From contig DATDQB010000020.1 in assembly GCA_035292445.1 (NCBI GenBank), positions 27,484 through 91,483 of the forward strand: a stretch of DNA of 64,000 bases, in the 5' to 3' direction. This DNA is from Candidatus Omnitrophota bacterium. Its GTDB lineage: Bacteria; Omnitrophota; Gorgyraeia; Zapsychrales; Zapsychraceae. Of this stretch, positions 1 through 64,000 are shown one piece after another. The notes under the pieces were generated by a model. That model did no database searches. It was not told the DNA's origin and was given only the letters and a program-made list of their open reading frames with translations. A program made the translations under genes and the position numbers. Positions within the stretch are counted from its first letter, which is position 1. Each line of letters opens with the position of its first letter.

Positions 1-131
<131 letters not shown>

Positions 132-137
132 TTATTT

Positions 138-1412
138 TTATTTGGACTTTTGCAGTACCAATCGATTGATCTTTATTTGTACACCCGCCAACAACCAAAA
201 TAATACGCTCAGCCGTAAAGAGTAGAAATTAGTATCAACAGAACTGTGAACCAAAAAAGCAAACACGCCGGCAAGCGTCCCTAAAGAAATAACCTCTAAG
301 GTTTTCTGTTCATTATACCTCTCCCTTAAAGAACGAAAGCTGTCTTGGAAAAATTTAACCAATAGGCCCATAAATGCCGCCAATCCCAATAAACCAACCT
401 CCGCAGCCAGCTGGACAAAACAATTATGCGCGTAAGTAGGCGCATACTTGGGAATCCGTCGATAAGATTGAAAGACAGGCGCATACATATTGACACCATG
501 TCCCACGAGGGGCCTATCCTTGATCATCTTCCAGCTGTCTGCCCACACCTCCAACCGCCAAGTGATGGTATTGGACCTCTTTAATAAATTCAGCGTTGAC
601 TGCGCATTGAACGACAGCGGGAAAAATACGGTCAAAAAAAGGAATAAAAGAACTAACAACGACGCTTTCATCTCAAAATTCTTTTTCCATAGGAAATAAA
701 CAATAAAGAAAAACAAAATACCGGCAATCCCTCCGGCCCACGCTCCTCTGGTAAAGGTGATCATCAACGCCCATACCATTACCCCGGACATAACAAACGC
801 TGCCCATCTTACGGATTTTGCTATACCTATAAATAAAACCGACAACGACAAAGGGATCATGGTCAGCATAAAAGCGCCCAGGCTGGCGGGAGCGTTAAAG
901 CTCGCCGTCGCGCGGCCATCCTCTGTGACCGGATGCCCATTGAAAATATCCTTTCCCAAGAAATGATACTGCCCAATAGCATCAAGGGCTGTCGCCCAGG
1001 CCGTAAAGGTAAGGATCCCCAACAAAAGAAAGATTTGCTTTCTGTTCGTGAACACTTCCTGGATGAGCCAAAAAATAGCGAACCATTCCATGAACTTTGT
1101 AATAAAATCCGCCAACGACCGCTGCCATAAGCTGCTGAAGGCAACCGAAATAAGACAGATCAACAAAAAACAATAAATGAACCGATTCAGCACGCTTTCC
1201 GGCGGCTTAAAAGCCTTTAAGAGATAACGCTTATCTTTTCGCATCAACGGCCAATGGATAGCGATCCTTTTGATGATCCACAATGCCACGCTGATAATCA
1301 CACAGCTTTCGACGACCGCTGATGAATAAGGAAGCCAAAAAGCCAAAATATAAAAGAACACACGGATCAGCTTATCAATCTTCTCGGAAAACGACGTTAC
1401 AGATGAAGGCAT
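138..1412 (-). CDS. O-antigen ligase / Wzy_C-domain polytopic membrane protein (WaaL-like)
   Basis: 424 aa with about 10 hydrophobic helices. Contains the Wzy_C/O-antigen-ligase signature block YAPTYAHNCFVQLAAEVGLLGLAAFMGLL in a periplasmic-loop position. Confidence 0.6.
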   Translation of the reverse strand: MPSSVTSFSEKIDKLIRVFFYILAFWLPYSSAVVESCVIISVALWIIKRIAIHWPLMRKDKRYLLKAFKPPESVLNRFIYCFLLICLISVAFSSLWQRSLADFITKFMEWFAIFWLIQEVFTNRKQIFLLLGILTFTAWATALDAIGQYHFLGKDIFNGHPVTEDGRATASFNAPASLGAFMLTMIPLSLSVLFIGIAKSVRWAAFVMSGVMVWALMITFTRGAWAGGIAGILFFFIVYFLWKKNFEMKASLLVLLFLFLTVFFPLSFNAQSTLNLLKRSNTITWRLEVWADSWKMIKDRPLVGHGVNMYAPVFQSYRRIPKYAPTYAHNCFVQLAAEVGLLGLAAFMGLLVKFFQDSFRSLRERYNEQKTLEVISLGTLAGVFAFLVHSSVDTNFYSLRLSVLFWLLAGVQIKINRLVLQKSK

Positions 1413-1418
1413 GGAATT

Positions 1419-2846
1419 TTAATAAGCCCCTTTGCCTTTGATGACGATCGGTATCGTCTGGAACAGGATATTCAGATCCAGCCAAAAAGACCAATTACCG
1501 ATGTACCATATGTCCCATTTCAGCAATCGTTTAAAGGAAATATCGCTGCGGCCCCGGATCTGCCAAAGCCCGGTGATGCCGGGACGGACTTCAAGCCTTT
1601 TCAATTGCCTTAGGTCTTCTTTTCGGATCTGCTCAATAGGCAAAGGCCTTGGGCCGACGAGGCTCATATCGCCCTTTAACACGTTGATAAACTGAGGCAA
1701 TTCATCCAGGCTGTACTTGCGCAACCACCGCCCCATTTTCGTCACTCTGGGGTCATCTTTGATCTTAAAGATTGGACCGTCCGCCTCATTCTTAATGCGG
1801 AGTTCTTCGAGCCTTTTGTCGGCATCCGTCTGCATGCTGCGGAATTTATAAAAATCAAAGATACGCCCGGAGCGGCCATAGCGCCTGGACACATAAAATA
1901 TGGGGCCCGGGCTGTCTAATTTGATAAAAACGGCGATGGCCGTAAAAACGGGAATAAGAACAGGCAGCGCCAATACCGTCACGATCAAATCAAAGATGCG
2001 TTTACTGATCTGCAGCCGAAGCGGGGCCGCCTCACGGTATTCTAAGACAGGGATTATGCCGATATTGTACTTGACCAGCTCTCCCGACATCAGTTCAAAC
2101 CCTTGCGGCACCACCCGCACCGCCACCCCCAATTCTTTAGCCTGCTCCAAAATATCCATAAAGACATCGCTGTCATGATAAACGGTAATGAACACCCGCT
2201 GCACAAACTCCTGGCGGCAGACTTTGGCAAAATCATTTAATTTACCGATAATTCTCGGGCCATCGTAAGCCGGGTCGTTATCTTTAAAATCATCCAAAAA
2301 CCCGACGATACGCATGCCCAACCCCTGGCGCTTGTTGATTTCAGCGGCCAGGCTCCTTCCCACCTTTCCGCCGCCGACGATCAAGACATTGGTGTTGTTA
2401 TACCCTTGGGATACCAAATATTCGACAAACCAACGTTTAATTATACGCCACAACGAAAGAAAGCAAATATTCAAACCCGTGCCGATAAACAGGATGCTGC
2501 GGGGAAATTCCTGAAGGCGCCAAAAATAAAGCGCCACGATGATAACGAGTGAGGCCAGTAAAATGGACCTGATCAACCGCGCGATTTCAAAACCTTCCAG
2601 CATTTCCCGCCGGGTTTGATACAAAGACGGCCTTGAAACTAGAAACAGCAAGGTGACCGCGATCCAGGCCGCGAAAACGGCACGGAAAGAGTTGCTCTCC
2701 AGCAAGAAAACGTTATAAAAGGAAGGTTTCCAGGGAATGGTCTCAGGCCTTAAAAAGCAGGCCAAATAAATCGCCAAAGCGATACAGGCAATATCGATGC
2801 AGATGTAGATAAAACGGACGATCGCGTTTCGGTATCTAAGTCTCAT
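1419..2846 (-). CDS. Polyprenyl-phosphate hexose-1-phosphate transferase (bacterial sugar transferase, WbaP/WcaJ-like initiating enzyme)
   Basis: 475 aa with N-terminal TM helices and a central Rossmann segment (VLIVGGGKVG). The C-terminal Bac_transf domain has the hallmark DELPQFINVLKGDMSLVGPRPLP motif. Confidence 0.85.
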   Translation of the reverse strand: MRLRYRNAIVRFIYICIDIACIALAIYLACFLRPETIPWKPSFYNVFLLESNSFRAVFAAWIAVTLLFLVSRPSLYQTRREMLEGFEIARLIRSILLASLVIIVALYFWRLQEFPRSILFIGTGLNICFLSLWRIIKRWFVEYLVSQGYNNTNVLIVGGGKVGRSLAAEINKRQGLGMRIVGFLDDFKDNDPAYDGPRIIGKLNDFAKVCRQEFVQRVFITVYHDSDVFMDILEQAKELGVAVRVVPQGFELMSGELVKYNIGIIPVLEYREAAPLRLQISKRIFDLIVTVLALPVLIPVFTAIAVFIKLDSPGPIFYVSRRYGRSGRIFDFYKFRSMQTDADKRLEELRIKNEADGPIFKIKDDPRVTKMGRWLRKYSLDELPQFINVLKGDMSLVGPRPLPIEQIRKEDLRQLKRLEVRPGITGLWQIRGRSDISFKRLLKWDIWYIGNWSFWLDLNILFQTIPIVIKGKGAY

Positions 2847-3610
2847 GGCTTCTCTTTCTGCATTTTATCCTTCACCCACGCCAAACAAGAAAGGTATAGA
2901 AAACGCGTATTGCCGAAAATATATCTTTTCCATAACCGTTGCGGCTCGCTCAAAAGCCTAAATAACCATTCCAAACCGGCCCGCTGCATCCAACGGGGAG
3001 CCTGCTTCTTTACGCCGGCGATAAAATCAAAAGCGGCGCCCACCCCGATCATCACGGGGACATCCAGTTTATCACGATGATGGAACATCCAGTATTCCTG
3101 TTTAGGGGCCCCCAGCCCGACCCATAGGATATCGGCTGAGGCATTATTGATCATCGTCAGGATCGGTGCATCTTCCGGCTCGTTCTTGTCCCGAAAAGGC
3201 GGCGCCCAATGGCCGACGATATTTATCTTGGGGAATTGGGATCTTAATTGTTGCGCCAGACGTTGATTGTTCTCCTGTGTCCCCCCGTAGAAGAAATGCC
3301 GGTACCCCCTCGCCTGTCCTTTTTCACATAAAGCCAGCATCAGATCCGGACCATAGGTACGGCCGATGGCTTTCTCCCCCCGCCATTTGCCCACCCACAC
3401 AAGGGGCATACCATCGGGCGTGACCATCCCCGCCTCATTAATGATCTGCCTGAATTGCTCATCATCCTGGGATTCAATGACCGTTGCTACGGGGGCAACG
3501 CACACATAAGTCTTAAAGCGTTGGCTGATCCACCCGTCAATGGTTTGGCAGGCCTGCTCTAAATTGGTGACCGATACACGGACGCCTAAAATGTCGAGGA
3601 TTTGGGACAT
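2843..3610 (-). CDS. WecB/TagA/CpsF-family glycosyltransferase (N-acetylmannosaminyl-type transferase)
   Basis: 255 aa with the family signature ILWVGLGAPKQEYWM. Its start codon overlaps the stop of the upstream sugar transferase. Confidence 0.8.
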   Translation of the reverse strand: MSQILDILGVRVSVTNLEQACQTIDGWISQRFKTYVCVAPVATVIESQDDEQFRQIINEAGMVTPDGMPLVWVGKWRGEKAIGRTYGPDLMLALCEKGQARGYRHFFYGGTQENNQRLAQQLRSQFPKINIVGHWAPPFRDKNEPEDAPILTMINNASADILWVGLGAPKQEYWMFHHRDKLDVPVMIGVGAAFDFIAGVKKQAPRWMQRAGLEWLFRLLSEPQRLWKRYIFGNTRFLYLSCLAWVKDKMQKEKP

Positions 3611-3716
3611 TTTTTTATTAATACTAATATTATTGAATATTTATAGGCTGTAGCTTAGCACAAGCGCTACTTTTAGAAAAGGAATTTTTAAGGGGCGGGT
3701 TGAGCTCTTGCGGGCA
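3611..3716. promoter_or_regulatory. AT-rich intergenic spacer, probable promoter region for the wecG-like/wbaP/waaL/gmd transcription unit
   Basis: At 106 nt this is one of only four sizeable non-coding gaps in the window. It is AT-rich (ttttttattaatactaatattattgaatatttatagg) and lies directly upstream of a minus-strand start. Confidence 0.3.
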
Positions 3717-5159
3717 TCACCTGCTTTGGGGCTTCAACAGTGAATCAGACATTAAAGCGATGGACAATAAGAACAAACTGGCGATCGGTAAAGAATACCT
3801 GGTCAAGACATAACAAGCGGCATAAATGCCGATAAAACCTGCCATGAACATAAACATCAAAAAAGCGTACCTTTCCCGCTCATAGTTCTTGGCCGCATCA
3901 TAAAGCTTATGCCGTTGCCGGTAACAAAAATGGACAAGATAAGAAAATCCCAAAATGGTGAGGGTTGCGATGACCAACCGGATCCCATAACGCAATAAGG
4001 TATTGTTGAACAACCGCTCCAGCCAATCGGGATACAGGACAAAACCAATGCGCGTGGATTCCCAGAAAAACAATTTAAACAATTCCACGACGAAAAAGAA
4101 AGAAAATTGGAACGGGTGTTCCATGATCTTGACTACGGCTATCTCAACCATCGCTTTATGTTTTTTTTCATCGGGATAGGCTTCTAAAAATATATTTCTT
4201 TCTATGACCGTCATATCAACCGAACCAAACCATTCTGTATATCGACACATCTCTTTACTAAAAATCTTCTCACAGACACCTGTACCGGGGATTGAAGCAA
4301 TGTGGGAGAGGATGATCTCTTTCGTTAACGGACGAGCCCGCTTTATGGCACTTCCCATGAAAAGATAATTGTATTTGCCGCCTGTGTAAGTAAAATACCC
4401 GTTATATTTCCTGTTCATTAATTTGACGACGAAAATCCCCCCATTGACCACCAATATTACCGTTAACATAAAAATAGCGGCATTCTTGCAGACATCCCAT
4501 TTTCTCATCCATAGGGAACGCAGCCATATGCTAAGAAATGGCAAAAGACTAAAAATCGTAACAGGCCAAAATACTCCCTTGCCTAAGATCAGCAGTAGTA
4601 AAACACTCGCCGTTACCAATGCTATATTGAAGCAATGCCTGGCATTTCTTTCGTAGATACGCCGCCATGATTCTCCCAACAAAATAACGGACAAAAGGAC
4701 GAAGGGAAAAGCAATGATCTCCGAGTAAAGGCTGAATGCCGCATTGACAATGGCCGGAGAAAACCCAAAATACAGTACTGTCAGGATCTTAATGAAATTA
4801 TGGACACGAAGTTTATCGAGGATATATAAAAGCAGCAGCTGGGTTGAAAAAAGCAGCATGACTTGAATGAGTTTCTGAAAATACTGATAATTCAGCGAAA
4901 AAACCTCTTCCATCTTCATGGAAAACGCGATTGTGAATATAAAAAACGGTTCCCGCTGTGGGCCATCAATAAAATAACTTAGCCAGCCCTTCTCAAAGAC
5001 CGTCCTCCCGGAGAGCTCATAATCAACGGCGTCAAAATGAATGCCCATCTCGCTCGTGAAATAAAGATACGTCCAATAACTGAAGGATAGAAAAATGACA
5101 ATGATCAAGGTCATCAAATATACCGAAGGATTCTCAAATAATTTGGCTATTTTTCTCAT
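3717..5159 (-). CDS. Polytopic membrane protein, possibly a GT-C-fold (ArnT/PMT-like) glycosyltransferase
   Basis: 480 aa with more than 10 hydrophobic helices, an acidic first loop (FDAVDYELSGRT) and a large soluble loop of about 90 aa in the middle. This architecture resembles GT-C transferases rather than a Wzx flippase. No sharp motif is visible. Confidence 0.35.
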   Translation of the reverse strand: MRKIAKLFENPSVYLMTLIIVIFLSFSYWTYLYFTSEMGIHFDAVDYELSGRTVFEKGWLSYFIDGPQREPFFIFTIAFSMKMEEVFSLNYQYFQKLIQVMLLFSTQLLLLYILDKLRVHNFIKILTVLYFGFSPAIVNAAFSLYSEIIAFPFVLLSVILLGESWRRIYERNARHCFNIALVTASVLLLLILGKGVFWPVTIFSLLPFLSIWLRSLWMRKWDVCKNAAIFMLTVILVVNGGIFVVKLMNRKYNGYFTYTGGKYNYLFMGSAIKRARPLTKEIILSHIASIPGTGVCEKIFSKEMCRYTEWFGSVDMTVIERNIFLEAYPDEKKHKAMVEIAVVKIMEHPFQFSFFFVVELFKLFFWESTRIGFVLYPDWLERLFNNTLLRYGIRLVIATLTILGFSYLVHFCYRQRHKLYDAAKNYERERYAFLMFMFMAGFIGIYAACYVLTRYSLPIASLFLLSIALMSDSLLKPQSR

Positions 5160-5183
5160 TGTATTTGCTTTATTTTTACCTAA

Positions 5184-5834
5184 TTAAGCTGATCGCTGGC
5201 GTTCAGACCACAATGTGCGCACTTTATAAATATTATTGTGTTTTGAGGAGAAGACCGCATCCGCCTGAATGGAGCGGTAAAAACGGTTCGGCCGTGCATT
5301 GTTGGCATCGACCTGGGTCATGCAGTAGTCAAACCCCCGCTCATGGAATGCCCTTAGCGCCCTTTTCATCACCAAAATGGGCGCCATGGGGATATATTCC
5401 AGATCAAAATTATTGTGCCACGTCAACAAATACGGCTTTATGCCGACGGCTTTGATCTTTCCGGGAATAACGAACCTTGATTCGAACATGTCAAACAATT
5501 CACCGGGATGCCGCAGGACCTGTTTAAAAAGTTGTATGTACTGCTTGAAACCGATCAGCTTCTTAAGATTTTTCATCGTTGAAGAAAAATCGGTCGTTGC
5601 CGTGATAAAGCACACGAGTTCATCATCTTTGAAATAGCCGAAACCGAAACACTCTTTGGAGCCTAAGATCGCCCGGTAAATGCTTCGAAGGTGTCCTTCC
5701 CCCATTTGGGCGTTGTGCGACCATTCCTGGGCGTTCTTAAAATGGATGGCGGCGCATCGGTCGGCGTCTTGGAGATTGAGTTCTCTAATCATAGACTTCG
5801 GCCTTGCTTTGATGCCGGGCAATAACACGCTCAT
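5184..5834 (-). CDS. Hypothetical protein, possible GNAT-like acyltransferase
   Basis: 216 aa. A C-terminal block (ILVMKRALRAFHERGFDYCMTQVDANNARPNRFYRSIQ) resembles GNAT motif A/B. The start probably lies at an internal Met near 5792 to avoid overlapping the GT4 gene. Confidence 0.3.
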   Translation of the reverse strand: MSVLLPGIKARPKSMIRELNLQDADRCAAIHFKNAQEWSHNAQMGEGHLRSIYRAILGSKECFGFGYFKDDELVCFITATTDFSSTMKNLKKLIGFKQYIQLFKQVLRHPGELFDMFESRFVIPGKIKAVGIKPYLLTWHNNFDLEYIPMAPILVMKRALRAFHERGFDYCMTQVDANNARPNRFYRSIQADAVFSSKHNNIYKVRTLWSERQRSA

Positions 5835-6984
5835 ATATACTTATTAATTCCTGATAATTCTTTTCCGGCGCATATTTTTCTTCAAAAGTCCTTCTCGCAT
5901 TCTGGCGCAAAGATTTCAGATCAGCCTCTTCGTACATCCATTTTATCTTTTGAGCAAGGTCCTGGCTGTCTCCGGAGGTGAAGAAAACACCGTTCTCTTT
6001 ATCCTTAACAAGTTCCCGCAAACTGCCCAAACGGCTCGCCACGACAGGCAGCCCGAAGGAAAAGCTTTCTGAGACGATCCTGGGAAAATTCTCGTAACAA
6101 CGCGAAGGGACAACGGCAAACTTGGCCTGGCTCATCAAGTCTTCCCAAGCCTCATGCGAGGTAAAGCCCAAGATCTCGATGTTTTTAAGATGGTGCTCCT
6201 CAATGAAACGATTTATCTGCTCGCGCATCGGCCCTTCGCCCGCGATCTTCAAGGGCAATGGCGCTAAAAGCCGGTAAGCCTCGAGCAGAACGTCCAATCC
6301 TTTTTCCTGGCTTAAACGGCCCATATATAACGCATAATCTTTATGCTCCTTCAGCTTATAAGAATAGCTTTCCGCAAAATTCGGTTTGACAAAGATCCTT
6401 TCCCCAGGGATACCCCCTTCAATATATTTCCTTTTTGTGAATTCTGATGCGCAAATATAAGCGTTGATCTGATTCAACCACGTTTTTTGCTTGTGATGCC
6501 TTTGCATCATCCGTGTGACAAGGGTGGTGGCCAAGCGCGAGTTTTTATAGCACTTATGCCTTATGCCCTCACCCACCCCTATCTTCAAGCAATCTTCACA
6601 GACCATGTTATCGCGGAAGAATAAGGCGTTGGCGCAAAACATGCGGAAATTATGCAAACTTTGAACAACGGGAACGCCTTCCTCCTGGCAGGCATAATAA
6701 ACAGAAGGCGTCATCATAAAGTGAACATTATGAAAATGGGCGATATCCGGCCTTTCTCTTTTTAAGATGGAGCGGACCTCCCTATAAGTTACCCTCGACC
6801 AACCAATATTCAGATAAGTAAACAGCCTTCTCAAAGGAGAAAGCGATGAAAGCTCGCGGTTATCCCGTCGATACGAAACAACCTCTTGCCCATGTTGGCC
6901 TAATAATCTCTGTTCGGAGGCAACCACCGCGTCTTCGCCTCCTTCGAACTGATATCGGTTATGTCCGATCAATATCTTCATCAA
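5785..6984 (-). CDS. Glycosyltransferase family 4 (GT-B, group 1)
   Basis: 399 aa. The C-terminal GT1/GT4 motif ENFPRIVSESFSFGLPVVASRLGSLRELV (E-x7-E) is present. Confidence 0.8.
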   Translation of the reverse strand: MMKILIGHNRYQFEGGEDAVVASEQRLLGQHGQEVVSYRRDNRELSSLSPLRRLFTYLNIGWSRVTYREVRSILKRERPDIAHFHNVHFMMTPSVYYACQEEGVPVVQSLHNFRMFCANALFFRDNMVCEDCLKIGVGEGIRHKCYKNSRLATTLVTRMMQRHHKQKTWLNQINAYICASEFTKRKYIEGGIPGERIFVKPNFAESYSYKLKEHKDYALYMGRLSQEKGLDVLLEAYRLLAPLPLKIAGEGPMREQINRFIEEHHLKNIEILGFTSHEAWEDLMSQAKFAVVPSRCYENFPRIVSESFSFGLPVVASRLGSLRELVKDKENGVFFTSGDSQDLAQKIKWMYEEADLKSLRQNARRTFEEKYAPEKNYQELISIYERVIARHQSKAEVYD

Positions 6985-6996
6985 AGGTCAACTGTT

Positions 6997-7998
6997 TTAG
7001 ACATTATAAATATCGGGTTTATAAGTCCTGATATTTTTTTTGATCCAATGGCAGGTGCTTCGCAGTCCTTCTTCCAGAGAGATCTTATCTTTCCAATTCG
7101 TCGTGGTATGCAATTTGGTGGCATTAGCCACCAAGCGATAAACTTCGCTCTTAGGGGGCCTTTTGCGTTTTTGGTCCCTCTTCACTTTGACCCGTCTTTT
7201 GATCACTCGTTGGATCACATCGATCAGCTCCGGCAGCGTTGTCTCCACCCCGCTTCCCGAGTTGAAGACTTGGCCGACGGCCTTGGGGGCTTCGGCGATC
7301 TTTAAAAAGGCCTCGACCGTATTGCCCACATAATTGAAATCACGGCTGACATCCAGATTGCCCAATTCGATTGCTTTCTTGCCCGAATAGATCTGAGAAA
7401 CGATCGTCGGGATAATGGCGCGGGCCGACTGACGCGGGCCAAAAGTATTGAAAGGCCTTAAGATGGTGACCGGCAGATCGAAGGAACGGTAAAAAGACAA
7501 CGCCAAACTATCAGCCGCCGATTTACTGGCAGCATAAGGCGATTGAGGATTAATGGGATGGCTTTCATCGATAGGCACGTATTGCGCCGTCCCATAGACT
7601 TCGCTGGTTGAAGTATGGACGATCCTTTTTACCTTGAGCTTTCTGGCCGCCTGAAGGACATTGAGCGTTCCTTTGACATTGGTATCGATATAACTATCCG
7701 GCGAATGATAACTGAAAGGGATGCCAATGAGGGCCGCTAAATGAAAAACGATCTCTGTCCCCTCCATGGCCGTCTGAACGCCGTTAGGGTCCCGCACATC
7801 CCCCGTGAACACATCGATCTTTTGGAGGATTTTTTTGGGCGCCTGCTCGATCCATCCCCAGCTGTTAAAGGAATTGTAATAAACGAAGGCCCTGACCGAA
7901 GCCCCTTTTTCGACCAACCTCTCCACTAAATGGCTCCCGATAAATCCATCGGCTCCGGTTACCAACACCCTTTTATTTTTCCAATTCATAGCACCCAA
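6997..7998 (-). CDS. NAD-dependent nucleotide-sugar epimerase/dehydratase (extended SDR)
   Basis: 333 aa with an N-terminal VLVTGADGFIGSHLVERL Rossmann motif, a TSTSEVYG block and a YAASK catalytic Y-x3-K. Confidence 0.75.
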   Translation of the reverse strand: MGAMNWKNKRVLVTGADGFIGSHLVERLVEKGASVRAFVYYNSFNSWGWIEQAPKKILQKIDVFTGDVRDPNGVQTAMEGTEIVFHLAALIGIPFSYHSPDSYIDTNVKGTLNVLQAARKLKVKRIVHTSTSEVYGTAQYVPIDESHPINPQSPYAASKSAADSLALSFYRSFDLPVTILRPFNTFGPRQSARAIIPTIVSQIYSGKKAIELGNLDVSRDFNYVGNTVEAFLKIAEAPKAVGQVFNSGSGVETTLPELIDVIQRVIKRRVKVKRDQKRKRPPKSEVYRLVANATKLHTTTNWKDKISLEEGLRSTCHWIKKNIRTYKPDIYNV

Positions 7999-8018
7999 CT
8001 TTCTTAAAATATGAACGG

Positions 8019-9515
8019 TTATATTTTAATGATCTCCCCTTGAGGCAATTGACGGCAATAGGCCAATGTCATGCCAAAAAGGCTCCATACGGGTATGGCC
8101 GTATAAGGCAACTCAAAAATAAGAAGTAAATTTGCCGCTACAAACCAGTTGATCAAACAACTGCACAAAAGCAGCCCCACCCACGACCGATGCAACACAA
8201 AAATCCTTATCATCCTATAAAATAAAATAAAGATAGAACATATGAACGCCAACCCTATTATCCCGCTTCGATAGATCAGATGTAAGTACGAATTGTGGGC
8301 TTCGACCCAGCCATCGCGGGTCCACTCCCCGTATCCCATCTTGAAGATCTCTATACTGATGGAACGAAAAGGTTTCCCGTAATCGAAACCGAATATCGGC
8401 TTCGTCTTAACGAAATCGACGATCATATCTCTCCAGATCAAAATACGAAAAAGTCCCGTGCCGATGCTTGTCTTTGACTGGTACTGCGATTCCGACGTAT
8501 CCACTTCAAGATGCAACGGCTCCTGTAACGCATTACTCATAGTTGTATCGTTCGTAGCCATATCGCTCTTCCCAAAATGAATATTCTCTGCTAATTGATC
8601 ACCTGCACGCCCTAACTTCTTAAAAGTTTTAAAGCCGAGGGCTTCCATTTTCTCTTCATTAGGATTATAAAATTTTATCTCCTCGCTTTCAACTCTCTGG
8701 AAAGAGCCTTTTTCATCAGCGATCCTTTTGTCATAGGATACATACATATCATACATTTCCCGGAACATGAAGATCGATCTAAATCCCTCGTTTTTAAAGC
8801 AAAACGTGATCCCTATCGTCATTAAAATAAACACCACAACCCCCAATACCATTTTCCGTCTGGGGACCATATCTCGAATGGAAAATAAAAGAACAACCAA
8901 AAATAGTACGCTCACCAGATTTGAAAGGATCATCATTCTTGCCGTATAGATAAATCGTGGATATGGGATCAAAACGAGCAACGCGACCAACAAGAACAAT
9001 CTTAGATATTTGTTTGGTAACGACCTGACCAAGACCAGGCCTAGGGCGGAACACATGAACAGATAATAATCACCGAAATTGTTCTCATAGAAGATAAGCA
9101 AGAAGATCAGGATGATCAAAGTACAAACGGGAACATTGAAGAAATCCCGCCTGTAGAAATAATAACCGAAGAGAATAAATATCGGATAATAATGGAGCGC
9201 CGCATGCCGCAACGCCAGAGGCCCCCACTCCAGGTATCCTATAAACGCCTTAGAAAGAACAAAGATCCCATAACAAAGGATGAGCAAATGCCATTTGGTA
9301 AACCGTATGGGCTTAAGCCGCCATTTTATCAACAACAACAAGAAACACAACGTCAGGAGAATTTCCCCCACAAAGACCGGAAAATCGAAAAAAGAGAACT
9401 GAATATGCACTTCGGCAAAAACATTCCAGTAAAGAAGATACCCAAGAGAAACACAGCCTATGGCCACAAGAGCTAAGGCGTCAACAATGAATTCTTTGTC
9501 AAAAACTTTCCCCAT
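8019..9515 (-). CDS. Wzy-like O-antigen polymerase (Wzy_C domain polytopic membrane protein)
   Basis: About 498 aa after trimming the track ORF to the internal Met (MGKVFDKEF), so that it abuts the upstream GT2 stop at 9521. It has many TM helices, a long soluble loop of about 100 aa and the C-terminal Wzy_C block WVEAHNSYLHLIYRSGIIGLAF. Confidence 0.55.
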   Translation of the reverse strand: MGKVFDKEFIVDALALVAIGCVSLGYLLYWNVFAEVHIQFSFFDFPVFVGEILLTLCFLLLLIKWRLKPIRFTKWHLLILCYGIFVLSKAFIGYLEWGPLALRHAALHYYPIFILFGYYFYRRDFFNVPVCTLIILIFLLIFYENNFGDYYLFMCSALGLVLVRSLPNKYLRLFLLVALLVLIPYPRFIYTARMMILSNLVSVLFLVVLLFSIRDMVPRRKMVLGVVVFILMTIGITFCFKNEGFRSIFMFREMYDMYVSYDKRIADEKGSFQRVESEEIKFYNPNEEKMEALGFKTFKKLGRAGDQLAENIHFGKSDMATNDTTMSNALQEPLHLEVDTSESQYQSKTSIGTGLFRILIWRDMIVDFVKTKPIFGFDYGKPFRSISIEIFKMGYGEWTRDGWVEAHNSYLHLIYRSGIIGLAFICSIFILFYRMIRIFVLHRSWVGLLLCSCLINWFVAANLLLIFELPYTAIPVWSLFGMTLAYCRQLPQGEIIKI

Positions 9516-9520
9516 AGTTG

Positions 9521-10486
9521 TCAGATATTCTGCGGGTTCATCAATATATAGGCTAATTTCTTGTCTAATCTGCGTCTTTTCAACCACCGTGAGAAAGTCG
9601 GGACCAAGGTCAACAACACGCCGGCAGAGCAAACGGCAAGCATCTTGATGTTAGTGGGGTCCAATTGCATAGCCTTGCGAAAATATGATCTGGCCCTTGT
9701 CGCGTTGGACTCGATCTCATCATAGCCCACATGAAAATAAAAATTGGCCTTGGCCTGGTTAGCCTCCCTCTGCGTGATCCATCCATTATTGGTGTGCTTA
9801 TCTATCACCGCTAACGCTTTCTCTAGACGGGAATATTTAGAGCTTTCATTAACGACATGTTTTCTGTAAACTCCCTGGACTTCATCCAAGAAAACCCCAC
9901 CTGACAAGCGCAGGATCCTCAGCCAGAGATCGAAATCTTCTGCCGTGACGATCTCTTCATTTTCATCGAAATAACCAACCTTATTCAAAATGGCGCTTCT
10001 GACAATGACCGAAGAAGAACAAATAAAATTATTTTTGGTCAGCCTTTTGTATAAAGACCCGCAGCGATCATTAATTTTAGGACCGCGGATGCTCCCATCC
10101 TCAGTTAAGTCAGGGCTTTTTATTTGAAGCTTACAAAAACACAAACCATAAGACCCATCTTTCAGAAGTAGTTCTGTTTGTTTTTCCAATTTCTCGGGAA
10201 ACCACATATCATCCGAATCAAGGAACGCGATAAAATCTCCCTTAGCCTGTTTGATCCCGAAATTGCGGGAAGCGGCAATGATGCCTTTATTGGCGAACTG
10301 ATAATAACGTATCCTTTGATCGGGAACGGACCGGACGATCTGCTCCGTCTTATCTTTTGAAAAATTATCGACAATGATCAACTCAAGATTCCTGTGTGTT
10401 TGACCTAGGACAGAGTCTATCGCTTCTTTAATAAAGGCGGCGTGATTAAAAGTCGGCATGACCACCGATATTAGCGGCTCACTCAT
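9521..10486 (-). CDS. Glycosyltransferase family 2
   Basis: 321 aa. The N-terminal GT2 motif ISVVMPTFNHAAFIKEAIDSVLGQT...ELIIVDNFSKDKT and a DSDD motif (FLDSDDMW) are present. Confidence 0.8.
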   Translation of the reverse strand: MSEPLISVVMPTFNHAAFIKEAIDSVLGQTHRNLELIIVDNFSKDKTEQIVRSVPDQRIRYYQFANKGIIAASRNFGIKQAKGDFIAFLDSDDMWFPEKLEKQTELLLKDGSYGLCFCKLQIKSPDLTEDGSIRGPKINDRCGSLYKRLTKNNFICSSSVIVRSAILNKVGYFDENEEIVTAEDFDLWLRILRLSGGVFLDEVQGVYRKHVVNESSKYSRLEKALAVIDKHTNNGWITQREANQAKANFYFHVGYDEIESNATRARSYFRKAMQLDPTNIKMLAVCSAGVLLTLVPTFSRWLKRRRLDKKLAYILMNPQNI

Positions 10487-11448
10487 TTTTTCTTTCCCGC
10501 CTTAATAGGCTTCTCGAACATCCGCATGGTGGCCAATACCTCTTCCTCCATGTTATTCCTTAATTTAAAACCCGTTTTCTTTAATTTTGTAATTTGGTAA
10601 ACGAAGGGTTGCGCCTTCCGCTCCTTGTCCTTAACGGACAGATCGAGCTGAACCGATTTCCTATAATGGTCCTCGTAAATCTGCGCTACTTTTAAAGCGA
10701 CATCGCATACGGATAAACAACACTCACCGCCAAGATTGAAAATGCCATCTTGCCAGCGTTGAGGGTCCATCGAAAGGACATGCTCTAGCGCCCCCAGGAC
10801 ATCGGTCATCGCGATAAAATCGCGAAATGGATTTCCTTGAGGCACGATCCTTTGGGTTTCTACGGCGTCGCGACAAAACGCATTAAATACGAGTTGTTTG
10901 GCCGTTTCCGCGATCTCATCGTCCTGCGGGTAACCATAAGCATTGGAGAGCCTGAAGATCGCTGTTTTCATGCCCCCCTTACCATTAAGATCCGAAACTA
11001 TCTTTTCGGCTTCCCATTTTGACCGGGCATAATTGTTTTGCGGGTCCGCAGGGTACTGCTCATTGATGTCCCCCGATAATTGTCCGTAGATCTGGAACGT
11101 TGAGAAGTATATGAATTTCTTAATACCAAGCTGAGCCGCGTGATGCGCCGCATGCCTCGTTCCTTCCACATTGACCAACACAGCTAGATCGTTATTCTCC
11201 TGACATAATTTCTGCGGCAATGCGGCTAAATGAACGATGACTTCAGGGCTCTCTTGGTTCAAGGCCTGTTGGATCGACTTCTTATCTTGTAAATCCATAT
11301 AAACTACGCGGCAGTTTCCCTTTGCCCATACCGGGTACTGGCGCCTTGTGGTCGACAAAATAATATCGTCATGGGGCCGTTTTTCCTTAAGAAAACTTGC
11401 CAACCGCCCGCCGATGTAACCTAGTCCGCCGGTAATAAAGATCTTCAT
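10483..11448 (-). CDS. NAD(P)-dependent epimerase/reductase (SDR). By position, probably the 4-ketoreductase of the CDP-6-deoxyhexose branch
   Basis: 321 aa with the MKIFITGGLGYIGGRLASFL Rossmann motif and a YARSK catalytic pair. It lies immediately downstream of the cupin and rfbG genes. Confidence 0.65.
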   Translation of the reverse strand: MKIFITGGLGYIGGRLASFLKEKRPHDDIILSTTRRQYPVWAKGNCRVVYMDLQDKKSIQQALNQESPEVIVHLAALPQKLCQENNDLAVLVNVEGTRHAAHHAAQLGIKKFIYFSTFQIYGQLSGDINEQYPADPQNNYARSKWEAEKIVSDLNGKGGMKTAIFRLSNAYGYPQDDEIAETAKQLVFNAFCRDAVETQRIVPQGNPFRDFIAMTDVLGALEHVLSMDPQRWQDGIFNLGGECCLSVCDVALKVAQIYEDHYRKSVQLDLSVKDKERKAQPFVYQITKLKKTGFKLRNNMEEEVLATMRMFEKPIKAGKKK

Positions 11449-11454
11449 TTTAGA

Positions 11455-11892
11455 TTAATCCCAAGAATAAGGAATTGATGGGTCGGAGATCTCTAATTGT
11501 ACGGACTCCTTTGGGTTATGGGGCATATCCGTGCAATTGGCGATCATCGCCGGTCCGGTGCTTTTGGCTTTAAAAGAATACCAAACATTAGGGGGGATGC
11601 GCACCAGCTGATAATTACCCTCTCCGATCCTGATTTCCTGGACTTCGCCCTTTGTCGAGGAATCAGCACGGTCATCGTAAATGACCAGCTGAAGAACCCC
11701 GACAGGCACGGCGAAATGCTGCGTTTGTTTAAGGTGTTTTTTCCATCCCTTTATAAAGCCGGGGTTGACGGTCGAAAAATAAATTTCCCCAAACCGCTCA
11801 AAATAAGGGGCATCGCATCGAAGCATACGCTTGACACTGCCTCTTTCGTCGTTCATTTCTTTCAGTTTCTCAATGATGACGCCTTTGATCAT
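11455..11892 (-). CDS. RmlC/FdtA-like cupin (NDP-4-keto-6-deoxyhexose 3,5-epimerase or 3,4-ketoisomerase)
   Basis: 145 aa. The size and sequence (DERGSVKRML, GWKKHLKQTQHFAVPVG) fit the small cupin sugar epimerase/isomerase family. It is translationally coupled to rfbG. Confidence 0.55.
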   Translation of the reverse strand: MIKGVIIEKLKEMNDERGSVKRMLRCDAPYFERFGEIYFSTVNPGFIKGWKKHLKQTQHFAVPVGVLQLVIYDDRADSSTKGEVQEIRIGEGNYQLVRIPPNVWYSFKAKSTGPAMIANCTDMPHNPKESVQLEISDPSIPYSWD

Positions 11893-13046
11893 GGATGATT
11901 TTTAAGCTGCGACCATTTGATGTTTTGTTCTTGGGCTTTTTGAATATACTGTTGAATTTGTCCCATGGAAAATCGAACCATATCTTCCTTCTTTTGATAA
12001 TAAACCTTATACCACGCTGCTGTTAACTGCACTGTTTCTTTAAATGTTAACGCCGGACGCCAGCTCAGCCGTTGGTCGGCTTTATCGATCGATAATTGTA
12101 AAAGCGTTGCTTCCTTTCTCTCCCCTTCCAAAGCCGCATGCTCCCAACGGCCTTTTTGTTCCATAAATGTTGCGCTTAGCTCGACCAGCTCGGAAACGGA
12201 ATGGACATCCTGAACACGCGGCCCAAAATTGAACGATTCACCGGCTACACCGTCCGGATTTGTTAGAAGGGATGCTCCCAACCATAAATAACCGCTGATC
12301 GGCTCTAAGACATGCTGCCACGGGCGGGTGGCCTCTGGCTTTCGAATGAGGGCTTTCTGATTCTGGCTCCACGATCTCATGCAATCCGGGATGATCCTAT
12401 CTTTCGCCCAATCGCCCCCTCCGATTACGTTTCCCGCGCGGGCTGACGCGCATTTTATGCCCTCTCCTTTATTAAAAAATGACCGGCAATAAGCGCTGAA
12501 GGCAAGCTCAGCGCACGCCTTAGATGCGCTGTAGGGATCAGCCCCTCCTAGCCGGTCGGTTTCCTTATAACCTTGATTCCACCCGACATTTTCATAGCAT
12601 TTATCGCTGGTAATAATCACTACCGCTTTTACCGTCGGACTATTTTTAACACATTCAAGGACATTGACAGTGCCGCCTAAATTGGTATCAAAGGTGATTT
12701 TTGGTTCATCATAAGAATGACGGACGATAGGTTGGGCAGCCAAATGAAAAACTATCTCAGGCTTAAATTGAGCGAACGCTTTCTCAAGATCGCGGATAGC
12801 ACAAATATCCTTTCTGTGGTCCTTTAGTTTTTTCTTTAATGACAGGGCCTCGAAAAGACAAGGCTGCGTGGGAAGGTATTTGGAAAACCCGGCCACTTGG
12901 GCCCCTAAATGGACCAACCAAAGGCTAAGCCATGACCCTTTAAAGCCCGTATGGCCCGTGACCAGGACCCTTTTGTTCTTATATTGATTTTTGAATAGTT
13001 GGGGAGGGATTACCACTTCTTCCATGCGGGGCGGCCTTCTTCCCAA
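11889..13046 (-). CDS. rfbG: CDP-glucose 4,6-dehydratase
   Basis: The N-terminus KNKRVLVTGHTGFKGSWLSLWLVHLGAQVAGFS and later blocks (EIVFHLAAQPIVRHSY, ITSDKCYEN, ARAGNVIGGGDW, RPWQHVLEP) match RfbG/DdhB almost block for block. The true start is probably the Met at about 13025. Confidence 0.9.
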   Translation of the reverse strand: MGRRPPRMEEVVIPPQLFKNQYKNKRVLVTGHTGFKGSWLSLWLVHLGAQVAGFSKYLPTQPCLFEALSLKKKLKDHRKDICAIRDLEKAFAQFKPEIVFHLAAQPIVRHSYDEPKITFDTNLGGTVNVLECVKNSPTVKAVVIITSDKCYENVGWNQGYKETDRLGGADPYSASKACAELAFSAYCRSFFNKGEGIKCASARAGNVIGGGDWAKDRIIPDCMRSWSQNQKALIRKPEATRPWQHVLEPISGYLWLGASLLTNPDGVAGESFNFGPRVQDVHSVSELVELSATFMEQKGRWEHAALEGERKEATLLQLSIDKADQRLSWRPALTFKETVQLTAAWYKVYYQKKEDMVRFSMGQIQQYIQKAQEQNIKWSQLKNHP

Positions 13047-13783
13047 AGCGTTTTTAAATACTCATAATCCCTATGAGTGTCCATGCATTGCCAAAAACCT
13101 TTGTGCACAAAAACCTTCAATTGACCATCCCTGGCTAATTTGACGAGCGCATCCTTTTCCAAAACACACTGGTTATCATCGCTGAGATAGTCAAAAATCT
13201 TTTTGTTAAAAACGAAATATCCACCGCTGATCGAATTCTTATGGTCATGCGGTTTCTCGTTGAACGCAAGGACACGATCGTCCTCGATCAATAATTCGCC
13301 ATAACGCGATTGAGGAACGACCCCGGTGACCGTGCCGATCTTACCGTGCGCTCTATGAAATTTTAACAACTCCTTGATATCCATATCAATGACGCCATCG
13401 CCATAAGTCAGCATGAACTCGTCATCTTCTATAAATTTCTCGATCTTTTTGACACGCGCGCCTGTCATGACATGTTCACCGGTATCGACCAGCGTTACTT
13501 TCCACCCCTTTTCCAAATGGCGCGGATGGATCGTTATATTTGCTTTACCGAACTCCACGGTAAAATCGTTGGCGATCAATTCGTATTCATAAAAGAAGCG
13601 CCGGATCACTTCCCCCTTGTACCCTAAGCACAGCACAAAATCCTTAAACCCATAGTGCGCATATGTCTTCATGATATGCCAAAGAAGGGGCATGCCCCCG
13701 ATCTCGACCATCGGTTTAGGCTTGACCTCGGTTTCTTCCCGCAACCGGGTCCCTTGCCCCCCACATAAAATAACGACTTTCAT
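13010..13783 (-). CDS. rfbF: Glucose-1-phosphate cytidylyltransferase
   Basis: 257 aa. MKVVILCGGQGTRLREETEVKPKPMVEIGGMPLLWHIMKTYAHYGFKDFVLCLGYKG...GFWQCMDTHRD...PWKKW is a near-textbook RfbF sequence. Confidence 0.92.
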   Translation of the reverse strand: MKVVILCGGQGTRLREETEVKPKPMVEIGGMPLLWHIMKTYAHYGFKDFVLCLGYKGEVIRRFFYEYELIANDFTVEFGKANITIHPRHLEKGWKVTLVDTGEHVMTGARVKKIEKFIEDDEFMLTYGDGVIDMDIKELLKFHRAHGKIGTVTGVVPQSRYGELLIEDDRVLAFNEKPHDHKNSISGGYFVFNKKIFDYLSDDNQCVLEKDALVKLARDGQLKVFVHKGFWQCMDTHRDYEYLKTLWEEGRPAWKKW

Positions 13784-14814
13784 CTTTTTCCTTCTAGTAA
13801 GACTTGTTTTTCTTTGTTTGCGGCTACCTTATAGGGCCTCTTATGGCCCAAATTTCCCAATTTCCTAAAAAATGCCATGATCTTCCTGGGAAAATACCAA
13901 GTACCGATCAGATCAAAACAGAAAGACGCATTCTTATATTTCGAATCCCGCTCACCGCCCGCTTTTTTAGCTAACACCGTCAATACAGTTACATCCATGC
14001 CTCCGGGAATGGTGTCAAACTTGAATTCAAGGCATTCAAAACCGTTCTCGTTGAGCAATCTTAACAAAGAACGTTTAGAAAAATAGGCGAAATGCGTCAA
14101 ATCTATAGGCAAATTCTTGCCTCTCCATCGTCCGAATAGAATCCAGTCAAACACTGTTCCTATATCATAAGGAACTTCGAGATACACAAGACCTCCATCT
14201 TTTACAACCCCTCTTAAATGGCTGATCTCCTTTCGGATATCAACGCAATGCGCTAATACATCGCAAAATAGAACCATATCAACTCCATGATCAGATTTCA
14301 CCTGAGTGGACCAAATATTCAGCTTTTTCACTTTGGGGCTGCAAGATTCTCTGGGAATCGGGTCCAAAACGGTACACCGGTACTTTTCTTCCGCCAGGTC
14401 CTTTAGCATAAACCCGTCCCGGCCGCCGATATCATATATTTCCCTAATTTCCCGCTTATATTTTTTCTCGGCATTTTTAACCATACTATAAATGCGCGCT
14501 GAATAAGCGGAGAGGAATTCACTATTGTTATAAACGAAATCGCCGAAATCTTGGATACGCTCCTCCAGCCGAAAATAGGCATTGTTGTAGATTTCATTCA
14601 ATTCTTGCTCGGTAAAGAATTTGCTGTTGTAGAATAACCGGCACCCCATGCAGCATGAAAGCTCACCTGTAAGATATTCCTGTTTGGCAACCTTGACCAA
14701 AAATTCATCAATGGAAATATCCATGATTTCATTTGTGCCGCTTGATTTAATGGAAAAGGACAGTGAAAATGCCGGTTTATTAGCGCAAATAGGGCATGAG
14801 CTGTAATTTTTCAT
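13780..14814 (-). CDS. SAM-dependent methyltransferase with N-terminal zinc-ribbon (sugar C-/O-methyltransferase-like)
   Basis: 344 aa. It has an N-terminal CPIC...CCMGC zinc ribbon, a class-I methyltransferase motif I IYDIGGRDGFMLKDL and a post-I VKDGGLVYLEVP block. The architecture resembles NDP-hexose C-methyltransferases (TylC3 type). Confidence 0.5.
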   Translation of the reverse strand: MKNYSSCPICANKPAFSLSFSIKSSGTNEIMDISIDEFLVKVAKQEYLTGELSCCMGCRLFYNSKFFTEQELNEIYNNAYFRLEERIQDFGDFVYNNSEFLSAYSARIYSMVKNAEKKYKREIREIYDIGGRDGFMLKDLAEEKYRCTVLDPIPRESCSPKVKKLNIWSTQVKSDHGVDMVLFCDVLAHCVDIRKEISHLRGVVKDGGLVYLEVPYDIGTVFDWILFGRWRGKNLPIDLTHFAYFSKRSLLRLLNENGFECLEFKFDTIPGGMDVTVLTVLAKKAGGERDSKYKNASFCFDLIGTWYFPRKIMAFFRKLGNLGHKRPYKVAANKEKQVLLEGKR

Positions 14815-14832
14815 TGTACGTTTGAGCCTAGA

Positions 14833-15960
14833 TTATGCATTAATAACCTCGTTAACCGTCTTGATAACAAAATCGCATTCTTGCTGTGTTAATTTCGGAT
14901 ATAAAGGTATGGAGATCGTCGAATCCCCTATACGCTCACAGACCGGGAAATCTCCCCGTTTGAAGCGATATTTATTTTGGTAATAGCTCATCAAATGGAT
15001 CGAGCGATAATTCACCGCGACCCCCACGCCCCTTTGCTGCAATTGATGGAGATACTCGTCTCTTTTTTTGGGGTCCACCCAAATGGTAAACAAATGATAG
15101 GCATGTTTGGTCCCGGGAAGCACGATCGGGTATTTAATATATTGATTCTTTTCAAAGGCTTTGAAAAAGCTATCGGCGATCTGTTTGCGAAGCTTTAAGT
15201 ATCCTTCGATGCGGTCGATCTGATGCAGCAAAAGCGCCGCTTCAATATTGCTCATATTGCATTTAAACCCGAGGAAGGCCATATCATAATGCCGGTATAG
15301 TTTTGTATAACGGTCGGCGGCGTCTGTGTCTAATCCATGCGACCTGGCTTTCACAAACCATTCATAGATATTTTTGTCCTGCGTTGATATCGCGCCGCCC
15401 TCTCCGCTTGTAATATTTTTCGTCGCATAAAAACTGTAACAGGAGATATCCGCCAATTGGCCGGCACGAATGCCGTCGCGTTCCCCCTCGAGGCAATGGG
15501 CGCTGTCTTCGATGATCTTCAAATTATGTTTTTTAGCTATTTCTTTTATTCTTTTCATGTCGCACATCTGCCCAAATAAATGCACCGGCAAAATGGCCTT
15601 GGTCTTAGGCGTAATGGCCCGCTCGATCAACGCGGCGTTTATGTTCCCAGTTTCAGCTTCACAATCGACAAAAACGGGCTTGGCATAGCACATTTCAATG
15701 GCGTTGGCGGTTGCCACAAACGACATCGGCGTTGTAATGACCTCATCGCCTTCGCCGATACCAAAATGTTTTAAAGACAATTCCAACGCGCTGGTACAAG
15801 AGGTCAACCCAACGGCATAAGGGGCACGGACATACGCCGCCAATTTCTCTTCGAACTTTTTTGTCCACTCCCCTGTGGTCAAAAAGATCGACTTGAGGAC
15901 TTTGCTCAGCTCGTCAATGTCTTCTTGGGAAATGTTATGTTTGAAAAATTCGACTTTCAT
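14833..15960 (-). CDS. DegT/DnrJ/EryC1/StrS-family PLP-dependent sugar aminotransferase
   Basis: About 375 aa from the internal Met (MKVEFFK) just downstream of the rmlB stop. The catalytic Lys block YSFYATKNITSGEGGAI is present. Confidence 0.8.
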   Translation of the reverse strand: MKVEFFKHNISQEDIDELSKVLKSIFLTTGEWTKKFEEKLAAYVRAPYAVGLTSCTSALELSLKHFGIGEGDEVITTPMSFVATANAIEMCYAKPVFVDCEAETGNINAALIERAITPKTKAILPVHLFGQMCDMKRIKEIAKKHNLKIIEDSAHCLEGERDGIRAGQLADISCYSFYATKNITSGEGGAISTQDKNIYEWFVKARSHGLDTDAADRYTKLYRHYDMAFLGFKCNMSNIEAALLLHQIDRIEGYLKLRKQIADSFFKAFEKNQYIKYPIVLPGTKHAYHLFTIWVDPKKRDEYLHQLQQRGVGVAVNYRSIHLMSYYQNKYRFKRGDFPVCERIGDSTISIPLYPKLTQQECDFVIKTVNEVINA

Positions 15961-15967
15961 CGCTTGA

Positions 15968-16999
15968 TCAATGCATTTCGATTTTGCCATTAGCCGTATG
16001 GATGGGGACATGCTTCATCCACTCCAATTCCTGCCACCAGTCGGGATTGTCCCGATACCATTGAATGGTCTTTCTTAAGCCTTCCTCAACGCTCGTCCTC
16101 GCCTGCCAATCCAATAATTTCTTGGCTTTCTCCGTCGTGGCGCAGTGAAGCTGAACTTGGCCTGGGCGGTTGCCGATATAATCCAACAGGTCCTTGGATC
16201 GGTTAAGTTCTTTAAGGACCAATCTTGCTATATCCAAGACACTGACGGCCTTGCCCGTACCGATATTGATGATTTGATTCTTGATCTTCCCGAAATCTTT
16301 TATGTGAAGGGCCTTGTCAATGGCTTCACAGTGGTCTTCGACGAAGATCCAATCCCGTTTGGCCGTGCCGTCGCCATGGACCGTTAAGGGCTCGTTCTTA
16401 AGAGCGCTGGTGATGAACCGGGGCGTCATTTTTTCCAAATGCTGGCGGGGGCCGTAATTATTGAACGGGCGCAAAATTACGGCCGGGACGTCATAACAGC
16501 TCCAATAAGAATAGACCAAACGGTCGGCCCCGGCTTTGGCACCCGCATACGGCGACATCGGATTCAACGGGTGGTCTTCGCTTATAATATTCCCGATGGC
16601 TGTTCCATAAACTTCCGAAGTGGAAATGTGGATGAACCGCTCGATGTGTTTGAATTTGATCAAGGCGTTCATTAAGGTCTGTGTGCCGATAACGTCCGTA
16701 TGAAAAAATTTGGTGTTGTCAAAAATAGATCTGGCCACATGCGTTTCGGCGGCCAGATGAACGACCATATTGGCCCTTTCCATGAGATCATTAACAATAT
16801 AGGGGTTCGTCACATCGCCGTACCAGAACTCAAAACGCCCGGACTCTCTAATCTTTTGAGAGATATTCTTCTGATTACCGGCATAGGTCAAGGAATCCAG
16901 CACAACGAGATGGTACTCGGGGTATTTCTCGAATAAATATTGCAACAAGTTGCTGCCGATAAAGCCTGCAGCTCCCGTCAAAAGAATTATCTTCTTCAT
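15968..16999 (-). CDS. rmlB: dTDP-glucose 4,6-dehydratase
   Basis: 343 aa. MKKIILLTGAAGFIGSNLLQYL...VVLDSLTYAGNQKNI is the RmlB signature, followed by ISTSEVYG and YAGAK. Confidence 0.85.
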   Translation of the reverse strand: MKKIILLTGAAGFIGSNLLQYLFEKYPEYHLVVLDSLTYAGNQKNISQKIRESGRFEFWYGDVTNPYIVNDLMERANMVVHLAAETHVARSIFDNTKFFHTDVIGTQTLMNALIKFKHIERFIHISTSEVYGTAIGNIISEDHPLNPMSPYAGAKAGADRLVYSYWSCYDVPAVILRPFNNYGPRQHLEKMTPRFITSALKNEPLTVHGDGTAKRDWIFVEDHCEAIDKALHIKDFGKIKNQIINIGTGKAVSVLDIARLVLKELNRSKDLLDYIGNRPGQVQLHCATTEKAKKLLDWQARTSVEEGLRKTIQWYRDNPDWWQELEWMKHVPIHTANGKIEMH

Positions 17000-17841
17000 T
17001 TTCTCTTCTTTCTTAGGACATAAAGTTTTTGAATGCCGAAATCCCCGGAATTCTCGGTTTCCTTATATTGGGCAAAAAAGTTATTGATCGGATTCTCAAA
17101 TGAGTCTTTATCGCTCTTTCCCATAGTGAGGTACCTTAAAAAACGGGAGGCGACATAATAAATGCTCGAGAATTTCCTGACCGCCACTATATCAAAATAA
17201 GGCTTCAGGAATTCTTCGCATTTCGTCTCCTTCAAATATAAATTGAACTCATGGACTTTCAAAGGCTTCAAATGCGCCAATGCCCTCAAGGCATTCATCT
17301 TTTTGAGGCTTCCCTCAAAAGCTTCCGACATCAAATAGAGCCCTCCGGGCTTAAGAACGCGATGGATCTCCAGTATGGCCTTTTTTTGGTTCTTCCAATT
17401 CGGCAAGTTGATCAAGACACGAATGGTATAAGCTGCGTTGAAATGATCGTCTTGAAACGGGATATTTAAAATGTTGCCTTCAATAAATCGGATCCTGTCC
17501 TGAGGGTCCTTTTCTTTTTTCCGGCTCTTGGCAATGGCAATGGCTTTCTCACTATAATCGAAGGCTTCTATGCGGGCATCTTTGGCCTTCGCTACCTTAT
17601 AGGTGGAGAATCCATTTGAACAACCGGCATCTAAAATAAGTCCCCTGTCGGGTAAGTACGCCAAGATATTGTCAATTTCCAACTTCATCATATTTATATC
17701 GCCCCATGAGACCTCATTCGATGCTTTAAATTTCTCGGCATTAGACTCCCAGAAAGAATGGTTCATCCTCATCTTTCTTAATTCTTCATCATTAAGAGTT
17801 ACATTTAAACTTAACGGATTATGCGTGTTTTGACGGTTCAT
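16996..17841 (-). CDS. Class I SAM-dependent methyltransferase
   Basis: About 281 aa from the internal Met at 17841, which abuts the upstream GT4 stop. Motif I is ILDAGCSNGFST and the post-II motif is VLKPGGLYLMSE. Confidence 0.65.
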   Translation of the reverse strand: MNRQNTHNPLSLNVTLNDEELRKMRMNHSFWESNAEKFKASNEVSWGDINMMKLEIDNILAYLPDRGLILDAGCSNGFSTYKVAKAKDARIEAFDYSEKAIAIAKSRKKEKDPQDRIRFIEGNILNIPFQDDHFNAAYTIRVLINLPNWKNQKKAILEIHRVLKPGGLYLMSEAFEGSLKKMNALRALAHLKPLKVHEFNLYLKETKCEEFLKPYFDIVAVRKFSSIYYVASRFLRYLTMGKSDKDSFENPINNFFAQYKETENSGDFGIQKLYVLRKKRK

Positions 17842-19160
17842 TGGCTTAACTGGAACTGCTTTTGAGCTGTGAGGTCCTTTAAATATGAGAGATATTGCTT
17901 GGCCTGGTATTCTTGAGAACACATTTGCCTTAATTGATCGTTCGTCTTTTGTCCTGCGTTCTCGCTTGTTAAACATTCCCAAAGGGCTTGTGCATACGCT
18001 TGAGCATCCAATTCATTCACCAGCCTTCCGTCCTGGTCGCATTGAATAAGATCGCGCGCCACGCCGCGGTTAAAAGCCACGACCGGCGTGTGGCACATAA
18101 ATGATTCAATGACAACCCTCGGGCCAAAATCATCGATCGATGGGCAGGCAAAAATATCGGCAGCCTGAAAGGCCGACGCCATTTTTTGCTCGCCATTGAT
18201 ATGGCCCAAATGCTTCCAAGGAAAAGCCAGTTCAGGCGCTAAGAATCCCTCTGGATTACCTCCGAAAGTTGCAAGAACGACTCTGCCTTTAATGGCATTA
18301 GGCTCGTTTTCCATTCTCTTTTGTAACAGCCGCAGCGCCTCGATCAGGTAACTGGCCCCTTTTCTTTTGTTGGCTACATCTAAATTGAAACAACCGAAAA
18401 GAATGATCTTCGCTTCCTGGGGCAGGTCCCATTCCCTGCGGGATTGCCTTTTATCCCCTTTTCTGAAAATATCCGGATCGACGCCAAGCATAATGCGTTT
18501 AATGGGCTGACGTTTAAAGAGCGAGCTTCTTTCGATATGTTCCTGCACCCAGCTCGAGGCGGTGATCAAGTGGATCGGCAAACCATCCCAATTTTTCTTC
18601 TTTTCATCCCAGTTACGCCTTGATATATCGTTAACAAATGCATTCTTTAATTGGGGGCACTCACCGCAAGAATCTTCGAATTTCCGGCAATCATTATGAA
18701 AATGACACCCTCCCGTTAATGGCTCCATGTCCATCGTTGTCCATACAATAGGCGCGCAAGAATAATGCTGAATATCCCTGATGAGTTGCGGCGAAAGAAA
18801 AGATTGCACGGAATGTAAGCAAAGAATGTCGACTTTTTGTAAATATTTTTTTAACTTGTTCAAAGAAATAAAGGCAAGGCCGAAATTGAATATGGTCTCC
18901 GGGACCCATCTTATCTTCTTCAACTCCCAGCGTAATTTTGCCCAAAGAAATGGCAGGATACTTGGCCCTTTTTGAAAGAAATCTTTTAAAGGACGCAGCG
19001 GCCCTTCGCAGACCTGAATAACCGAATCGTCAACCCCCTTCTTTCTATAAACCAGCATCGTGGAATTCACCCCAAGCTTTCGCAAAGAAGTATGAAGCGA
19101 GTAAACCGCTTTTCCCGCGCCATCAAAATCGTTATTGGTCAAATGGATGATATTCATCAA
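17838..19160 (-). CDS. Glycosyltransferase family 4 (GT-B)
   Basis: 440 aa. A C-terminal GT1/GT4 region (FACPSIDDFGPRVVIESFMCHTPVVAF) is present. Confidence 0.7.
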   Translation of the reverse strand: MMNIIHLTNNDFDGAGKAVYSLHTSLRKLGVNSTMLVYRKKGVDDSVIQVCEGPLRPLKDFFQKGPSILPFLWAKLRWELKKIRWVPETIFNFGLAFISLNKLKKYLQKVDILCLHSVQSFLSPQLIRDIQHYSCAPIVWTTMDMEPLTGGCHFHNDCRKFEDSCGECPQLKNAFVNDISRRNWDEKKKNWDGLPIHLITASSWVQEHIERSSLFKRQPIKRIMLGVDPDIFRKGDKRQSRREWDLPQEAKIILFGCFNLDVANKRKGASYLIEALRLLQKRMENEPNAIKGRVVLATFGGNPEGFLAPELAFPWKHLGHINGEQKMASAFQAADIFACPSIDDFGPRVVIESFMCHTPVVAFNRGVARDLIQCDQDGRLVNELDAQAYAQALWECLTSENAGQKTNDQLRQMCSQEYQAKQYLSYLKDLTAQKQFQLSQ

Positions 19161-19190
19161 TAGTCATGTAAAGATTGACGACTCGGCTGG

Positions 19191-21143
19191 CTATACAGTA
19201 ATCTTTTCCTTAGATTCTGGAGCGAGCTCTAATTTCTCGTCTTTTTGAATGGATTGTTTGGGTCGGGGCTTGATCTCTAGCTCTCGGCTGCCATAAATAG
19301 CACGGATTTTTGCATCTAAGACCTTCTGCACCTGAAGTGTAGAATTAATGCGTTTTTCAATGTGCTTGTATCCAATAATTTTGTGGAAAAGGTTACGCAA
19401 CTTGATCTTCCAATCCTTCAAACCAAGCGTCGGGTAGGCATCTTCTTTCTCCAAATTCTCGATATTCTCCAGAAGTGAAGTTAAGATGAGCGTCTCTTCG
19501 AAATTCCTTCCATAAGGCAGGAGTTCATCTAGAGGAATAATTTTTTCTTCTTTTTCTAAAGGAGAAAAGTCGCCTGTTTCGATGGCTTTAACCTTCATTT
19601 CTATTTCTTCGGTCACATCCTCCGGTTTAATTAACTTGAATTCCTTTAGGGCATTATCGTACTCTTTGCTCACAAAATAATATTCAAACAGAAGTTTGTG
19701 CTTATTGGGCAATTCTTCAACGTCAAACAGATTATCCAGCTTATATTCCTTGGCCTTTTTACAAAATTCCTCGAACCGCTCCATCCGTTTTAAATACGTG
19801 CTGTTGCCGTCCAGGCTTTCCCAATAAAGATGGCCTTTTGACAGATCGATCCCGTACTTTTCCGGATTGGCGTGGCCCGCCGAGCCCGGGTAATATTCAC
19901 AAAAGTTCAAAGAAGGATTGACCATGCTGAAAGCTTTTTTGTTATCCCTTAAGAAATCCATGAGGTATTTAAAATCGTCTTCCGTCTCCGTAGGCAGGCC
20001 GAACATGATATTGACGCTCACATAAAGGCCTGATTTCTTGCCTTCGCGGAGCACGGCGGCGATATCGACGTCCTTGCAAAGGTTCTTGCCCACATCCATC
20101 AACACTTTTAACGAGGGGGTTTCCATGCCGTAGCCCAAAAGCGTACAGCCGGCTTTTTTGAGCTTCTTGTAAAGAGGCATTCGCATTTCCTTGCGGATAA
20201 CGGCATTCTCAAGATTCCACTTCACCCTTTTGTTAAGCCCCGATTCGATCATCAGATCGCAAAATTTCTCCAGCTCGTTTATCTTTGAATTGGAAATGTT
20301 GTCGCACATGCGGAAATAACAGACGTTGGGGTATTGCTCTAATTGGTATTTGATTTCCGCGAAAACGCGTTCTGCCGTGCGCACGCGGAATTGGTTCATG
20401 AACCCGATGGCGCTGCAATAATTGCACTTATTCACGCATCCCCGCGTTGTGTACGTAGGCAAAGTATTGGGCTGATCGTAATATTTGAATTCAAAATCAC
20501 TGAAATCCGGAAAGGGCAGCGAATCCAGCTTTTTGATAAACTCGGCATGGGGCCCGCGGATCAACTTACCGTTATGTTTATAAACAAAACCGGGAACGGC
20601 TTGGCCCTCTTGGCCATTTTTGACCATCTGCATATAACCTAAAAGCGCATTCTCCCCTTCATCCTGGCTTATGGCATGGATATAATCCCGGGCCAGCAAT
20701 GTATCGGTATTTTCCATAAAGCTCGCGACGTCAGGTCCGCCTAACAGATGGATAAATTCTCCGGGCATCATATTGTGCATATCTTCAAAGAAGATCTCGG
20801 CTAATAACCGCGAGGAGCATTGGCAGGAACACCCTACAACGAGCGGATTTAATTCGCGAAGCCGTTGCATGTACTCAAGGAAAATGGCGCGATTCTCTTT
20901 ATAATAATGCTGCATCGCCTCGCGTTCCATGCAGTAATTATAACCATTGGCCATATCCCAATAGCGCCGGTACTTTTTCCCCCCAAAATTATAAGCATAC
21001 GCATTCAGGTCCAATACGGTACATGAAACGTCATTTTCCCGTAAAAAGCTTTTCAATAGTGCGGGCCCTAAAGGCGGGCATCCGACACCCCAGAACGGCA
21101 TCTGGATAATGACAAGATCGGTTTTATGTCCTTTTTTGATCAT
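19191..21143 (-). CDS. B12-binding domain / radical SAM protein (class B radical SAM, methyltransferase-like)
   Basis: 650 aa. It has an N-terminal cobalamin-binding-like segment and a canonical Cx3Cx2C cluster (TTRGCVNKCNYCS). A strong RBS (AGGGAGG) lies 7 nt upstream of the ATG. Confidence 0.8.
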   Translation of the reverse strand: MIKKGHKTDLVIIQMPFWGVGCPPLGPALLKSFLRENDVSCTVLDLNAYAYNFGGKKYRRYWDMANGYNYCMEREAMQHYYKENRAIFLEYMQRLRELNPLVVGCSCQCSSRLLAEIFFEDMHNMMPGEFIHLLGGPDVASFMENTDTLLARDYIHAISQDEGENALLGYMQMVKNGQEGQAVPGFVYKHNGKLIRGPHAEFIKKLDSLPFPDFSDFEFKYYDQPNTLPTYTTRGCVNKCNYCSAIGFMNQFRVRTAERVFAEIKYQLEQYPNVCYFRMCDNISNSKINELEKFCDLMIESGLNKRVKWNLENAVIRKEMRMPLYKKLKKAGCTLLGYGMETPSLKVLMDVGKNLCKDVDIAAVLREGKKSGLYVSVNIMFGLPTETEDDFKYLMDFLRDNKKAFSMVNPSLNFCEYYPGSAGHANPEKYGIDLSKGHLYWESLDGNSTYLKRMERFEEFCKKAKEYKLDNLFDVEELPNKHKLLFEYYFVSKEYDNALKEFKLIKPEDVTEEIEMKVKAIETGDFSPLEKEEKIIPLDELLPYGRNFEETLILTSLLENIENLEKEDAYPTLGLKDWKIKLRNLFHKIIGYKHIEKRINSTLQVQKVLDAKIRAIYGSRELEIKPRPKQSIQKDEKLELAPESKEKITV

Positions 21144-21270
21144 CAGAACCTCCCTAATTATTTATACTTATATATATTAACATACTGTTTAATTTGTGTC
21201 TTCAACTATTATCTGATTTCATCATTTTTATCAGAATCATAACTATTTGTAGCGAAATGATTTACATAAT
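21144..21270. promoter_or_regulatory. AT-rich intergenic region with RBS; probable internal promoter upstream of the B12-radical-SAM gene
   Basis: The 127-nt gap is strongly AT-rich. The minus-strand reading ends ...TATAAGTATAAATAATTAGGGAGGTTCTGATG, with a -10-like TATAAAT and an AGGGAGG Shine-Dalgarno. Confidence 0.35.
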
Positions 21271-21801
21271 TTATAAAGGCGATTGGATCAATTTCTTTTC
21301 TTCAAGGCCCTCCATAATAGCATCAACGATACCGCCGTGATCAACCCTTTCATCATCATTATTAACGACCAGATCCGGATGCAGCGGAGGTTCAAAGTTT
21401 ATATCGACACCGACCACATGCGTTATCTCACCTGCCAAAGCCTTTTTATATAATCCCTTCGGGTCCCGTTTCATGACGGTGTCCATGGACACATCGAGAT
21501 AAACCTCGAAATATTGGGACAAATTCTTCCTATTCCATTCTTGGGATTCGGGGAACAAAGACAAAAGCGCGAACACGACATCTATGCCCTGCTTTTCCAA
21601 ATACTGGCAGAAGCGGCAGATACGCTGGGCATTCTTCTTTCTTTCCTCAATAGTGTGGCCTAAATCATCGCCCATGATGTTCCTGAAAATATCCCCGTCA
21701 AAGAACACGACCGGACGACCCATGGCCGCCAACCTGTCCCTAAGCTTCCGGCCGATGGTCGTTTTTCCCGCGCCTGACAGACCTATGATCCATATAACCA
21801 T
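21271..21801 (-). CDS. Adenylylsulfate (APS) kinase-family protein; by context a Cj1415-like cytidine diphosphoramidate 3'-kinase
   Basis: 176 aa with the Walker A motif IIGLSGAGKTT and APS-kinase layout. The size and neighbourhood match C. jejuni Cj1415 rather than a sulfate-assimilation operon. Confidence 0.8.
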   Translation of the reverse strand: MVIWIIGLSGAGKTTIGRKLRDRLAAMGRPVVFFDGDIFRNIMGDDLGHTIEERKKNAQRICRFCQYLEKQGIDVVFALLSLFPESQEWNRKNLSQYFEVYLDVSMDTVMKRDPKGLYKKALAGEITHVVGVDINFEPPLHPDLVVNNDDERVDHGGIVDAIMEGLEEKKLIQSPL

Positions 21802-21813
21802 CTTGTTCCTTGC

Positions 21814-22593
21814 TTAATTGACAGAAACTACTTTCCCGTCAACAAATAACTCTTTAGCCAACTCATAATCATTTAAGCCGTCGATCTCAAGCCAGCCGCC
21901 GTTGATCTTGACACCGTAGATATCTTCCCCTTCGTTAATAATGCCCTGGAGCATATCGGTCATGAAAGCCTTTTCAAAGGGACGATCGCAGCCCCACGGT
22001 TTTCCTCCCGCTTGACTTATCTTTTCAGCGTTCAGGAACGATCTTTTGAAAGTATCGATCCCCCGCCCCTTGAATTTCATGAGCCCGATGTAACCCGCCT
22101 GCACGTCGGCAATGGCATGGGCGGGCTGGCCGATCACCTTGATCCTGTCTTTGTCGGCGAACCGCAACGCTTCCGCGTCCGCGAGCGGATCAGTGAACCG
22201 CCTTTTCCAATACCTCTCCCAGTTCATGTCGACCACAACGGAAATATCGTGAGGGGCTGCCATGAGCTTTCGCAGCACATCTTCGTTATAAATGATATCC
22301 CCGTAGGAGACGATCGACTCATCCTTCATTTCATGCTGGACGCACCATAAGGTCATGACCATATTGGTCGTGGCGTAACGCTCATTGACATAATACTTGA
22401 CGTCCTTGCGGGAGATCTTCTGCGCCATGTACCCTTTGACGGCAATGATGTCCCGGATGCCGCAGCGCTTCATCATATCGACCTGATGGTCGAAGATGCT
22501 CGTATCGCCGATCGGCACCAGGCATTTCGGTTTTTCGTCGGTGAATGGCCTTAGCCGCTTGCCCTCACCGGCTGCAAGAATGACAGCATTCAT
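21814..22593 (-). CDS. Nucleotidyltransferase (LicC/MobA-like NTP-transferase); by context a Cj1416-like CTP:phosphoglutamine cytidylyltransferase
   Basis: 259 aa. The N-terminal AVILAAGEGKRLRPFTDEKPKCLVPIG motif is the sugar-/phospho-ligand nucleotidyltransferase signature. Confidence 0.75.
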   Translation of the reverse strand: MNAVILAAGEGKRLRPFTDEKPKCLVPIGDTSIFDHQVDMMKRCGIRDIIAVKGYMAQKISRKDVKYYVNERYATTNMVMTLWCVQHEMKDESIVSYGDIIYNEDVLRKLMAAPHDISVVVDMNWERYWKRRFTDPLADAEALRFADKDRIKVIGQPAHAIADVQAGYIGLMKFKGRGIDTFKRSFLNAEKISQAGGKPWGCDRPFEKAFMTDMLQGIINEGEDIYGVKINGGWLEIDGLNDYELAKELFVDGKVVSVN

Positions 22594-22601
22594 CTTTAAC
22601 C

Positions 22602-23540
22602 TTATCCGTCCGTCGTTTTCTGGCTTAATAAAACGGTTATCCTCGCGAAACTGTTGACGAACCCGAATAACTTCTTCTTGGACAGGTTTTCAAAAAAATC
22701 ATCCACCTTCAAATTCAACGGATATCTCTTTGGAATTTCCGATACATAATAATGGGCGCCCACGGACCTTAATGGCAAAAATCCATTTCCCCGGCAAAGC
22801 GCTTTCAAACTCCGCTTGGTGTAGAGCTTCTTCTTCAACTTGTATTTCCAGACATCGTGGCCTTTAAGCATAGACTTTGAATTAAAGAATTTGCTGTTCT
22901 CGAACCTCGCAAAAATAACACCCAGCGTAGACTCGCAGAGAATGGACTTAAAAGACGGGAAAAGCTCGTATTTCTGCCCAAACAGCAAATAGGTCATGGA
23001 GCGGCAGAACCTGCGGAACGACGTGAAATCATTGAGCCCATAGGCCGAGCGCTGGGCAATAAGTAGATGCCCGCCCGGTTTAAGAACGCGCCAAGCCTCC
23101 TTAATCGTGGTTGTATCATCATAAAGATAATGAAGAACACCGGAGGCCACGATCAGATCAAATGTGTTGTCTTCATAGCTCCATCTCGTTTCAAGATTAC
23201 CCACCGTGAAATAATAGTTGCCGTCGAGATCATCCCTTCGGCAACGCTGGGTGGCGATATCACAGAATTTTTCCGAAATATCGATGCCATGGATCTCATG
23301 CCCGCGCTGGCCTATCCGCAACGCGGTCTGGCCTGCGCCGTAACCCAGCTCCATGACCTTAGCGCCCTTGGGAAGTTCAAGCTCATCGACATATTTCAAG
23401 ACTTTCTCTAACCGGCGATTGAGCGAACGGACCGTGTGGCTATCCCAGTCATCATACTGTTTATCCCACTTGACGATCTGTTGGCTGTTCCACCAGCCGC
23501 TCACGGCTTCGATCTGCTGTTCTTTGGTAATATTTTTCAT
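22602..23540 (-). CDS. Class I SAM-dependent methyltransferase (Cj1419/Cj1420-like candidate)
   Basis: 312 aa. Motif I is VMELGYGAGQTA and the post-II motif is VLKPGGHLLIAQ. Confidence 0.7.
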   Translation of the reverse strand: MKNITKEQQIEAVSGWWNSQQIVKWDKQYDDWDSHTVRSLNRRLEKVLKYVDELELPKGAKVMELGYGAGQTALRIGQRGHEIHGIDISEKFCDIATQRCRRDDLDGNYYFTVGNLETRWSYEDNTFDLIVASGVLHYLYDDTTTIKEAWRVLKPGGHLLIAQRSAYGLNDFTSFRRFCRSMTYLLFGQKYELFPSFKSILCESTLGVIFARFENSKFFNSKSMLKGHDVWKYKLKKKLYTKRSLKALCRGNGFLPLRSVGAHYYVSEIPKRYPLNLKVDDFFENLSKKKLFGFVNSFARITVLLSQKTTDG

Positions 23541-23562
23541 CGCGTCCCCAATATTGATCAGA

Positions 23563-25530
23563 TTAAACTAAGATTTCCACTTTTTGTGCATTTTGCGTAA
23601 TGTTTAAATAACTTTCTAAGATCTCAGGTACAAATACGTTCGGCAGTTTATAAGGAACGATATATTTCTCCCGTGGGCCATCCAAAAATTCCTCCACCAT
23701 TTTAACGCCTTCAGCATAATCATTCATAGCCCTCAAGCTCGAACCATAACCGTTCTTGGCATTCTCGCGCAAGATCTGGTATTGCGGCCTGTAGAGCGCT
23801 AAGACCGGTTTGTGTCCGTAGATGGCCTCAAAAAAGACCGTGCTGGGGATGTCGCACAGGACACGGTCGATATAAGGAAACCATTTGGTGACCTTATGCG
23901 AATCGAATTGGATATTTTCATAATTATTCTTGCGTATGATCTCCGCCATCAGATCAACGCTCTGTCCGGGTTGAATGAGCGCCTTCCAAATGAAGAAAAT
24001 ATCTTTTCTCTTCGAGAAGTATTCGGCCAAAGCCTTGTGCCACTGAACGAACTCCGCGGGAAAGGGCTGGTTCTTCTGCACGGACCTGCCGGGAGTCGCC
24101 CCGTAGATGATGGGGACAAAAAGGACCACGCGCCTGCCGCCGGCGGAAACAACGGGCCTGATCTTTTGGTCCTTCGGGAACATGCGGGTCAATTTCCGGA
24201 AAAGATAGGAAAATTCGTGAACTTGCGGATACGCATAATTGAATTCCTTTACAAGCGACTTCTCATGCTCCGCTTCGCTGGCCGACGGGCTGAAAAAGAT
24301 GTCATATTGCCTATTCACGTAAAAAAACCGGCTTTTACACTCATAGGCGTCTGAGCCGTGCGCGAAACCGATGCTTTTTGTCGATGGCGTCAGCCTGGCG
24401 GCCGCGATCGCCGCATGCTCATCGACCGTCCATATATTGGGCGTTGCCACGAAATCAATGTTATTTCTTACATAAAATTCTTTATAGTCCTTAATTCTCG
24501 CGAGCAACTCGGGACAGATATCAAAATAAAAATACTTAAACCGCGACTTAAGGATATGGGAAACATCGATCCCGCATAAATTATTAATCCATCGCATGAC
24601 ATCTCCCCGCAGGATCTTATGGAACAAATCCTCACATGCAACATAGCCCGCTGGATCATGAAGCCCGGTCTCTATACCCCTCGCCCCTAAGTGACTCAAC
24701 GAAAGTTTTTTGGCCGCCTTGCCGGTCTCGAAGTAAATATCAAAACCGTATTTGCGTGAATCCATGACAAAATCCATCGTGCCCATAAGATCGCCGAGAA
24801 CAAAGATCCGCCCTTTCGGTAAATTTGCTTGTTGCGATTTAATACATATCTTCAATCCCCTGTAATAATTCTTAAGTTTTGAGACGGGTAGGATCTTTTT
24901 CAACGAAGCTTTAAAAGTTCGAGGATGGATAGTCGCCTTCAAAGACCGTAAAAAAGAAGGTTTTCTAATTACCGGTACAGGCGCATTAAAAGCAAGACGT
25001 TCGTAGGCTATGCCCCTATCCTTGCAAAGCGGCTCTATTAACTGGGAGAACGGGCTTTCACCGACGGTAAAGGACTGGTCCAGCATTCTTCCGAAAGGAT
25101 GGCCTGAGGGATCGCTCTCTAATAACCGCTCCATCTCTTCGGGGGTGTACTTTGGCCCGTAGAAAAAGATCTTTCCCGGCTTTGCCGACTCGATGAACTT
25201 ACGCAAGATTCTTGTGCTAAGGATTACGTTGTCGGTGAGATATTTGATCGTAAAATAATAAATTGTTGCCAAATTGATCCCTAACTTCTGCGCCTCCGGA
25301 AAGGCCTCTTTAAGCTGTTTGTCAAAATCGTCATACCACGCCAATTGTGCCAAGAGGAATTCATCCGTATTACCCCTGACCTCATAGGAGGTATAAAAAT
25401 CTTCAAGCGGGACATACGAAATGCCACAACGTTCAAGGTCCAATTGCGCCCGCTCGTTTAAGGCTACGGCCCGGGTGTTGGCAGGAAAGGTATAACTCTC
25501 ATGCCATTGTTCAACTAAACAGTAGTCCAT
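23563..25530 (-). CDS. Large hypothetical protein with a GT-B-like C-terminal region (candidate transferase; paralog of 50910-52766)
   Basis: 655 aa. A C-terminal pattern (DIPSTVFFEAIYGHKPVLAL) is typical of GT-B sugar-nucleotide-binding domains. An N-terminal block (PGKIFFYGPKYT) is shared with the 618-aa ORF at 50910-52766. Confidence 0.4.
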   Translation of the reverse strand: MDYCLVEQWHESYTFPANTRAVALNERAQLDLERCGISYVPLEDFYTSYEVRGNTDEFLLAQLAWYDDFDKQLKEAFPEAQKLGINLATIYYFTIKYLTDNVILSTRILRKFIESAKPGKIFFYGPKYTPEEMERLLESDPSGHPFGRMLDQSFTVGESPFSQLIEPLCKDRGIAYERLAFNAPVPVIRKPSFLRSLKATIHPRTFKASLKKILPVSKLKNYYRGLKICIKSQQANLPKGRIFVLGDLMGTMDFVMDSRKYGFDIYFETGKAAKKLSLSHLGARGIETGLHDPAGYVACEDLFHKILRGDVMRWINNLCGIDVSHILKSRFKYFYFDICPELLARIKDYKEFYVRNNIDFVATPNIWTVDEHAAIAAARLTPSTKSIGFAHGSDAYECKSRFFYVNRQYDIFFSPSASEAEHEKSLVKEFNYAYPQVHEFSYLFRKLTRMFPKDQKIRPVVSAGGRRVVLFVPIIYGATPGRSVQKNQPFPAEFVQWHKALAEYFSKRKDIFFIWKALIQPGQSVDLMAEIIRKNNYENIQFDSHKVTKWFPYIDRVLCDIPSTVFFEAIYGHKPVLALYRPQYQILRENAKNGYGSSLRAMNDYAEGVKMVEEFLDGPREKYIVPYKLPNVFVPEILESYLNITQNAQKVEILV

Positions 25531-26588
25531 AAATTATCCTTGGCTCTTTCATAATCTTTCACCATAGATGTCATTGAGTTAAACGCTTCTTCTGAGGCCA
25601 GGGCCTTGACCTCGTCTAATTTTTCCTTCCGTTCATCCTCGGAAAAATCGCGCGGACACTTCTCCCGCTCCAACACCGTGGGAGTATAAGGCGTCGGCTC
25701 CGTTTCGAGAAAGGAACAAATTTGCGATAAAACTTCGTGTGTATTTGTCACGGTTTCATCAAAGGTGACCCTTAAAACCCTCTCACGTCCTTTCTGTGAA
25801 AGCGACTTTAAGGCTTTGTTATAGTGCTTTCTGATGCCTTCGATCATATAAATAACCCTGCCCATCTCGGACAAGCTATTGTACTTTGCCGCCCAATCCG
25901 CGGCATAATAAGGAACGACACTCCCGTTAACTTGGGTCAATACAACCTGGCAGATCTTGCTGTCATAGGTCTCGGAACCGTGCGTGATCCCTTTTTTGTC
26001 GGCACGGGCTGTTGACCTTACTTCCTCGCCATAATGGTGATTAAACCATGAGTAGACCATATCCACCGGATGACGATCGATGAATACTATCTTTAGGAAA
26101 GGAAAAGCCTCGAACCAGCTTTTCGCGTGCCACAAAGCGTCGGACAACGCCAAAACGAGCAGCGGCCGCTTTGTTTCAATATCATCGACGATAAGCCCGC
26201 CCCTTTCTGAAAGGAACCGGTCAAGGTATTTCAAAGGGTCATCCGTATTAAATATGCTGGTTTCATCGACAAAACGCATGTTCATTTCCCTGCCGATCAT
26301 GTTGTCGTATAACTTGAAATCAACTATATAGCGCAGCAAGAACACCAGCACCTCATCGGATAATTTGCCTAAATGATTAAGCGTTCCCAGATGCTCCAAC
26401 AAAATGCTCATCTTGAAATGTTCCGCCCGCTCAAGGCTGCCCACAATGGGCGCCAGCATGCTCTTTCCAGACGTGGGGGCGCCGGTCACGATGACCAAAT
26501 CCTTCAGGAACGTTTCTTTGACCAGTTTTAATTCTTTATTTGCGCTGCTCATATTATTTTTCCGTGAGTTCACTGATCTTCTTTTCAC
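25515..26588 (-). CDS. Sulfotransferase-fold protein (3'-phosphonucleotide-dependent group transferase)
   Basis: 357 aa. A 5'-PSB-like P-loop (IVTGAPTSGKSMLAP) and a 3'-PB-like motif (FIDRHPVDMVYSW, compare eukaryotic RNPKDVAVSYYHF) are both present. Confidence 0.65.
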   Translation of the reverse strand: MKRRSVNSRKNNMSSANKELKLVKETFLKDLVIVTGAPTSGKSMLAPIVGSLERAEHFKMSILLEHLGTLNHLGKLSDEVLVFLLRYIVDFKLYDNMIGREMNMRFVDETSIFNTDDPLKYLDRFLSERGGLIVDDIETKRPLLVLALSDALWHAKSWFEAFPFLKIVFIDRHPVDMVYSWFNHHYGEEVRSTARADKKGITHGSETYDSKICQVVLTQVNGSVVPYYAADWAAKYNSLSEMGRVIYMIEGIRKHYNKALKSLSQKGRERVLRVTFDETVTNTHEVLSQICSFLETEPTPYTPTVLEREKCPRDFSEDERKEKLDEVKALASEEAFNSMTSMVKDYERAKDNLWTTV

Positions 26589-26727
26589 ACCAATCCTTCA
26601 ACACGGTCAAATTCTTGATCGTTTGCTGGACGCTGTACCTGGAATCAGGCCTTTGCCTGGCTGTCTCTTCCCACGTGCGTCCGTCTTTGCTTCCTTTGAT
26701 CTTGGTCATGCACAACCTCTTTCTTGC

Positions 26728-27723
26728 CTAAACCTGGCCGACAACCTGACGACCTTCATAGATCGCTTCTTGCATTGAATAACGGCCATCATATTCTTTT
26801 GCCATCGACTGCAATAACGCAAACGCATCATGTGAGGCCATGCGCTGGATCTCCTCCAACTTCTTGTCCCTGGCCTGCGGATGTACTATCCTCGGGCAGT
26901 TTTCCTTTTTGCAAACACGGGCCGTCTGCCGTGTAGGAGATGTCCCTAAGAAATCAGCAATCTCTTTAATGACGGCGTCCGTATGCGCCGCCAGTCTTTC
27001 AAAAGAAATGATCTTTATCTGCTGTCGCTGTGACGGCGATAAAGCATCATATTTCTGATAATGGCTGTCTTCCAATTTCTTTATCATATGGATGATCCTG
27101 TCGATCTCGGACATATTAAGGTAATCCTGTTCCCAACCGGCGGCGTAATAAGGAAGCGTCTTCGCTCCCCATTCGATCGTCAACGTGGCATTTCGCGGGT
27201 TATCAAAATAGTCGCCGCCATAACCTTTGCCGTACCAGTTAAGCACCATGTCCACGGGGTGTCGCGTGATATGAATCATCCGCATTTGCGGAAAGGAGCT
27301 GAAATAAATATCGGCATGCCAGAGGGCATCATGCACCATGAGAAGATAGAGCCGCCCAGAGCTCTCCATCGCCATTAACGCCGCATCGCCTTCTTTGGCA
27401 AACAGTCTTTTGAGGTAATGGACCGGCCGCGATGATCTCCAAACGCTGCTTAGGTCCCCAAACCTTAAATTCATATTTCTGCCGATCGTCAAATCATAAA
27501 CCATCGCATCAACCGCATAGCGCATCAAACATTTGGCCGCATCATCGGGGATAGACCTTAGGACCTGCATCATGGGAACCTGTTCCATCAAATAATTGAT
27601 GGCGACATGTTCCACTCTGGCCATGCTTGAGACGATCGGCGCCAGCAATGTCTTGCCCGAGCGGGTCAATCCGGTGATCAACACGAGGTTTTTGATGAAA
27701 TTTTGCCGGGTTATTTTAGTCAT
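26728..27723 (-). CDS. Sulfotransferase-fold protein, paralog of 25515-26588
   Basis: 331 aa. It carries the same two motifs (LITGLTRSGKTLLAP and ITRHPVDMVLNWYGKGYG) and is clearly alignable to the neighbouring paralog. Confidence 0.65.
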   Translation of the reverse strand: MTKITRQNFIKNLVLITGLTRSGKTLLAPIVSSMARVEHVAINYLMEQVPMMQVLRSIPDDAAKCLMRYAVDAMVYDLTIGRNMNLRFGDLSSVWRSSRPVHYLKRLFAKEGDAALMAMESSGRLYLLMVHDALWHADIYFSSFPQMRMIHITRHPVDMVLNWYGKGYGGDYFDNPRNATLTIEWGAKTLPYYAAGWEQDYLNMSEIDRIIHMIKKLEDSHYQKYDALSPSQRQQIKIISFERLAAHTDAVIKEIADFLGTSPTRQTARVCKKENCPRIVHPQARDKKLEEIQRMASHDAFALLQSMAKEYDGRYSMQEAIYEGRQVVGQV

Positions 27724-27732
27724 GGGAGATCT

Positions 27733-28419
27733 TTATTTTTTTATGCTGTCCGCGATCCGAAGATCGCTGTTAAAAAATTTCTCGATCAAAAGGCGGTCAT
27801 GTTCACTCATGGGCTTTTGCCGTTCCGGATGCCATTCAATGCCTAAGATCGGATGGGTTTCATGGATGAACCCTTCAATAATGTCATCTTTGACGGCCCA
27901 AGCTAATAGCCCCGCCCCTAAATGGTTTTCTTTAACGGCACAACGATGATAGGAATTAACCTCGAGCTTATCCGAGCCGTAAAACTCTTTAAAATAGTCC
28001 ATCGTAATAGTGACCGTATGAGATTTTGTCACGTGCCCGTCAATTTCGCCTTCCAGCTTTCCGCCAAAATAACAATTTATCAATTGCATGCCACGGCACA
28101 CGCCTAAGACGGGCTTTTTGTTTGCAATAGCCCAGTCCAATAGTTTTGCTTCCGTTATATCCCGGGCCGATCCAGCCCATTTTCCGGACGAATTCTTTTT
28201 TAGTTCCACATTTTCACCATTGCCCAAAATCAACGCCTCGCAACCGAGCTCCTTCACGTAAGTTTCCACGTCCTTGAGCCGGCTTGGTATCAATAAAGGC
28301 ATGTAATCGCATGACTCCAGGTAAACGACCCAGTCGTGGCTGAGGGCATCGCGCAGTTCAACGTATTCCTTCGTCTCAACGGTCCTCATAGTGATGGCAA
28401 CTTTCTTGATCTTACGCAT
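27733..28419 (-). CDS. Class I glutamine amidotransferase-like / peptidase C26 hydrolase; by context a Cj1417-like gamma-glutamyl-CDP-amidate hydrolase
   Basis: 228 aa. It has the GATase1 nucleophile elbow LGVCRGMQLIN and a C-terminal IEWHPE (His/Glu) block. Confidence 0.75.
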   Translation of the reverse strand: MRKIKKVAITMRTVETKEYVELRDALSHDWVVYLESCDYMPLLIPSRLKDVETYVKELGCEALILGNGENVELKKNSSGKWAGSARDITEAKLLDWAIANKKPVLGVCRGMQLINCYFGGKLEGEIDGHVTKSHTVTITMDYFKEFYGSDKLEVNSYHRCAVKENHLGAGLLAWAVKDDIIEGFIHETHPILGIEWHPERQKPMSEHDRLLIEKFFNSDLRIADSIKK

Positions 28420-30832
28420 GGCGCTGACCCATTTCGGTTAAGGGGGTTATTATCTTTTTTTCACAATCCAGGAAAACCTGTTCGGATTTCAACAGCCTCT
28501 CGTATATCAACTCGCCGCATCCGATCGCCGCAGGAATGCCGAATTCAGCGCAGCGAATGGAAATATGGGAAGCCACCCCGCCGTACTTGGTGATGATGCC
28601 CATCGGGCTTTTGGCAAAGATCCAGTCAAAGCCCGGGTCCGCGTTCTCAAGAAGCACAATATGGCCGCTCAGGTCTATTTCTTGCATAGTCTTAATGGTG
28701 TTAAAAGGTAAGAGCTTCCCCTGGATGTTCTTTTTCGTAATAAAATTGGGCTTTGCTTCATAGGGGGCAACAAAGTAAAAATCTTTAACCGATGCAATTA
28801 CAGGGGGAAGTATCACCAAGTCATACCATTCCCTTTCCTTTTTATGCCGATCAATGCTTTGTTGGATCATGTGCCTGGCATAATGGTGGTCGCCCTTTTC
28901 CGGATTCCTGAATTTCATGAGCGTCGGCAGATCCGCGTGGCACAGCTCTTCCCGCTTAAACCCCAACAGCTCACCCGCCTCGGCAATGAGCTCAAGCGCG
29001 TCGCTGAGGCTCTTGGTGAACTCAAACTTCGCATATTCCCGGTTTTCGGTCGCTGATCTGATGAAATTCAGCAGATCTTCTGCCTTACCGTTAAGGCCGC
29101 GCTCGCGCATAGCATCCGTAATCCGTTGATATACAGCCGGAGAGACTTCAAATTTATGGTCTGGCCGCTTTGTCGCTTTGGATGCGGCTTTTTGGCTAAA
29201 AAGGTGCGATGACTGGTCATAACGCGGCGTTGTAATGTCATAGGTCCCCGCGCGCAGATGGCCATAGCGCTTCAGAAAATCCTTTTTGGAAAGTTTTCCG
29301 TCCTGAAATAAATAGGAATCGTCATTAAACTGCGAGGCGACCGTACGGATGGAATTGAAAAAATCATGGTAAAAATCTTCCGTGATGACCCCCTGGTCCT
29401 TTAGACTGTTCAACAAACTTTTTGCAATGAATGCCAGCCTTGCCTGGCGAGAAAAAGGCAGCGTGCCGTATTTCTTGCAGTTTTGCAAGATATGGAATGC
29501 CGTATTCAATATTTCCCAGGGTGTCTTTTCCTGTTTCTCATGAAAGGCAATGATCTGCTCGCGCCGATCAGTAAGAAAACGGACCATATCAAGGTCTTCT
29601 TGGGAGATCCTTTGGTAATCCTGAAGAAGCCTCGCCGTTAAGCGCTTGATCGCCTGCTTAAACTCATCGATCCCCCCCCTTGTGAAACCCTCTTGCAGGA
29701 GAGCCTCGAGGGATCTGTCTGTCGAGAAATCATAACATGTCCAAAGGATCTCAAATTCCACCTTATCCTGAAGCGACGGATTCTTCTTTAATTTCCCTAA
29801 ATAAAAATTGATCAGCTTTTCTCTCAGATCGTCAGAAATGTCGACCGGTGTCAGCGAATTGAAACTGATGCGGGTATCGATATAGGGCTTTTTGGCAAAC
29901 GACACCATGAGCTCAGCGGGAAAAACATCATAATACCCAAGCGATGTCCTGGCCTCATGCCAGATCTCATCGGTGACAATGAAACTATAGATGGTATAGT
30001 CAAGCGTGTTGGGGCGGCTTCCGATGATCTCCGATGGGTTCCAATCCGGCATGTCCCCGAACACGGTCCCCTCCCCGGCCAAATGCGGTATCCGCCGGGA
30101 ATACCGATTGAACTTTTTGGCCATGTCGATGATCAGATGCTCGACAAATTCATCTTGAGGGATTTCCAACGCGCTGTTAGCCGCCAACGGCCGCACCTGG
30201 AAGATCACCACGCGATTGGACCGCGTGATCGCGAATTCAATATCAAGCACTTGGCCGGAAAATAATGCCTCGATCTCTTTAACAGCCCTCAATAAATTCG
30301 CCCATTTCTCCTCCAACTCGCTTCCATTGAAGTGGGATATATAAACCGTCTGGCCTTCCATGCCTCCTGTCACCGTGTCCGTCCTGCCGCTTCTCTCATC
30401 AAAATTAATGACATAATACGGCGCGTTGGTGCCGATCTGCCGGGTGAAAATAACGCCGCTCACGATGATATCCCGCGTCTGCGGCTGGATAAGGATCTGG
30501 TCATCCTTGGTATGGACTTTTGATTTGCTGTATGAGGCAACAACGCGTTCAACGGCTTCCCTGATATGCTCCGGCTTGGGCTCGACATTCAACTCGCTAT
30601 GAAAAGCTCCGGCCTGTGATTGAAGCTGTGTGTCCTCGGCGAAAGCGGAGCTGCGCACAATAAGTCTTTCCGATTTGAACCGCTCACAGACCGCTTCGAC
30701 CACTTTCTCTTTGCCGTTCACCCATTCATGGACGGTACAATAGAAAATGTCTTCGATCCGGGAGTTCTTTACCCTCGGTTTCAACCAGTTCAGCACGTTT
30801 GTTTTTGATAATCTTTCTATTTCAGATTGCAT
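28412..30832 (-). CDS. PEP-synthase / pyruvate-phosphate-dikinase-like phosphotransferase lacking the PEP-binding barrel; by context a Cj1418-like L-glutamine (amide) kinase
   Basis: 806 aa. It has an N-terminal PPDK_N/ATP-grasp hallmark (LIVRSSAFAEDTQLQSQAG) and a C-terminal phospho-His swivel domain (KYGGVASHISIRCAEFGIPAAIGCG). There is no TIM-barrel PEP domain. Confidence 0.7.
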   Translation of the reverse strand: MQSEIERLSKTNVLNWLKPRVKNSRIEDIFYCTVHEWVNGKEKVVEAVCERFKSERLIVRSSAFAEDTQLQSQAGAFHSELNVEPKPEHIREAVERVVASYSKSKVHTKDDQILIQPQTRDIIVSGVIFTRQIGTNAPYYVINFDERSGRTDTVTGGMEGQTVYISHFNGSELEEKWANLLRAVKEIEALFSGQVLDIEFAITRSNRVVIFQVRPLAANSALEIPQDEFVEHLIIDMAKKFNRYSRRIPHLAGEGTVFGDMPDWNPSEIIGSRPNTLDYTIYSFIVTDEIWHEARTSLGYYDVFPAELMVSFAKKPYIDTRISFNSLTPVDISDDLREKLINFYLGKLKKNPSLQDKVEFEILWTCYDFSTDRSLEALLQEGFTRGGIDEFKQAIKRLTARLLQDYQRISQEDLDMVRFLTDRREQIIAFHEKQEKTPWEILNTAFHILQNCKKYGTLPFSRQARLAFIAKSLLNSLKDQGVITEDFYHDFFNSIRTVASQFNDDSYLFQDGKLSKKDFLKRYGHLRAGTYDITTPRYDQSSHLFSQKAASKATKRPDHKFEVSPAVYQRITDAMRERGLNGKAEDLLNFIRSATENREYAKFEFTKSLSDALELIAEAGELLGFKREELCHADLPTLMKFRNPEKGDHHYARHMIQQSIDRHKKEREWYDLVILPPVIASVKDFYFVAPYEAKPNFITKKNIQGKLLPFNTIKTMQEIDLSGHIVLLENADPGFDWIFAKSPMGIITKYGGVASHISIRCAEFGIPAAIGCGELIYERLLKSEQVFLDCEKKIITPLTEMGQRHA

Positions 30833-32069
30833 GCGATACCTTCTTGTTTCCGGTCACTTCAAAGACCTTCTCCCCCATGACTTCGGCCAGGTATTGTGCG
30901 ATCAACTGATTTCCTTTTTTTGTAATGTGGCCCCCATACAGATCCTCTGTATAAAAAGTCGCCAAATCCTGCTTAAGAATAAAATCGCTTAGATCAATGA
31001 CGGTCATCTCCTTGCCGATCTCTTGGTAGAATGGACGATAAGCAGATCCCCTCTTAAAATGCACAATACGCTTTAGGTCCATAAGCTGCGGTATAACGAC
31101 GATGACGGGCTGATGCCCGCGACCTTCGGCCCCGGCCTTGAAACGCATCAAAATGGATTTTAACAAAGCACAAGATTCTTTATCAGAATACATTTGATGG
31201 GCTTGATCGATATTACCCTCCATAATGATCTGAAACGGCCTGTTCTCGAGCGTCGAATTGGAACGCTTCACGGACCGCGCCAGAACCCGGACAATGAGGC
31301 TTGCGATCAGCCGGCTGTTCCTTTTAAAATTACGAAAATAACTTAGCGTGTAAGGAAAACGGAATTGCATATGCCGAAACTTTGAGGCGTAAAACCCGTC
31401 GTTTTTCCGAAGGTCTCTCAATTTCGGTTCCAGCTCTCTAAAATCCTCTTGTGTTTGCATCACGTTCGGTAAAAGCTCCAACTGTCCGTCTTTGAGCACG
31501 AACCTCGGCTTGAAAGCAAACGTGTTACCGAACTCCAGATAATGCTTCCAATACGACTGCACGCGGCAGATCGTCTCCGGGACAAAGGAGAATATAACAA
31601 TCTTCACCGAATCCGCCAGCTGCGTCCGCTCATAACGTAACAATGTTTGGTCAACCCCGTAATTTCCCACCCCGTAATTGGACACGCCGATACCTAACAG
31701 CTGCGTCAAATAGACCTGCCAAGTCTCGTCGTCATTGACCTGCCGGCAAAAATTGTAAGAATCCCCGAAGGTGGCGATTGTCTCTTCTTTATCCGCCAAC
31801 AACGGATTTGTCCTGCCGCCTTTGGCATCGATCGTGAACGTCGTACGAACGTCGCGCGCCTTTTCCGCGCCCGAGGTATGGGGCCTTCGCACCCATCCTA
31901 ACTGCCCATCGAAGCCGTGATTGAAAAACTTCTCCAACCCCTGCTTGTCCAAAGCCGGCAATTCATCTGCTTCCGTGATAAGCCATTGGAAATCCCTGTG
32001 CAAATATTTGATCAGCGCAATAAAAGCCACCTCAAGCAATATAATTCCTATTAGGATAGAGTAGATCAT
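30822..32069 (-). CDS. Membrane-anchored SGNH/GDSL-family hydrolase (candidate glycan O-acyl esterase/transferase)
   Basis: 415 aa. It has an N-terminal TM helix and a GDSL block-I TIATFGDSYNF. The size and anchor resemble AlgJ/AlgX-type proteins. Confidence 0.5.
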   Translation of the reverse strand: MIYSILIGIILLEVAFIALIKYLHRDFQWLITEADELPALDKQGLEKFFNHGFDGQLGWVRRPHTSGAEKARDVRTTFTIDAKGGRTNPLLADKEETIATFGDSYNFCRQVNDDETWQVYLTQLLGIGVSNYGVGNYGVDQTLLRYERTQLADSVKIVIFSFVPETICRVQSYWKHYLEFGNTFAFKPRFVLKDGQLELLPNVMQTQEDFRELEPKLRDLRKNDGFYASKFRHMQFRFPYTLSYFRNFKRNSRLIASLIVRVLARSVKRSNSTLENRPFQIIMEGNIDQAHQMYSDKESCALLKSILMRFKAGAEGRGHQPVIVVIPQLMDLKRIVHFKRGSAYRPFYQEIGKEMTVIDLSDFILKQDLATFYTEDLYGGHITKKGNQLIAQYLAEVMGEKVFEVTGNKKVSHAI

Positions 32070-33154
32070 CGCTCTTCTTTCGCCAAAAGATGCCTGGCGC
32101 GGCCTCCATTAACATAATCCCATCGTAAAGGGCTTCCCTTTTTAATATTCTTGATAGCCTGCTTTCCCCAGAATTTATCGGCATATTTGGGGCTCAATCC
32201 ATGGCCGGGCCTGATGGAGCGGACATTGTTCTCATCAAACTTCTCGCCCTTTTTGATGTCCCTGACCGCAAACAACGACCGCCTGAAAACACGGCTTTTC
32301 ATTTCCTCTTGGCTAATGACGTTCTTTTCCTGGCCTAACGCTTTCTCCACAAGCCGGATATGATCAACCAATGTTTTCAGCTCATGCGGATCGATGGAAA
32401 AGAAACTATCCGGTGTCTTGTGCCGCTTCGATAGAATAAAATGCTTTTCAACGAGGACCGCCCCCAGGGTAACGGCAACCAATGCCATGTCGACCCCTAA
32501 AGTGTGATCGGAAAACCCAATGGGGCACTTAAATCGTTCCTCCATCGCCGGAATAGCGCGTAAATTCATCTCCTCAGGAATTGCCGGATAATTGCTGACG
32601 CATTTTAATAGAATGATCTCTTTTGCCCCTGCTTCGCGTGCCGCCTTAACAGCCTCTTCTATTTCCTGTTCGGAAGCCATGCCGCTGGACATAATTAATG
32701 GTTTCTTGGTCTTGGCGGCATACTTGATCAATGGTATGTCGACCAATTCAAAGGAAGAAATTTTGTGCGCCGGAACATTGAGATCTTCCAACAGATCAAT
32801 GCTCGTTTTATCAAAAGCCGATGAAAAAAAGCAGATCCCTTCATCGTCACAAACCTTTTTCAGCTTCTTGAACCAATGCCACGGGGTATAGCCCTTTTTA
32901 TAAAGCTGATACAAAGTTTGCCCGCCCCATTTGGGATGTTTGACCTGAAAATATTTGTTACTGCTGTTCAATGTAATGGTATCCGGCGTATACGTCTGGA
33001 ATTTCACCGCATCGGCCCCGCAGGCCTTGGCCTCTTTGATCATGTTGACGGCACGGTCGAACTTTTGGCCATGATTGGCGGAGATCTCCGCGACAATAAA
33101 TGCCGGGCAATTGTCACCTATTTGTTTATTGCCGATACGTATTTTTGTCATCAT
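32066..33154 (-). CDS. NeuB-family nonulosonic acid synthase (sialic/pseudaminic/legionaminic acid synthase), copy 1
   Basis: 362 aa. IVAEISANHGQKFDRAVNMIKEAKACGADAVKFQTY is present, followed by a C-terminal SAF domain. Confidence 0.85.
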   Translation of the reverse strand: MMTKIRIGNKQIGDNCPAFIVAEISANHGQKFDRAVNMIKEAKACGADAVKFQTYTPDTITLNSSNKYFQVKHPKWGGQTLYQLYKKGYTPWHWFKKLKKVCDDEGICFFSSAFDKTSIDLLEDLNVPAHKISSFELVDIPLIKYAAKTKKPLIMSSGMASEQEIEEAVKAAREAGAKEIILLKCVSNYPAIPEEMNLRAIPAMEERFKCPIGFSDHTLGVDMALVAVTLGAVLVEKHFILSKRHKTPDSFFSIDPHELKTLVDHIRLVEKALGQEKNVISQEEMKSRVFRRSLFAVRDIKKGEKFDENNVRSIRPGHGLSPKYADKFWGKQAIKNIKKGSPLRWDYVNGGRARHLLAKEER

Positions 33155-34611
33155 TTATCCTTTAGATAAACAAGCGCTTTGGACCTGACATTCTTGACCG
33201 TCAAATTCTTCCGGAACTCAAATCGGGCCTTTTCAAAGGCGCGGATCGAGGCGGCATTCTTTTCCTTTATGATCGCCGTCACGGAACGGATATCGCTTCT
33301 TTGCCTTAACAAACGATCGACACTGCGCGAAATGACAGATGGGCTTAAGCTCAACCCTCTGATAGAGGGATCCAAACTGATACTAATAACAGCGTCCTTA
33401 CGCGCAGGGTCCACTTGGAATCGGATTTGCCCTTGCACGTCTTCTTGACCGTTTAAAACATAGAACATGCAATTCTTATCCTTTAACTTTCCGTCAAACC
33501 ATTTCAAATGCTCATTCCAACGAATCTTGCGGGTATTCGATGAATTGGCCCGGGCCAAAGGATCATTGGATATTTGAAATATCCTTTTAGCATCCTCATA
33601 TCGGGCTTTTCTCAACTGGAATCTACCCTTATAGTAATGGAAAAGTACATCCTGAATGATCCGCCTCGCGCCAAGGCCATCCACCAACGATTGTCCTTTA
33701 AAGGACCTTTCCCGTCGAATGGCTTCACTCTTATAGGCCAACAAGGTCTCCTTAAGTTCATCCATCAAACGGGGATGGTTCGAGCGTCCAATATAGGCGA
33801 CGAACCCCAATCGTTCATACTTCTTGATGTTCGGTAGCTGATTGTCCGCCAAGCATAGAGCTATCGTTGGGACCCCCATGCCGGCCAGTTCGTTCAACGT
33901 TTGTCCACCGGCGGAAATGCACAGATCCACCTTGGCCATGAGCCTTCTTAGATCTTTTGCATTTAAAAAAGGATAGGCCCTGATGTCCGTGGACCGGCCT
34001 GCATGAACGGGGCCGATGACATGGGATTGTAACCCGCATTCTCTAACAACACGAATGATCCTATCCATCAGATCCCTGTTCCTGGTCCCTCCTAGGCTGA
34101 TCAAAATATGAGCCAAATCTTTACGAATATTTTTCTTCTTCTTAAGGTTAAAACCATTTCTAAGCATCGCATAACGCTGGCCAATGAGATATTGCAAGCC
34201 CTTGCGATTCCTGTACCCCACGTCCCTTTTATCGCTGATCGTCGCATTAATGACCGCATGCGCATCATAGGCCAGGCGATCATAGTCATCGAAGACAACG
34301 ACGAACGGCTTTCGGTCGCTGGCATAGAGTTGGCGATAGAACGCTAGCGGCGCCTGATAGGAATCGACAAAGACGATCGTATCCTTCTTTAAATTCTTCA
34401 ACACGCTGCGAGATCGCTTCAACCAATCGATCGATTCATAGGGGCATCCCGCTTCTCTCATATATTTTCGACCATAAGCATCGGCCCTGACGAGAAATCG
34501 CACGTTCATCTTAGGCTTAAACGTTGCAAACCCCTGGAAAAGGCTTAAGCACCTGCTTAAATGGCCAAAGCCCTGTTTCTTCCCGCCTTCTGTTAATATA
34601 CGGATGTCCAT
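33151..34611 (-). CDS. Bifunctional PseG-like UDP-sugar hydrolase / PseH-like GNAT N-acetyltransferase fusion
   Basis: 486 aa. The N-terminal GFGHLSRCLSL motif is the PseG G-x-G-H-x-x-R signature, and the hydrolase domain spans about 320 aa. The C-terminal 150 aa form a GNAT fold (QIRFQV...ISISLDPSIRGLSLS...ASIRAFEKARF), resembling PseH. Confidence 0.6.
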   Translation of the reverse strand: MDIRILTEGGKKQGFGHLSRCLSLFQGFATFKPKMNVRFLVRADAYGRKYMREAGCPYESIDWLKRSRSVLKNLKKDTIVFVDSYQAPLAFYRQLYASDRKPFVVVFDDYDRLAYDAHAVINATISDKRDVGYRNRKGLQYLIGQRYAMLRNGFNLKKKKNIRKDLAHILISLGGTRNRDLMDRIIRVVRECGLQSHVIGPVHAGRSTDIRAYPFLNAKDLRRLMAKVDLCISAGGQTLNELAGMGVPTIALCLADNQLPNIKKYERLGFVAYIGRSNHPRLMDELKETLLAYKSEAIRRERSFKGQSLVDGLGARRIIQDVLFHYYKGRFQLRKARYEDAKRIFQISNDPLARANSSNTRKIRWNEHLKWFDGKLKDKNCMFYVLNGQEDVQGQIRFQVDPARKDAVISISLDPSIRGLSLSPSVISRSVDRLLRQRSDIRSVTAIIKEKNAASIRAFEKARFEFRKNLTVKNVRSKALVYLKDK

Positions 34612-34613
34612 CT

Positions 34614-35393
34614 CTATTTCCTTACAGGAATCCCCTGCTTTTCCATATCTTCTTTACATGTCATCGGTGTAATGCTCGTAAAATGAAAGATGCTGGCAGC
34701 GGATACGGCCGAGGCCCCTTGTTGGATCGCGGCACTGCAATCACTGGGGCTCGCCGCTCCTCCCGCCACAATTAAAGGAATATCCCTGACGATGGAGGCC
34801 GCATACCGGATCAGATCCAGATCGTACCCGCTCATTTTTCCGTCCAGATCCACGTTATTGAGCAATATCTCCCCGACTTTACAATATTCCATCAATATTT
34901 TAAGGACCTCTTCAAAGGTATAGCGGATCTCACGCCCCGCATGGGAATACAACTTATACTGGCCATCCTCCCCTTTTCGAACATCGATGGATGCGACAAT
35001 GCATTGGCTTCCAAAGACCTCGACCGCCTGTTTGACGACATCAATGTCGTCAAAAATAATCGTGTTCAGCGATACTTTATCCGCTCCCGCCTCCAACGCG
35101 TTGGCGATGTCTTGGCAGGACCTTAAACCACCCCCTACAGTTAACGGCATAAAACAATGGTCCGCAACAGTTGAAACGGTATGCAGGTCAATGCCCCGAC
35201 CCTTTTTGGAGGCGTCGATATCCAGTAAGATCAACTCATCAATGTTACGGTTGTTATACACCCTGGCCACCGTTATCGGATTGCCCAGATTGCGACGGAC
35301 ATCGAACTGGATCGTTTTAACGACGGAATAACCGTCCAACAGGACAAGCGGTATGACGCGGTGGCGCAACATGATCAATATTTCCCCTTGCAA
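34614..35393 (-). CDS. HisF-like cyclase subunit (imidazole-glycerol-phosphate-synthase-like; acetamidino-sugar amidotransferase component), copy 1
   Basis: 259 aa. RVIPLVLLDGYSVVKTIQF...DELILLDIDAS...PLTVGGGLRS is present. Confidence 0.8.
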   Translation of the reverse strand: MQGEILIMLRHRVIPLVLLDGYSVVKTIQFDVRRNLGNPITVARVYNNRNIDELILLDIDASKKGRGIDLHTVSTVADHCFMPLTVGGGLRSCQDIANALEAGADKVSLNTIIFDDIDVVKQAVEVFGSQCIVASIDVRKGEDGQYKLYSHAGREIRYTFEEVLKILMEYCKVGEILLNNVDLDGKMSGYDLDLIRYAASIVRDIPLIVAGGAASPSDCSAAIQQGASAVSAASIFHFTSITPMTCKEDMEKQGIPVRK

Positions 35394-35986
35394 AAATTTT
35401 CAAGTAACTTAAGCCCGGCCTTTTGGCTTTTCTCCGGATGGAATTGAAAACCTAAAATGTTCTCCTTTTGGACGCCGGCAATAAAATCCTTCCCGTAATG
35501 GCAGGTGGCCGTTTGGACCTTTTCATCGGGAACGAATTCGTAACTGTGCACGAAATAAAAACACGGGGCGGCCGGCATGTTATCAAATACAGGAAAATTG
35601 CCAAAACTCACATCATTCCATCCTATGTGGGGCAGCTTGACGCCGTTAAGGCTATGGCGCAAATGGGACACCCTTCCTTTAATAAGGTCCAACCCTTCGC
35701 TTGGCCCGCCTTCTTCCCCTTGGCTGGCGAGCAGTTGCATCCCCAAACAAATGCCCAAAATGGGTGTCTTATCTTCGATAACTCTTTTTCTGATGGCCTC
35801 ACGCAATCCCGTCGATTTTAAACGGCTTGAACCTTCGGCAAAACTTCCGACACCAGGCAAGATCATCTTTTCACAATTAATGACGTCTTCAAGACGATCC
35901 GACACTTTATGTTCCACGTTCAAGAACTTGAGCGCACGGCTGACGCTGGCAATATTGCTGATCTTTAGATCGATGACCGTGATCAT
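35375..35986 (-). CDS. HisH-like glutamine amidotransferase subunit
   Basis: 203 aa with a GATase1 fold (ILGICLGMQLL). It forms a pair with the HisF-like gene. Confidence 0.8.
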   Translation of the reverse strand: MITVIDLKISNIASVSRALKFLNVEHKVSDRLEDVINCEKMILPGVGSFAEGSSRLKSTGLREAIRKRVIEDKTPILGICLGMQLLASQGEEGGPSEGLDLIKGRVSHLRHSLNGVKLPHIGWNDVSFGNFPVFDNMPAAPCFYFVHSYEFVPDEKVQTATCHYGKDFIAGVQKENILGFQFHPEKSQKAGLKLLENFCKGKY

Positions 35987-37179
35987 TTATTAGGCTCCTT
36001 GAGCGAAACGGCCCTTACCATATCAAGCGATTCATCTTCAGAAATATCATAGCCATAATCGGTCTTCGTCAACCGGCCGTTCTCCTTAACTAAATTTCCC
36101 TTCGCATCGCAAACAAAAATCTTTTTGTTGGTGAACCGATCGAGCGTGGCCCAAAATTCTTCTTCCGTGATATTCAAATACTTGATGAAATCCAGAATAT
36201 ACCTCATGGGCAATTCGCCGTCATATTGGCGGGCAAGTCTTAAAGCCTTATCGCGCGATATATTGCCCCGGCGAATCTCCAAGCTGAGCTGGTCCGTTGC
36301 CCGGGAATACCCGTATTTTAGGAACTTCATGTAATCATGCAGGCCGCTGGCCCATTTACAGTCAAGGTTCTCGTAATCAAAATACGCGTTCTCGACGCGG
36401 CCGTAAGGGCAGGCCTTCCATCCCAATGATTTCATCATTTCCGCGTTCTTGGCGCCATTCCATGGCAGATAGTAACCAAGGAACAATCCCGTAACGCCGA
36501 CCTCTTTTAATTCCTTGTCGCTGGGATATTCAAAAGTAATCAAATCCTTGCGGTCGAACCCCTCTTCATAAAGATCCGATATCCGGTACCCGTACATCTG
36601 GAATTGTTCAAGCCAGTTGCGGTCCAAATAATTATTCTCCCGTTTGGCCGCCGGGCCGCCGTACTCGAACTGGGAATTCTCTCCCCAAATGACCAGCGGC
36701 ACTTTGTATTGGACCGCGACACGAATGGGTGCCGTAAAAATGCCGATATGCTCCGGCCAGCAACTATCACCTAGATCAAAAAATCCTTTGCGGACCATTT
36801 CCCGGTATGCTTTGCGGTTGGCCGATACGAACAGAACATCGAAACCAAGCTCCCGAAGGTACAATAAATTTTCTTTGCCATGCTCGGTCATTTCGCAAGG
36901 CACATGATTGACGCACAATGGGTTCATGCCGTATTTGTATTTCATCGTATAGGCCTGGAAACAGCTGTCCTTGCCACCGCTCACGGGAATGATGCAGTCC
37001 CACCAAGTCCCGTTCTTGTTACGGTAGCGCTCCAGGACCTCGATAAATTCCTTTTCGCGGCCGGCCCAATCAATTTCCTTTTTACGAAGGGCCGAACGGC
37101 AAGCGTCGCAAATTCCATGCTCGTCGAAGACCTGCTCGGGCCGCGTGTCCGGCATTATGCAGTTATTGCAGTATTTCAT
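35983..37179 (-). CDS. N-acetyl sugar amidotransferase (PP-loop ATP pyrophosphatase, WbuX/LPS-biosynthesis family), copy 1
   Basis: 398 aa. It has an N-terminal zinc ribbon (CNNC...CDAC) followed by the PP-loop IIPVSGGKDS. Confidence 0.8.
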   Translation of the reverse strand: MKYCNNCIMPDTRPEQVFDEHGICDACRSALRKKEIDWAGREKEFIEVLERYRNKNGTWWDCIIPVSGGKDSCFQAYTMKYKYGMNPLCVNHVPCEMTEHGKENLLYLRELGFDVLFVSANRKAYREMVRKGFFDLGDSCWPEHIGIFTAPIRVAVQYKVPLVIWGENSQFEYGGPAAKRENNYLDRNWLEQFQMYGYRISDLYEEGFDRKDLITFEYPSDKELKEVGVTGLFLGYYLPWNGAKNAEMMKSLGWKACPYGRVENAYFDYENLDCKWASGLHDYMKFLKYGYSRATDQLSLEIRRGNISRDKALRLARQYDGELPMRYILDFIKYLNITEEEFWATLDRFTNKKIFVCDAKGNLVKENGRLTKTDYGYDISEDESLDMVRAVSLKEPNK

Positions 37180-37915
37180 TGTATTTGCGATCCGTTCTTT
37201 GCTTTGTCAGCTTTTCCAAATAAAAATTAGCCAAAAGGATATCATCCGGCGTGTCTATTTCCAAAGTATAGATCTTCTCTTTCTGGACCACCGGTATAAT
37301 TTCCTTGCATAAATAAACATGGGCCTTTCTGATCCCGATCGTTTCATATAGATTTTTTGCCCGTACCACGATGACGGAACCGTCCAATAAATAATGGTTC
37401 GAGAACTCCTGCCTTCGGATGGCGTACACATCGCTTTCAAGCGGTTGCAACCGGTTCTTTTTATTCGCCACCTTCATTAATTCCGGGCGTTGTTCCACCT
37501 CATAGCAAGTGACGCATGAATCGGCATCATCCGCTTCAACGAGTCGCTGAACAACCTCGTCAATAAGGCCCTGCGGCCGGAAAGGAACATTGGCCTGCAG
37601 CCAAACAACGATATCGGCGTTGTAATTCTGTGTTTTTTTCAAATGTTCCACCGCATGAAGCAGCGCTTCTTCAATGGGGGAATCGTCTTTCGCGTACTGG
37701 GCCGGCCGGTCGATCACCTCAACTTTGTAACGATGCAGGACATTTTCCTTAATGAGCGGGCAATCCGTGGAAATAACGACCTTATCGAGCAGTTTCGCTT
37801 CCAACGCCGATTCGATGGTGTAGCCGATAAGCGGCTTCCCGTTCAGGTCCATGATATTCTTGTTTTTGATCCCTTTACTCCCCCCGCGGGCGGGAATTAT
37901 ACCTACGATCTTCAT
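37163..37915 (-). CDS. Acylneuraminate (nonulosonate) cytidylyltransferase, CMP-sugar synthetase, copy 1
   Basis: The signature MKIVGIIPARGGSKGIKNKNI is present. The likely start is the internal Met at 37915. Confidence 0.85.
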   Translation of the reverse strand: MKIVGIIPARGGSKGIKNKNIMDLNGKPLIGYTIESALEAKLLDKVVISTDCPLIKENVLHRYKVEVIDRPAQYAKDDSPIEEALLHAVEHLKKTQNYNADIVVWLQANVPFRPQGLIDEVVQRLVEADDADSCVTCYEVEQRPELMKVANKKNRLQPLESDVYAIRRQEFSNHYLLDGSVIVVRAKNLYETIGIRKAHVYLCKEIIPVVQKEKIYTLEIDTPDDILLANFYLEKLTKQRTDRKYNEILQ

Positions 37916-37997
37916 ATTGTCTCCCGTCATTCTTTTTTTCTATTCTGACGAGGCTCGCCCGCCAAAATTAATTTATTTTGGCGAGGCGGCCTATTAT

Positions 37998-39743
37998 TTA
38001 TAAATCGGCTTTCGAGGCACCTCGAATGGTAGGTTTTTCGTCGTTTGTCATTGTCGCTAAGTCAACTCTTTTCGAGTGTCGTCCCGGATGTCGTTTCGTA
38101 TTCTGTCCTCCCAATTCATTGACAGCCCACCAGGATAAAGCAATGATCTCTTCATCAGGTAAGTCGCTAAAATTTGTCGACACCTGCTCACCCTGCTCGC
38201 CTAACTTAAGAAAATACTGCTCGATCATATCATCATCCGCCGGGCCTTTTTTGCCCGTAACAGCTTTGGCAATAAGCCCTTTTTCTAAAGCCAAGTCCCA
38301 GAATGACGTTGCCGGATAAGCGGTCGTAAAGAAGAATACTTCCGGCTTTAAACCGATCTCCCTGCATACATCAACGGTTTCCTGGACGGTTTCCTTTGTT
38401 TCGCCGGGAGAGCCGATCATAAAAGAACAATCGGCATACCCTAAAACACGCTGCGTTTCTCTGATGGCGATCTTGATCTTCTCCGGTGTTTGGCCGCTTT
38501 TATCAATACTTTTAAGTATGATGGGGCTGGCCGTCTCGACGCCATAGCCGGCCTGCCTCATACCGACCTCATACGCTAACTCCAAGATGTTCTTCCGTCC
38601 TTGCTTTTGGGCGCGGACAACATCATCGGCGATGATATTGGTCCGGCACGTTGCCCCCCACATGACCTCAAAACCGTCTTTTTTCTTGCGATCACGCAGT
38701 TCATCGCACAATTCCATGGCCCAACGGTAATCCGTCATCAGCAGATCATCAAGGAAATGGATGTAGCCCGCGTTATAGCGCGCGCTGACGTATTGCATCT
38801 CATCCACCACTTCTTTCGGGCTTCGCAGGCGATATGTCTTCCCCAAATAAGAAGCGTAACAATAATCGCAGGCCTTGGCGGCGTAAGGGCAGCCGCGGGA
38901 GGCGATCATCTCGACAGAATTTATTGATACGCTGGCGCTTCCGTCCGACCATTTATTTTTCCAGTTCAAGTGGCCCACAGGGTTCTTTTTGTATACTTCA
39001 TCAATAGGCCATCGGGACCTTAAAGGCCATGGCAATGAATCCAAACCGAGCTCACGGGACGGCACGGATGAGCGTGAGCCGTTATTGCGGGCCTCAAACC
39101 GGCCGTTGCCCAGATCATGCCGGTAAGCGATCCCTTCAAGCCCTTCAAAAGATAACCGCTTTTCGATGCGCTGAAGAATTTCCGAAAAAATAACCTCCCC
39201 CTCTTTGATAACGGCTACGTCGATAGGCAACCTTTGGACCATAAAATCCGGCAAGCATGAGGCAATGCCGCCACCGAGAATGATCGGAATATTTGGTGCG
39301 TATTTCTTACAAAGACGCGTGATCTGCCGGATCCGCCCATATTGAGTAATGATCCCGCCGATACCAATAACATCCGGCCGGGCCTTCGACAAACATGCGA
39401 CAATATGATTTTCCACCCAACGGTCGAACTCCGCGGGCGACATTTTAATAGGTTCTTTCCTCAACGCATTAAGGTCCAATGCCTCCACGCGGTGCCCATC
39501 CATCAGCGCTACCGAAGCGACATATCCCTGGCCTAAAGGCATGATGTTCGGGTATGACCATTCGCGGATGGGCGGATTGATCAAAAGAAGCTTTAACCCC
39601 CCTTCCCGCGGGGTAAACAATTTCTCGGATTCCTCCGTCGTGATGCGCGGCCAGTTAGAATACTCTATCTGGCTGGAAAGATTAAAACGCTCGAAAAATC
39701 TTTCCGGTGCCGCCGTTTGCTCTGTAATAATTGTATCGGGCAT
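37998..39743 (-). CDS. B12-binding domain / radical SAM protein, copy 2 (non-canonical cluster spacing)
   Basis: 581 aa. It has an N-terminal B12-domain-like LKLLLINPPIRE...PLGQGYVASVAL. The cysteine cluster is SRGCPYAAKACDYC (Cx6Cx2C). It aligns to the 53661-55253 paralog. Confidence 0.7.
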   Translation of the reverse strand: MPDTIITEQTAAPERFFERFNLSSQIEYSNWPRITTEESEKLFTPREGGLKLLLINPPIREWSYPNIMPLGQGYVASVALMDGHRVEALDLNALRKEPIKMSPAEFDRWVENHIVACLSKARPDVIGIGGIITQYGRIRQITRLCKKYAPNIPIILGGGIASCLPDFMVQRLPIDVAVIKEGEVIFSEILQRIEKRLSFEGLEGIAYRHDLGNGRFEARNNGSRSSVPSRELGLDSLPWPLRSRWPIDEVYKKNPVGHLNWKNKWSDGSASVSINSVEMIASRGCPYAAKACDYCYASYLGKTYRLRSPKEVVDEMQYVSARYNAGYIHFLDDLLMTDYRWAMELCDELRDRKKKDGFEVMWGATCRTNIIADDVVRAQKQGRKNILELAYEVGMRQAGYGVETASPIILKSIDKSGQTPEKIKIAIRETQRVLGYADCSFMIGSPGETKETVQETVDVCREIGLKPEVFFFTTAYPATSFWDLALEKGLIAKAVTGKKGPADDDMIEQYFLKLGEQGEQVSTNFSDLPDEEIIALSWWAVNELGGQNTKRHPGRHSKRVDLATMTNDEKPTIRGASKADL

Positions 39744-39753
39744 AAAACCCTCC

Positions 39754-40416
39754 TTATTTTTTCACCACATAACATGGGCTTTGACAAAATGATAAATATT
39801 GAACCTGGACTTTCTTGTCCTTGAAATAATCATTCACGGCTTTTGTCTCTCCAGGGAAAAAATTATAATCATCCAAGATCAGAACGCCTCCCTTGGATAG
39901 CCGCGGGTAGAGCAGCTCTAAAATGACTTTTGAAGGCTCGTAAATATCGACATCCAGATTGATCAAAGAAACTTTCAGGTCCGGATGACTTTTAAGATAA
40001 TCCGGCAAAGTTTTTGTGATATCACCTTCGATCAGATCAATGTCCTTGTAAACGCCTTTGTGTTTCAGCACTTCGATCAATTGGTCCCGGGAAATACTCT
40101 CATCGCCGCACATGGTGATGTGGCGTTCCCGCAATCCCTTATCCGGCTCGAATGCCGTTTCAGGGAATTCCCCGAAAGAATCAAAGCCGACGATCCGTTT
40201 ATTGGATTTACCACGGATCAGTTCACGAAACGCCGCAAAGCGCACGAGAGAACACCCCTTTAATATTCCGAATTCCATGATGTCACCGGGGACATCCAAC
40301 GCCATTTTAAAGAGCTCATAATGCGCGATGATTTTCTTCAGACGCGAGTTGTCGCAGGAAAGATAAAAATTATTTTCATAATCGAATGTTTTGTCAAAAT
40401 CCGGTAATGTGATCAT
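39754..40416 (-). CDS. Macrocin-O-methyltransferase (TylF)-family SAM-dependent O-methyltransferase
   Basis: 220 aa. GDIMEFGILKGCS is present, and the C-terminal acidic metal-binding region (DDYNFFPGE) is typical of TylF/MycF sugar O-methyltransferases. Confidence 0.6.
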   Translation of the reverse strand: MITLPDFDKTFDYENNFYLSCDNSRLKKIIAHYELFKMALDVPGDIMEFGILKGCSLVRFAAFRELIRGKSNKRIVGFDSFGEFPETAFEPDKGLRERHITMCGDESISRDQLIEVLKHKGVYKDIDLIEGDITKTLPDYLKSHPDLKVSLINLDVDIYEPSKVILELLYPRLSKGGVLILDDYNFFPGETKAVNDYFKDKKVQVQYLSFCQSPCYVVKK

Positions 40417-40418
40417 GG

Positions 40419-41642
40419 TCAGACTCCTACTGATACCTTTTCCTCAACGGCACTCAGCAACCCTTCGATGACACGCTCGCAGTCTCTGCGGCTCATGGCC
40501 GGATATAAAGGAAGGGTGATCGCGGTATCGTAATATTTCTCAGCCTGCGGAAAATCGCCTCTTTTATACCCGAACCGGTCCCTGTAAAAAGGAAGAAAAT
40601 GTATCGGGATATAGTGGACGTGCACGCCGATCTTTTTGGCCCTTAATTCCTCGAATATTTTCCGCCGAGATTTCTTCAGATTGGCCGGATTTAATCGCAC
40701 CATATATAAATGCCAGGTGTTCTGCCGGTCATTTTCCTGATAAGGAACGATCAATTTGTTGGACCTGGAAAAGGCCTGATCGTATAAAGCAGCGATCTCA
40801 CGGCGGCGCTTTAGGAAACGGTCCAATTTCTTCAACTGGCTCAAACCCAACGCGCATTGCATATCGGTGATGCGGTAATTGAACCCCAAGGCTTGCATCT
40901 CGTAATACCACGGGGCTTTTGTCTTGCTCTTCTCACCGTTATTGAAGGTGTTCTCATTATCCGCAGCCTGCTCCGTCAAAAGCATGTCCTCATCAAGATT
41001 GGTGATCCCATGCGTTCGAAATAATTTAATCTTTTTGGCGAATTGCGCGTCATTGGTCGTTACCATCCCCCCTTCGCCGGTCGTGATATGCTTGACCGGA
41101 TGAAAAGAGAAGATCGTCATATCCGTGAGGCTGCCAACGGGCCGATCCTTATAGGTCGCACCGAGTGCGTGGGCCGCGTCTTCAATGACAATGAGGTTAT
41201 GTTTCCTGGCAATGGCGTTGATCTCATCCATATCGCACGGCTGGCCGGTAAAATCAACAGGGATGATGGCCTTTGTTCGCGGCGTAATGGCTTTCTCCAA
41301 CTTTTTGGGGTCCATGCAATACGTGTCGGGTTTGATATCCGCGAACTTGACCTTGGCTCCTAGAAAAAGCGCGCAATTCCCGCTGGCCGAAAATGAGATC
41401 GGGGAAGTGATGACCTCGTCCCCTTCGCCCACCCCCGCCGCGAAACACGCGCAATGAAGGGCCGCAGTACCTGTAGCCACCGCCACCGCGTATTTGGCGC
41501 CCACCCGTTTGGCGATCGCCTCTTCAAACTCGGCGATCTTGGGCCCTTGGGTGAGCCAATCGCTTTTCAAGACCTCGACAACGGCTTCGATATCGTCGTC
41601 TTCGATCGTTTGTTTTCCGTAAGGAATAAATGATTCAGGCAT
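40419..41642 (-). CDS. DegT/DnrJ/EryC1/StrS-family PLP-dependent sugar aminotransferase (PseC/LegC-like)
   Basis: 407 aa. The catalytic Lys block is FSFHPVKHITTGEGGMV. Confidence 0.85.
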   Translation of the reverse strand: MPESFIPYGKQTIEDDDIEAVVEVLKSDWLTQGPKIAEFEEAIAKRVGAKYAVAVATGTAALHCACFAAGVGEGDEVITSPISFSASGNCALFLGAKVKFADIKPDTYCMDPKKLEKAITPRTKAIIPVDFTGQPCDMDEINAIARKHNLIVIEDAAHALGATYKDRPVGSLTDMTIFSFHPVKHITTGEGGMVTTNDAQFAKKIKLFRTHGITNLDEDMLLTEQAADNENTFNNGEKSKTKAPWYYEMQALGFNYRITDMQCALGLSQLKKLDRFLKRRREIAALYDQAFSRSNKLIVPYQENDRQNTWHLYMVRLNPANLKKSRRKIFEELRAKKIGVHVHYIPIHFLPFYRDRFGYKRGDFPQAEKYYDTAITLPLYPAMSRRDCERVIEGLLSAVEEKVSVGV

Positions 41643-41655
41643 ACTCCAGAGTCCT

Positions 41656-43089
41656 TTACCTGTAATTCAGCTCTTTTAAGCTGGCGATGTTGCTGTATTG
41701 GGGCAGATCAAGGTCCCCAAAATTATCAAAACTTTCATAAACCGCTTTCATCTCTTTTAAACCGTCCTTGACACTTACTTTCGATTTGAACCCGAGGACC
41801 TTCTCGATCTTCGAAAAATCGACGCGGTAATTGCGCTGGTCCACGATCTTTTCCTGGATCTCGACCATCGTGCCGGGAAAAACTTCTTGCGTCATTTTGG
41901 CCAGCTCGGCGATGGTATGGTTTTGTTCACCTGCGCCGACATTAAAACATTGCGCCCGCACCTCTTCGATGGGCGCGTCTAATGTCTTAATAATGGCCTC
42001 ACAAACATCCTGAACATGGACATTGGGCCGCCACTGGTTGCCGCCGAAAACATCGATCTTTCCCTTCTGAAGGGCGTTCTTGGCGAAGGTATTAACGACC
42101 AGGTCAAAACGGGGCCGAAAAGAATGCCCGAACACTGTCCCAAGCCTTAAGATCGTGGGCGCGAATAACGGATTCGGAAGGTTACAGACAGAAAGGATCG
42201 ATTCCTCGACCAGCGCTTTGATCCGCGCGTACAATGATACCGGCTGTAGAGGGGATTCTTCCGTCAAGAAAACATCCGGATTCTCGCTGGCGCCATAAAC
42301 GCTGCATGACGATGTATAGATGAACCGGTTGATATTCAAATGGGAGCATAAATGCGCCATGGACGTCACGGAAAGATAGTTGGTCTTAAGCGTTGTTTGT
42401 GGGGCCAGGGAACACGCCGGGTCTCCCACGAGCTCTGCCAGATAGACGACCGCATCCACCCCATCGACAGCCTGCACGATGTCATCGATATTGGTCGCGT
42501 CCCCCTGGATCAGAGTGAAATAGTTCGGATCAAGCCCTTTGAGGGAATTGTCGGAATAAATCAATTTATCCAGGACCCGTACGTGCCAGCCCAACCGGAT
42601 AAGATTGCGCACCAAAACCGACCCGATGTACCCGGCGCCGCCGACGACAAGAACGGTATGCCGCGCCAATTTTACATCGGATGACTGTTCATACTGTCCA
42701 AGTGACTCTAGGTTGATCATACCCAAAACTTTTGATTCATCAGAAACGACCGGAACCATCGCGTAAAGGAACTGCACTTGGCCGTAGCGCTGTTTGATAT
42801 CTTCAATTATCTCGCTTATTTTGTATTCTTTATTGAATTGATTCTCTTGAATGTAAACAGGCGATTGATTCATGATCGCTTTTAAGGGCGTGCTGACCGA
42901 ATGGCCATGAAGGATCGCTTTGCGTAAATCTCCGGGGGAGACGACACCGCGGAGCTTATAGTCCTTATCAACGATCATTACGATCGTCCATTGACGCCCT
43001 TCCACCAGCTGTAAGGCGTCCGAGATCTTATTTTCCTCCCGCAGGCATTCGGCCTTGATCAACTGAGAGCTCTTTAATTTTCTAGGCAT
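41656..43089 (-). CDS. CBS-pair domain fused to NAD-dependent nucleotide-sugar dehydratase/epimerase (PseB/LegB-like candidate)
   Basis: 477 aa. It has an N-terminal CBS pair, then the Rossmann motif VLVVGGAGYIGSVLVRNL, TSSCSVYG and a YARIK catalytic pair. Confidence 0.7.
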   Translation of the reverse strand: MPRKLKSSQLIKAECLREENKISDALQLVEGRQWTIVMIVDKDYKLRGVVSPGDLRKAILHGHSVSTPLKAIMNQSPVYIQENQFNKEYKISEIIEDIKQRYGQVQFLYAMVPVVSDESKVLGMINLESLGQYEQSSDVKLARHTVLVVGGAGYIGSVLVRNLIRLGWHVRVLDKLIYSDNSLKGLDPNYFTLIQGDATNIDDIVQAVDGVDAVVYLAELVGDPACSLAPQTTLKTNYLSVTSMAHLCSHLNINRFIYTSSCSVYGASENPDVFLTEESPLQPVSLYARIKALVEESILSVCNLPNPLFAPTILRLGTVFGHSFRPRFDLVVNTFAKNALQKGKIDVFGGNQWRPNVHVQDVCEAIIKTLDAPIEEVRAQCFNVGAGEQNHTIAELAKMTQEVFPGTMVEIQEKIVDQRNYRVDFSKIEKVLGFKSKVSVKDGLKEMKAVYESFDNFGDLDLPQYSNIASLKELNYR

Positions 43090-43098
43090 ATGTTCCCC

Positions 43099-43539
43099 CT
43101 ATCTTTCTTCGATCTTCCACGGGTCCCAATATTTGGCGTCATAACGGTAATCGTCCCCGAGGCTTTCCTGCAGGGTCGATGTCGAATAGAAGATTACCTT
43201 CGTGTCTTTTGTCAACGTCTTGAACCCGTTGGCATAACCGGCAGGGATCATCAATACGGCCGGCGTCTTCTCGCTAAGCACAAAACGTTCGACCTTCGCG
43301 TCTTTACTGGGACTCTTCCAGTCGTCTATCTTGACCGCCGCAAGGATCGCCGAACCGCAGGTGACGCTCGCATATTTCGCTTCTTTTTTATGGGCATGCC
43401 AAGCCCGGATGAACCCCGCGCGGTGGTTTGAAACGATATAAAACCGCCGGATATCTTTCATATCGAAATCATTGCAGAACTGGATCTGCCCCCGGTCATC
43501 GACGGCCAGTCCGCCTTTTATCAATTTGACTTCATCCAT
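43099..43539 (-). CDS. FdtA/WxcM-like cupin (NDP-4-keto-6-deoxy-sugar 3,4-ketoisomerase family)
   Basis: 146 aa. GFIRAWHAHKKEAKY matches the FdtA RGFHAHKK motif. Confidence 0.6.
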   Translation of the reverse strand: MDEVKLIKGGLAVDDRGQIQFCNDFDMKDIRRFYIVSNHRAGFIRAWHAHKKEAKYASVTCGSAILAAVKIDDWKSPSKDAKVERFVLSEKTPAVLMIPAGYANGFKTLTKDTKVIFYSTSTLQESLGDDYRYDAKYWDPWKIEER

Positions 43540-44781
43540 TTAGTTCTCCTTATCCCCATAGACCGTATGCCGCAATTTCCATTGCCCGCCCTCTTTGCGC
43601 CAAAGGTGAGGTGAGCGGAATTCATCACATAATTCATGAAACCGTGCTTGGTCCATGCCGATATGCCCCATAACCTCTTTAAAATATTTTTCCGGGAACT
43701 CCCCGTCAAAACGTTTGACGAGCGCGATCCCTTCTTCACGGGAAATATGCCTATTACGGATCTCTTGCGAAGCATCATATGTTGCACGCCCAATACCGAA
43801 CTTTATATACGTTGTGTAATAGTGAAACCCGTCAATTTTATCGTCCAAGCTGTTATATTTGCTGTATGTCCCTTCGGAACGGACAGGGTTTGCCTGAAAT
43901 CCCGCATTTTCAACCGAATAATAATACGCCTCTTGAGGCGTCCACTTCAAATAGTAGCCCAAGTAATGCACCTCTATTTTATGCTGTTCGATTTCTCTAT
44001 AATCCGCGGGCAAATATATTTTTATTTCGTGATCGCTTAGGCCATATTTTTCCTTTAATTCACGAACGGAAACCCCGCTGATAAATAGCTCTTCATAACG
44101 ATTGGCCGAATAATAGGATTTATCGCGCAACGATGTTTGGTTATCCGCGAAAGGATTCCCGTATTCCGACTCATTTTCCCCGTAAAATATAAGCGGGATA
44201 TTAAATTTTATAGCGATCTTGGGTGCTAAGTTCTTTTGGCCTAAAATGAACGGCTGAAAGGGATGCAGGAGGTTCTCGATCGCCAGGCGTGTTAATAACG
44301 TGTGCACGCTCCCATTATAATTAAAAGAAATATTATCGAATCCCCCCTTATCAATCCAGTTCCGGAAGTTCTTGTACCCGACATCTGTATAAAGGATCGG
44401 CGGCCACGTAACCGTTAAGGGATGCATGCCATATTTTGTTTTCAGGACATGGGACTGTAAGATACTGTCTTTCCCCCCGCTTCCTGGGACAATGCAGTCA
44501 TATTCTCCGTCATGGCGGCGGTACTTATCGCACAACGCCTGCAATTCCATCTCCCGCTGCTTCCAATCAATTGTTTCTTTTATATCCGCATAACGGCACG
44601 CATCACAGATGCCATCGTCACCGATCCTGATGGTTGAGTGGGCCTTATTGACGGCGTGTTTAAATTCGATCGAAGAAGACGGCCGCTGATTGGAGATGAC
44701 GCATCGCTTGCAGAACTTCACCTCTTTAGGCAACCCATATTTTACTTCCAACTCTTCTTTTATATTCTCTTGAACGCCCAT
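43540..44781 (-). CDS. N-acetyl sugar amidotransferase (PP-loop family), copy 2
   Basis: 413 aa. It has a zinc ribbon (CKRC...CDAC) and the PP-loop IVPGSGGKDS. It is a paralog of 35983-37179. Confidence 0.8.
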   Translation of the reverse strand: MGVQENIKEELEVKYGLPKEVKFCKRCVISNQRPSSSIEFKHAVNKAHSTIRIGDDGICDACRYADIKETIDWKQREMELQALCDKYRRHDGEYDCIVPGSGGKDSILQSHVLKTKYGMHPLTVTWPPILYTDVGYKNFRNWIDKGGFDNISFNYNGSVHTLLTRLAIENLLHPFQPFILGQKNLAPKIAIKFNIPLIFYGENESEYGNPFADNQTSLRDKSYYSANRYEELFISGVSVRELKEKYGLSDHEIKIYLPADYREIEQHKIEVHYLGYYLKWTPQEAYYYSVENAGFQANPVRSEGTYSKYNSLDDKIDGFHYYTTYIKFGIGRATYDASQEIRNRHISREEGIALVKRFDGEFPEKYFKEVMGHIGMDQARFHELCDEFRSPHLWRKEGGQWKLRHTVYGDKEN

Positions 44782-44826
44782 TGAATCATTCCTCTCTAAA
44801 TCATAACAGCCAAGTTAGAATGAAAA

Positions 44827-44961
44827 TTCCAAGAAACAAGATACAATAACCAAACAATCATCAATAAACAAATTCCAAATTCAAAACCGACCCAAGTTTG
44901 GTCTATTTGGTTATTGTTATTTGGGTATTGTTTGTTTCTTGTACCTTGGTTATTGGTTATT
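44827..44961. repeat. Imperfect palindromic intergenic repeat element, copy A (about 135 nt)
   Basis: Left arm ttccaagaaacaagatacaataaccaaacaat...ccaaattcaaaaccgacc. Right arm ggtctatttggttattg...tttgtttcttgtaccttgg. The arms are mutually reverse-complementary (caagaaacaa against ttgtttcttg). It shares words (aacaagataca, ccaaattcaaaa, tcttgtaccttgg) with the element at 53499-53635. Confidence 0.55.
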
Positions 44962-44982
44962 TCACGCATAGTATTGTTTGAC

Positions 44983-45867
44983 TTATACAGCCTTCGTCAA
45001 TTCCCCGCTGTCAGCGGTTTTATGCCGGCATGAAATGCCCTGCTTGGTCAGGTATTCCTTAATGGTGGCCAAACTTGCTTTTTCCAATTTTGACGAAAAT
45101 TTCCCTTTTTTCAGGAATTCAACGTTGCCTTCACCCTGATAATCGGATTCAAAGCTGTGGTTCTCGATAAATTCATAATGGATCATTGAAGCCAGACTGA
45201 CGGCATCGGCCTTGCCCTCAGTAATAACTTCCTTAATATGTTCCAATTTGCCGGCGCCGCCGTTGGCGATGACCGGAACGGAAACATTCTCTGAGATCAT
45301 TTTTGTAAGGGCTATGTCATAGCCTTGCCCGGTCCCCTCCCGGTCTACGGAGGTGACCATGATCTCACCGGCCCCCAGGCCAACAGCTTCCTGCGCCCAT
45401 TCAAAGGCGTCCCTGCCCGTATATTCACGGCCGTTATCCGTGTAAACCAGATACCGCCCATCCGGCTGCTTAATGGCTTCTATAGAGACTAATATCGTTG
45501 AAGAACCAAAAACCCGCGCTGCTTCCGTGATCAGCGATGGATTATTGACCGCTGCCGTGTTCAAAGACACCTTATCCGCCCCGGCCCTTAAGACAGCGCG
45601 GATATCCTCAATACTTCGCAAGCCCCCGCCTACGGTAAGCGGTATGAACGATTCCCTGGCTGTGCGCTCAACAATATCCAGCAAATTATTACGCCCATAC
45701 AAACTCGCGACCACGTCCATATAAATAAGTTCGTCAGCGCCATTCTCATAATAGAATCTTGAGAAATTCTCGGGCTTTCCCAGCACACGCAAGCCTTCTA
45801 AGTGAATGCCCTTCACTAAATTAGGCCCTTTGATATCCATCCTGGCTATGACACGAATGTTCTTCAT
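44983..45867 (-). CDS. HisF-like cyclase subunit, copy 2 (C-terminally extended)
   Basis: 294 aa. IRVIARMDIKGPNLVKGIHLEG...DELIYMDVVAS...PLTVGGGLRS is present. No adjacent HisH partner is visible. Confidence 0.75.
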   Translation of the reverse strand: MKNIRVIARMDIKGPNLVKGIHLEGLRVLGKPENFSRFYYENGADELIYMDVVASLYGRNNLLDIVERTARESFIPLTVGGGLRSIEDIRAVLRAGADKVSLNTAAVNNPSLITEAARVFGSSTILVSIEAIKQPDGRYLVYTDNGREYTGRDAFEWAQEAVGLGAGEIMVTSVDREGTGQGYDIALTKMISENVSVPVIANGGAGKLEHIKEVITEGKADAVSLASMIHYEFIENHSFESDYQGEGNVEFLKKGKFSSKLEKASLATIKEYLTKQGISCRHKTADSGELTKAV

Positions 45868-47057
45868 GAGAACCTTAGATCATAAAATTGTTTTTTTAAT
45901 AAATGTTGTGCGATCTTAGTGCTTTTGATCTTATCCTTGATGCGCCTGCTTACTTTTCCGTCGCGATACCGTTCATAAGGATTGGGCTTGCGGCTGATGC
46001 GCCTTGCGAACGGCTTCGATAATCCCTTTTTGATACCTGCGAGTATCCCGGATTTCGTGCCTTGGACATCGATCACATTAGTGCCGCGCACGCGCCCCTT
46101 TTGACGGTCCCCGATATTGACCACCGGAATCCCGAACGATGCCGCCTCGATGATCCCGCTCGATGAATTTCCGACCATGATATCGCAATGCTGCAGGCAG
46201 CTCATATAACGCAACTGCCCCAAACTATCGAATAATCTGTTATTTCGTCCATTTTGCAGGCAAAACTTTTTAATTGTCTCATTGATCGACCGTCCGCCCA
46301 TATCAGCATTTGCCTTTGTAAAGATCGCACGCATGTTCGTCTGTTTAAGCGCGGAACAGATGCCTTTGATCTGGGCGGCCGGCGATTTGCCGTTCAGCGT
46401 CTCGGGATGGAACGTCACCAAAGCCGTCGGCCTGCTCAGATCCATTCGAAGCTCACGGGCCAATTCCCGTTTGTTCAATAATTTCTGCTTATGGACCACA
46501 TCCAACCCCGGCGCCCCGAAATTGAAAACCGATTCCGGTCGCTCTCCCATTTGAATGACGCGCTTTCGGTAATCCTCTGTAGAAACGAAATGAAGTGTTG
46601 CCATCTTGGTTATGGAATGGCGGATCCCTTCGTCAACAACCCCTTGCGTTGATTCTCCCCCATGAATATGCGCAATGGGGATCCGCGCCATATATGCGGC
46701 GATGGCCGAAGACAGGATCTCGAAGCGATCCCCTAAAAGAACGACCCAGTCAGGTTTTAACCGAAAGAACGCTTTGGCAAACAACCGGCATCCCAACCCT
46801 ATAGACTCCGTTACTCCCAAAGAAGTATCATCAAAACGCAACACATTGACTTTTTCATCGATATCAAACCCGTCTTTCAGGATAGTCTTATAGGTCATTC
46901 CGTGCTCTTTTGATAGATGCATCCCGGATACAACAAGCTGAAGCTTCAATGCCTTGTCCTTCTTGACTTCCTTTAAGAACTCATAGAGAAGGCCATAATC
47001 AGCCCTTGAGCCGGTGACCACACAGATCTTTTTACGTTTTAAGCGAGTTGTTCCCAT
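45864..47057 (-). CDS. UDP-N-acetylglucosamine 2-epimerase, hydrolysing type (NeuC/LegG family)
   Basis: 397 aa. The NeuC N-terminal signature is ICVVTGSRADYGLLYEFLKEV...QLVVSGMHL. Confidence 0.85.
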   Translation of the reverse strand: MGTTRLKRKKICVVTGSRADYGLLYEFLKEVKKDKALKLQLVVSGMHLSKEHGMTYKTILKDGFDIDEKVNVLRFDDTSLGVTESIGLGCRLFAKAFFRLKPDWVVLLGDRFEILSSAIAAYMARIPIAHIHGGESTQGVVDEGIRHSITKMATLHFVSTEDYRKRVIQMGERPESVFNFGAPGLDVVHKQKLLNKRELARELRMDLSRPTALVTFHPETLNGKSPAAQIKGICSALKQTNMRAIFTKANADMGGRSINETIKKFCLQNGRNNRLFDSLGQLRYMSCLQHCDIMVGNSSSGIIEAASFGIPVVNIGDRQKGRVRGTNVIDVQGTKSGILAGIKKGLSKPFARRISRKPNPYERYRDGKVSRRIKDKIKSTKIAQHLLKKQFYDLRFS

Positions 47058-48136
47058 TTGATAACGGAGTCCTCCGGGATCCTTCTTTGTACTATTCTGC
47101 CGACGACACGATTGATATCCTTAGGAGCGATGCCTGTGCCCGGTCTTTTCACCACAATATCCCGGTCTGTGATCATCTGTCCTTTTTTCAGCCCATGTAC
47201 CGCGACCAGGCTTTTGCGGGCGATATTCCTATTCTTCATTTCACATGCTGCCGCAGATTTAATGCCGTTTCCCAAACTTAACGTCACATGGCGGATCATA
47301 CGAACCATTTTTTTGAATTCATCCGGCTCCATGGACGCCTTGTGATCTGGTCCCCTCATAACGCGGTCCAACGTGATATGTTTCTCGATGACGCGGGCAC
47401 CCAAAGCGACCGCGGCCACCGCCACTTCAACTCCCAGCGTATGGTCTGAGTATCCTACGGGCAGCTTAAATTGCTTTTCCAAGCTCAACATGGCTTTCAA
47501 GTTCACATCCTTGTACGGGGCCGGATATTCGCTGACACAATGCAGCAAAATGATCTTTGTATTTCCCGCTTTCCTGATGATCTGGACCGCTTCTTGTACT
47601 TCATCCATATTGGACATCCCCGTTGAGAGGATCATTTCCTTCTTTTTCTTGGCGATATATTCTAAGAGCAGTAAATGGGTCAGATCGCCCGAGGAGATCT
47701 TATAGACCTGCACTTTTAAACGCTCCAACAGATCAACGCTTTCAAAATCGAAAGGTGTCGACAAAAAAAGGATCTTCCTCTTTTTGCAATGGTCCTTTAA
47801 TTCTTTAAAACCCTCGAAAGGCAATTCCAATTTTCTAATCAGATCATACTGATCGCGGATATCCGCACCTACATTCCTTCTTTGATAATCCGCCAATTTT
47901 GTTCTTCTCGATAACAGATTCTGTGCCTTGAACGTTTGAAACTTTATACCGTCCGCCCCCGCATTTTTTGCAGCGTCAATAAGCTGTTTGGCAATCTTCA
48001 TATTTCCGTTATGATTGACGCCTGCTTCGGCAATAATAAAAACGTGATTACTGGATAATAGACGCGATGTCACTAACAGCTCCTTTTCGGCGGGCCGGTG
48101 TCCCCCAATATGTGCCCGCTTCTTTGCAATCATCAA
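47039..48136 (-). CDS. NeuB-family nonulosonic acid synthase, copy 2
   Basis: About 365 aa. VFIIAEAGVNHNGNMKIAKQLIDAAKNAGADGIKFQTF is present. The track start is a TTG codon, and the true start is probably further in, to limit overlap with the upstream acetyltransferase. Confidence 0.85.
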   Translation of the reverse strand: MMIAKKRAHIGGHRPAEKELLVTSRLLSSNHVFIIAEAGVNHNGNMKIAKQLIDAAKNAGADGIKFQTFKAQNLLSRRTKLADYQRRNVGADIRDQYDLIRKLELPFEGFKELKDHCKKRKILFLSTPFDFESVDLLERLKVQVYKISSGDLTHLLLLEYIAKKKKEMILSTGMSNMDEVQEAVQIIRKAGNTKIILLHCVSEYPAPYKDVNLKAMLSLEKQFKLPVGYSDHTLGVEVAVAAVALGARVIEKHITLDRVMRGPDHKASMEPDEFKKMVRMIRHVTLSLGNGIKSAAACEMKNRNIARKSLVAVHGLKKGQMITDRDIVVKRPGTGIAPKDINRVVGRIVQRRIPEDSVIKWEQLA

Positions 48137-48716
48137 CCACCGTAGCCCCCGCTCCTATAAGACATCCTGGCGCGATCCTTTTGCCGACGATGACCGTACT
48201 GCCGGGGCCTATCAGAGACCCTTGCCCTATAAATACCCCTCCGCATAACGTCACGCCGGGCGCAACATGAACATGGTCTTCGATAACGCAATCGTGATCG
48301 ACCGATGATGTTGTATTAATAATGGCATTGTTGCCTATGCGACTGCCCGGGCCTATGATAACGCCTGCCGCGATAAATACGCCGCGGCCTAACTGCGCAT
48401 TACCGGATACGACCGCGCTCGGATGGATCACGTTAGGAAAACCAAAACCGATTCGCTGCACATCCTGGAAAAGGCTTTGGCGCGTTTTGTTATCCACCAC
48501 AGACCCAACGCAAATAAAAGCGTACCGATAGCCTTGGTCGAATAATGCCTGTAAGTCCTCATCACGGCCTAGAACAGGGACCCCGTCAACTGACTCTCCT
48601 TTGGTGAATAAAGGATCGGTAATGCCTGCGATCTCATATTGCCCGCTACTTTTTATCGCGTCGATAACAACACGGCAATGACCTCCCCCTCCTATTAATA
48701 AGACTTTGTCTTTCAT
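48048..48716 (-). CDS. NeuD/PglD-family hexapeptide-repeat sugar N/O-acetyltransferase
   Basis: 222 aa. It has an N-terminal Rossmann-like KVLLIGGGGHCRVVIDAI and C-terminal left-handed beta-helix hexapeptide repeats (IGPGSRIGNNAIINTTS...). Confidence 0.8.
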   Translation of the reverse strand: MKDKVLLIGGGGHCRVVIDAIKSSGQYEIAGITDPLFTKGESVDGVPVLGRDEDLQALFDQGYRYAFICVGSVVDNKTRQSLFQDVQRIGFGFPNVIHPSAVVSGNAQLGRGVFIAAGVIIGPGSRIGNNAIINTTSSVDHDCVIEDHVHVAPGVTLCGGVFIGQGSLIGPGSTVIVGKRIAPGCLIGAGATVVDDCKEAGTYWGTPARRKGAVSDIASIIQ

Positions 48717-49816
48717 GTACTGACCTTGGCCTTCTTTAAGATCTCACACACATATTCAATATCTTCATTTGTATTCAACGTTGAACTGGGCAAACATAGG
48801 CCGCGTTCATAGATCTCTTGGGCAACAGCATATTCCGCCTTGGCAAAACGCTGGTACGGCGGGAATGACGTCACCGGCATGAATATTCTTCGTGATTGGA
48901 TCCCCGCCAGTTCTAACTGCTTTTGGGTCTCTTGGACATCGGTCTCAGCATCAAAGAGAGCGCACGTCAACCAAAATGAAGGTTGGGTTTGAGGGTAAGC
49001 TTCTTGGAACACGATCGAACCCAAAGAAGAAAGGCGCCGACGATAGATATCATTAAACGCCTTTTTCTGCTGAAGGAATTGTTCAAAACTCTCCATTTGG
49101 GCGAGCCCTAACGCGGCCTGGATATTCGTCATGCGATAATTAAAACCTATTTCCGAATAATAATGGTCCCCTTCCAGATCCCGCGCTTGATTGACCAGGC
49201 ATCTGATGTGCCGGCTTCGCTTCTCCTGGGCGCTCACGACCATGCCTCCGCTTGCGGTCGTCATCGTTTTATTGCCGTTAAAGCTGAAACATCCGAAATC
49301 CCCGAACGTTCCCACATGGGCTCCCTTATAGGTCGCGCCTAGCGCTTCCGTCGCGTCCTCAACGACAAAAAGGTCATTTTCCTTCGCAATGTCCATGATC
49401 TCATCCATCGCGCAGGGATTGCCGTAAAGATGCACCGGAATGATGGCCTTTGTTCTTTCGGTGATGTTCTTACGGATCTCTTTAGGATCGATATTCCATG
49501 TCTTTGGGTCGACATCCACAAAAACAGGTGTGGCGCCGCAATACATAACGGGGTTGACCGTCGCAATGAACGTTAACGCGGGTACGATCACTTCATCGCC
49601 GGGCCCGATGCCAAGCTCGTGTAAAGATATGTGCAGCGCCGCCGTGCCGCTTTGCGTGGCTACGCCATAAGGCGAGCCTAAACGATGGGCGAGTGTGTCC
49701 TCAAATGTCTTTACAAATGTTCCCACGGAAGACACGTACCCGCTGTCAATGGCCTCATTGACATATTTTTTTTCTGTTGCCCCGACACGGGGCGCGTCTA
49801 AATATATTTTTTTCAT
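48713..49816 (-). CDS. DegT-family PLP-dependent sugar aminotransferase (LegC/PglE-like)
   Basis: 367 aa. The catalytic Lys is in FSFNGNKTMTTASGG. Confidence 0.85.
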   Translation of the reverse strand: MKKIYLDAPRVGATEKKYVNEAIDSGYVSSVGTFVKTFEDTLAHRLGSPYGVATQSGTAALHISLHELGIGPGDEVIVPALTFIATVNPVMYCGATPVFVDVDPKTWNIDPKEIRKNITERTKAIIPVHLYGNPCAMDEIMDIAKENDLFVVEDATEALGATYKGAHVGTFGDFGCFSFNGNKTMTTASGGMVVSAQEKRSRHIRCLVNQARDLEGDHYYSEIGFNYRMTNIQAALGLAQMESFEQFLQQKKAFNDIYRRRLSSLGSIVFQEAYPQTQPSFWLTCALFDAETDVQETQKQLELAGIQSRRIFMPVTSFPPYQRFAKAEYAVAQEIYERGLCLPSSTLNTNEDIEYVCEILKKAKVST

Positions 49817-49834
49817 TGGGTCGGCCTATTGCTT

Positions 49835-50908
49835 TTATACACGGTCGAGTTCCTCAACACTTCTTCGGTATTCTTCCCATTGCCCGACATCGATCCAGGA
49901 CTTCTCGCTGATCGGGAAAACAGACACTTTGCCGCCGGATTTTCTTACCCTTTCGATCAGATCCGTCATATGAAACACTTTATTGCGAGGGATGTAGGTA
50001 AGGGCCTTTTGGCTCAGGACATACATCCCGGTGCTGACCAAATAATCAAAAGAAGGCTTTTCCTGTAACTTGCTCAGCTCTCCCCCGTCATTGATCTCAC
50101 AGATCCCGTAAGGGACGACAAAGTGCCGCATGGAACCCACCAGCGTGATATCATTCCCGTTTTCCTGGTGGAACTTGACTAGTTCGCTGTAATCGCAATC
50201 GATGATAATGTCGCAATTCGTGACAAGGACGTCGCTATGCACCGTATTCAAGAGTTTTGTCAGGCACCCAGCTGTTCCCAGCGGTTTTCTTTCAATGAGA
50301 TATTCGATCTGATACTTGGGCTCTAATTCTTCGAAATAGGCCTTGATGATCTTCGATTTGTAGTTCAACGAGATGTAAAATTTTTTCACGCCGAATTCGC
50401 GTAACTTACCGATGATTATCTCGATGATCGGCTTTCCCTTAATGGGGATGAGCGGCTTAGGCAAAATTTCTGTGAACGGCGCCAGCCGCGTCCCGCTGCC
50501 GCCCGCCATGACCACGACCGGGACATTCAATTTCCGTTGATGGCGTTTCTTTGCCCCGTTAAAGACCGCATCCCACACCAGCACATCGACGATATTTCTA
50601 TTGGCGTCAATGACAGGATAGCAGTCTATTTTCTCTTTAAGCATCGCCTTCTTGACGTCTTCCAAATCATAATTCTCGCCAAATACGCGCGGTTTATTGT
50701 TATAGATCTCCTTGACCCCGCTTGAGACTTTACCGTTGGAGAGCACCCACCGGCGCACATCCCCATCCGTTACCGTGCCCAGTAAACGCTGCTTCTCATC
50801 GACCACGAATGCGATGCGCTTTGAATTATTATCCATGACGCGCATGGCTTCTTTGATGCTCGTTAGTTCCGTAATGAGAAATTTTTCAAGACTCTTTGAC
50901 ATATCCAT
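49835..50908 (-). CDS. CBS-pair domain fused to sugar-1-phosphate nucleotidyltransferase (PtmE-like)
   Basis: 357 aa. An N-terminal CBS pair is followed by VVVMAGGSGTRLAPFTEILPKPLIPIKGKPII. This is the same architecture as the GlcNAc-1-P guanylyltransferase of the C. jejuni legionaminic acid pathway. Confidence 0.7.
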   Translation of the reverse strand: MDMSKSLEKFLITELTSIKEAMRVMDNNSKRIAFVVDEKQRLLGTVTDGDVRRWVLSNGKVSSGVKEIYNNKPRVFGENYDLEDVKKAMLKEKIDCYPVIDANRNIVDVLVWDAVFNGAKKRHQRKLNVPVVVMAGGSGTRLAPFTEILPKPLIPIKGKPIIEIIIGKLREFGVKKFYISLNYKSKIIKAYFEELEPKYQIEYLIERKPLGTAGCLTKLLNTVHSDVLVTNCDIIIDCDYSELVKFHQENGNDITLVGSMRHFVVPYGICEINDGGELSKLQEKPSFDYLVSTGMYVLSQKALTYIPRNKVFHMTDLIERVRKSGGKVSVFPISEKSWIDVGQWEEYRRSVEELDRV

Positions 50909-50909
50909 T

Positions 50910-52766
50910 TTAAACTCCTATCAATTCGCCGCTTGCCGCATATAAATGCTGGTGCAGCCTCTGTTGCGCCTGGCCGTCGCAATAACGGTCGATATATTTT
51001 TTTACATACGCATCCTGGTATTCCTTGAATTCCTCTTCACTGCATTCATGAAGCCAATAGTGGGCGGCTTGCTTGAGCTGGTCATATCCTCTCACGCAAA
51101 ACTTTGGCATCTTGAATACGTCGAACACGGCCTGGTCAAACCTGTCTGATGTGACCTGACAGACCGCTCTTACGCCGCCAACGAGCGCTTCCTGGGTGGC
51201 GCTCGAATTAAAACCGCCGATCACCAGATCAAATATTCCCATAAAATCAAAACTCGCATAATGGGGCGCTTTTTCATTCGCAAAAATGACCCGCTCATGG
51301 CTGATGAGCTTCTTGAATTCAGCGTTCAACTCCTTGCTCTGCTCTATCGCATCCTGGCTTCTTGTCTTGAATATGAAAAAATACTGTTCGTGCTCTTGGA
51401 TGAAACGGTATGCATCGCGATAGCTCGCAATACCTTCCTCCAAATTAAAAAACCCGGCCCTTCCTATCGCCGTATCAAAAAACCCTATCAATTTTCTATC
51501 GAGCGGGACGCCGAATTCCCTTTTCAGCCGATCCTTACGTGCAGGATCATGCTTAGTCTCATAAATGATATCGGAGGGGTACGTGCCTGTATCAACATAA
51601 TTCTCGATGCAGTTCCTTGATCTTGAAAAATTATTGAGCGAAATAAAGTTTGAAAAGATGGTGCCGTAGACCGTATAACTGTAATACAAGTCAATGGGCA
51701 AACTCATATCTTCCCTGTAAACATAATCAAAACTCGCCGATTTGTAGACAAACACGGTTTGAGAACCATGCCTTTCCTGTATCAAGGTGCGCGAGACGCT
51801 CCCCGGGTCCTGAACAGCGATGAATTTCTCAACCCTGTACTTCTCGAAAAACATTCCCCATTCGATGAAATCCTTGATGGTCTTCAGATAAACCCTTAAC
51901 ACACCGAGCTTAGGCTTTTGAACCGACCGGAAAAGTGTTTGTAGGTGCTTGATCCCGGGAAGTATATTCTTTCGATAGACTTCCTGACTGAAATTTCTCG
52001 TCATTTCCTTGAAATAACATTGGTCGAACCCGTTCCCCGAAAGCCTCTCCAGAACCGGCGCCGACATCTTTCTGTCCATGACATAAAGCGTGTCCTTTTG
52101 ATCAACGCCCGTTTCAGGATGGATAAACTCAAGCTTGTTGATGTTCTTTTTCAGATCGATCCCGCTATCGAACATGAGTGCTGCATTCTTGTATTCTTTT
52201 ACTGCATATTTGGTTTCTTTGCCCTTCATGGTAAATTGCAAAATGGTTGGATAGAATTTTATCCCCATTCGGTAAACGAAGCTGGTTTTCAGTTCCTGCT
52301 GATACATCGCGTTAAGGTACCATGCGGGTATCGTAAAGCAATCCGGCAAGAAGCCTTTCTTTTCGGCCAAGATCTTGTAGATCGAATAATAAAATGGCTT
52401 CGGTATGAAATGTATCTTCTCTTTAATGTTGTGTTTCTTGACAAATTCGACGGCGAACGCAAAAGAGATCATAAGATCGGCCAACTGGGCAACGATCTCC
52501 TTTTGCATAAAGTTCTTCGCCCGAGGATCGGCAAAGGCGCGTATCAGGGCTTCTTCCTGTTCTTGCGTCACATAGTCCCGGTAAAACCAATCCATGGCTT
52601 TGGCCGCTTGAGAGCGCACAACATAGCGCTGGGTCAGATCAAATAGATCGCATTCAAGCAAGGTCGCATTGCGGCAATCCCCCTCTGCAACATAAAGGGA
52701 ACTATAGCCCTTGCATCTTGAAGGCTTATATTGAGCCGCGTGTTCTAATAAACAGACTTTTGACAT
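50910..52766 (-). CDS. Large hypothetical protein with a GT-B-like C-terminal region; paralog of 23563-25530 (candidate nonulosonate or other group transferase)
   Basis: 618 aa. The C-terminal LVIGGFNSSATQEALVGGV pattern and the N-terminal KEKIHFIPKPFYYS block are shared with the 655-aa ORF. Confidence 0.4.
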   Translation of the reverse strand: MSKVCLLEHAAQYKPSRCKGYSSLYVAEGDCRNATLLECDLFDLTQRYVVRSQAAKAMDWFYRDYVTQEQEEALIRAFADPRAKNFMQKEIVAQLADLMISFAFAVEFVKKHNIKEKIHFIPKPFYYSIYKILAEKKGFLPDCFTIPAWYLNAMYQQELKTSFVYRMGIKFYPTILQFTMKGKETKYAVKEYKNAALMFDSGIDLKKNINKLEFIHPETGVDQKDTLYVMDRKMSAPVLERLSGNGFDQCYFKEMTRNFSQEVYRKNILPGIKHLQTLFRSVQKPKLGVLRVYLKTIKDFIEWGMFFEKYRVEKFIAVQDPGSVSRTLIQERHGSQTVFVYKSASFDYVYREDMSLPIDLYYSYTVYGTIFSNFISLNNFSRSRNCIENYVDTGTYPSDIIYETKHDPARKDRLKREFGVPLDRKLIGFFDTAIGRAGFFNLEEGIASYRDAYRFIQEHEQYFFIFKTRSQDAIEQSKELNAEFKKLISHERVIFANEKAPHYASFDFMGIFDLVIGGFNSSATQEALVGGVRAVCQVTSDRFDQAVFDVFKMPKFCVRGYDQLKQAAHYWLHECSEEEFKEYQDAYVKKYIDRYCDGQAQQRLHQHLYAASGELIGV

Positions 52767-53473
52767 TTCTTCTCTTCCAGGTATTGCAGGGCGATCGCCA
52801 GATCGCCGCTCGTGTCAATATCAACGGATGACTTTTCATCCATGATAAAAGGCAATATATGCTTGTTGTGGTCCTGTAAATGGCACATGATCTCTGACGA
52901 GCCTAAGTAAATGGCCCCGTTAGGCAAATAATATGTATCTAAACCTTGGCGTTGCCGTTTCGTCAGGGCTTCATCAAAACAGAATTCAATATACCCGGCA
53001 TCATTCGTTCTCATCAGCCAGGCCGTCTTCTGAGGGGCTCGCGTGACAGAGATCAGATGATCTTTTTCTGTTTTTTTGTGCCGAAAATAATGCTCGATCG
53101 CCTGATCGATCTCTTTAGCTGACCTTAACGGCGACGTTGGCTGAAGAAGGACAATATAATCATATTGGCAATGCTCGTTCTCCTTGAGCCAGTTGACACA
53201 ATGCTCAATGGCGTGCTCGATCAATGATTCATCCTGGGCGAGTTGCGCCGGCCTTAAGAACGGAACGTCCGCACCGCCCTGACGAGCAATAGCGGCAATG
53301 GCTTCACTGTCCGTCGAAACAATGGTCCGGTCAATGTATTGGGAACCCTTGGCCGCCTCGATCGTCCAGCGGATCAACGATTTGCCACCAAGATCGGCAA
53401 GGTTCTTGTTCTTTAAACCCTTGGACCCGGCTCTTGCCCCAATGAACGCCAATATATTCTTCTTATTGAACAT
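52745..53473 (-). CDS. Acylneuraminate (nonulosonate) cytidylyltransferase, CMP-sugar synthetase, copy 2
   Basis: 242 aa. ILAFIGARAGSKGLKNKN...LLQPTSPLRS is present. Confidence 0.8.
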   Translation of the reverse strand: MFNKKNILAFIGARAGSKGLKNKNLADLGGKSLIRWTIEAAKGSQYIDRTIVSTDSEAIAAIARQGGADVPFLRPAQLAQDESLIEHAIEHCVNWLKENEHCQYDYIVLLQPTSPLRSAKEIDQAIEHYFRHKKTEKDHLISVTRAPQKTAWLMRTNDAGYIEFCFDEALTKRQRQGLDTYYLPNGAIYLGSSEIMCHLQDHNKHILPFIMDEKSSVDIDTSGDLAIALQYLEEKKCQKSVY

Positions 53474-53498
53474 TTCTTAATTGTCCTAATTATCCTTT

Positions 53499-53635
53499 AA
53501 GGTACAAGATAACAAGATACAAGTTCCAAACAAATCCCAAGCACCAAATTCAAAATAACAAACGGTCCGATAGGAATATTTGTTTGAAATTTGGGATTTG
53601 GAGTTTGTTTGTACCTTGTTTCTTGTATCTTGGAA
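53499..53635. repeat. Imperfect palindromic intergenic repeat element, copy B (about 137 nt)
   Basis: Left arm aaggtacaagataacaagatacaagttccaaacaaatcccaagcaccaaattcaaaataacaaacggtcc. Right arm gtttgaaatttgggatttggagtttgtttgtaccttgtttcttgtatcttggaa. The arms are reverse-complementary around the centre ggtccgatagg. It is related to copy A at 44827-44961. Confidence 0.55.
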
Positions 53636-53660
53636 TTTCATATTTCTATTTGATATTCTC

Positions 53661-55253
53661 TTATAATGGTTTCGCTTCTTTTTCTATAGGGGCATTGACC
53701 TTTTTATTGACCATATTGAAAGATGGCCCTGAAACGGCCAACGGCCTTGTCAACGCGTCCGCATCACCCCAATGTTTGCGGGTCTGCTCCAATAACCGCA
53801 GGTCCCTTTGCATGACAATTTGCTGTAAACCCAACAATTGCGCCGGTGAAAATTTATGGGAGATCGTTGCGGTGATCCGGGACGCATCCCCCAGGTCTTT
53901 GACAAAGGCCTCGAGATCGCCGGCATATTGCTGAAGGATCGAATCCTTATACGCGTAGTACCATTCCGATCCCGGATAAGGTGTTGCAAAGTGCGGCTTG
54001 GTATGGATGCCCAGTTTGATCAGGCATTCAATGGTCGTTTTCACACTTTCAAACGATTCCTGGGGAAAACCGATAATGATATTAGGGATGGGGATGATAC
54101 CCGATTCCATGCATATCTTCGGCGCCTCAAGATTGTTCTGTTGATTAACGCCCTTGCCTAAATTCTTAAGAATAAAGGGATCAAAGGACTCGATCCCGTA
54201 AACAAGGTGAGAGCAACCCGACTTATACATAAGGTCCAATAACTCTTTATTCGCCAAACTCGCGTGGCTTGTTCCCGACCAAAATACACCGCCTTTGTTC
54301 TCCTCATCGGGCGTCCCGTCCCGCCGGGAACTCGGTTGAAGCCCCTCTTTGATCCATAGATCACAAAGTTCCTGCAACCAGGATCTTTGTCCGGTGCGGC
54401 GGCTCGTCACATCCATCGTCATAAGGTTCTCATCGATAAAATTGATAAAATCGATCTGATATTTTTTCACTAACGTTTTGACCATATCCACGATATAGCG
54501 CGGGCTGTGGTAGCGGATATTGCGCCCGTACGTAAAACGCACGTCATTCTCGCCATGCTCGTTCTTTTCGATCACCATGTCGCCGGTCGTCCCCAAATGC
54601 CAGCAGAATTTGCAGACCAAACCGCATCCTAAACTGCCCATAATATCTATCCGCCTTTTTGAGCAGAAAGCGGCCTCGCTAAAGAGCAGCTGTGAATTCT
54701 TGAAATAGATCTCCAGAGGAAGCAGGTCCCAGGCCGGATAAGGCAACACATCCATGTCCTTGATATTTGGCCGGACCGGCGTTAGAACGCCCTTTTTATT
54801 CTTGTCCCGGTAACAGATGCCCAACGTATTTGTAAAATCATGGTCGTTCTTACCGATCTTATCGAGGATCTCGGGCCATGTAACGAACGATTCCCCCATA
54901 AGGCCCAGATCGATCTCGGGCAGCCATTCCATCATCTCTTTGGGCATACTGGTAAAGAACCCGCCGCCGGCAACAATAAATGACTTGGGGGAAATTTGCT
55001 TGCAGATCTTAAGCGTTCTCTTGATCGAGCCATACGTCGTTGTCAATCCGCCGATCGCGATGACATCCCAATCATCCGCGGCGCAGACCTTTTTCATCAT
55101 TTCCGGCCCCTTGCGCCAGGCGTTCTCGTCATAGATCTGGACTTGATGCCCCTTTTCGACCGCAATGCTGGCCAACAAACTTATCCCATAAGGGATGTGT
55201 TTTGGGTCATCTTCCTCCCTCACAATAGGATTGATCATCAATACTTTGGCCAT
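53661..55253 (-). CDS. B12-binding domain / radical SAM protein, copy 3
   Basis: 530 aa. It has an N-terminal B12-domain-like AKVLMINPIVRE...PYGISLLASIAV and a canonical cluster SLGCGLVCKFC (Cx3Cx2C). Confidence 0.8.
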   Translation of the reverse strand: MAKVLMINPIVREEDDPKHIPYGISLLASIAVEKGHQVQIYDENAWRKGPEMMKKVCAADDWDVIAIGGLTTTYGSIKRTLKICKQISPKSFIVAGGGFFTSMPKEMMEWLPEIDLGLMGESFVTWPEILDKIGKNDHDFTNTLGICYRDKNKKGVLTPVRPNIKDMDVLPYPAWDLLPLEIYFKNSQLLFSEAAFCSKRRIDIMGSLGCGLVCKFCWHLGTTGDMVIEKNEHGENDVRFTYGRNIRYHSPRYIVDMVKTLVKKYQIDFINFIDENLMTMDVTSRRTGQRSWLQELCDLWIKEGLQPSSRRDGTPDEENKGGVFWSGTSHASLANKELLDLMYKSGCSHLVYGIESFDPFILKNLGKGVNQQNNLEAPKICMESGIIPIPNIIIGFPQESFESVKTTIECLIKLGIHTKPHFATPYPGSEWYYAYKDSILQQYAGDLEAFVKDLGDASRITATISHKFSPAQLLGLQQIVMQRDLRLLEQTRKHWGDADALTRPLAVSGPSFNMVNKKVNAPIEKEAKPL

Positions 55254-56296
55254 TATGCTCGCTCCCCTCTCATCGACCCCAGAAATGAATCCAGGTTAAC
55301 ACATTGGATATTTTCACTAAAAAGGGTTCCCGCTTCCGTGCAGTTATAGGTCTCGGAGGTCTTTTTCTCCAATAACCCCAGGAAATTCCTTCGGTACCAA
55401 TAGTAAGTCGGGTCCGTATAAAATTTTTCTTTTGTTAAAGGGAACTCAAAATCCATGAAACATTGATCAATGTCTGAATCGCCCTCCAGATGATGGATCA
55501 ATTCATAATACGTCTGCGTTTTCTCCTTGGGCGTATCATAATAATAACCAAAGTCCATACCCACCAAGCCAATGCGGGGTATCTTTAAGATGGAATTCGC
55601 GAATACCCATGAGGCCGTTCCCACCGTTCCTCCTGTTGCCATACAGGGAAGTTTATTGATGGCGTATATCCTTTTTGTCAAACTGTCCGGCCTTTTCGGG
55701 TCATCCACAAGCGGGTTCCACCAATAGAGATCGCCCTTGGCTTCCTTTAATCTTTTAACAACATTGCGAGGAGCAGAGCTCGCAATGATAAATCTGCTTA
55801 AATGGCCCTGCTGATCAACGAGCTTAATATGTTCCTGATTCTGTTCGATCGAATTCTTGCGAAACGCCATATCCAGATCCTGCCTTGCGAAATAATCGTC
55901 AGCTTCGGCGTGCTTTTCAAAATCATGGTCGCCGAACCAGCGCACGATCCTGCTCGGATGGGGATCAAGGGTCAAGACAAAATCTGGTATAAGCCCCGCC
56001 TTAAGACAGGCGATATAGGCCCCATCGACGGCGATCACGCTGCCCCGAAACCCTTGCGCCGCGATCCTTTTGATCGAATTTCTCTTATACACGCTTGGCC
56101 CCGCGCTGATCACAATGGCCGATCTGGCCTTTTCACCCACTAAAGGAGGCAATTGTTTGATCGTTCTTTTCGCATCCGGCAAATTCAAACCGGCATGCTT
56201 GACCAATGTATCCGCGTGCCGCTGATAACCAACGCCGGCTACCTGCTCAACGATCTCCTTAAATTTATTTTCCTTAATTCCCGCTCCAGAACTCAC
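55253..56296 (-). CDS. Hypothetical protein (weak resemblance to DUF115/MptE-like proteins of the motility-accessory-factor type; unverified)
   Basis: 347 aa and soluble. A segment AIVISAGPSVYKRN...LTLDPHP recalls the GPS-containing core of DUF115 proteins. No firm motif is visible. Confidence 0.3.
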   Translation of the reverse strand: MSSGAGIKENKFKEIVEQVAGVGYQRHADTLVKHAGLNLPDAKRTIKQLPPLVGEKARSAIVISAGPSVYKRNSIKRIAAQGFRGSVIAVDGAYIACLKAGLIPDFVLTLDPHPSRIVRWFGDHDFEKHAEADDYFARQDLDMAFRKNSIEQNQEHIKLVDQQGHLSRFIIASSAPRNVVKRLKEAKGDLYWWNPLVDDPKRPDSLTKRIYAINKLPCMATGGTVGTASWVFANSILKIPRIGLVGMDFGYYYDTPKEKTQTYYELIHHLEGDSDIDQCFMDFEFPLTKEKFYTDPTYYWYRRNFLGLLEKKTSETYNCTEAGTLFSENIQCVNLDSFLGSMRGERA

Positions 56297-56508
56297 TACT
56301 CACCGTCCCCTTCCCACGTTAATTCCGTTCTTTCCATATAAACCATACTCCCGCCTAGCGAAGCCAACGCTTTCGCCCTTAATTGCTCACGAACAGAAGA
56401 TTTCTCAACCTTTTCATCATTTGCCTTTATAGGATTTTTGACTTTAAAATTGCCTTTTAAGATATCTTCTTCCATTTTTCCCTCCCGCTCATTTTTCCTC
56501 ATTTCCAT
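56296..56508 (-). CDS. Small hypothetical ORF (70 aa), Lys/Glu-rich
   Basis: It fills the 256-nt gap between the ABC exporter stop and the next gene. Its stop overlaps the downstream start (ATGA). There is no similarity clue, so it may be spurious. Confidence 0.25.
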   Translation of the reverse strand: MEMRKNEREGKMEEDILKGNFKVKNPIKANDEKVEKSSVREQLRAKALASLGGSMVYMERTELTWEGDGE

Positions 56509-56551
56509 AAATCAGAAGGAAATGAGCGAGGCTCGCCCCAACGGGGCGGCC

Positions 56552-58330
56552 TTATTTGGTCAGCAGTTCCAACTCCTGCAGTTTGACCATTGTTTGGAAC
56601 GCCCCCCGCTCAATACGGCTCAATTCCTGGTAATTGCCGGACTCAATAACTTCGCCCCTTTCAAAAACATATATGCAATCTGCTTTCTTAATGGTTGAAA
56701 GGCGGTGCGCTATAACAACAATTGTCGTTTCATGAGAAATATTTTCGATGGCTTTTTGTATATACAATTCCGATTGAGTATCGAGCGCGCTTGTCGCCTC
56801 ATCCAGGATCAACAATGTCGGGTTTCTCAATAATGCCCGAGCCAGGGCCAGTCGCTGTTTCTGGCCTCCGGATAAACGGACGCCACGATCTCCAACGATC
56901 GTGTCATAGCCGTCCTTAAATTGCTTTACAAACTCATCCACATAGGCTTTGCGGCAGGCCTCTTCGATATCCGCCTTAGTTGCCTTATCATTTGCCCACA
57001 GGAGATTATCACGGATGGTCATATTAAAGAGTATGCTCTCTTGAGGAACATAGCCGACCTTCTGGCGATAAGAATTAAGGTTAAACTCCATCAGGGGAAC
57101 ACCGTCAAAGCAAATCGTTCCTTCTTTGGGCTCATAAAGCCCTAATATAAGATCAACCAGCGTTGATTTCCCTGCTCCCGATTTTCCAACAAGAGCGACC
57201 ATATTTCCCTTCGGGATATCCAAATTCACATTTTTAAGGACCGGATGGTCCGGCGTATAAGCAAAAGATACTTGCCTTATGGTGATCTTGTCTTCAAATC
57301 CCTCAAACTTTCTTGTGCCGCCTCTTTCCCGAAGATCAAAAGCCATCTGCCTGAAGCGCTTGAGCTGTTCATAGCTTGGAGCAAAACCTTTCAATGTTAA
57401 CCGGTCCGAGATCAAGTTCCCGACGTTCATCGCACCCTTTAACAACGCCAACATTAAGACCGTAAGCGCCGATAAAGGCACGTCAAAATACTTGGACAGG
57501 ACCAGGGCCGTCACGATGATGGCTATGACCAAAGGTCGATACATTAAAGGGACGAATATCCCAAGGATCTGCGATTTGATGGTCACCGCCGTATGGGCAT
57601 CATAGGCCTTTTCCAGTTCTTTAATTCCCTTCTCTTGATTCCCGAATCCCAGGACAATTTTGGCCAAAGTTAAGTTCTCCTGAATGACAACATAGATTTC
57701 ATTGGCCGTTGATGTATTAAGCACCCCTAATCGGTAGCTTAATTTGCCGAACAACAAAAATGGCAATGCGATCAAGATAGTGGCCGCTCCGGTGATCATC
57801 GTCAACTGCCAAGAAATATAGAAAGGCACTATCAGATACGCGGCTGTTTGCACCAGCCGGGAGAAAAAATACGCCAAATTGGTGAACGTATCGACCACGA
57901 CCGACATCTCCCGACTAAAAGTATTGATCAATTCCCCTTGCCGCACTTTACTAAAAAACTCCCATCTGGCCTGAAAAAAATCTCGATAAGTCCCCATCAT
58001 CATTTCACGCAAAAATATGTACTTCGCCCGTAAAATGGAGCGTTTTGCCAGAATTTCAAAAACGCTCGTCAAAATAATAAAGACCAAGAATACCAGCGTC
58101 CAACTTATAAGACTTACGGGTAAATGAAGCCATTGGAGCATTTCAATGGCCTTTTGTGTCATCGGGCTCACATTCTCAAGTTCCGGATTCGTGACAAATT
58201 CAACTAACGGCCCAATGGTAAAGATCGTGGAAACATTGACAATGCTTAAAGCGATGGTCAACAATATCGTCCTAATCAATTGCGGCGAAAACTTCCCAAA
58301 TAATTCTTTTATAAAATCATTTAATTTCAT
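56552..58330 (-). CDS. ABC transporter, fused permease/ATPase (MsbA/PglK-type exporter)
   Basis: 592 aa. Six N-terminal TM helices are followed by Walker A GKSGAGKST, the ABC signature LSGGQKQRLALARALL and Walker B ILDEATSALD. Confidence 0.9.
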   Translation of the reverse strand: MKLNDFIKELFGKFSPQLIRTILLTIALSIVNVSTIFTIGPLVEFVTNPELENVSPMTQKAIEMLQWLHLPVSLISWTLVFLVFIILTSVFEILAKRSILRAKYIFLREMMMGTYRDFFQARWEFFSKVRQGELINTFSREMSVVVDTFTNLAYFFSRLVQTAAYLIVPFYISWQLTMITGAATILIALPFLLFGKLSYRLGVLNTSTANEIYVVIQENLTLAKIVLGFGNQEKGIKELEKAYDAHTAVTIKSQILGIFVPLMYRPLVIAIIVTALVLSKYFDVPLSALTVLMLALLKGAMNVGNLISDRLTLKGFAPSYEQLKRFRQMAFDLRERGGTRKFEGFEDKITIRQVSFAYTPDHPVLKNVNLDIPKGNMVALVGKSGAGKSTLVDLILGLYEPKEGTICFDGVPLMEFNLNSYRQKVGYVPQESILFNMTIRDNLLWANDKATKADIEEACRKAYVDEFVKQFKDGYDTIVGDRGVRLSGGQKQRLALARALLRNPTLLILDEATSALDTQSELYIQKAIENISHETTIVVIAHRLSTIKKADCIYVFERGEVIESGNYQELSRIERGAFQTMVKLQELELLTK

Positions 58331-59552
58331 GATTTACTAAAACCTCCGCGGGATTTTCCTCCAAAAGATACCGATTATTTCTTAGAAAATTTGTGCCAAT
58401 TCTTGATAGATGTCCATAAGCATAATGATCAGGTGGATAAAGACTTCTGTATTTCTTCTGAAGTATGTCTTCATCATCCTTCTTTACCCATATCCCCTCA
58501 AGACGCTCATGCATCTCTTTGACTAGATCCAAGATCTCATCAGGAGTGTTTTCGACCACCTCTAAATCGGCATTTCTATAAAGCTTAGTATCCCACCATT
58601 TATCAGCACCATAAGCAAGAATCTCCCGGTAGCTTAAATACCGTTGCCTTTTGATATCCCAAAGCTTTTTGCTTATATAAACATCCCCTTTCCGCCAAGC
58701 AACGGAATAGAGTATATAAGGGGTATTGGTGTAGGCGACAGGTACATTAAAAAGCCATGGTACCGTAATTAATCCGCCATCTGTGCCGATAAAGAATTTA
58801 CATTTAGCGCTTAAATAAATATCCCCAAAATCTGAATGATATTGACGGGCATAATCAATCACCTTAGGGTGATGGACTGGGATTTCGTCTTTAACAACTT
58901 TGCCCATGCGTAACACATAAAATCCCTTCGAAATAAGATAATTAATGACCAAAGCGTAATTTTTGATATGGCAATCGCGAAAATCATGGGCGGAGGAATC
59001 TTTACCCGGCAGATGCTGTTCTAGATACGCCGAATCCCTGACATGCAAACAAACAAAAGGTTCCCCCTGCTTTATTCCCATTTTCGACAATAACGCTTGG
59101 CCCTGCTTTTCCTCTTCATCGGTAAAACTTAATTGCGGTGGCGTATAAGTAAAATCTTCGAAAGGATCCTTCCATTCCTGTAAAGTAAACCATAAAGGAG
59201 ATTTGCTTGTTAACTGCCGGACCTTCCAATACATATGCAACAAAATCTTGTTTTCAATAATGCACATGACCCTTTTTTGCATTTTTAATAACTGCTCATT
59301 GGCCGGCCTCCCACTGAAGAATATATGCCATTCTTTCTTTGCCGATGGTTGGGTTTTTCGCCTGCGCAAATAAAGCTCTGTATTGGTGGCCAATTCGCCT
59401 AAGCGCGAATAAATAAGGTGCCCGAACCGCCAATTAAAAACAGGTTGTAATAATCTCAATACGGCAAAAACAGGCAAGCCGACAAAGAGCAAAAGCAACC
59501 TTATGGGCGGTTTAATGATTTTCTGGTTAATTAATGCAAGATTAATTGTCAT
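58317..59552 (-). CDS. Hypothetical protein with N-terminal TM helix
   Basis: About 411 aa from the internal Met (MTINLALINQ) at 59552, which abuts the upstream radical SAM stop. No recognisable catalytic motif is visible. Confidence 0.35.
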   Translation of the reverse strand: MTINLALINQKIIKPPIRLLLLFVGLPVFAVLRLLQPVFNWRFGHLIYSRLGELATNTELYLRRRKTQPSAKKEWHIFFSGRPANEQLLKMQKRVMCIIENKILLHMYWKVRQLTSKSPLWFTLQEWKDPFEDFTYTPPQLSFTDEEEKQGQALLSKMGIKQGEPFVCLHVRDSAYLEQHLPGKDSSAHDFRDCHIKNYALVINYLISKGFYVLRMGKVVKDEIPVHHPKVIDYARQYHSDFGDIYLSAKCKFFIGTDGGLITVPWLFNVPVAYTNTPYILYSVAWRKGDVYISKKLWDIKRQRYLSYREILAYGADKWWDTKLYRNADLEVVENTPDEILDLVKEMHERLEGIWVKKDDEDILQKKYRSLYPPDHYAYGHLSRIGTNFLRNNRYLLEENPAEVLVNHEIK

Positions 59553-60657
59553 TATTCGACATTTCCTTGGCTTGAATCGTTGCTCCGCCCTGCCGATCAT
59601 GCAAATTTTTATTCCAGTTTTCCATTTTATCGAGCACATTATAAAACGTTGTATAAGGCGACGGATTGCGGATGAGAAATCCGTCCCTAACCTCTTCTTT
59701 CATTTCAAATGTTTCAACCCAATAATCACATGGTTTACAAAAAGACAATTCATCCCATCGTCCGCTATTGTGTAACTCCCTTAATTCATTCATTCGCTTA
59801 TTATTCCATACGGCCCGTACGCCACCCTCCTTAAAAACATTCCCTACGACAATATCGGGTTGTTCGGCCGTAATGACACAAGGAGACACGTCCCCATTGG
59901 CCCGAATAACGATGTCCCGAAATAATTGTTTACAGGGGACGCGAGGAGGAAGATCGGCGCGCGTAAAGCCGGGTATTTCGGAAATATCCGGCGTCAGGTC
60001 TTTGATATAACCGGTAATGCGAATAACATCTATTTTTTTCTTCCAAAAATCAAGAAAGCTGGGAATCTCATGATAATTGTAGTCCGTTTCGACAAACGTA
60101 ACGCCGATGCGGGGAAGTTTTTTATCCCCTCTGATCCTGATCAATAATTCAACGTTTTCAATCAACTTATCGAGACGGGTAATACCTCGCGCCTTTTTTA
60201 AGGTCTCCGGCGTCATGGCATCGATGCTTACGTTAATGGAGTCATACTGGACATCAACAAGAAGTTGACAAAGCTCCTCATTAAGCGTGAGACCGTTCGT
60301 ATTAAATGTTCCCACTAAACCGCATTCTTTAACTTTCCGAACGGCAAAGGGAAATGTTTTGGCAATCAAAGGCTCGTTGGCCACATTTAACGTAACCGAG
60401 GGCTTATAGGGGGCGACTTCTTCAAAAATGGAGGTGATTTGGATAGCCGACATATGAATGGGCGTCTTATAATAAGGAGAATAGTTTTCCGGTTTCCTTT
60501 TTTCAACACTGTGGTGACGGCAATGGGGACAAGCCAAATTACACGTATTGGTCAACTCCAACCGCACAATATCCGGCATGAGATTATGACTCAATACAAC
60601 TTCTTTCCTTTCACTCTGATTGATAACCATTTGCTTCGACTTGGCATGTACTGTCAT
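59542..60657 (-). CDS. Radical SAM domain protein with Cys-rich C-terminal (SPASM/twitch-like) region
   Basis: 371 aa. The N-terminal cluster is LTNTCNLACPHC (Cx3Cx2C), and C-terminal cysteines are present (SPCVITAEQ...SFCKPCDYW). Confidence 0.75.
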   Translation of the reverse strand: MTVHAKSKQMVINQSERKEVVLSHNLMPDIVRLELTNTCNLACPHCRHHSVEKRKPENYSPYYKTPIHMSAIQITSIFEEVAPYKPSVTLNVANEPLIAKTFPFAVRKVKECGLVGTFNTNGLTLNEELCQLLVDVQYDSINVSIDAMTPETLKKARGITRLDKLIENVELLIRIRGDKKLPRIGVTFVETDYNYHEIPSFLDFWKKKIDVIRITGYIKDLTPDISEIPGFTRADLPPRVPCKQLFRDIVIRANGDVSPCVITAEQPDIVVGNVFKEGGVRAVWNNKRMNELRELHNSGRWDELSFCKPCDYWVETFEMKEEVRDGFLIRNPSPYTTFYNVLDKMENWNKNLHDRQGGATIQAKEMSNNDN

Positions 60658-60667
60658 AAAATCCTCC

Positions 60668-61780
60668 TTAACAACGTGATATTGATGCGGTTGTTGGGTT
60701 TAAACTTGCCGGATTGTCACCATCCACATCCGATTTAGAAATATATAAATTTTCCAGAATAGGGGCACAATGCTCCCCCACTAAGAAAGAAAAACTTTGC
60801 TCTTTCTTTATCTGTTGAATAGGCGATAATCGCATCGGAAGGATCAAGCGGTCAAAGGGTTCTTCCTCTGCCCCCAACTCCCTCCATGTCTGTCCGAAAG
60901 TTTTATTCGAACAAATAAAATCAGCATAAGCGCAGCCGGTATTTTTTAATTGGAATAAAACTTGTTGCAGCAAAGAAATTCCGTCCCTATGCCCCTCTTC
61001 ATCAGCGGGATAGAAGAAATCCACGATTCGCCCAACCAATGCCTCAAAACTACCGAATGCTTGCTCTATTCGGTAAACGCATACGGCCGGGCGGTGCTGT
61101 TTTCCCGCTAAGATAATACGGTACTTAAAGAACGGATGCTCCGTGTATCTGTGGGTCAAATAGTCTAACGATCGAATGACAGAAAAATTCAACTGAGGAT
61201 ATAATTCCCAACGGGGATTATAATTTTCTTGCTTCGAAATTAAATCTCTCGTCACGGCTGAAGGAAAATCTTTGGGTTTAAAAATAAACTTTTCTAACTC
61301 CCCCTCCAAAGCCTTTGGAGGTAACATCGGGATGCTTTGATCCTTATCCAACACGCAAAGATATCGCGGGATGTGGTGCACGCATGACCAACCCAAACTC
61401 ATCAAAAGAGGCAGGCCCTGCTCACTCGCGTTGAGCGTAAGCACCAAAGGAAACATCTCCTGTGCTTTCTTTATTAATAATACCCCCACTCCTCGAGGAG
61501 CATCCTTTCTGACCATCCAATGAGTAAACCATGCCGACTGGACCTCTTGACCGGGTGTTCCCCAGTGGGCAGCCAATGGAACGTACCCCATAATGCCAAC
61601 CAAGCGGTCATTGTCCCAAGCGCAAATAACTGTCGCCTTAGCGTCATTTTCCTTGAGTTTAACCTGCCACTCAAAAAACTCCCTGGAGCAAAGGGGATGA
61701 TCCGGCCTATACGTCTCACGCACAAATTCAAGAAAATCTTCCCAGTCTGACATTTGCAAGAACTCTTCAACCCTGATCAT
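60668..61780 (-). CDS. Hypothetical protein, possible acyl-CoA/ACP N-acyltransferase-fold enzyme
   Basis: 370 aa and soluble. The assignment rests on size and on the ACP/FkbH genes immediately upstream. No sharp motif is visible. Confidence 0.25.
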   Translation of the reverse strand: MIRVEEFLQMSDWEDFLEFVRETYRPDHPLCSREFFEWQVKLKENDAKATVICAWDNDRLVGIMGYVPLAAHWGTPGQEVQSAWFTHWMVRKDAPRGVGVLLIKKAQEMFPLVLTLNASEQGLPLLMSLGWSCVHHIPRYLCVLDKDQSIPMLPPKALEGELEKFIFKPKDFPSAVTRDLISKQENYNPRWELYPQLNFSVIRSLDYLTHRYTEHPFFKYRIILAGKQHRPAVCVYRIEQAFGSFEALVGRIVDFFYPADEEGHRDGISLLQQVLFQLKNTGCAYADFICSNKTFGQTWRELGAEEEPFDRLILPMRLSPIQQIKKEQSFSFLVGEHCAPILENLYISKSDVDGDNPASLNPTTASISRC

Positions 61781-62007
61781 CTAACATCCTTGTTTGACAA
61801 AATCGATTTAATTAACTTAAAGCTCTGCATTTCTAATACATCCTGGTCGGTCAACTTGACCCCGAATTCTTCCTCAATGGCCGTAATAAGCTTCAAATGG
61901 TTCAATGAATCCCAATTCTCGACCGTATAGGGAGTCGCGCCCTCATTAATCTCATCTTCCGGGACCTCAAGCACTATAGATAAAATTTTCCTGATCTTTT
62001 CTTCCAT
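61777..62007 (-). CDS. Acyl carrier protein
   Basis: 76 aa. The phosphopantetheine-attachment DSL motif sits in ENWDSLNHLKLITAIEEEFG and the protein is acidic. Confidence 0.7.
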   Translation of the reverse strand: MEEKIRKILSIVLEVPEDEINEGATPYTVENWDSLNHLKLITAIEEEFGVKLTDQDVLEMQSFKLIKSILSNKDVR

Positions 62008-63736
62008 TTCTTACCTCAATATAATTAATGTTCTTGGAACGGTATCGGCTGATATCCAAAACATACTTGCTGGAATTTTTGTCTGCGACATCTAATATGA
62101 AGGAACATTCATCATAGAAATTCTTGGCCACACCATTTTTCGCCGTTTGAATATAGTTTGCTTTAACTGTTTTTATACGGCTCTGTTTTAAGGCTTCGAC
62201 CAGCTGATCCATAAAGGCGTATTCCAGATTTCTTCCGATAACCCGACAACTCATCAGGAACGTGTCTATTTCTGCCACAGAAGATTTTGCATCAAGCATC
62301 GCAATGGAAACGCCTGTCACGCCGCTATCACCAAACTTATCCGATACGGAAAACGCATAAACTCTTGCCCCCTCATGGCAAATAAAATTCTTAATCTCAT
62401 TTTCCGTGTAACGCTTAGTCGTCAAATTAAATTGATTTGTCTTTTGGCACATTTGTGAAATGCGCGGGATAAGGCTTTCGTCATTTTCAAAAATGGTCAT
62501 TTTAAGCTTGAGAGAAGCAAAATATTCTTCCATATTAACGAATTCCTTTTTTGCTTCCTCTCTTTCTAACTGTCTTTTATACATCTTTATTTTGCTGATA
62601 TCTTCTTCAGTCGATGATCCCTTATAAAACAAATTCATATGTTCCCTCATGAGCCTTGGATAATCATATAATTTATCAGGCACCTGGAATGTCTTGACTT
62701 CGGGAATCTCTCTTCTGATGAAATCGATTTCAAAAGGGGAATCGTCCACATAAACAATACTGTCCAAGCCGATGTTCAACTCTTGGACTATCGCTCTGAG
62801 ATTAACGGCCTTATCGGACCAATTGATCTTCTTAATAGCAATATGCTCATCCCTTAACTGCATATCAGGATGCCTCGCGATCAGCTCTTCCACTTCTTGA
62901 TAATTATTCTTGGAACATAATCCGATAATGACGCCCTGCTTGGCCAGAGCAAGCGCCAAGGCTTGAATTTCAGCGAAAATCGCGCCATCTTTTGTAGTGG
63001 GGGACATCTCGATCCTTTCCATACCATCTTCTCCTAAAATCCCCTTCCATAACGTGTTATCGCAATCAAAAATGATAGCCTTTTTTGATTTCCCATTGAC
63101 TGAACAAAAAAACGGCATAATATGCTGCGCATAGGCTCGATAAAAATTGACCGTATACAATGCTTTCGAAGAATAATAATGTCTTAAATCAACGCTTTCC
63201 CTAAGCCCGAGGCCCGCTATGACCTTATCAAGATCGATTAAATGAACATTGCGACCAACATGATCTTCCAAATACCGGTTCAATTGCCGGGCGAGTTGCT
63301 CGAAGCGGTTTGTTTCAAGGCTCACCGCATTAAAAGGAAGTGCAGAGAATTTGTTCAGGATGACAAAAGGGGTTTTTTGCAAATTCTTTAATGTAAAATC
63401 GATCTCTCCTTTTACCTTTTCCAATAGCTCATTTAACTGCTTTTCATCCCATGTTTCGGCCTTATATGGTAATCCTTCAAGCACGTTCCAAAGTTCCCAA
63501 AAAATAATAACCCCGTTTGATTCGCAATATTTCCGTGCATCCTGAACAATATTATCGTAATCACCGATGTGGACCTTGGCAGGAATTCCTTCCGCTCGTA
63601 ATGAATATTCCAGAATCTCTTTCAAAAGATTGATGGTAGAATTGGAAAATGCCGCGATATTATAAGTTTCAGCAGTAAGGCTGCGGCCCAATTCTTGATT
63701 CGCTTTTAAAATCTCTGTGTAAGATAGATCTTTCAT
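61967..63736 (-). CDS. FkbH-like HAD-superfamily (subfamily IIIC) phosphatase / acyl-ACP loader
   Basis: 589 aa. The HAD motif I in the IIIC signature context is AIIFDCDNTLWKG, and it is preceded by a long FkbH-type N-terminal domain. Confidence 0.65.
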   Translation of the reverse strand: MKDLSYTEILKANQELGRSLTAETYNIAAFSNSTINLLKEILEYSLRAEGIPAKVHIGDYDNIVQDARKYCESNGVIIFWELWNVLEGLPYKAETWDEKQLNELLEKVKGEIDFTLKNLQKTPFVILNKFSALPFNAVSLETNRFEQLARQLNRYLEDHVGRNVHLIDLDKVIAGLGLRESVDLRHYYSSKALYTVNFYRAYAQHIMPFFCSVNGKSKKAIIFDCDNTLWKGILGEDGMERIEMSPTTKDGAIFAEIQALALALAKQGVIIGLCSKNNYQEVEELIARHPDMQLRDEHIAIKKINWSDKAVNLRAIVQELNIGLDSIVYVDDSPFEIDFIRREIPEVKTFQVPDKLYDYPRLMREHMNLFYKGSSTEEDISKIKMYKRQLEREEAKKEFVNMEEYFASLKLKMTIFENDESLIPRISQMCQKTNQFNLTTKRYTENEIKNFICHEGARVYAFSVSDKFGDSGVTGVSIAMLDAKSSVAEIDTFLMSCRVIGRNLEYAFMDQLVEALKQSRIKTVKANYIQTAKNGVAKNFYDECSFILDVADKNSSKYVLDISRYRSKNINYIEVRNGRKDQENFIYSA

Positions 63737-64000
63737 AACATAACTTGTCCACCATTGACTCTGATGGTCTCTCCTGTTAAAAAATCCGATTTCTCTGAGG
63801 CCAGAAAACTGATAGTCCCGGCAATGTCCTGCGCCGTTGCGATCCTCCCCAGGGGAGTTTGCGCCTCGGTCAACAATCGAACCCTCTCGGGTATATTGGC
63901 AATCAACTCCGTATCTGTCATTCCGGGGGACACCAAGTTTACCCGGATCCCCTTTGGCGCCAATTCAAGAGCCAAAGCCTTGGTGAATCCGTGCAAGCCT
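63733..64000 (-). CDS. Short-chain dehydrogenase/reductase (FabG-like 3-oxoacyl-ACP reductase), C-terminal fragment; gene continues past window end
   Basis: The SDR C-terminus is ALELAPKGIRVNLVSPGMTDTEL...GETIRVNGG. The ORF is open to the window edge. Confidence 0.7.
   Translation of the reverse strand, partial: GLHGFTKALALELAPKGIRVNLVSPGMTDTELIANIPERVRLLTEAQTPLGRIATAQDIAGTISFLASEKSDFLTGETIRVNGGQVML

What the first reader, a model, noticed from the sequence alone, without database searches (positions are those of the whole stretch)
19191..21143. Three paralogous B12-binding radical SAM enzymes dispersed through a polysaccharide island
ORFs at 19191-21143, 37998-39743 and 53661-55253 all combine an N-terminal cobalamin-binding-type domain with a radical SAM core. 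Class B radical SAM enzymes typically C-methylate unactivated carbons, as in the aminoglycoside enzymes GenK and Fom3. Three of them in a glycan locus imply unusual C-methylated or otherwise radical-modified sugars, possibly on the nonulosonic acids. Together with at least five conventional SAM methyltransferases this points to a heavily methylated glycan.
Basis: partly seen in the sequence, partly recalled or inferred. Interest (0 to 1): 0.7.

Follow-up and report, generated by a model that had tools for sequence, protein, structure and literature searches.

The report
Three B12-radical-SAM enzymes in glycan island
Three real but only distantly related cobalamin-type radical SAM enzymes sit in a 64-kb surface-sugar gene island of an Omnitrophota bacterium, each tied to a different sugar pathway, which points to undescribed radical (probably C-methyl) modifications of sialic-acid-like sugars found across many phyla.

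Summary
ORFs 19191-21143 (RS1), 37998-39743 (RS2) and 53661-55253 (RS3) all have class B radical SAM architecture: an N-terminal cobalamin-type Rossmann domain with conserved Gly-Gly and Gly-Glu motifs, plus a radical SAM core. They are not recent paralogs. RS2 and RS3 are sister families (27% identity) and RS1 is remote (20-23%). None reaches any NCBIfam equivalog cut-off, including BchE, HpnJ/HpnR, PhpK and AprD4.

Gene context gives the main result. RS3 is directly preceded by an MptE/Maf-like gene in 63 of 67 loci, and by a conserved ~58-aa ORF in 50 of 66. A CMP-sugar cytidylyltransferase and legionaminic-acid-type genes usually lie nearby. RS2 has an invariant CX6CX2C motif and sits inside pseudaminic-acid clusters (52 of 57 loci). 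RS1 travels with a GT4, a GT2 and CDP-6-deoxyhexose genes. RS1-like units are also fused to glycosyltransferase, methyltransferase and sulfotransferase domains in giant proteins.

C-methylation itself remains inference: AprD4, a non-methylating sugar dehydratase, is the nearest solved fold to RS3. I found no literature on these families.

The parts
19191..21143 (-). RS1: class B radical SAM, 650 aa. CX3CX2C at C236/C240/C243, diverged cobalamin-type N-domain, helical TPR-like C-terminal region.
17838..19160 (-). GT4 glycosyltransferase directly downstream of RS1, its recurrent partner.
   Evidence: Pfam Glycos_transf_1. Orthologs score 390-392 bits next to RS1 homologs in L005 and L168. A GT4 is adjacent or near in L006, L169 and L171.
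9521..13783 (-). CDP-glucose synthase (RfbF), CDP-glucose 4,6-dehydratase (RfbG), cupin epimerase, reductase and GT2. This block recurs downstream of RS1 homologs.
   Evidence: NCBIfam TIGR02623 343.8 (cut-off 300) and TIGR02622 463 (cut-off 278). Synteny in L168 and L169 and, by Pfam gene order, L171.
37998..39743 (-). RS2: class B radical SAM, 581 aa, with an invariant CX6CX2C motif (C285/C292/C295).
37163..37930 (-). PseF-like CMP-sugar cytidylyltransferase directly downstream of RS2.
   Evidence: Pfam CTP_transf_3. TIGR03584 100.5 bits, below cut-off. Directly downstream of RS2 homologs in 19 of 63 loci.
32066..37179 (-). Pseudaminic-acid-type genes downstream of RS2: WbuX amidotransferase, HisH, HisF, a PseG/PseH-like fusion and PseI.
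   Evidence: NCBIfam PseI 456.6 (cut-off 340) and WbuX 362.6 (cut-off 203); PseG and PseH below cut-off. Pfam.
40419..41642 (-). PseC aminotransferase upstream of RS2, separated from it by a TylF-type O-methyltransferase at 39754-40416.
   Evidence: TIGR03588 526.4 (cut-off 423.5). A PseC-like gene lies directly upstream of RS2 homologs in 17 of 53 loci.
53661..55253 (-). RS3: class B radical SAM, 530 aa, CX3CX2C at C210/C214/C217.
55253..56296 (-). MptE/Maf-like protein (347 aa) whose stop codon overlaps the RS3 start. Obligate upstream partner of RS3.
   Evidence: Pfam PF01973 57.6 (cut-off 34.6). Weak PseD-domain hit. Family profile hits archaeal MptE 8sd5 (1.7e-8) and Maf 5mu5 (1e-3). Adjacent to RS3 in 63 of 67 loci.
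56296..56475 (-). Conserved ~58-aa ORF (M..LKGNF...ALASLGGSMVY.ER..L.W.G) whose stop overlaps the MptE-like start.
   Evidence: 51-57% identity to the Leptospira and Uabimicrobium copies; 50 of 66 loci. No NCBIfam family.
52745..53473 (-). CMP-nonulosonate cytidylyltransferase-like gene downstream of RS3.
   Evidence: Pfam CTP_transf_3. PseF-like 131.9 bits, below cut-off. Within 5-6 kb of RS3 in 33 of 40 fully flanked loci and 49 of about 69 loci.
43540..50908 (-). Legionaminic/neuraminic-type gene set: CBS-nucleotidyltransferase, LegC-like aminotransferase, NeuD/PglB acetyltransferase, NeuB, NeuC, HisF-like WbuZ and WbuX.
   Evidence: NCBIfam NeuB 458 (cut-off 400), NeuC 459 (cut-off 236), WbuX 357 (cut-off 203), LegC 412.5 (just below 420).

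Best explanation
The window is one co-directional glycan-biosynthesis island of a Candidatus Omnitrophota genome. Its three class B (cobalamin-type) radical SAM enzymes are separate tailoring enzymes, each serving a different sugar sub-pathway.

RS3 works in a translationally coupled unit: a small 58-aa protein, an MptE/Maf-like protein and RS3, followed by a CMP-sugar cytidylyltransferase, next to a legionaminic-acid-type pathway. RS2 works inside a pseudaminic-acid pathway, between PseC and a PseF-like cytidylyltransferase. RS1 works with a GT4, a GT2 and a CDP-6-deoxyhexose pathway, probably on the growing glycan.

Inferred mechanism: the [4Fe-4S] cluster cleaves SAM to a 5'-deoxyadenosyl radical, which abstracts a hydrogen from an unactivated sugar carbon, and methylcobalamin then delivers a methyl group. 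For RS2 and RS3 the substrate is most likely the nonulosonic acid or its CMP-activated form, giving an activate-modify-transfer logic like cytidylyl-HEP and Fom3, with the Maf-like protein transferring the product.

Shown: the domain architecture, the conserved cofactor motifs, the family separation and the gene contexts. Inferred: cobalamin use, methyl transfer, and the exact substrate and carbon.
For: Architecture and motifs: with motif definitions from PMC9204698. Organism.

RS3 module: searches show the same small-ORF/MptE/RS3/cytidylyltransferase order in Leptospira ryugenii and a Uabimicrobium-type genome. Searches cover 80 species-level loci from more than 15 phyla: MptE-like adjacent in 63 of 67, small ORF in 50 of 66, any nonulosonate-pathway gene within 6 kb in 36 of 40.

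RS2: a Pse-pathway gene within 6 kb in 52 of 57 loci; same arrangement in a Pacearchaeota-labelled MAG; PseC and PseI equivalogs in the window.

RS1: (GT4 / CDP-6-deoxyhexose / GT2 synteny). One search shows a GT2-RS1 fusion (P0118). Searches show RS1-like units fused to GT2, GT4, class-I methyltransferase, sulfotransferase and SPASM domains.

Precedents (PMC9204698): the class B enzymes GenK and GenD1 C-methylate gentamicin, an aminoglycoside, and Fom3 requires a cytidylylated substrate.
Against: No direct evidence for methyl transfer. None of the three reaches any curated family cut-off. Orthology to GenK, GenD1 or Fom3 could not be tested. The nearest solved fold to RS3 is AprD4, a non-methylating and cobalamin-independent sugar dehydratase. 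Class B enzymes also do ring contraction (OxsB). RS1's B12 domain falls below the Pfam threshold in RS1 and its close relatives. The RS2 cluster motif is non-canonical. No cobalamin riboswitch or B12 genes occur in the window. The small-ORF/MptE/RS3 module sometimes lacks nonulosonate genes within 6 kb (for example L045, L043, L031). The role of the small ORF is unexplained.
Confidence: 0.55

Rival explanations
1. The enzymes act on the same sugars with non-methylating radical chemistry: AprD4-like 1,2-diol dehydration (deoxygenation), or an OxsB/HpnJ-type rearrangement or epimerisation of the nonulosonic acid or 6-deoxyhexose.
Confidence: 0.25
2. RS3 modifies the co-encoded 58-aa protein, not a free sugar. 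This would be a peptide-directed, RiPP- or cofactor-like system in which the Maf-like enzyme and cytidylyltransferase attach a nonulosonate to the peptide, for example at the invariant Ser of the GGS motif.
For: The small ORF is conserved across phyla (51-57% identity) and translationally coupled. It is present in 50 of 66 loci. The module can occur with no nonulosonate genes within 6 kb (L045, L043, L031). Maf enzymes O-glycosylate Ser/Thr (abstracts). Many class B enzymes methylate peptides, and RS1's best NCBIfam hit is a RiPP C-methyltransferase model.
Against: The small ORF is undetected in 16 of 66 loci. The module is embedded in nonulosonate clusters in 36 of 40 fully flanked loci. No peptidase, exporter or leader-recognition element is conserved next to it. 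There is no precedent.
Confidence: 0.1
3. RS1 tailors the phosphorus-containing decoration encoded just upstream (a phosphoramidate or phosphonate), for example by P- or C-methylation, rather than a sugar carbon.
For: RS1 lies immediately downstream of a Cj1415-1418-like gene set in the window, L005 and L168. Two RS1 paralogs flank a PEP-mutase phosphonate cluster in L006. RS1 has weak hits to P-methyltransferase models (59.6 and 55.8 bits).
Against: RS1 homologs in L004, L169, L170 and L171 have no such genes adjacent. The most constant partners are GT4, GT2 and CDP-6-deoxyhexose genes. The P-methylase models fall about 10-fold below their cut-offs. One search lists only Cj1415-Cj1418, none described as a radical SAM enzyme, as required to make the C. 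jejuni MeOPN donor CDP-phosphoramidate 3'-phosphate.
Confidence: 0.08
4. The enzymes are unrelated to glycans: BchE-type cyclases, hopanoid or lipid methylases, or RiPP enzymes that lie in the island by chance.
For: BchE, HpnJ and RiPP models are among the top, sub-threshold, NCBIfam hits. Some database sources auto-name homologs as BchE.
Against: Scores are 4- to 40-fold below cut-offs. Conserved glycan neighbourhoods appear in about 170 independent loci, and there are domain fusions to glycosyltransferases.
Confidence: 0.02

Closest known systems
GenK / GenD1 (gentamicin C-methyltransferases, class B radical SAM)
   Same: Cobalamin-type N-domain plus radical SAM core. They act on unactivated carbons of amino-sugars (PMC9204698).
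   Different: Orthology not testable here and no curated model matched. GenK works on a secondary-metabolite pseudotrisaccharide, whereas these enzymes sit in cell-surface glycan and nonulosonate loci of uncultured bacteria and archaea.
Fom3 (fosfomycin; methylates cytidylyl-2-hydroxyethylphosphonate)
   Same: A class B enzyme whose substrate must first be CMP-activated by a pathway cytidylyltransferase. RS2 and RS3 are flanked by CMP-sugar cytidylyltransferases.
   Different: Its substrate is a phosphonate, not a sugar acid. No detectable specific relationship. A CMP-nonulosonate substrate is inferred, not shown.
AprD4 (apramycin radical SAM 1,2-diol dehydratase, PDB 6fd2)
   Different: AprD4 dehydrates rather than methylates and, to my knowledge, binds no cobalamin. 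RS families keep the Gly-Gly and Gly-Glu motifs aligned to TokK and CysS. The NF033070 cut-off is missed by more than 460 bits. No reductase partner is conserved.
TsrM, TokK, CysS, MgmA, OxsB (structurally solved cobalamin-dependent radical SAM enzymes)
   Same: Top structural matches for both models, at 12-19% identity. The N-domains align with conserved cobalamin-tail motifs.
   Different: Their substrates are different (tryptophan, carbapenem, cystobactamid, MCR glutamine, a nucleoside). Sequence identity is too low for functional transfer.
Maf / PseD flagellin nonulosonic-acid transferases and archaeal MptE
   Same: The RS3 partner gene carries the PF01973 MptE-like domain shared by Maf proteins. 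It sits beside a CMP-sugar synthetase.
   Different: It is only 347 aa and lacks Maf's flanking domains. It scores 40 bits against a cut-off of 670 for the PseD model. Transferase versus (pyro)phosphokinase activity is undecided. It is paired with a radical SAM enzyme and a 58-aa protein, which is not described for Maf systems (the GlfM partner is a four-helix bundle).
Campylobacter jejuni MeOPN (CDP-phosphoramidate) pathway Cj1415-Cj1418
   Same: The same four domain types occur upstream of RS1: APS-kinase-like, nucleotidyltransferase, Peptidase_C26 amidotransferase and a PEP-utilising kinase. Pathway described in PMC11800397.
   Different: Direct homology to the C. jejuni proteins was not tested. 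The domain assignments of the Cj proteins come from my own knowledge. Here the genes are accompanied by sulfotransferase-like genes.

Membership tests
Class B (cobalamin-dependent) radical SAM superfamily | Radical SAM core with a three-Cys [4Fe-4S] motif | tested here: met
   Pfam Radical_SAM E 2e-13 to 7e-13 for all three. RS1 CX3CX2C and RS3 CX3CX2C. RS2 has an invariant CX6CX2C variant.
Class B (cobalamin-dependent) radical SAM superfamily | N-terminal Rossmann-type cobalamin-binding domain | tested here: met
   PF02310 is above cut-off for RS2 and RS3. RS1 is below the Pfam threshold but is homologous by hhalign, by profile hits to the CysS and TokK N-domains and by fold. The RS3 model also matches MetH and corrinoid-protein B12 domains.
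Class B (cobalamin-dependent) radical SAM superfamily | Gly-Gly (beta4) and Gly-Glu (alpha5) motifs that hold the base-off cobalamin tail (PMC9204698) | tested here: met
   Conserved in all three family alignments; the Gly of the RS2 Gly-Glu (G182) is only nearly invariant. In register with TokK AGGP...GEGE and CysS LGGP...GEGE.
Class B (cobalamin-dependent) radical SAM superfamily | Actual cobalamin binding and dependence | not testable with these tools
   Needs purified protein. No cobalamin riboswitch in the window.
GenK / GenD1 / Fom3-type C-methyltransferases | Specific sequence clustering with the characterised enzymes | not tested
   Their sequences and models were not available in any tool. 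No PDB entries for them were hit.
GenK / GenD1 / Fom3-type C-methyltransferases | Methyl transfer to an sp3 carbon with SAH plus 5'-dAdo co-products | not testable with these tools
   Biochemical assay required.
BchE, HpnJ, HpnR, PhpK/Sden_1168 P-methylases, ladderane, MCR Gln methylase, TsrM, BzaD, KedN5 (NCBIfam equivalogs) | Score at or above the curated cut-off | tested here: not met
   Best scores against cut-offs: RS1 120 vs 281.85 (TIGR03975); RS2 100.1 vs 750 (ApyD) and 96.7 vs 481 (BchE); RS3 87 vs 577.6 (HpnJ).
AprD4 radical SAM diol-dehydratase (NF033070) | Score at or above cut-off 500 | tested here: not met
   16.7, 33.5 and 22.4 bits, although AprD4 is the nearest solved fold to RS3.
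Maf / MptE-like (PF01973), for the RS3 partner gene | Pfam domain above gathering score | tested here: met
   57.6 bits against 34.6. The family profile hits MptE 8sd5 and Maf 5mu5.
Flagellin modification protein PseD/Maf (NF050051) | Full-length match at or above 670 bits | tested here: not met
   40.2 bits, covering only the central domain.
Pseudaminic-acid pathway (context of RS2) | PseC and PseI equivalogs present beside RS2 | tested here: met
   PseC 526.4 (cut-off 423.5) and PseI 456.6 (cut-off 340.25). PseF, PseG and PseH are below cut-off.
MeOPN / CDP-phosphoramidate pathway (context of RS1) | Orthologs of Cj1415-Cj1418 | tested here: inconclusive
   A matching domain set is present and there is no ATP sulfurylase in the window.

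The most novel reading that the evidence does not exclude
The small-ORF / MptE-like / RS3 / cytidylyltransferase unit is a self-contained, previously unrecognised system found in more than 15 phyla. It makes a radical-modified (for example C-methylated) nonulosonic acid and attaches it to, or builds it on, the conserved 58-aa protein (invariant GGS serine). That would be a new class of nonulosonate-peptide conjugate, rather than a simple polysaccharide tailoring step.
Probability: 0.12. Interest if true: 0.85.

Novelty: new variant of a known kind. Interest (0 to 1): 0.62.

Why it matters
Nonulosonic acids (the pseudaminic, legionaminic and sialic family) decorate flagella, capsules, LPS and S-layers, and they shape immune recognition and phage recognition. 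Their known modifications are N-acyl, amidino and O-substituents. Two highly conserved families of cobalamin-type radical SAM enzymes (60-78% identity across bacterial phyla and archaea-labelled MAGs) are hard-wired into Pse- and Leg-type clusters. This predicts a class of carbon-skeleton modifications of these sugars that has not been described.

It is directly testable, because the RS3 module occurs in cultured strains: Methylobacter tundripaludum SV96, several Thalassotalea, Colwellia and Cognaticolwellia species, Leptospira ryugenii and Paramagnetospirillum caucaseum.

For radical SAM enzymology, it adds three uncharacterised class B families with a clear substrate hypothesis, an unusual CX6CX2C variant, and striking poly-rSAM/glycosyltransferase megaproteins.

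Tried and rejected
Not possible. Sequences of the uncrystallised enzymes were not retrievable with any tool. I used NCBIfam cut-offs, PDB profile searches and fold searches as substitutes.
- **Literature.** Four searches combined radical SAM, B12 or cobalamin with nonulosonic, legionaminic or pseudaminic acid, Maf or flagellin glycosylation. A fifth combined cobalamin-dependent radical SAM with polysaccharide, sugar and C-methylation. None returned a paper describing these families.
- **GlfM.** I considered whether the Maf-2 specificity factor could be the small ORF. Rejected: GlfM is a four-helix bundle, whereas this ORF is about 58 aa.
- **afdb50 fold library.** Unavailable.
- **Rfam scan.** No cobalamin riboswitch or any other family.
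- **Promoter/terminator scan.** Not above shuffle expectation. The only feature is a hairpin between the ABC exporter gene and the small ORF.
- **PDB searches for the Cj1418-like and APS-kinase-like proteins.** Generic homologs only.
- **'Recent paralogs by local duplication'.** Rejected. Each gene is far closer to homologs in other phyla (60-78%) than to the other two in the window (20-27%).
- **A frequent 504-aa 'NOHIT' neighbour cluster.** Probably an antisense ORF artefact lying over the MptE-like gene; this was judged from one locus (L023), not verified across loci.
Full report
**Observation**

The window carries about 56 genes, all on the minus strand. The three flagged ORFs exist exactly as given: 19191-21143 (RS1, 650 aa), 37998-39743 (RS2, 581 aa) and 53661-55253 (RS3, 530 aa). 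RS2 and RS3 hit Pfam B12-binding (50.9 and 48.9 bits; cut-off 32.1) and Radical_SAM (E about 1e-13). RS1 hits only Radical_SAM.

RS1's N-terminal domain is nevertheless homologous to the other two:
- A 30-member RS1 family alignment aligns from about residue 4 onward with the RS2 family and from about residue 24 onward with the RS3 family (hhalign probability 99.5% and 99.1%).
- Its profile hits the cobalamin-domain region of CysS (E 2.5e-15) and TokK (E 4e-9).
- Its AF2 model (pLDDT 87, pTM 0.86) retrieves CysS, TsrM, OxsB, MgmA and TokK before any other fold.

The review PMC9204698 names a Gly-Gly motif on beta4 and a Gly-Glu motif at alpha5 as the elements that hold base-off cobalamin in the solved class B enzymes. 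Both are conserved in all three families; only the Gly of the RS2 Gly-Glu (G182) is nearly invariant rather than invariant:

| Enzyme | Gly-Gly | Gly-Glu |
|---|---|---|
| RS1 | G135-G136 | G163-E164 |
| RS2 | G157-159 | G182-E183 |
| RS3 | G96-98 | G120-E121 |

They align in register with TokK (AGGP...GEGE) and CysS (LGGP...GEGE). The cluster motif is the canonical CX3CX2C in RS1 and RS3. RS2 has an invariant CX6CX2C (CPYAxxACDYC).

**Relationship of the three**

RS2 and RS3 share 27% identity over their full length (E 1e-43; profile-profile probability 100%). RS1 shares 23% with RS2 over 316 residues and 20% with RS3. Each has much closer relatives elsewhere:
- RS1 has homologs at up to 77%; a 100% match places the window in a Candidatus Omnitrophota MAG.
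- RS2 has hundreds of homologs at 65-76%, labelled Pacearchaeota, Bathyarchaeia, Cytophagales, Anaerolineae and Rokubacteria.
- RS3 has more than 1,400 homologs, at 62-78% in Leptospira, Uabimicrobium, Spirochaetales, Elusimicrobia and Proteobacteria.

They are three old, separately mobile families, not local paralogs. None reaches any NCBIfam cut-off. The best scores are 120 against 281.85 (RS1, RiPP C-methylase model), 100 against 750 (RS2) and 87 against 577.6 (RS3, HpnJ). BchE scores 81-97 against 481.

**What surrounds them**

Pfam and NCBIfam scans of all ORFs resolve the island into modules, listed here in transcription order:
1. FkbH-like protein, GNAT and a SPASM radical SAM enzyme.
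2. An ABC exporter.
3. Small ORF, MptE-like protein, RS3 and a cytidylyltransferase, followed by a legionaminic/neuraminic-type set: CBS-nucleotidyltransferase, LegC-like, NeuD/PglB-type, NeuB (458, cut-off 400), NeuC (459, cut-off 236), WbuZ and WbuX.
4. Cupin, CBS-epimerase, PseC (526, cut-off 423), TylF O-methyltransferase, RS2 and a PseF-like cytidylyltransferase, followed by WbuX, HisH, HisF, a PseG/H-like fusion and PseI (457, cut-off 340).
5. A PEP-utilising protein (PRK05849, 859 bits), a Peptidase_C26 protein, two sulfotransferase-like proteins, an unknown 655-aa protein, a methyltransferase, a nucleotidyltransferase and an APS-kinase-like protein.
6. RS1, GT4, a methyltransferase, a dTDP-glucose-dehydratase-like protein, an aminotransferase, a methyltransferase, RfbF (344, cut-off 300), RfbG (463, cut-off 278), a cupin, a reductase and GT2.
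7. Wzy-like proteins, GT4, WecG and the initiating Bac_transf.

**RS3 context**

In Leptospira ryugenii and a Uabimicrobium-type genome, the RS3 homolog sits in the same order: about 60-aa ORF, MptE-like, RS3, CTP_transf_3. The window has the same small ORF at 56296-56475. Its stop overlaps the MptE-like start, and it is 51-57% identical to the other two copies.

A scan of one genome per GTDB species returned 80 loci from Omnitrophota, Planctomycetes, Leptospiraceae, Elusimicrobia, Gamma-, Alpha- and Deltaproteobacteria, Bdellovibrionota, Chloroflexi, Nitrospinota, Acidobacteria, Myxococcota, Verrucomicrobia, Latescibacterota, Rokubacteria and a CPR genome. I searched six-frame ORFs of these loci with all window proteins:
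- The MptE-like gene is directly upstream on the same strand in 63 of 67 loci with enough sequence.
- The small ORF is detected in 50 of 66.
- A cytidylyltransferase is within 6 kb in 33 of 40 fully flanked loci.
- Any nonulosonate-pathway gene is within 6 kb in 36 of 40.

The MptE-like family profile hits archaeal MptE (8sd5, E 1.7e-8) and the Maf flagellin glycosyltransferase (5mu5, E 1e-3). Transferase versus kinase activity stays open.

**RS2 context**

Eighty metagenome loci, analysed the same way, show a Pse-pathway gene within 6 kb in 52 of 57 loci with at least 3 kb of flank. The gene directly upstream is PseC-like (17 loci), PseG/H-like (13) or NeuB (12), out of 53. A cytidylyltransferase is directly downstream in 19 of 63. 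A Pacearchaeota-labelled MAG has the order cupin, DegT, PseG-like, RS2, CTP_transf_3, NeuB-GNAT. In L009 and L014 an RS2 homolog directly follows RS3.

**RS1 context**

Nine loci were examined. GT4 orthologs (390-392 bits) and the MT25 methyltransferase follow RS1 in L005 and L168. The RfbF, RfbG, cupin, reductase and GT2 block recurs in L168, L169 and L171. The Cj1415-1418-like set lies upstream in L005 and L168.

In Salidesulfovibrio brasiliensis the homolog sits in a NeuB/Maf island. P0118 is a GT2-RS1 fusion.

An exhaustive search of 1.84 billion representatives found 743 clusters at E ≤ 1e-30. Many of the top hits are 1,000-2,700-aa proteins with two to four RS1-like units. Pfam shows these fused to other domains:
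- SPASM radical SAM plus four B12-rSAM units (P0361).
- GT2, TPR, class-I methyltransferase, B12-rSAM units and SPASM (P0364).
- Sulfotransferase, GT2, GT4, SPASM and B12-rSAM (P0395).

These fusions combine the same functions that are separate genes around RS1 in the window. They argue that RS1 acts together with glycosyltransferases on the growing glycan.

**Mechanism**

Shown: class B architecture with conserved cofactor motifs, three distinct families, and each bound to a sugar sub-pathway.

Inferred: reductive SAM cleavage, hydrogen abstraction from an sp3 sugar carbon, and methyl transfer from methylcobalamin, as in GenK and Fom3. For RS2 and RS3 the recurrent cytidylyltransferase neighbour suggests a CMP-activated nonulosonate as substrate. 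This parallels Fom3's need for cytidylyl-HEP, with the Maf-like protein transferring the product. I give this 0.55.

A peptide-directed role for RS3 through the small ORF (0.10) and a phosphorus-decoration role for RS1 (0.08) remain possible.

**Known or new**

Five literature searches found nothing that links cobalamin-dependent radical SAM enzymes to nonulosonic acids, Maf systems or polysaccharide C-methylation. The Maf partner GlfM is a four-helix bundle, unlike the 58-aa ORF. I rate the finding a new variant of a known kind: uncharacterised class B families in an undescribed, widely conserved pathway context. Interest is 0.62.

Noticed in passing
window 56296-56475 (-): Conserved ~58-aa ORF (LKGNF...ALASLGGSMVY.ER..L.W.G), translationally coupled to the MptE-like gene. 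It is found in 50 of 66 RS3 loci across phyla. No NCBIfam family matched; Pfam was not searched. Function unknown.
   Followed up: partly
window 21271-30832 (-): The gene set has the four domain types of the C. jejuni CDP-phosphoramidate (MeOPN) pathway: APS-kinase-like, NTP_transf_3, Peptidase_C26 and PEP-utilising PRK05849 (859 bits). It also holds two sulfotransferase-like genes, an unknown 655-aa protein and a methyltransferase. No ATP sulfurylase is present in the window. This may encode a phosphoramidate decoration rather than, or as well as, sulfation. The same set recurs in L005 and L168.
   Followed up: partly
P0361, P0362, P0364, P0395: Giant 1,650-2,700-aa proteins carry two to four tandem RS1-like B12-radical-SAM units. 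These are fused to SPASM radical SAM, GT2, GT4, class-I methyltransferase, sulfotransferase and TPR domains.
   Followed up: partly
window 37998-39743; family alignment A3: The RS2 family has an invariant non-canonical CX6CX2C cluster motif (C285/C292/C295). Compared with RS3 this is a three-residue insertion.
   Followed up: partly
P0235: A 932-aa RS2 homolog has a precomputed LAGLIDADG_3 (PF14528) hit, which suggests an intein inside the radical SAM enzyme.
   Followed up: no
L006:457-9249: A phosphonate-type gene set lies directly upstream of two RS1 paralogs: CTP_transf-PEP mutase fusion, TPP decarboxylase, Fe-ADH, a 670-aa B12-radical SAM and CDP-OH_P_transf.
   Followed up: no
window 59542-63736 (-): A fourth radical SAM enzyme (SPASM type, 59542-60657) sits next to a GNAT-like protein and an FkbH/HAD-IIIC protein (TIGR01686, 274 bits). 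SPASM radical SAM genes also recur near RS1 and RS3 homologs (L004, L015, L170).
   Followed up: no
window 53661-55253: The exact RS3 sequence was absent from the protein-database hit list (best 78%). RS1 and RS2, which the database places on a contig of the same length (223,230 bp), were found at 100%.
   Followed up: no
window 138-1412 and 8019-9632 (-): There are two Wzy_C-domain proteins. This domain also occurs in PglL-type O-oligosaccharyltransferases, so the island could serve protein glycosylation as well as polysaccharide synthesis.
   Followed up: no
   Followed up: yes
L009 and L014: In two other Omnitrophota genomes the RS2 homolog lies directly after RS3 (MptE, RS3, RS2, cytidylyltransferase, unk618, PglD). 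The two sister enzymes can therefore work in one operon.
   Followed up: no

Follow-up and report, generated by a model that had tools for sequence, protein, structure and literature searches.

Gene content of the locus

The window analysed here is a 64-kb stretch of DNA from an Omnitrophota MAG. The reading frames of the four proposed donor enzymes and of the methyltransferase are present on the minus strand at the coordinates listed below, and the four belong to a tightly packed, co-directional array. The genes discussed below are as follows:

30822..32069, minus strand: U415, membrane-anchored SGNH/GDSL-like protein, a conserved accessory gene
28412..30832, minus strand: K806, 806 aa, L-glutamine kinase homologue, Cj1418 type
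27733..28419, minus strand: GAT228, 228 aa, class I glutamine-amidotransferase-fold hydrolase, Cj1417 type (gamma-glutamyl-CDP-amidate hydrolase)
26728..27723, minus strand: ST331, sulfotransferase-fold protein, candidate phosphoramidyl transferase or PAPS sulfotransferase
25515..26588, minus strand: ST357, sulfotransferase-fold paralogue of ST331
23563..25530, minus strand: U655, 655 aa, conserved protein of no family, possible glycan-modifying transferase
22602..23540, minus strand: MT312, 312 aa, class I SAM-dependent methyltransferase
21814..22593, minus strand: NT259, 259 aa, LicC-like nucleotidyltransferase, Cj1416 type (CTP:phosphoglutamine cytidylyltransferase)
21271..21801, minus strand: APSK176, 176 aa, APS-kinase-fold protein of the Cj1415 clade (cytidine diphosphoramidate 3'-kinase type)
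19191..21143, minus strand: rSAM650, B12-binding radical SAM methyltransferase-like protein, directly downstream, membership uncertain

K806 shares 8 nt at its end with the start of GAT228, and 11 nt at its start with U415, which is located just upstream of the block. The block lies in a sugar-coat gene island between nonulosonic-acid and glycosyltransferase genes, and its flanks encode NeuB, a CMP-sugar synthetase, aminotransferases and glycosyltransferases. The first-pass annotation described K806, GAT228, NT259 and APSK176 as a phosphoramidate-donor enzyme set. All four reading frames are real, but they are not contiguous, as ST331, ST357, U655 and MT312 are interposed between GAT228 and NT259. 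That annotation did not mention ST331 and ST357, both of which bear directly on its argument against sulfation, and it also missed U655 and U415.

Homologues of the C. jejuni donor enzymes

In the MeOPN pathway of C. jejuni, Cj1418 is the L-glutamine kinase, Cj1416 the CTP:phosphoglutamine cytidylyltransferase, Cj1417 the gamma-glutamyl-CDP-amidate hydrolase and Cj1415 the CDP-amidate kinase, Cj1419/1420 are methyltransferases and Cj1421/1422 are the MeOPN transferases. Counterparts of Cj1415-Cj1418 had been proposed at this locus, and the direct alignment to the C. jejuni proteins, which were taken from loci L094-L097, supported the proposal with identities of 29-41%. The sizes also track each other as claimed (806/228/259/176 aa here and 779/200/253/170 aa for Cj1418/1417/1416/1415).

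K806 consists of an N-terminal ATP-grasp domain (PPDK_N) and a C-terminal phospho-histidine swivel domain (PEP-utilizers), and the domain search revealed no PEP/pyruvate-binding barrel, in agreement with the first-pass annotation. The protein passes the NF004508/PRK05849 model over its full length (858.8 bits, cutoff 501), which is also the best curated model for Cj1418 (1168.9), and its alignment with Cj1418 is likewise full length (32.6% identity over 815 columns, E 1e-147). The swivel histidine H756, within the motif GGVASH, is invariant in 12 diverse homologues and is equivalent to H737 of Cj1418 (GGANSH). Only the swivel domain aligns with PpsA (29 bits vs 859 bits on the Cj1418 family model), and the Cj1418-type reading of K806 was retained. 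Homologues of 46-49% identity are named 'glutamine kinase' by JGI.

GAT228 carries a Peptidase_C26/GATase domain, is 29% identical to Cj1417 (E 1e-21) and keeps its Cys motif GVCRGMQ and its His-Glu motif WHPE. The best NCBIfam model is NF045546 (Cj1417), which leads the other families by 60 bits (the next scores 46 bits). The Cj1417-type reading is supported by family rank, motifs and identity, but the score of 107.5 bits is below the equivalog cutoff of 250. NT259 has an NTP_transferase domain, and its best PDB match is LicC (1jyk), the alignment being confined to the N-terminal 100 residues. Cj1416 has no curated model; the full-length alignment of NT259 with it (34% identity, E 9e-55) agrees with the Cj1416-type assignment made earlier.

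The domain of APSK176 is APS_kinase (E 1.8e-37). The protein scores above the cutoff on NF004041/PRK05541 (177 bits vs 127) and narrowly misses the one set for TIGR00455, the APS-kinase equivalog (135.8 vs 138.7), the same pattern as that of Cj1415 (292.9 on NF004041 vs 126.4 on TIGR00455), to which it is 41% identical (E 2e-41). Clade HMMs favour the Cj1415 clade by +144 bits. APSK176 and Cj1415 have the motifs SLFxE...NR and NVVGVD, whereas the canonical ones are ISPY and FTGI(S/D), and both Phe positions that we take to be the adenine-ring stacking residues of canonical APS kinases are replaced in the two proteins. On sequence grounds, APSK176 belongs to the Cj1415 clade and not with the CysC-type APS kinases. 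The Cj1415-type reading was accordingly kept, and neither HMM separation nor motifs pointed to CysC-type enzymes as the best homologues, the outcome that had been named as contradicting it.

The K806 family is large and diverse (1,517 clusters at 50% identity, E<=1e-30), its downstream partners vary, and its hits come from at least 582 species. In 73 of the 80 loci sampled, the hydrolase homologue directly follows the kinase homologue, and in 62 of the 80 the cytidylyltransferase homologue comes next. The Cj1415-clade kinase is fused to a K806 homologue in six loci, and in DPANN archaea the K806 homologue is fused to a cytidylyltransferase domain, sometimes with an APS-kinase domain as well. 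An APS-kinase-like gene within 10 kb was not found in 47/80 loci, so the 3'-phosphorylation may not be universal. Several related loci carry Methanosarcinales MAG labels. With the same genes in hundreds of species, the 'rare' P-N decoration is probably no Campylobacter oddity.

We consider it probable (about 0.75) that the block encodes a working C. jejuni-type phosphoramidate-donor pathway whose product is transferred to the surrounding nonulosonic-acid glycan. Homology, domain architecture, catalytic residues, synteny and fusions were observed in the proteins and loci themselves, and the substrates and products are those that the characterised C. jejuni enzymes suggest. K806 would phosphorylate L-glutamine, NT259 would convert L-glutamine phosphate and CTP to CDP-L-glutamine, and GAT228 would hydrolyse the latter to glutamate and cytidine diphosphoramidate. 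APSK176 would phosphorylate the 3'-OH, giving 3'-phospho-cytidine-5'-diphosphoramidate, a structural analogue of PAPS, and the phosphoramidate group would finally be placed on a sugar of the glycan specified by the surrounding genes, which contains nonulosonic acid.

The transfer step and the question of sulfation

ST331 and ST357 are 36% identical paralogues, and both match Pfam Sulfotransfer_3 and Sulfotransfer_1. ST331 contains a 5'-PSB-like TRSGKT and a 3'-PB-like RHPVDMVLN motif, ST357 contains TSGKS and RHPVDMVYS, and the family profile matches PDB sulfotransferases (E 1e-15 to 1e-9). They form one subfamily with ST322 of locus L088, a neighbour of the K806 homologue that is 63% identical to ST331, and ST318 of locus L090. 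No member of NF058596, the C. jejuni MeOPN-transferase family, is present among the window proteins. The AF2 model of that family has a confident C-terminal domain, from which a sulfotransferase fold is predicted for Cj1421/22, and the RDPIDSLKS motif of Cj1422 resembles the 3'-phosphate-binding motif of sulfotransferases. Unlike ST331/ST357, Cj1421/22 have no sequence-level match to Pfam sulfotransferase families, and profile-profile comparison linked the two groups only via the 3'-PB motif (probability 6.5%).

When loci are counted as independent, some of which belong to related lineages, sulfotransferase-fold genes occur in 16/25 loci with a Cj1415-clade kinase vs 6/55 without (Fisher p=2.3e-6) and in 13/15 loci with Cj1419/1420-type methyltransferases (p=1.3e-7). 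None of the 16 loci pairing a sulfotransferase-fold gene with a Cj1415-clade kinase has a sulfurylase within 10 kb. The predicted fold of Cj1421/22 and the co-occurrence with the kinase make ST331 and ST357 plausible phosphoramidyl transferases, and the chances that one or both act like Cj1421/Cj1422 appear evenly balanced. Transfer is the weakest step of the proposed pathway, and the membrane-anchored, SGNH-like U415 and U655 are the alternative transferases.

Homologues of U415 were detected in 11/80 loci and are almost mutually exclusive with sulfotransferase-fold genes; in six of these loci the homologue comes immediately after the Cj1415-clade kinase. U415 keeps the motifs GDS, GVGNYGxDQ and YGGH, and its profile matches the GDSL protein 4rsh (E 1.8e-4). 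We know of no precedent for phosphoramidyl transfer by an SGNH-type serine enzyme, which counts against U415 in this role. U655 has no Pfam or NCBIfam match, its profile has no significant PDB match and its single-sequence AF2 model is unusable (pLDDT 33). Proteins of 638 aa occupy the corresponding position in the Omnitrophota loci L088 and L090 and share 35% identity with it. MT312 (Methyltransf_11/25/31) had been matched to the Cj1419/1420 role but is not an orthologue of these proteins: it aligns with Cj1419 at 21% identity over only 102 residues, the SAM-binding core, and is a generic class I enzyme. There are true orthologues of Cj1419/1420 in 15 other loci (30-60% identity), but none here. 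The Radical_SAM protein rSAM650 is closest in NCBIfam to B12-rSAM methyltransferases, all below cutoffs, and its equivalents come after the module in L088 and L090. MT312 or rSAM650 may O-methylate the group.

It is possible, though rather doubtful, that the donor pathway is real while ST331/ST357 are PAPS-dependent sulfotransferases, with U415, U655 or an outside gene transferring the phosphoramidate. The PAPS genes would then lie elsewhere in the genome, and the glycan would bear both sulfate and phosphoramidate. The Pfam and PDB matches of ST331/ST357 are compatible with this, and the distribution of U415 fits alternative transferases. In L088, the ST331 orthologue is clustered with an ATP sulfurylase (PK-PUA-ATP-sulfurylase) translationally coupled to a CysC-type kinase, which favours PAPS as the donor of the subfamily. 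The closest relatives (kinase homologue 62% identical) have ATP sulfurylase and a CysC-type kinase, and sulfate-activation genes lie <=10 kb from the module in about 10/86 loci. Against this, tblastn detected no ATP sulfurylase or CysDN in the 64-kb window, as the first-pass annotation had stated for the sulfurylase, and none of the genes called ~10 kb beyond each end is a sulfate-activation gene (~84 kb covered in all). The Cj1415-clade gene is the sole one here with an APS-kinase fold, the co-occurrence described above holds across phyla, and the sulfotransferase fold is also the one predicted for the MeOPN transferases of C. jejuni. The earlier argument against sulfation is therefore sustained as to the missing sulfurylase but weakened by two sulfotransferase-family genes and by the relatives' ATP sulfurylase, on account of which the glycan may be sulfated.

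It is improbable that the Cj1415-1418 homologues make a different product here, from another amide or nucleotide substrate or for a non-glycan acceptor. The identities of just 29-41%, the score of GAT228 and the diversity of the K806 family would allow it, but the full four-gene set is kept with catalytic residues and synteny, and the block is located between nonulosonic-acid and glycosyltransferase genes. A sulfation cassette, in which APSK176 is a true APS kinase supplying PAPS to ST331/ST357 and K806, GAT228 and NT259 are unrelated or end at CDP-amidate, is very improbable: the APS_kinase match, the near miss on TIGR00455, the two sulfotransferase-family genes in the operon and the sulfurylase of relatives are outweighed by the clade assignment of APSK176, the fusions to glutamine-kinase homologues, the lack of a sulfurylase nearby, the association of ATP sulfurylase with CysC-type kinases (3/7 vs 6/73) and not with the Cj1415 clade (1/7 vs 24/73), and locus L066, where a CysN-CysC fusion occurs alongside a clade-A kinase, implying distinct roles.

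Comparison with known systems

K806 shares the N-terminal ATP-grasp and phospho-histidine swivel domains with PpsA/PPDK but has no PEP/pyruvate-binding domain. The PAPS pathway (Sat/CysDN, CysC and sulfotransferases) resembles the proposed one in its APS-kinase and sulfotransferase folds and in the logic of a 3'-phosphorylated nucleotide donor, and some related loci have real sulfate-activation genes; it differs in that the kinase here is not CysC-type by TIGR00455 and motifs, is embedded with three CDP-amidate-making genes and has no sulfurylase within the ~84 kb. Genes similar to Cj1418/1417/1416 were annotated on the basis of structure in a glycoconjugate region of Borg elements of Methanoperedens (bioRxiv 10.1101/2024.11.05.622173). 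These are likewise MeOPN-like genes outside Campylobacter; however, they belong to archaeal extrachromosomal elements, and no Cj1415-type kinase or sulfotransferase-fold partners were described.

In contrast to the C. jejuni MeOPN locus, four genes break up the gene order here, the DNA comes from an Omnitrophota MAG and the neighbouring genes make nonulosonic acids, not a Kps-type capsule. The NF058596 transferase (DUF8374+DUF2972) and the Cj1419/1420-type methyltransferase are absent, and the locus instead has two Pfam-type sulfotransferase paralogues, U655, the SGNH-like U415 in the membrane-protein class and the B12-radical-SAM enzyme rSAM650. The two systems agree in their four donor enzymes, which have the same architecture, key residues and kinase clade at 29-41% identity, in their setting within a surface-glycan locus, and in the sulfotransferase-fold proteins found here, a fold also predicted for Cj1421/22.

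Donor-pathway genes and their counterparts in Campylobacter jejuni

The interval 19191-32069 is a co-directional run of ORFs on the minus strand, with gaps of −16 to +22 nt save for two of about 130 nt. A scan of this interval found neither an enrichment of promoter-like or terminator-like matches nor a clear terminator inside it. ORF calls and Pfam returned exactly the positions and sizes that the first-pass annotation had assigned to four phosphoramidate-donor genes:

28412-30832, minus strand: K806, counterpart of Cj1418, 806 aa; Pfam PPDK_N and PEP-utilizers swivel domain, without PEP barrel
27733-28419, minus strand: GAT228, counterpart of Cj1417, 228 aa; Pfam Peptidase_C26/GATase
21814-22593, minus strand: NT259, counterpart of Cj1416, 259 aa; Pfam NTP_transferase
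21271-21801, minus strand: APSK176, counterpart of Cj1415, 176 aa; Pfam APS_kinase

Between the hydrolase and cytidylyltransferase genes lie two sulfotransferase-family paralogues of 331 and 357 aa (ST331 and ST357) and a 655-aa protein without a family (U655), all three absent from that annotation, together with the class I methyltransferase (MT312). The gene of a 415-aa membrane protein (U415), likewise unmentioned, overlaps the start of the 806-aa gene. The order usual among related loci is that of C. jejuni, from which the window departs by its four inserted genes.

The cj1416-region primer CS-350 (van Alphen et al. 2014, PMC3907429) matched one metagenome contig, whose 200-aa ORF matched a C. 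jejuni protein with 100% identity, and the lookup led to complete C. jejuni loci. A cj1420 primer from the literature had no exact match among GTDB genomes or viral contigs. The C. jejuni locus begins with HddA, GmhA2 and HddC, followed by a pair of 612-625-aa DUF8374+DUF2972 proteins (Cj1422 and Cj1421), the methyltransferases Cj1420 and Cj1419 and the 779-aa PPDK_N/PEP-utilizers protein Cj1418, and ends with Cj1417 (200 aa), Cj1416 (253 aa) and Cj1415 (170 aa) ahead of KpsC and KpsS. A sequence search of the PDB with the four window proteins found no structure of Cj1415-Cj1418, only PpsA, GMP synthase, LicC and APS kinases. All four window proteins aligned to their C. jejuni counterparts, with identities of 29-41%, and this direct comparison with the characterised system supports the predicted identity of the pathway.

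K806 is 32.6% identical to Cj1418 across its whole length (E 1e-147). It scored 858.8 bits on NF004508/PRK05849, the model defined by Cj1418 (1168.9 bits), covering profile positions 11-788 of 789 and passing the cutoff of 501. PPDK_N and PEP-utilizers are its only domains, corresponding to an ATP-grasp and a phospho-His swivel, and the PEP/pyruvate barrel is missing. The Cj1418-type active-site residue is also present: the swivel histidine H756 is invariant across 12 diverse homologues and aligns to H737 of Cj1418, reportedly the phosphorylated residue. These results support the assignment of K806 to the L-glutamine kinase family, with the corresponding catalysis predicted. K806 matches a protein of a Candidatus Omnitrophota MAG at 100% identity.

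GAT228, the gene of which overlaps the K806 stop, is 29% identical to Cj1417 (E 1e-21). On NF045546, defined by Cj1417 (328.5 bits), it reached 107.5 bits (profile positions 3-189 of 198), under the equivalog cutoff of 250. No other family nevertheless came closer than about 60 bits to this score, PuuD (NF008471) giving 22.6, and the Cys (GVCRGMQ) and His-Glu (WHPE) motifs are kept as in Cj1417. NT259 aligned with Cj1416 at full length (34% identity, 256 columns, E 9e-55) and with LicC along the N-terminal 100 residues only; Cj1416 has no curated model, and the two proteins share identical generic NCBIfam matches. PpsA, PuuD, LicC and CysC were rejected as identities of the four proteins, the Cj-type family or protein matching far better each time.

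Distribution of the module and the two kinase clades

The K806 family comprised 1,517 clusters (50% identity) at E<=1e-30; it occurred in at least 582 GTDB species. Its hosts include Omnitrophota, Planctomycetota, Bacteroidota, Clostridia, Proteobacteria, CPR, Haloferax and Thaumarchaeota, many DPANN or Methanosarcinales MAGs, and plasmids of Vibrio, Azospirillum and roseobacters. Among the cultured organisms that carry it are Haloferax elongans ATCC BAA-1513, Cohnella panacarvi, Coprococcus ammoniilyticus, Azospirillum spp. and Vibrio alfacsensis. Further counts refer to the best 80 loci of a GTDB protein-pattern scan among these at least 582 species, with no Campylobacter among the 80. The kinase homologue was directly followed by the hydrolase in 73 of them, with the cytidylyltransferase following in 62, and 33 had an APS-kinase-like gene within 10 kb. 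Fusions were also seen: DPANN glutamine-kinase homologues (P0053-P0120) are joined to a PF01467 cytidylyltransferase and sometimes also to a PF01583 APS-kinase domain, and in L046, L048, L072, L081, L084 and L085 (Acidobacteriota and Proteobacteria) a Cj1415-clade kinase is fused N-terminally to the glutamine-kinase homologue.

APSK176 is 41% identical to Cj1415 (E 2e-41). It scored 177 bits on NF004041/PRK05541 (above the cutoff of 127) and 135.8 on TIGR00455 (below the cutoff of 138.7). Cj1415 gave the same pattern (292.9 bits, and 126.4 under 138.7), which was reversed in CysC-type control kinases. Clade HMMs separated the APS-kinase-like proteins near the module into two groups, a CysC-type group and clade A, the latter holding APSK176, Cj1415 and the N-terminal fusions to K806 homologues (six loci). 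Clade A carries the motifs DLG(H/Y), S(L/M)FxE...NR and NVVGVD against the canonical LGFS, ISPY and FTGI(S/D), in which the Phe residues of LGFS and FTGI stack on the adenine ring in APS-kinase structures. The corresponding motifs of APSK176 are DLGH, SLFPESQEWNR and HVVGVD, the second and third being common to Cj1415. The CysC-type kinases of L023, L028, L088 and L090, as well as the CysN-CysC fusion of L066, a locus that also has a clade A kinase, scored best on TIGR00455, PRK00889 or PRK03846. Curated models, clade motifs and fusions thus agree with the initial view that the fourth gene is of Cj1415 type, set it apart from CysC, and support the placement of APSK176 as a cytidine diphosphoramidate kinase type with a predicted preference for CDP-amidate.

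ATP sulfurylase or CysDN genes within 10 kb were associated with CysC-type kinases (3/7 vs 6/73, p=0.03) and showed no association with clade A (1/7 vs 24/73). Searches of the 64-kb window with Sat and CysD/N queries (tblastn) gave no match, as first reported for ATP sulfurylase, and neither sulfurylase nor CysDN was found among the genes of the 10-kb extensions beyond each end.

Sulfate-activation genes do adjoin the module elsewhere. Fusions of 729-755 aa combining a pyruvate-kinase barrel, PUA_2 and ATP sulfurylase (Pfam E 1e-70, 4e-47 and 1e-72) lie beside it in the Omnitrophota locus L088 (15174-17363) and in archaeal L016, L017 and L028; in L088 the start of a CysC-type kinase gene lies within the fusion gene, a translationally coupled arrangement. 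On Vibrio alfacsensis plasmid pYa108 (L005, 127869-138195), divergent cysD, cysN and SLC13 permease genes adjoin the kinase homologue, hydrolase and cytidylyltransferase; this locus also has a CDP-glycerol glycerophosphotransferase-family gene, and its kinase homologue is extended at the N terminus by about 190 aa. The closely related Omnitrophota locus L092 has an Inositol_P (CysQ-like 3'-phosphonucleotidase) gene at 1-573, upstream of the kinase homologue by about 9.5 kb, that could serve in recycling PAP or 3',5'-CDP.

Candidate enzymes of the transfer and methylation steps

Pfam and NCBIfam searches of the window proteins gave no match to NF058596 or DUF2972, and BLASTP of the C. jejuni MeOPN (O-methyl phosphoramidate) transferases Cj1421/22 against all window ORFs returned nothing. 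ST331 and ST357 match Pfam Sulfotransfer_1 and Sulfotransfer_3 and possess both PAPS-type motifs, 5'-PSB and 3'-PB, and their family profile matches PDB sulfotransferases. Such motifs recognise a 3'-phosphonucleotide but do not discriminate between PAPS and 3'-phospho-CDP-amidate.

Iterative HMM searches detected sulfotransferase-fold ORFs in 22 of the 80 loci, the Pfam domain being confirmed for 7 of 10 checked. Such genes were present in 16/25 loci with a clade A kinase vs 6/55 others (p=2.3e-6), and in 13 of the 15 loci where Cj1419/1420 have true orthologues (p=1.3e-7). No sulfurylase lay within 10 kb in any of the 16 loci combining a sulfotransferase-fold gene with clade A. This co-occurrence fits the use of a PAPS-like donor by the sulfotransferase fold, and under such a model ST331 and ST357 are credible candidate phosphoramidyl transferases. 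Profile-profile comparison of the MeOPN-transferase family with the sulfotransferase-fold families recovered only an RDP motif (probability 6.5%), and its profile matched nothing among PDB sequences; the comparison therefore had to be made at the level of the fold.

PAPS-dependent sulfation is a serious alternative for ST331 and ST357. Both belong to an Omnitrophota-specific subfamily, whose member in L088 (63% identical) lies beside the PK-PUA-ATP-sulfurylase fusion coupled translationally to the CysC-type kinase. In the boldest reading, at a probability of roughly 0.4, phosphoramidyl transfer in this pathway would generally fall to sulfotransferase-fold enzymes, with 3'-phospho-CDP-amidate used exactly as PAPS is by sulfotransferases. 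On that reading no member of the ordinary Pfam sulfotransferase families before ST331 and ST357 would have had this activity, P-N decoration of surface glycans would be widespread (at least 582 bacterial and archaeal species, about 1,500 clusters at 50% identity), and at least two alternative downstream modules would exist, one with a sulfotransferase-fold enzyme and a Cj1419/20-type methyltransferase, the other with the SGNH-like U415. The idea of phosphoramidyl transfer by sulfotransferase-fold enzymes, raised by the comparative results, is undescribed as far as the searchable literature shows.

U415 (30822-32069) is a membrane-anchored SGNH/GDSL-like protein conserved across phyla. Its homologues were found in 11/80 loci, in six of them directly after a clade A kinase; they occurred with sulfotransferase-fold genes in 1/11 loci and never with Cj-type methyltransferases. 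This near-exclusive pattern suggests two alternative downstream modules; in the window, U415 and sulfotransferase-fold genes are found together. U655 had orthologues only in L088 and L090 among the sampled loci; its profile matched nothing significant in the PDB, and its single-sequence AF2 model reached a pLDDT of only 33.

MT312, to which a Cj1419/1420 role was first given, is no orthologue of these methyltransferases (21% identity to Cj1419 along 102 residues of the SAM-binding core); orthologues of Cj1419/1420 with 30-60% identity occur in 15 other loci. Several B12-binding radical SAM proteins are encoded in the island (19191-21143, 37998-39743 and 53661-55253). The first weakly resembles P-methyltransferases of the PhpK and Sden_1168 families, but its best match is a RiPP C-methyltransferase model, all matches being under cutoffs; the third is known only through a matching gene in L099. 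Radical SAM equivalents come after the module in L088 and L090.

Glycan context and comparison with the Campylobacter system

Upstream of the block are genes of NeuB, a PseG-like/GNAT protein, a HisH/HisF-like pair, a CMP-sugar synthetase and a B12-radical-SAM enzyme, and downstream those of a B12-radical-SAM enzyme, a GT1 glycosyltransferase, a methyltransferase and a dehydratase; Wzy-like, WecG-like and Bac_transf genes lie farther away. In L088 and L090, too, NeuB adjoins the module, and in L092 it is encoded about 4.5 kb upstream. Given NeuB and the glycan genes around the module, the acceptor is therefore most likely a surface glycan containing nonulosonic acid. For the donor genes, sequence comparison supports the initial proposal; phosphoramidate decoration of such a glycan is predicted, its acceptor being read from the neighbours. 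The HisF-like and HisH-like pair (34614-35986) adjoins NeuB and the GNAT/PseG-like gene, an arrangement repeated in L088. A HisF/HisH pair beside NeuB is typical of pathways for amidino- or acetamidino-modified nonulosonic acids. The window looks like a mosaic, with K806, ST331 and U655 resembling L088-type Omnitrophota loci, and the kinase and U415 resembling L008, L045 and L086.

The phosphoramidate-donor gene set of the Omnitrophota window is real. It is less singular than the first-pass annotation held, because the module is widespread and already named by one annotation pipeline: JGI calls some homologues 'glutamine kinase', and the PGAP names are generic. Where the names 'adenylyl-sulfate kinase', 'PEP-utilizing enzyme', 'gamma-glutamyl-GABA hydrolase family' and 'phosphocholine cytidylyltransferase family' meet in a single operon, annotators should read this pathway, not sulfate assimilation. 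According to a 2019 review (PMC6429109), Campylobacter was the only source of phosphoramidate-modified sugars found up to then. The full donor pathway is present here in an uncultured Omnitrophota bacterium, and the same module in hundreds of species. These span many phyla, among them gut Firmicutes as well as DPANN and other archaea. Provided that the systems are active, decoration of glycans with P-N groups would be a common surface chemistry that has been overlooked, with a bearing on recognition by phages and the immune system. For the transfer step, here and in C. jejuni, a testable candidate is an enzyme of sulfotransferase fold that would act on a PAPS-like donor.

Compared with the C. 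jejuni MeOPN locus, the window is without an NF058596-family transferase and a Cj1419/1420-type methyltransferase. The donor pathway is the same as that of C. jejuni, whereas the downstream enzymes and the host differ.

What the first reader, a model, noticed from the sequence alone, without database searches (positions are those of the whole stretch)
25515..27723. Two sulfotransferase-fold paralogs inside the phosphoramidate cassette: candidate transferases for a PAPS-like CDP-amidate donor
Both proteins keep the two motifs that grip the 5'-phosphosulfate and the 3'-phosphate of PAPS. These are a P-loop TGxxxSGK(S/T) and the block RHPVDMVxxW, which can be compared with the eukaryotic 3'-PB motif RNPKDVAVSYYHF. 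The product of the adjacent kinase pathway, 3'-phospho-CDP-amidate, is a structural analogue of PAPS: a 3'-phosphonucleotide with a transferable group on the 5'-diphosphate. The genes sit between the pathway's first two and last three genes. If they are true sulfotransferases, the glycan is both sulfated and phosphoramidated. If they use the CDP-amidate donor, this would be a sulfotransferase-fold phosphoramidyl transferase family.
Basis: inference. Interest (0 to 1): 0.8.

Follow-up and report, generated by a model that had tools for sequence, protein, structure and literature searches.

The report
Sulfotransferase-fold pair in a phosphoramidate operon
Two related sulfotransferase-shaped enzymes sit inside a gene set that makes a rare phosphorus-nitrogen sugar decoration; they are the best, still unproven, candidates for the missing enzyme that attaches it, though close relatives elsewhere look like ordinary sulfate-adding enzymes.

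Summary

Across about 90 related loci the family nearly always accompanies nonulosonic-acid genes and an APS-kinase-like gene. It appears with one of three donor modules: phosphoramidate, phosphonate or sulfate. The kinases split into three clades that follow the module. Only kinases next to ATP sulfurylase pass the true APS-kinase cut-off. Cassettes without a kinase, on five plasmids (three genera), carry CDP-type phosphotransferases instead. The 64-kb window has no sulfate-activation gene.

Against this, one 42%-identical relative sits with only ATP sulfurylase and a true APS kinase. I found no residue that separates the groups. A LIC12162-family GT-B protein (23563-25530) is an equally constant neighbour.

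ST-B has lost the Arg and His that align with the sulfotransferase catalytic Lys and His. My estimates: P-group transferase 0.45, ordinary sulfotransferase 0.35.

The parts
26728..27723 (-). ST-A: sulfotransferase-fold protein, 331 aa. It keeps the P-loop Arg (R21), the Walker-type Lys (K24), H131 and the 3'-phosphate motif R154-H-P-V-D. It starts 9 nt after the stop codon of the Cj1417-like gene.
25515..26588 (-). ST-B: paralog of ST-A, 357 aa from the GTG and probably 345 aa from the ATG at 26552. The P-loop reads TGAPTSGKS (Arg lost) and the LSDALWH block has lost the His. The RHPVD motif is kept. Its last 16 nt overlap the start of the next gene.
28412..30832 (-). Cj1418-like PEP-utilizing enzyme, the putative L-glutamine kinase.
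   Evidence: NF004508/PRK05849 at 859 bits against a cut-off of 501; Pfam PPDK_N plus PEP-utilizers.
27733..28419 (-). Cj1417-like class-I glutamine amidotransferase/C26 hydrolase, the putative gamma-glutamyl-CDP-amidate hydrolase.
   Evidence: The best NCBIfam hit is NF045546 at E=9e-31 and 107 bits, below the cut-off of 250; Pfam Peptidase_C26.
23563..25530 (-). U655: 655-aa GT-B fold protein, a divergent member of the LIC12162 family (PF27859). It is a constant neighbour of the ST family. It is probably the nonulosonic-acid glycosyltransferase, and it is the alternative candidate for P-group transfer.
22602..23540 (-). Class I SAM methyltransferase, 312 aa, the functional counterpart of Cj1419/Cj1420.
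   Evidence: Pfam Methyltransf_11 at E=5e-21; co-conserved in L001, L007, L021, L091, L093 and L095.
21814..22593 (-). Cj1416-like MobA-type nucleotidyltransferase, the putative CTP:phosphoglutamine cytidylyltransferase.
   Evidence: Pfam NTP_transf_3; the closest solved relative is CTP:phosphocholine cytidylyltransferase.
21271..21801 (-). Cj1415-like APS-kinase-family kinase, the putative CDP-amidate 3'-kinase. It is the only APS-kinase homolog in the window.
   Evidence: PRK05541 at 177 bits (cut-off 127); TIGR00455 apsK at 135.8 bits, below the cut-off of 138.7. It falls in the cassette-linked kinase clade and lacks the ISP motif. No other hit in the window.
19191..21143 (-). B12-binding radical SAM enzyme, 650 aa, co-conserved with the cassette.
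30822..32069 (-). U415: 415-aa protein with no family hit. It has an N-terminal hydrophobic helix and GDS...DxxH blocks seen by eye, suggesting an SGNH-like protein. It sits next to the Cj1418-like gene here and in L067-L069 and L078.
   Evidence: the SGNH reading rests on inspection only.
32066..33154 (-). NeuB-family nonulosonic acid synthase. It marks the likely acceptor pathway.
   Evidence: Pfam NeuB at E=4e-91; NeuB or NeuA is found in most longer loci of the ST family.

Best explanation
ST-A belongs to an uncharacterised, environmental-only subfamily of the sulfotransferase fold that decorates nonulosonic-acid (pseudaminic/legionaminic-type) glycans.

In this operon its most likely donor is not PAPS. 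It is the product of the flanking pathway, 3'-phospho-cytidine-5'-diphosphoramidate. The proposed steps are as follows. The Cj1418-like kinase, the Cj1417-like hydrolase and the Cj1416-like cytidylyltransferase make CDP-amidate. The Cj1415-like kinase adds the 3'-phosphate. ST-A grips that 3'-phosphate with its RHPVD motif and the 5'-phosphate with its P-loop. H131 deprotonates a sugar hydroxyl, which attacks the terminal phosphorus. 3'-phospho-CMP leaves, in the way that PAP leaves PAPS. The adjacent SAM methyltransferase supplies the O-methyl group.

ST-B has lost the Arg and the His, and these losses are conserved in its orthologs. It is more likely a non-catalytic or specificity partner than a second standard catalyst. 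U655 (LIC12162 family, GT-B fold) is most simply the nonulosonic-acid glycosyltransferase.

Shown: the fold, the motifs, the operon structure, the co-occurrence pattern and the kinase co-variation. Inferred: the donor, the acceptor, the roles of individual residues and the role of ST-B.
For: 1. Operon. All cassette genes and both ST genes are on one strand with gaps of 16 nt or less, or overlaps. The exception is a gap of about 140 nt between ST-A and ST-B.

2. No local sulfate activation. The 64-kb window has no ATP sulfurylase, CysD/N or pyruvate-kinase-like partner. Its only APS-kinase homolog is the PRK05541 type and falls just under the apsK equivalog cut-off.

3. Kinases follow the donor. 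In related loci the APS-kinase-family genes form three clades that follow the donor module. All three kinases adjacent to ATP sulfurylase pass TIGR00455 (142, 157 and 143 bits against a cut-off of 138.7). All six kinases tested next to the cassette, the phosphonate module or the ST gene fail it (135.8, 117.6, 109.6, 119.7, 122.9, 89.3 bits). In the motif table, an ISP block appears only in the two kinases linked to ATP sulfurylase or its PK-like partner (L007 IISPF, L062 VISPL); two further Sat-adjacent kinases read ITP and VAP there.

4. Double-module loci. L007, L095 and L093 hold a contiguous block of c46-type Sulfotransfer_3, PK-PUA-ATP sulfurylase and a true APS kinase. They also hold the cassette with a second, non-apsK kinase. 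The ST-family gene abuts that second kinase or the Cj1418-like gene.

5. Phosphonate loci. Thirteen or more phosphonate loci (PEP mutase, TPP decarboxylase, aldehyde dehydrogenase, AsnB) carry the same trio of nucleotidyltransferase, divergent kinase and ST-family gene. None carries ATP sulfurylase.

6. Kinase-less cassettes. Cassettes chosen through Cj1418 on plasmids that lack a kinase carry CDP-type phosphotransferases instead. Vibrio has Glyphos_transf, Pseudohalocynthiibacter has a weak Glyphos_transf hit, and Agrobacterium vitis has a CDP-alcohol phosphatidyltransferase.

7. Kinase always present with ST plus cassette. Every ST-plus-cassette locus whose surroundings are fully visible has a kinase.

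8. CysQ. L024 has a CysQ equivalog (253 bits), a 3',5'-bisphosphate nucleotidase, inserted in the order Cj1418L-GAT-CysQ-NT-ST.

9. Open step in the literature. The MeOPN transfer step was still biochemically uncharacterised in August 2025 (PMC12409886).
Against: 1. L094 is a complete 18.6-kb contig. It has an ST-family member 42% identical to ST-A, translationally coupled to a true APS kinase and ATP sulfurylase, with no cassette. L002 and L035 place a member directly after ATP sulfurylase. The family therefore probably contains real sulfotransferases.

2. The P-loop, 3'-PB and His blocks are the same in sulfate-linked and P-linked members. I found no donor-discriminating residue.

3. Phosphoramidate and phosphonate contexts interleave on the ST tree. 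That is also what a donor-independent sulfotransferase would show.

4. The Campylobacter MeOPN transferases identified genetically are proteins of about 600 aa. No ST-family member was found in any named cultured organism or plasmid. I could not obtain Cj1421/Cj1422 to compare folds.

5. U655 has TagF-like, TarL and CMP-binding structural neighbours and is as constant a neighbour as the ST gene.

6. About a quarter of the long loci show no donor module.

7. The loci were selected through the ST protein and come mostly from marine metagenomes, so the counts are biased.
Confidence: 0.45

Rival explanations
1. ST-A, and possibly ST-B, are ordinary PAPS-dependent sulfotransferases that sulfate the same nonulosonic-acid glycan. 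The phosphoramidate is attached by another protein: U655 (LIC12162-like GT-B) or an unrecognised enzyme. The glycan then carries both sulfate and phosphoramidate.
For: Both proteins pass the Pfam sulfotransferase thresholds, and the fold matches only sulfotransferases. Relatives sit next to ATP sulfurylase and true APS kinase without any cassette (L094, L002/L035). The motifs are identical across contexts. Contexts interleave on the ST tree. U655 resembles TagF-like CDP-dependent phosphotransferases. PAPS is a common metabolite, so local activation genes are not required.
Against: There is no sulfate-activation gene in 64 kb, and the only kinase is the cassette type. In double-module loci a different protein, a c46-type Sulfotransfer_3, is the one glued to ATP sulfurylase and APS kinase. 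The phosphonate loci carry a monophyletic, non-apsK kinase with the ST gene and no sulfurylase. LIC12162-family proteins also occur where no P-module exists (L094, named Leptospira proteins), so they are not specific to P-transfer. This reading also leaves the 3'-phosphorylation step without a matching transferase.
Confidence: 0.35
2. ST-A and ST-B work as a heteromer in which ST-B is a catalytically dead scaffold or acceptor-specificity subunit. This refines either reading above, because the donor is left open.
For: The ST-B clade (window, L001, L004, L005) has conserved replacements of the P-loop Arg (to T) and of His131 (to S). It keeps GK(S/T), RHPVD and 61-68% identity among its orthologs. 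The tandem A-B order is conserved in L001, L004, L005 and L091.
Against: No complex prediction or interaction test was possible. Some sulfotransferases use Glu or other residues as the base, so loss of the His does not prove inactivity. Many loci manage with a single ST gene.
Confidence: 0.5
3. The proteins are P-loop kinases or ATPases rather than group transferases that use a 3'-phosphonucleotide donor. The argument is that their P-loop is a complete Walker A motif, GxxxxGK(S/T).
For: G17-L-T-R-S-G-K-T fits the Walker A motif exactly. Canonical sulfotransferases have Thr where this family has Lys (the canonical motif is from general knowledge).
Confidence: 0.04

Closest known systems
PAPS-dependent sulfotransferases (Pfam Sulfotransfer_1/Sulfotransfer_3; structurally closest are TPST1/2, the CurM and olefin-synthase ST domains, and mycobacterial Stf1/Stf9)
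   Different: Sequence similarity is marginal: the best PDB match is E=4e-4, over the C-terminal third only. The P-loop carries a Walker-type Lys (GKT/S) where sulfotransferases have GTT. An invariant block GRNxNxRxxD has no named counterpart. The genomic partners are mostly P-donor pathways and non-apsK kinases rather than sulfate activation.
Campylobacter jejuni MeOPN transferases Cj1421/Cj1422 (CJJ81176_1420/1421 and 1435)
   Same: They fill the same proposed slot in the pathway: transfer of the (methyl)phosphoramidate made by Cj1415-1418 onto a surface glycan. They also often occur as two paralogs per locus.
   Different: They are proteins of about 592-603 aa, known from genetics only. No ST-family member was found in Campylobacter or any other cultured organism. 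Whether they share a fold could not be tested here. The acceptor there is GalfNAc, heptose or galactose; here it is probably a nonulosonic acid.
CDP-dependent phosphotransferases (TagF/TarL Glyphos_transf family; CDP-alcohol phosphatidyltransferases)
   Same: They would catalyse the same chemistry: attack on the distal phosphorus of a cytidine diphospho-X donor, with a cytidine nucleotide leaving. They accompany Cj1418/1417/1416 homologs on the Vibrio, roseobacter-group (Pseudohalocynthiibacter) and Agrobacterium plasmids.
   Different: Those cassettes lack the 3'-kinase. The fold is different (GT-B or membrane-embedded) and there is no 3'-phosphate motif. In the window the only related shape is U655, not the ST pair.

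Membership tests
Sulfotransferase superfamily (Pfam PF13469 / PF00685) | Profile score above the curated gathering threshold | tested here: met
   ST-A scores 37.0 and 31.1 bits and ST-B 32.9 and 22.5 bits, against cut-offs of 27 and 22.
Sulfotransferase superfamily | Sulfotransferase three-dimensional fold | tested here: met
Sulfotransferase superfamily | 5'-phosphosulfate-binding loop with a catalytic Lys or Arg | tested here: inconclusive
   ST-A has TRSGKT, with R21 at the Lys48-equivalent position. ST-B and its three orthologs have PTSGKS, so the Arg is lost. The equivalence to Lys48 rests on motif alignment, not on a superposition.
Sulfotransferase superfamily | 3'-phosphate-binding motif RxPxD(x3)S | tested here: met
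   The motif is RHPVDMVLN in ST-A (Asn at the Ser position) and RHPVDMVYS in ST-B. The family consensus is RHPVDLVxSW, and R154 and P156 are invariant.
Sulfotransferase superfamily | Catalytic base (His or Glu) after the central strand | tested here: inconclusive
   H131 is at least 90% conserved and present in ST-A. It is replaced by Ser in the ST-B clade. Its role is inferred from its spacing to the 3'-PB Arg.
Sulfotransferase superfamily | Uses PAPS as donor | not testable with these tools
   This needs an enzyme assay or a ligand-aware structure prediction.
O-methyl phosphoramidate pathway (Cj1415-Cj1422 type) | Co-location with homologs of the four donor-synthesis enzymes | tested here: met
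   In the window: PRK05849 at 859 bits, NF045546 as best hit, an NTP_transf_3 protein and PRK05541 at 177 bits. The same association is seen in at least 20 related loci.
O-methyl phosphoramidate pathway | Homology to the genetically defined transferases Cj1421/Cj1422 | not tested
No named Campylobacter protein appeared among the ST, U655 or LIC12162 homologs.
O-methyl phosphoramidate pathway | Transfers the phosphoramidate from 3'-phospho-CDP-amidate | not testable with these tools
   This is inferred only from gene context and from the 3'-phosphate motif.
P-loop nucleotide kinases | Walker A motif together with a kinase fold as nearest structural neighbour | tested here: not met
LIC12162 family transferase (TIGR04331 / PF27859), considered for U655, not for the ST pair | Profile match | tested here: inconclusive
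   U655 itself has no Pfam or NCBIfam hit in the local libraries. Nine of its 16 homologs carry precomputed PF27859, marked weak in two of the loci read (L091, L092) and unmarked in two others (L093, L094). hhalign against the c10/TIGR04331 group was not significant. The fold is GT-B.

The most novel reading that the evidence does not exclude
This sulfotransferase-fold subfamily, together with matched APS-kinase-family kinases and cytidylyltransferases, forms a general 'PAPS-like' system. The system moves phosphorus-based groups onto nonulosonic-acid glycans. The groups are phosphoramidate from 3'-phospho-CDP-amidate and, in marine loci, phosphonates from a hypothetical 3'-phospho-CMP-phosphonate. 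If so, this would be the first sulfotransferase-fold phosphoryl-type transferases. It would also explain why the MeOPN pathway phosphorylates its donor at the 3' position.
Probability: 0.4. Interest if true: 0.85.

Novelty: new variant of a known kind. Interest (0 to 1): 0.66.

Why it matters
The last step of O-methyl phosphoramidate biosynthesis has never been reconstituted. Nobody has shown which enzyme moves the group onto the sugar, or why the donor carries a 3'-phosphate. That decoration matters for serum resistance and phage recognition in Campylobacter.

This work supplies a small, soluble candidate of about 330 residues. It has a recognisable 3'-phosphonucleotide site and natural controls: sulfate-linked relatives, double-module loci and kinase-less cassettes with CDP-type transferases. 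That makes the question directly testable in vitro.

If the P-donor reading is right, the sulfotransferase fold gains a new reaction class. It would also predict a new activated phosphonate nucleotide in marine bacteria. If it is wrong, these proteins are still the first candidate sulfotransferases for bacterial nonulosonic acids.

Tried and rejected
1. Sequence search of the ST profile against PDB gave only marginal sulfotransferase hits over the C-terminal third. It was not usable for mapping residues.

2. I tried to link U655 or the ST proteins to candidate transferases in cassette-bearing plasmids. These were the C-terminal domain of the Azospirillum TPR protein, the two 413-aa Smac51 proteins, the Pseudohalocynthiibacter 410-aa protein and the Vibrio Glyphos_transf protein. 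hmmsearch, BLAST and single-sequence hhalign found nothing significant.

3. The two proteins of about 620 aa on the Smac51 plasmid looked like a Cj1421/Cj1422-style pair. They turned out to be B12-radical SAM enzymes.

4. hhalign of U655 against the c10/LIC12162 group was not significant. The link rests on the shared precomputed PF27859 hits.

5. The full-library profile search with U655 found 558 clusters. The ten whose names I looked up were all unnamed or 'hypothetical protein', so no bridge to Campylobacter emerged.

6. The AlphaFold database fold library was unavailable. I therefore could not compare the models with Cj1421/Cj1422.

7. PDB sequence searches with the Cj1416-, Cj1417- and Cj1418-like proteins found no Campylobacter structures. 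Cassette identity therefore rests on NCBIfam hits and synteny.

8. Literature searches for a sulfotransferase-fold phosphoramidate or phosphonate transferase found nothing. PMC5938747 was not held.

9. I looked for residues separating sulfate-linked from P-linked ST members and found none. Any difference would in any case be confounded by phylogeny.

10. I considered the Walker-A kinase reading and rejected it on fold.

Full report
**What is there**

The window comes from a Candidatus Omnitrophota MAG; this is the source name attached to the identical protein. All ORFs of at least 150 aa that matter lie on the minus strand. Around the finding, the transcription order is as follows:

- an N-acetyl-sugar amidotransferase-like gene
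- HisH/HisF-like genes
- a PseG-like/GNAT fusion
- NeuB (32066-33154)
- an unassigned 415-aa protein (30822-32069)
- a Cj1418-like PEP-utilizing enzyme (28412-30832)
- a Cj1417-like GATase (27733-28419)
- ST-A (26728-27723)
- ST-B (25515-26588)
- a 655-aa unassigned protein, U655 (23563-25530)
- a SAM methyltransferase (22602-23540)
- a Cj1416-like nucleotidyltransferase (21814-22593)
- a Cj1415-like kinase (21271-21801)
- a B12-radical SAM enzyme (19191-21143)
- a GT1 glycosyltransferase

Junctions are tight. Cj1418L and GAT overlap by 8 nt. ST-A starts 9 nt after the GAT stop codon. ST-B overlaps U655 by 16 nt. The only sizeable gap, about 140 nt, lies between ST-A and ST-B.

**Check of the observation**

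In the family alignment, R21 (P-loop TRSGKT) and H131 (VHDALWH) are conserved in at least 90% of members. ST-B and its three orthologs (L001, L004, L005) have Thr and Ser at these positions.

By motif alignment, R21 corresponds to the catalytic Lys of PKSGTTW. H131 lies 23 residues before the 3'-PB Arg, as His108 lies 22 residues before Arg130 in SULT1E1. That comparison is from my own knowledge of SULT1E1, not from a superposition.

ST-A therefore has a full sulfotransferase-type catalytic set. ST-B does not, yet it is conserved at 61-68% identity among its orthologs. It is probably a partner rather than a second standard catalyst.

The whole family also differs from canonical sulfotransferases in having a complete Walker A motif, GxxxxGK(S/T).

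**The family and its company**

The family is small and purely environmental. There are 39 clusters at 90% identity, none from a named cultured organism. There are 3 loci in 185,579 species genomes, at least 85 in metagenomes and none on 72,556 plasmids.

I clustered all ORFs of 83 loci and annotated representatives. The most frequent neighbours are nonulosonic-acid genes: NeuB, CMP-NulO synthetase, PseB-like and PseC-like.

Beyond that, the ST gene comes with one of three donor modules:

- **Type I, phosphoramidate cassette.** Members are the Cj1418-like gene, the GATase, the nucleotidyltransferase and the kinase. It is found in the window and in L001, L007-L011, L015, L021, L024, L040, L041, L046, L055, L067-L070, L074 and L078, plus L091-L093 and L095.
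- **Type II, phosphonate module.** It holds PEP mutase fused to a nucleotidyltransferase, a TPP decarboxylase, an aldehyde dehydrogenase and an AsnB-type amidotransferase, all confirmed by Pfam. A 232-aa nucleotidyltransferase lies immediately upstream of the ST gene, and an APS-kinase-family gene is present. It is found in L012, L013, L018-L020, L022, L027, L029, L030, L033, L047-L053 and L072.
- **Type III, sulfate activation.** This is a pyruvate-kinase-like/PUA/ATP-sulfurylase protein plus an APS kinase. It is found in L002/L035 and L094, with the PK-like part seen in L062/L063, L075 and L076.

Among the 32 loci of at least 9 kb the split is 8-9 type I, 11 type II, 4 type III and 8-9 with no module (with L008 corrected). 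The counts are biased, because the loci were selected through the ST protein and come mostly from marine samples.

**Kinases follow the donor**

A tree of the APS-kinase-family genes from these loci gives three clades that match the three modules. All thirteen phosphonate-locus kinases form one clade.

Against NCBI's apsK equivalog (TIGR00455, cut-off 138.7 bits), the three kinases that sit next to ATP sulfurylase pass: 142.0, 157.1 and 143.1 bits. The six tested kinases next to the cassette, the phosphonate module or the ST gene fail. They score 135.8 (window), 117.6, 109.6, 119.7, 122.9 and 89.3 bits.

The window kinase instead passes the PRK05541 subfamily model, at 177 bits against a cut-off of 127.

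In the kinase motif table, an ISP block in the central strand appears only in the two kinases linked to ATP sulfurylase or its PK-like partner (L007 IISPF, L062 VISPL). The two other Sat-adjacent kinases read ITP (L093) and VAP (L094) at that position. From memory, this block is part of the APS site in APS kinase.

**Natural controls**

Three loci (L007, L095, L093) hold both modules. Each has a contiguous block of a different sulfotransferase (c46 type, about 430 aa, Sulfotransfer_3), ATP sulfurylase and a true APS kinase. Each also has the cassette with a second, non-apsK kinase. The ST-family gene abuts either that second kinase (L093) or the Cj1418-like gene (L007, L095). So these loci have two donors, two kinases and two ST-fold proteins, paired by adjacency.

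L024 has a CysQ equivalog, a 3',5'-bisphosphate nucleotidase (253 bits), inserted between the GATase and the nucleotidyltransferase, just upstream of the ST gene. This implies that a 3',5'-bisphosphonucleotide by-product is made there.

I also selected cassettes through Cj1418 instead of through the ST protein, which gave 15 plasmids. Vibrio alfacsensis, Pseudohalocynthiibacter aestuariivivens and Agrobacterium vitis have the first three genes but no kinase. Next to them they carry a Glyphos_transf (TagF-type) protein or a CDP-alcohol phosphatidyltransferase. These are enzymes that use unphosphorylated CDP-X donors.

Azospirillum and a cockroach-gut deltaproteobacterium (Smac51) do have the kinase, and they carry other, unassigned proteins.

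The type of transferase therefore appears to change with the presence of the 3'-kinase. That is what one expects if the 3'-phosphate is a handle for a sulfotransferase-like site.

**What argues against**

- L094 is a complete 18.6-kb contig. It has an ST-family member 42% identical to ST-A whose start overlaps the stop of a true APS kinase. That kinase follows ATP sulfurylase, and there is no cassette. Its P-loop is unusual (RSCKQ), and the radical SAM gene of that locus is fragmented, but the simplest reading is a real sulfotransferase.
- L002 and L035 put a member directly after ATP sulfurylase.
- The active-site blocks are the same in all contexts.
- Phosphoramidate and phosphonate contexts interleave on the ST tree, as a donor-independent enzyme would.
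- U655 is as constant a neighbour as the ST gene (window, L001, L021, L091-L095). In other loci its place is taken by a 583-aa protein that passes TIGR04331, the LIC12162 family transferase model, at 247 bits.
- Homologs of both U655 and that protein carry PF27859, the LIC12162 Pfam family.

Such a protein could in principle transfer a phosphoramidate from a CDP donor. I consider it more likely to be the nonulosonic-acid glycosyltransferase. The family also occurs in the sulfate-only L094 and in named Leptospira proteins, so it tracks the sugar and not the P-module. That is an inference.

**Comparison with what is known**

In Campylobacter the four donor enzymes are characterised. The transferases Cj1421/Cj1422 and their 81-176 homologs (592-603 aa) are assigned by genetics only. 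In August 2025 the Raushel group still listed the decoration step as something to be elucidated (PMC12409886).

I found no paper proposing or testing a sulfotransferase-fold phosphoramidate or phosphonate transferase. I could not compare the ST proteins or U655 with Cj1421/Cj1422, because neither their sequences nor the AlphaFold database library were reachable.

The proteins are members of the sulfotransferase superfamily by profile and by fold. Whether they work as sulfotransferases is open.

**Verdict**

- Most likely (0.45): ST-A transfers the phosphoramidate from 3'-phospho-CDP-amidate to a nonulosonic-acid-containing acceptor, and ST-B is a diverged partner.
- Main rival (0.35): ST-A is an ordinary PAPS sulfotransferase of the same glycan.

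The wider pattern was not in the original finding and deserves follow-up whichever way ST-A turns out. It consists of the same ST family paired with matched kinase clades in phosphoramidate, phosphonate and sulfate loci, together with CDP-type transferases where the kinase is absent.

Noticed in passing
L012, L022, L027, L029, L047-L053 (for example L049:4259-12415): These are marine phosphonate loci holding a PEP mutase-cytidylyltransferase fusion, a TPP decarboxylase, an aldehyde dehydrogenase and an AsnB-type amidotransferase. They always carry a 232-aa nucleotidyltransferase, an ST-family gene and a monophyletic, divergent APS-kinase-family kinase that fails the apsK cut-off. None has ATP sulfurylase. 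This hints at a 3'-phosphorylated CMP-phosphonate donor, which to my knowledge has never been described.
   Followed up: partly
L007:7207-11234; L095:16733-20754; L093:5427-9460; L094:5065-9578: A recurrent sulfation block is made of a Sulfotransfer_3 protein of 375-430 aa, a fusion of about 700 aa (pyruvate-kinase barrel, PUA_2 and ATP sulfurylase) and a true APS kinase. The role of the pyruvate-kinase-like domain fused to ATP sulfurylase is unexplained.
   Followed up: partly
L024:3047-3781: A CysQ equivalog, a 3'(2'),5'-bisphosphate nucleotidase (253 bits), is inserted inside a phosphoramidate cassette between the GATase and the nucleotidyltransferase, directly upstream of the ST gene.
   Followed up: yes
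window 19191-21143 and 37998-39743; L021, L091, L092, L093; L087:19927-24080: B12-binding radical SAM enzymes are co-conserved with the phosphoramidate cassette. On the plasmid of a cultured deltaproteobacterium (Smac51) there are two paralogs at 73% identity. They show weak similarity to P-methyltransferase families (PhpK and Sden_1168 types). Campylobacter's cassette has none, as far as I recall, so the final group here may differ from plain O-methyl phosphoramidate.
   Followed up: no
L084 (Vibrio alfacsensis pYa108), L086 (Pseudohalocynthiibacter), L088 (Agrobacterium vitis): These plasmids carry Cj1418/1417/1416 homologs without the 3'-kinase, next to a Glyphos_transf (TagF-type) protein or a CDP-alcohol phosphatidyltransferase. 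This suggests a kinase-independent route that uses CDP-amidate directly.
   Followed up: partly
L085:18657-20900 (Azospirillum sp. TSA2s plasmid p2): A 747-aa TPR protein sits inside a cassette that does have the kinase. Its 400-residue C-terminal domain has no family hit but contains 'ITSWGHAGAIWL...HP' and 'LIRHPVPRTES', strings reminiscent of the sulfotransferase 5'-PSB and 3'-PB motifs. Profile comparison with the ST family was not significant.
   Followed up: partly
window 30822-32069; L067, L068, L069, L078: A 415-aa protein with no Pfam or NCBIfam hit is conserved next to the Cj1418-like gene. It has an N-terminal hydrophobic helix and, by eye, GDS...DxxH blocks typical of SGNH hydrolases or acyl-esterases.
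   Followed up: no
L001:~17277-20300; L007, L010, L092:6025-8895; L095:10971-13823: In several loci the Cj1418-like enzyme is 950-1003 aa long and carries an N-terminal CTP_transf_like domain. This is a fusion of a cytidylyltransferase domain to the glutamine-kinase-like enzyme.
   Followed up: no
window 23563-25530: U655 belongs to a large environmental-only family of proteins of about 600-650 aa: 558 clusters at 50% identity with E<=1e-3. The family is distantly tied to the LIC12162 family, and none of the ten members I looked up has a functional name.
   Followed up: partly
L094:13036-14371: In the sulfate-only locus the radical SAM gene is split into three short ORFs, and the ST-family P-loop reads RSCKQ. 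The locus may be a decaying derivative of a double-module locus, or the contig may contain assembly errors.
   Followed up: no
window 1-64000: Nearly every long ORF in the 64-kb window is on the minus strand, and GC skew is negative throughout. The region is one very large unidirectional glycan-biosynthesis locus.
   Followed up: no
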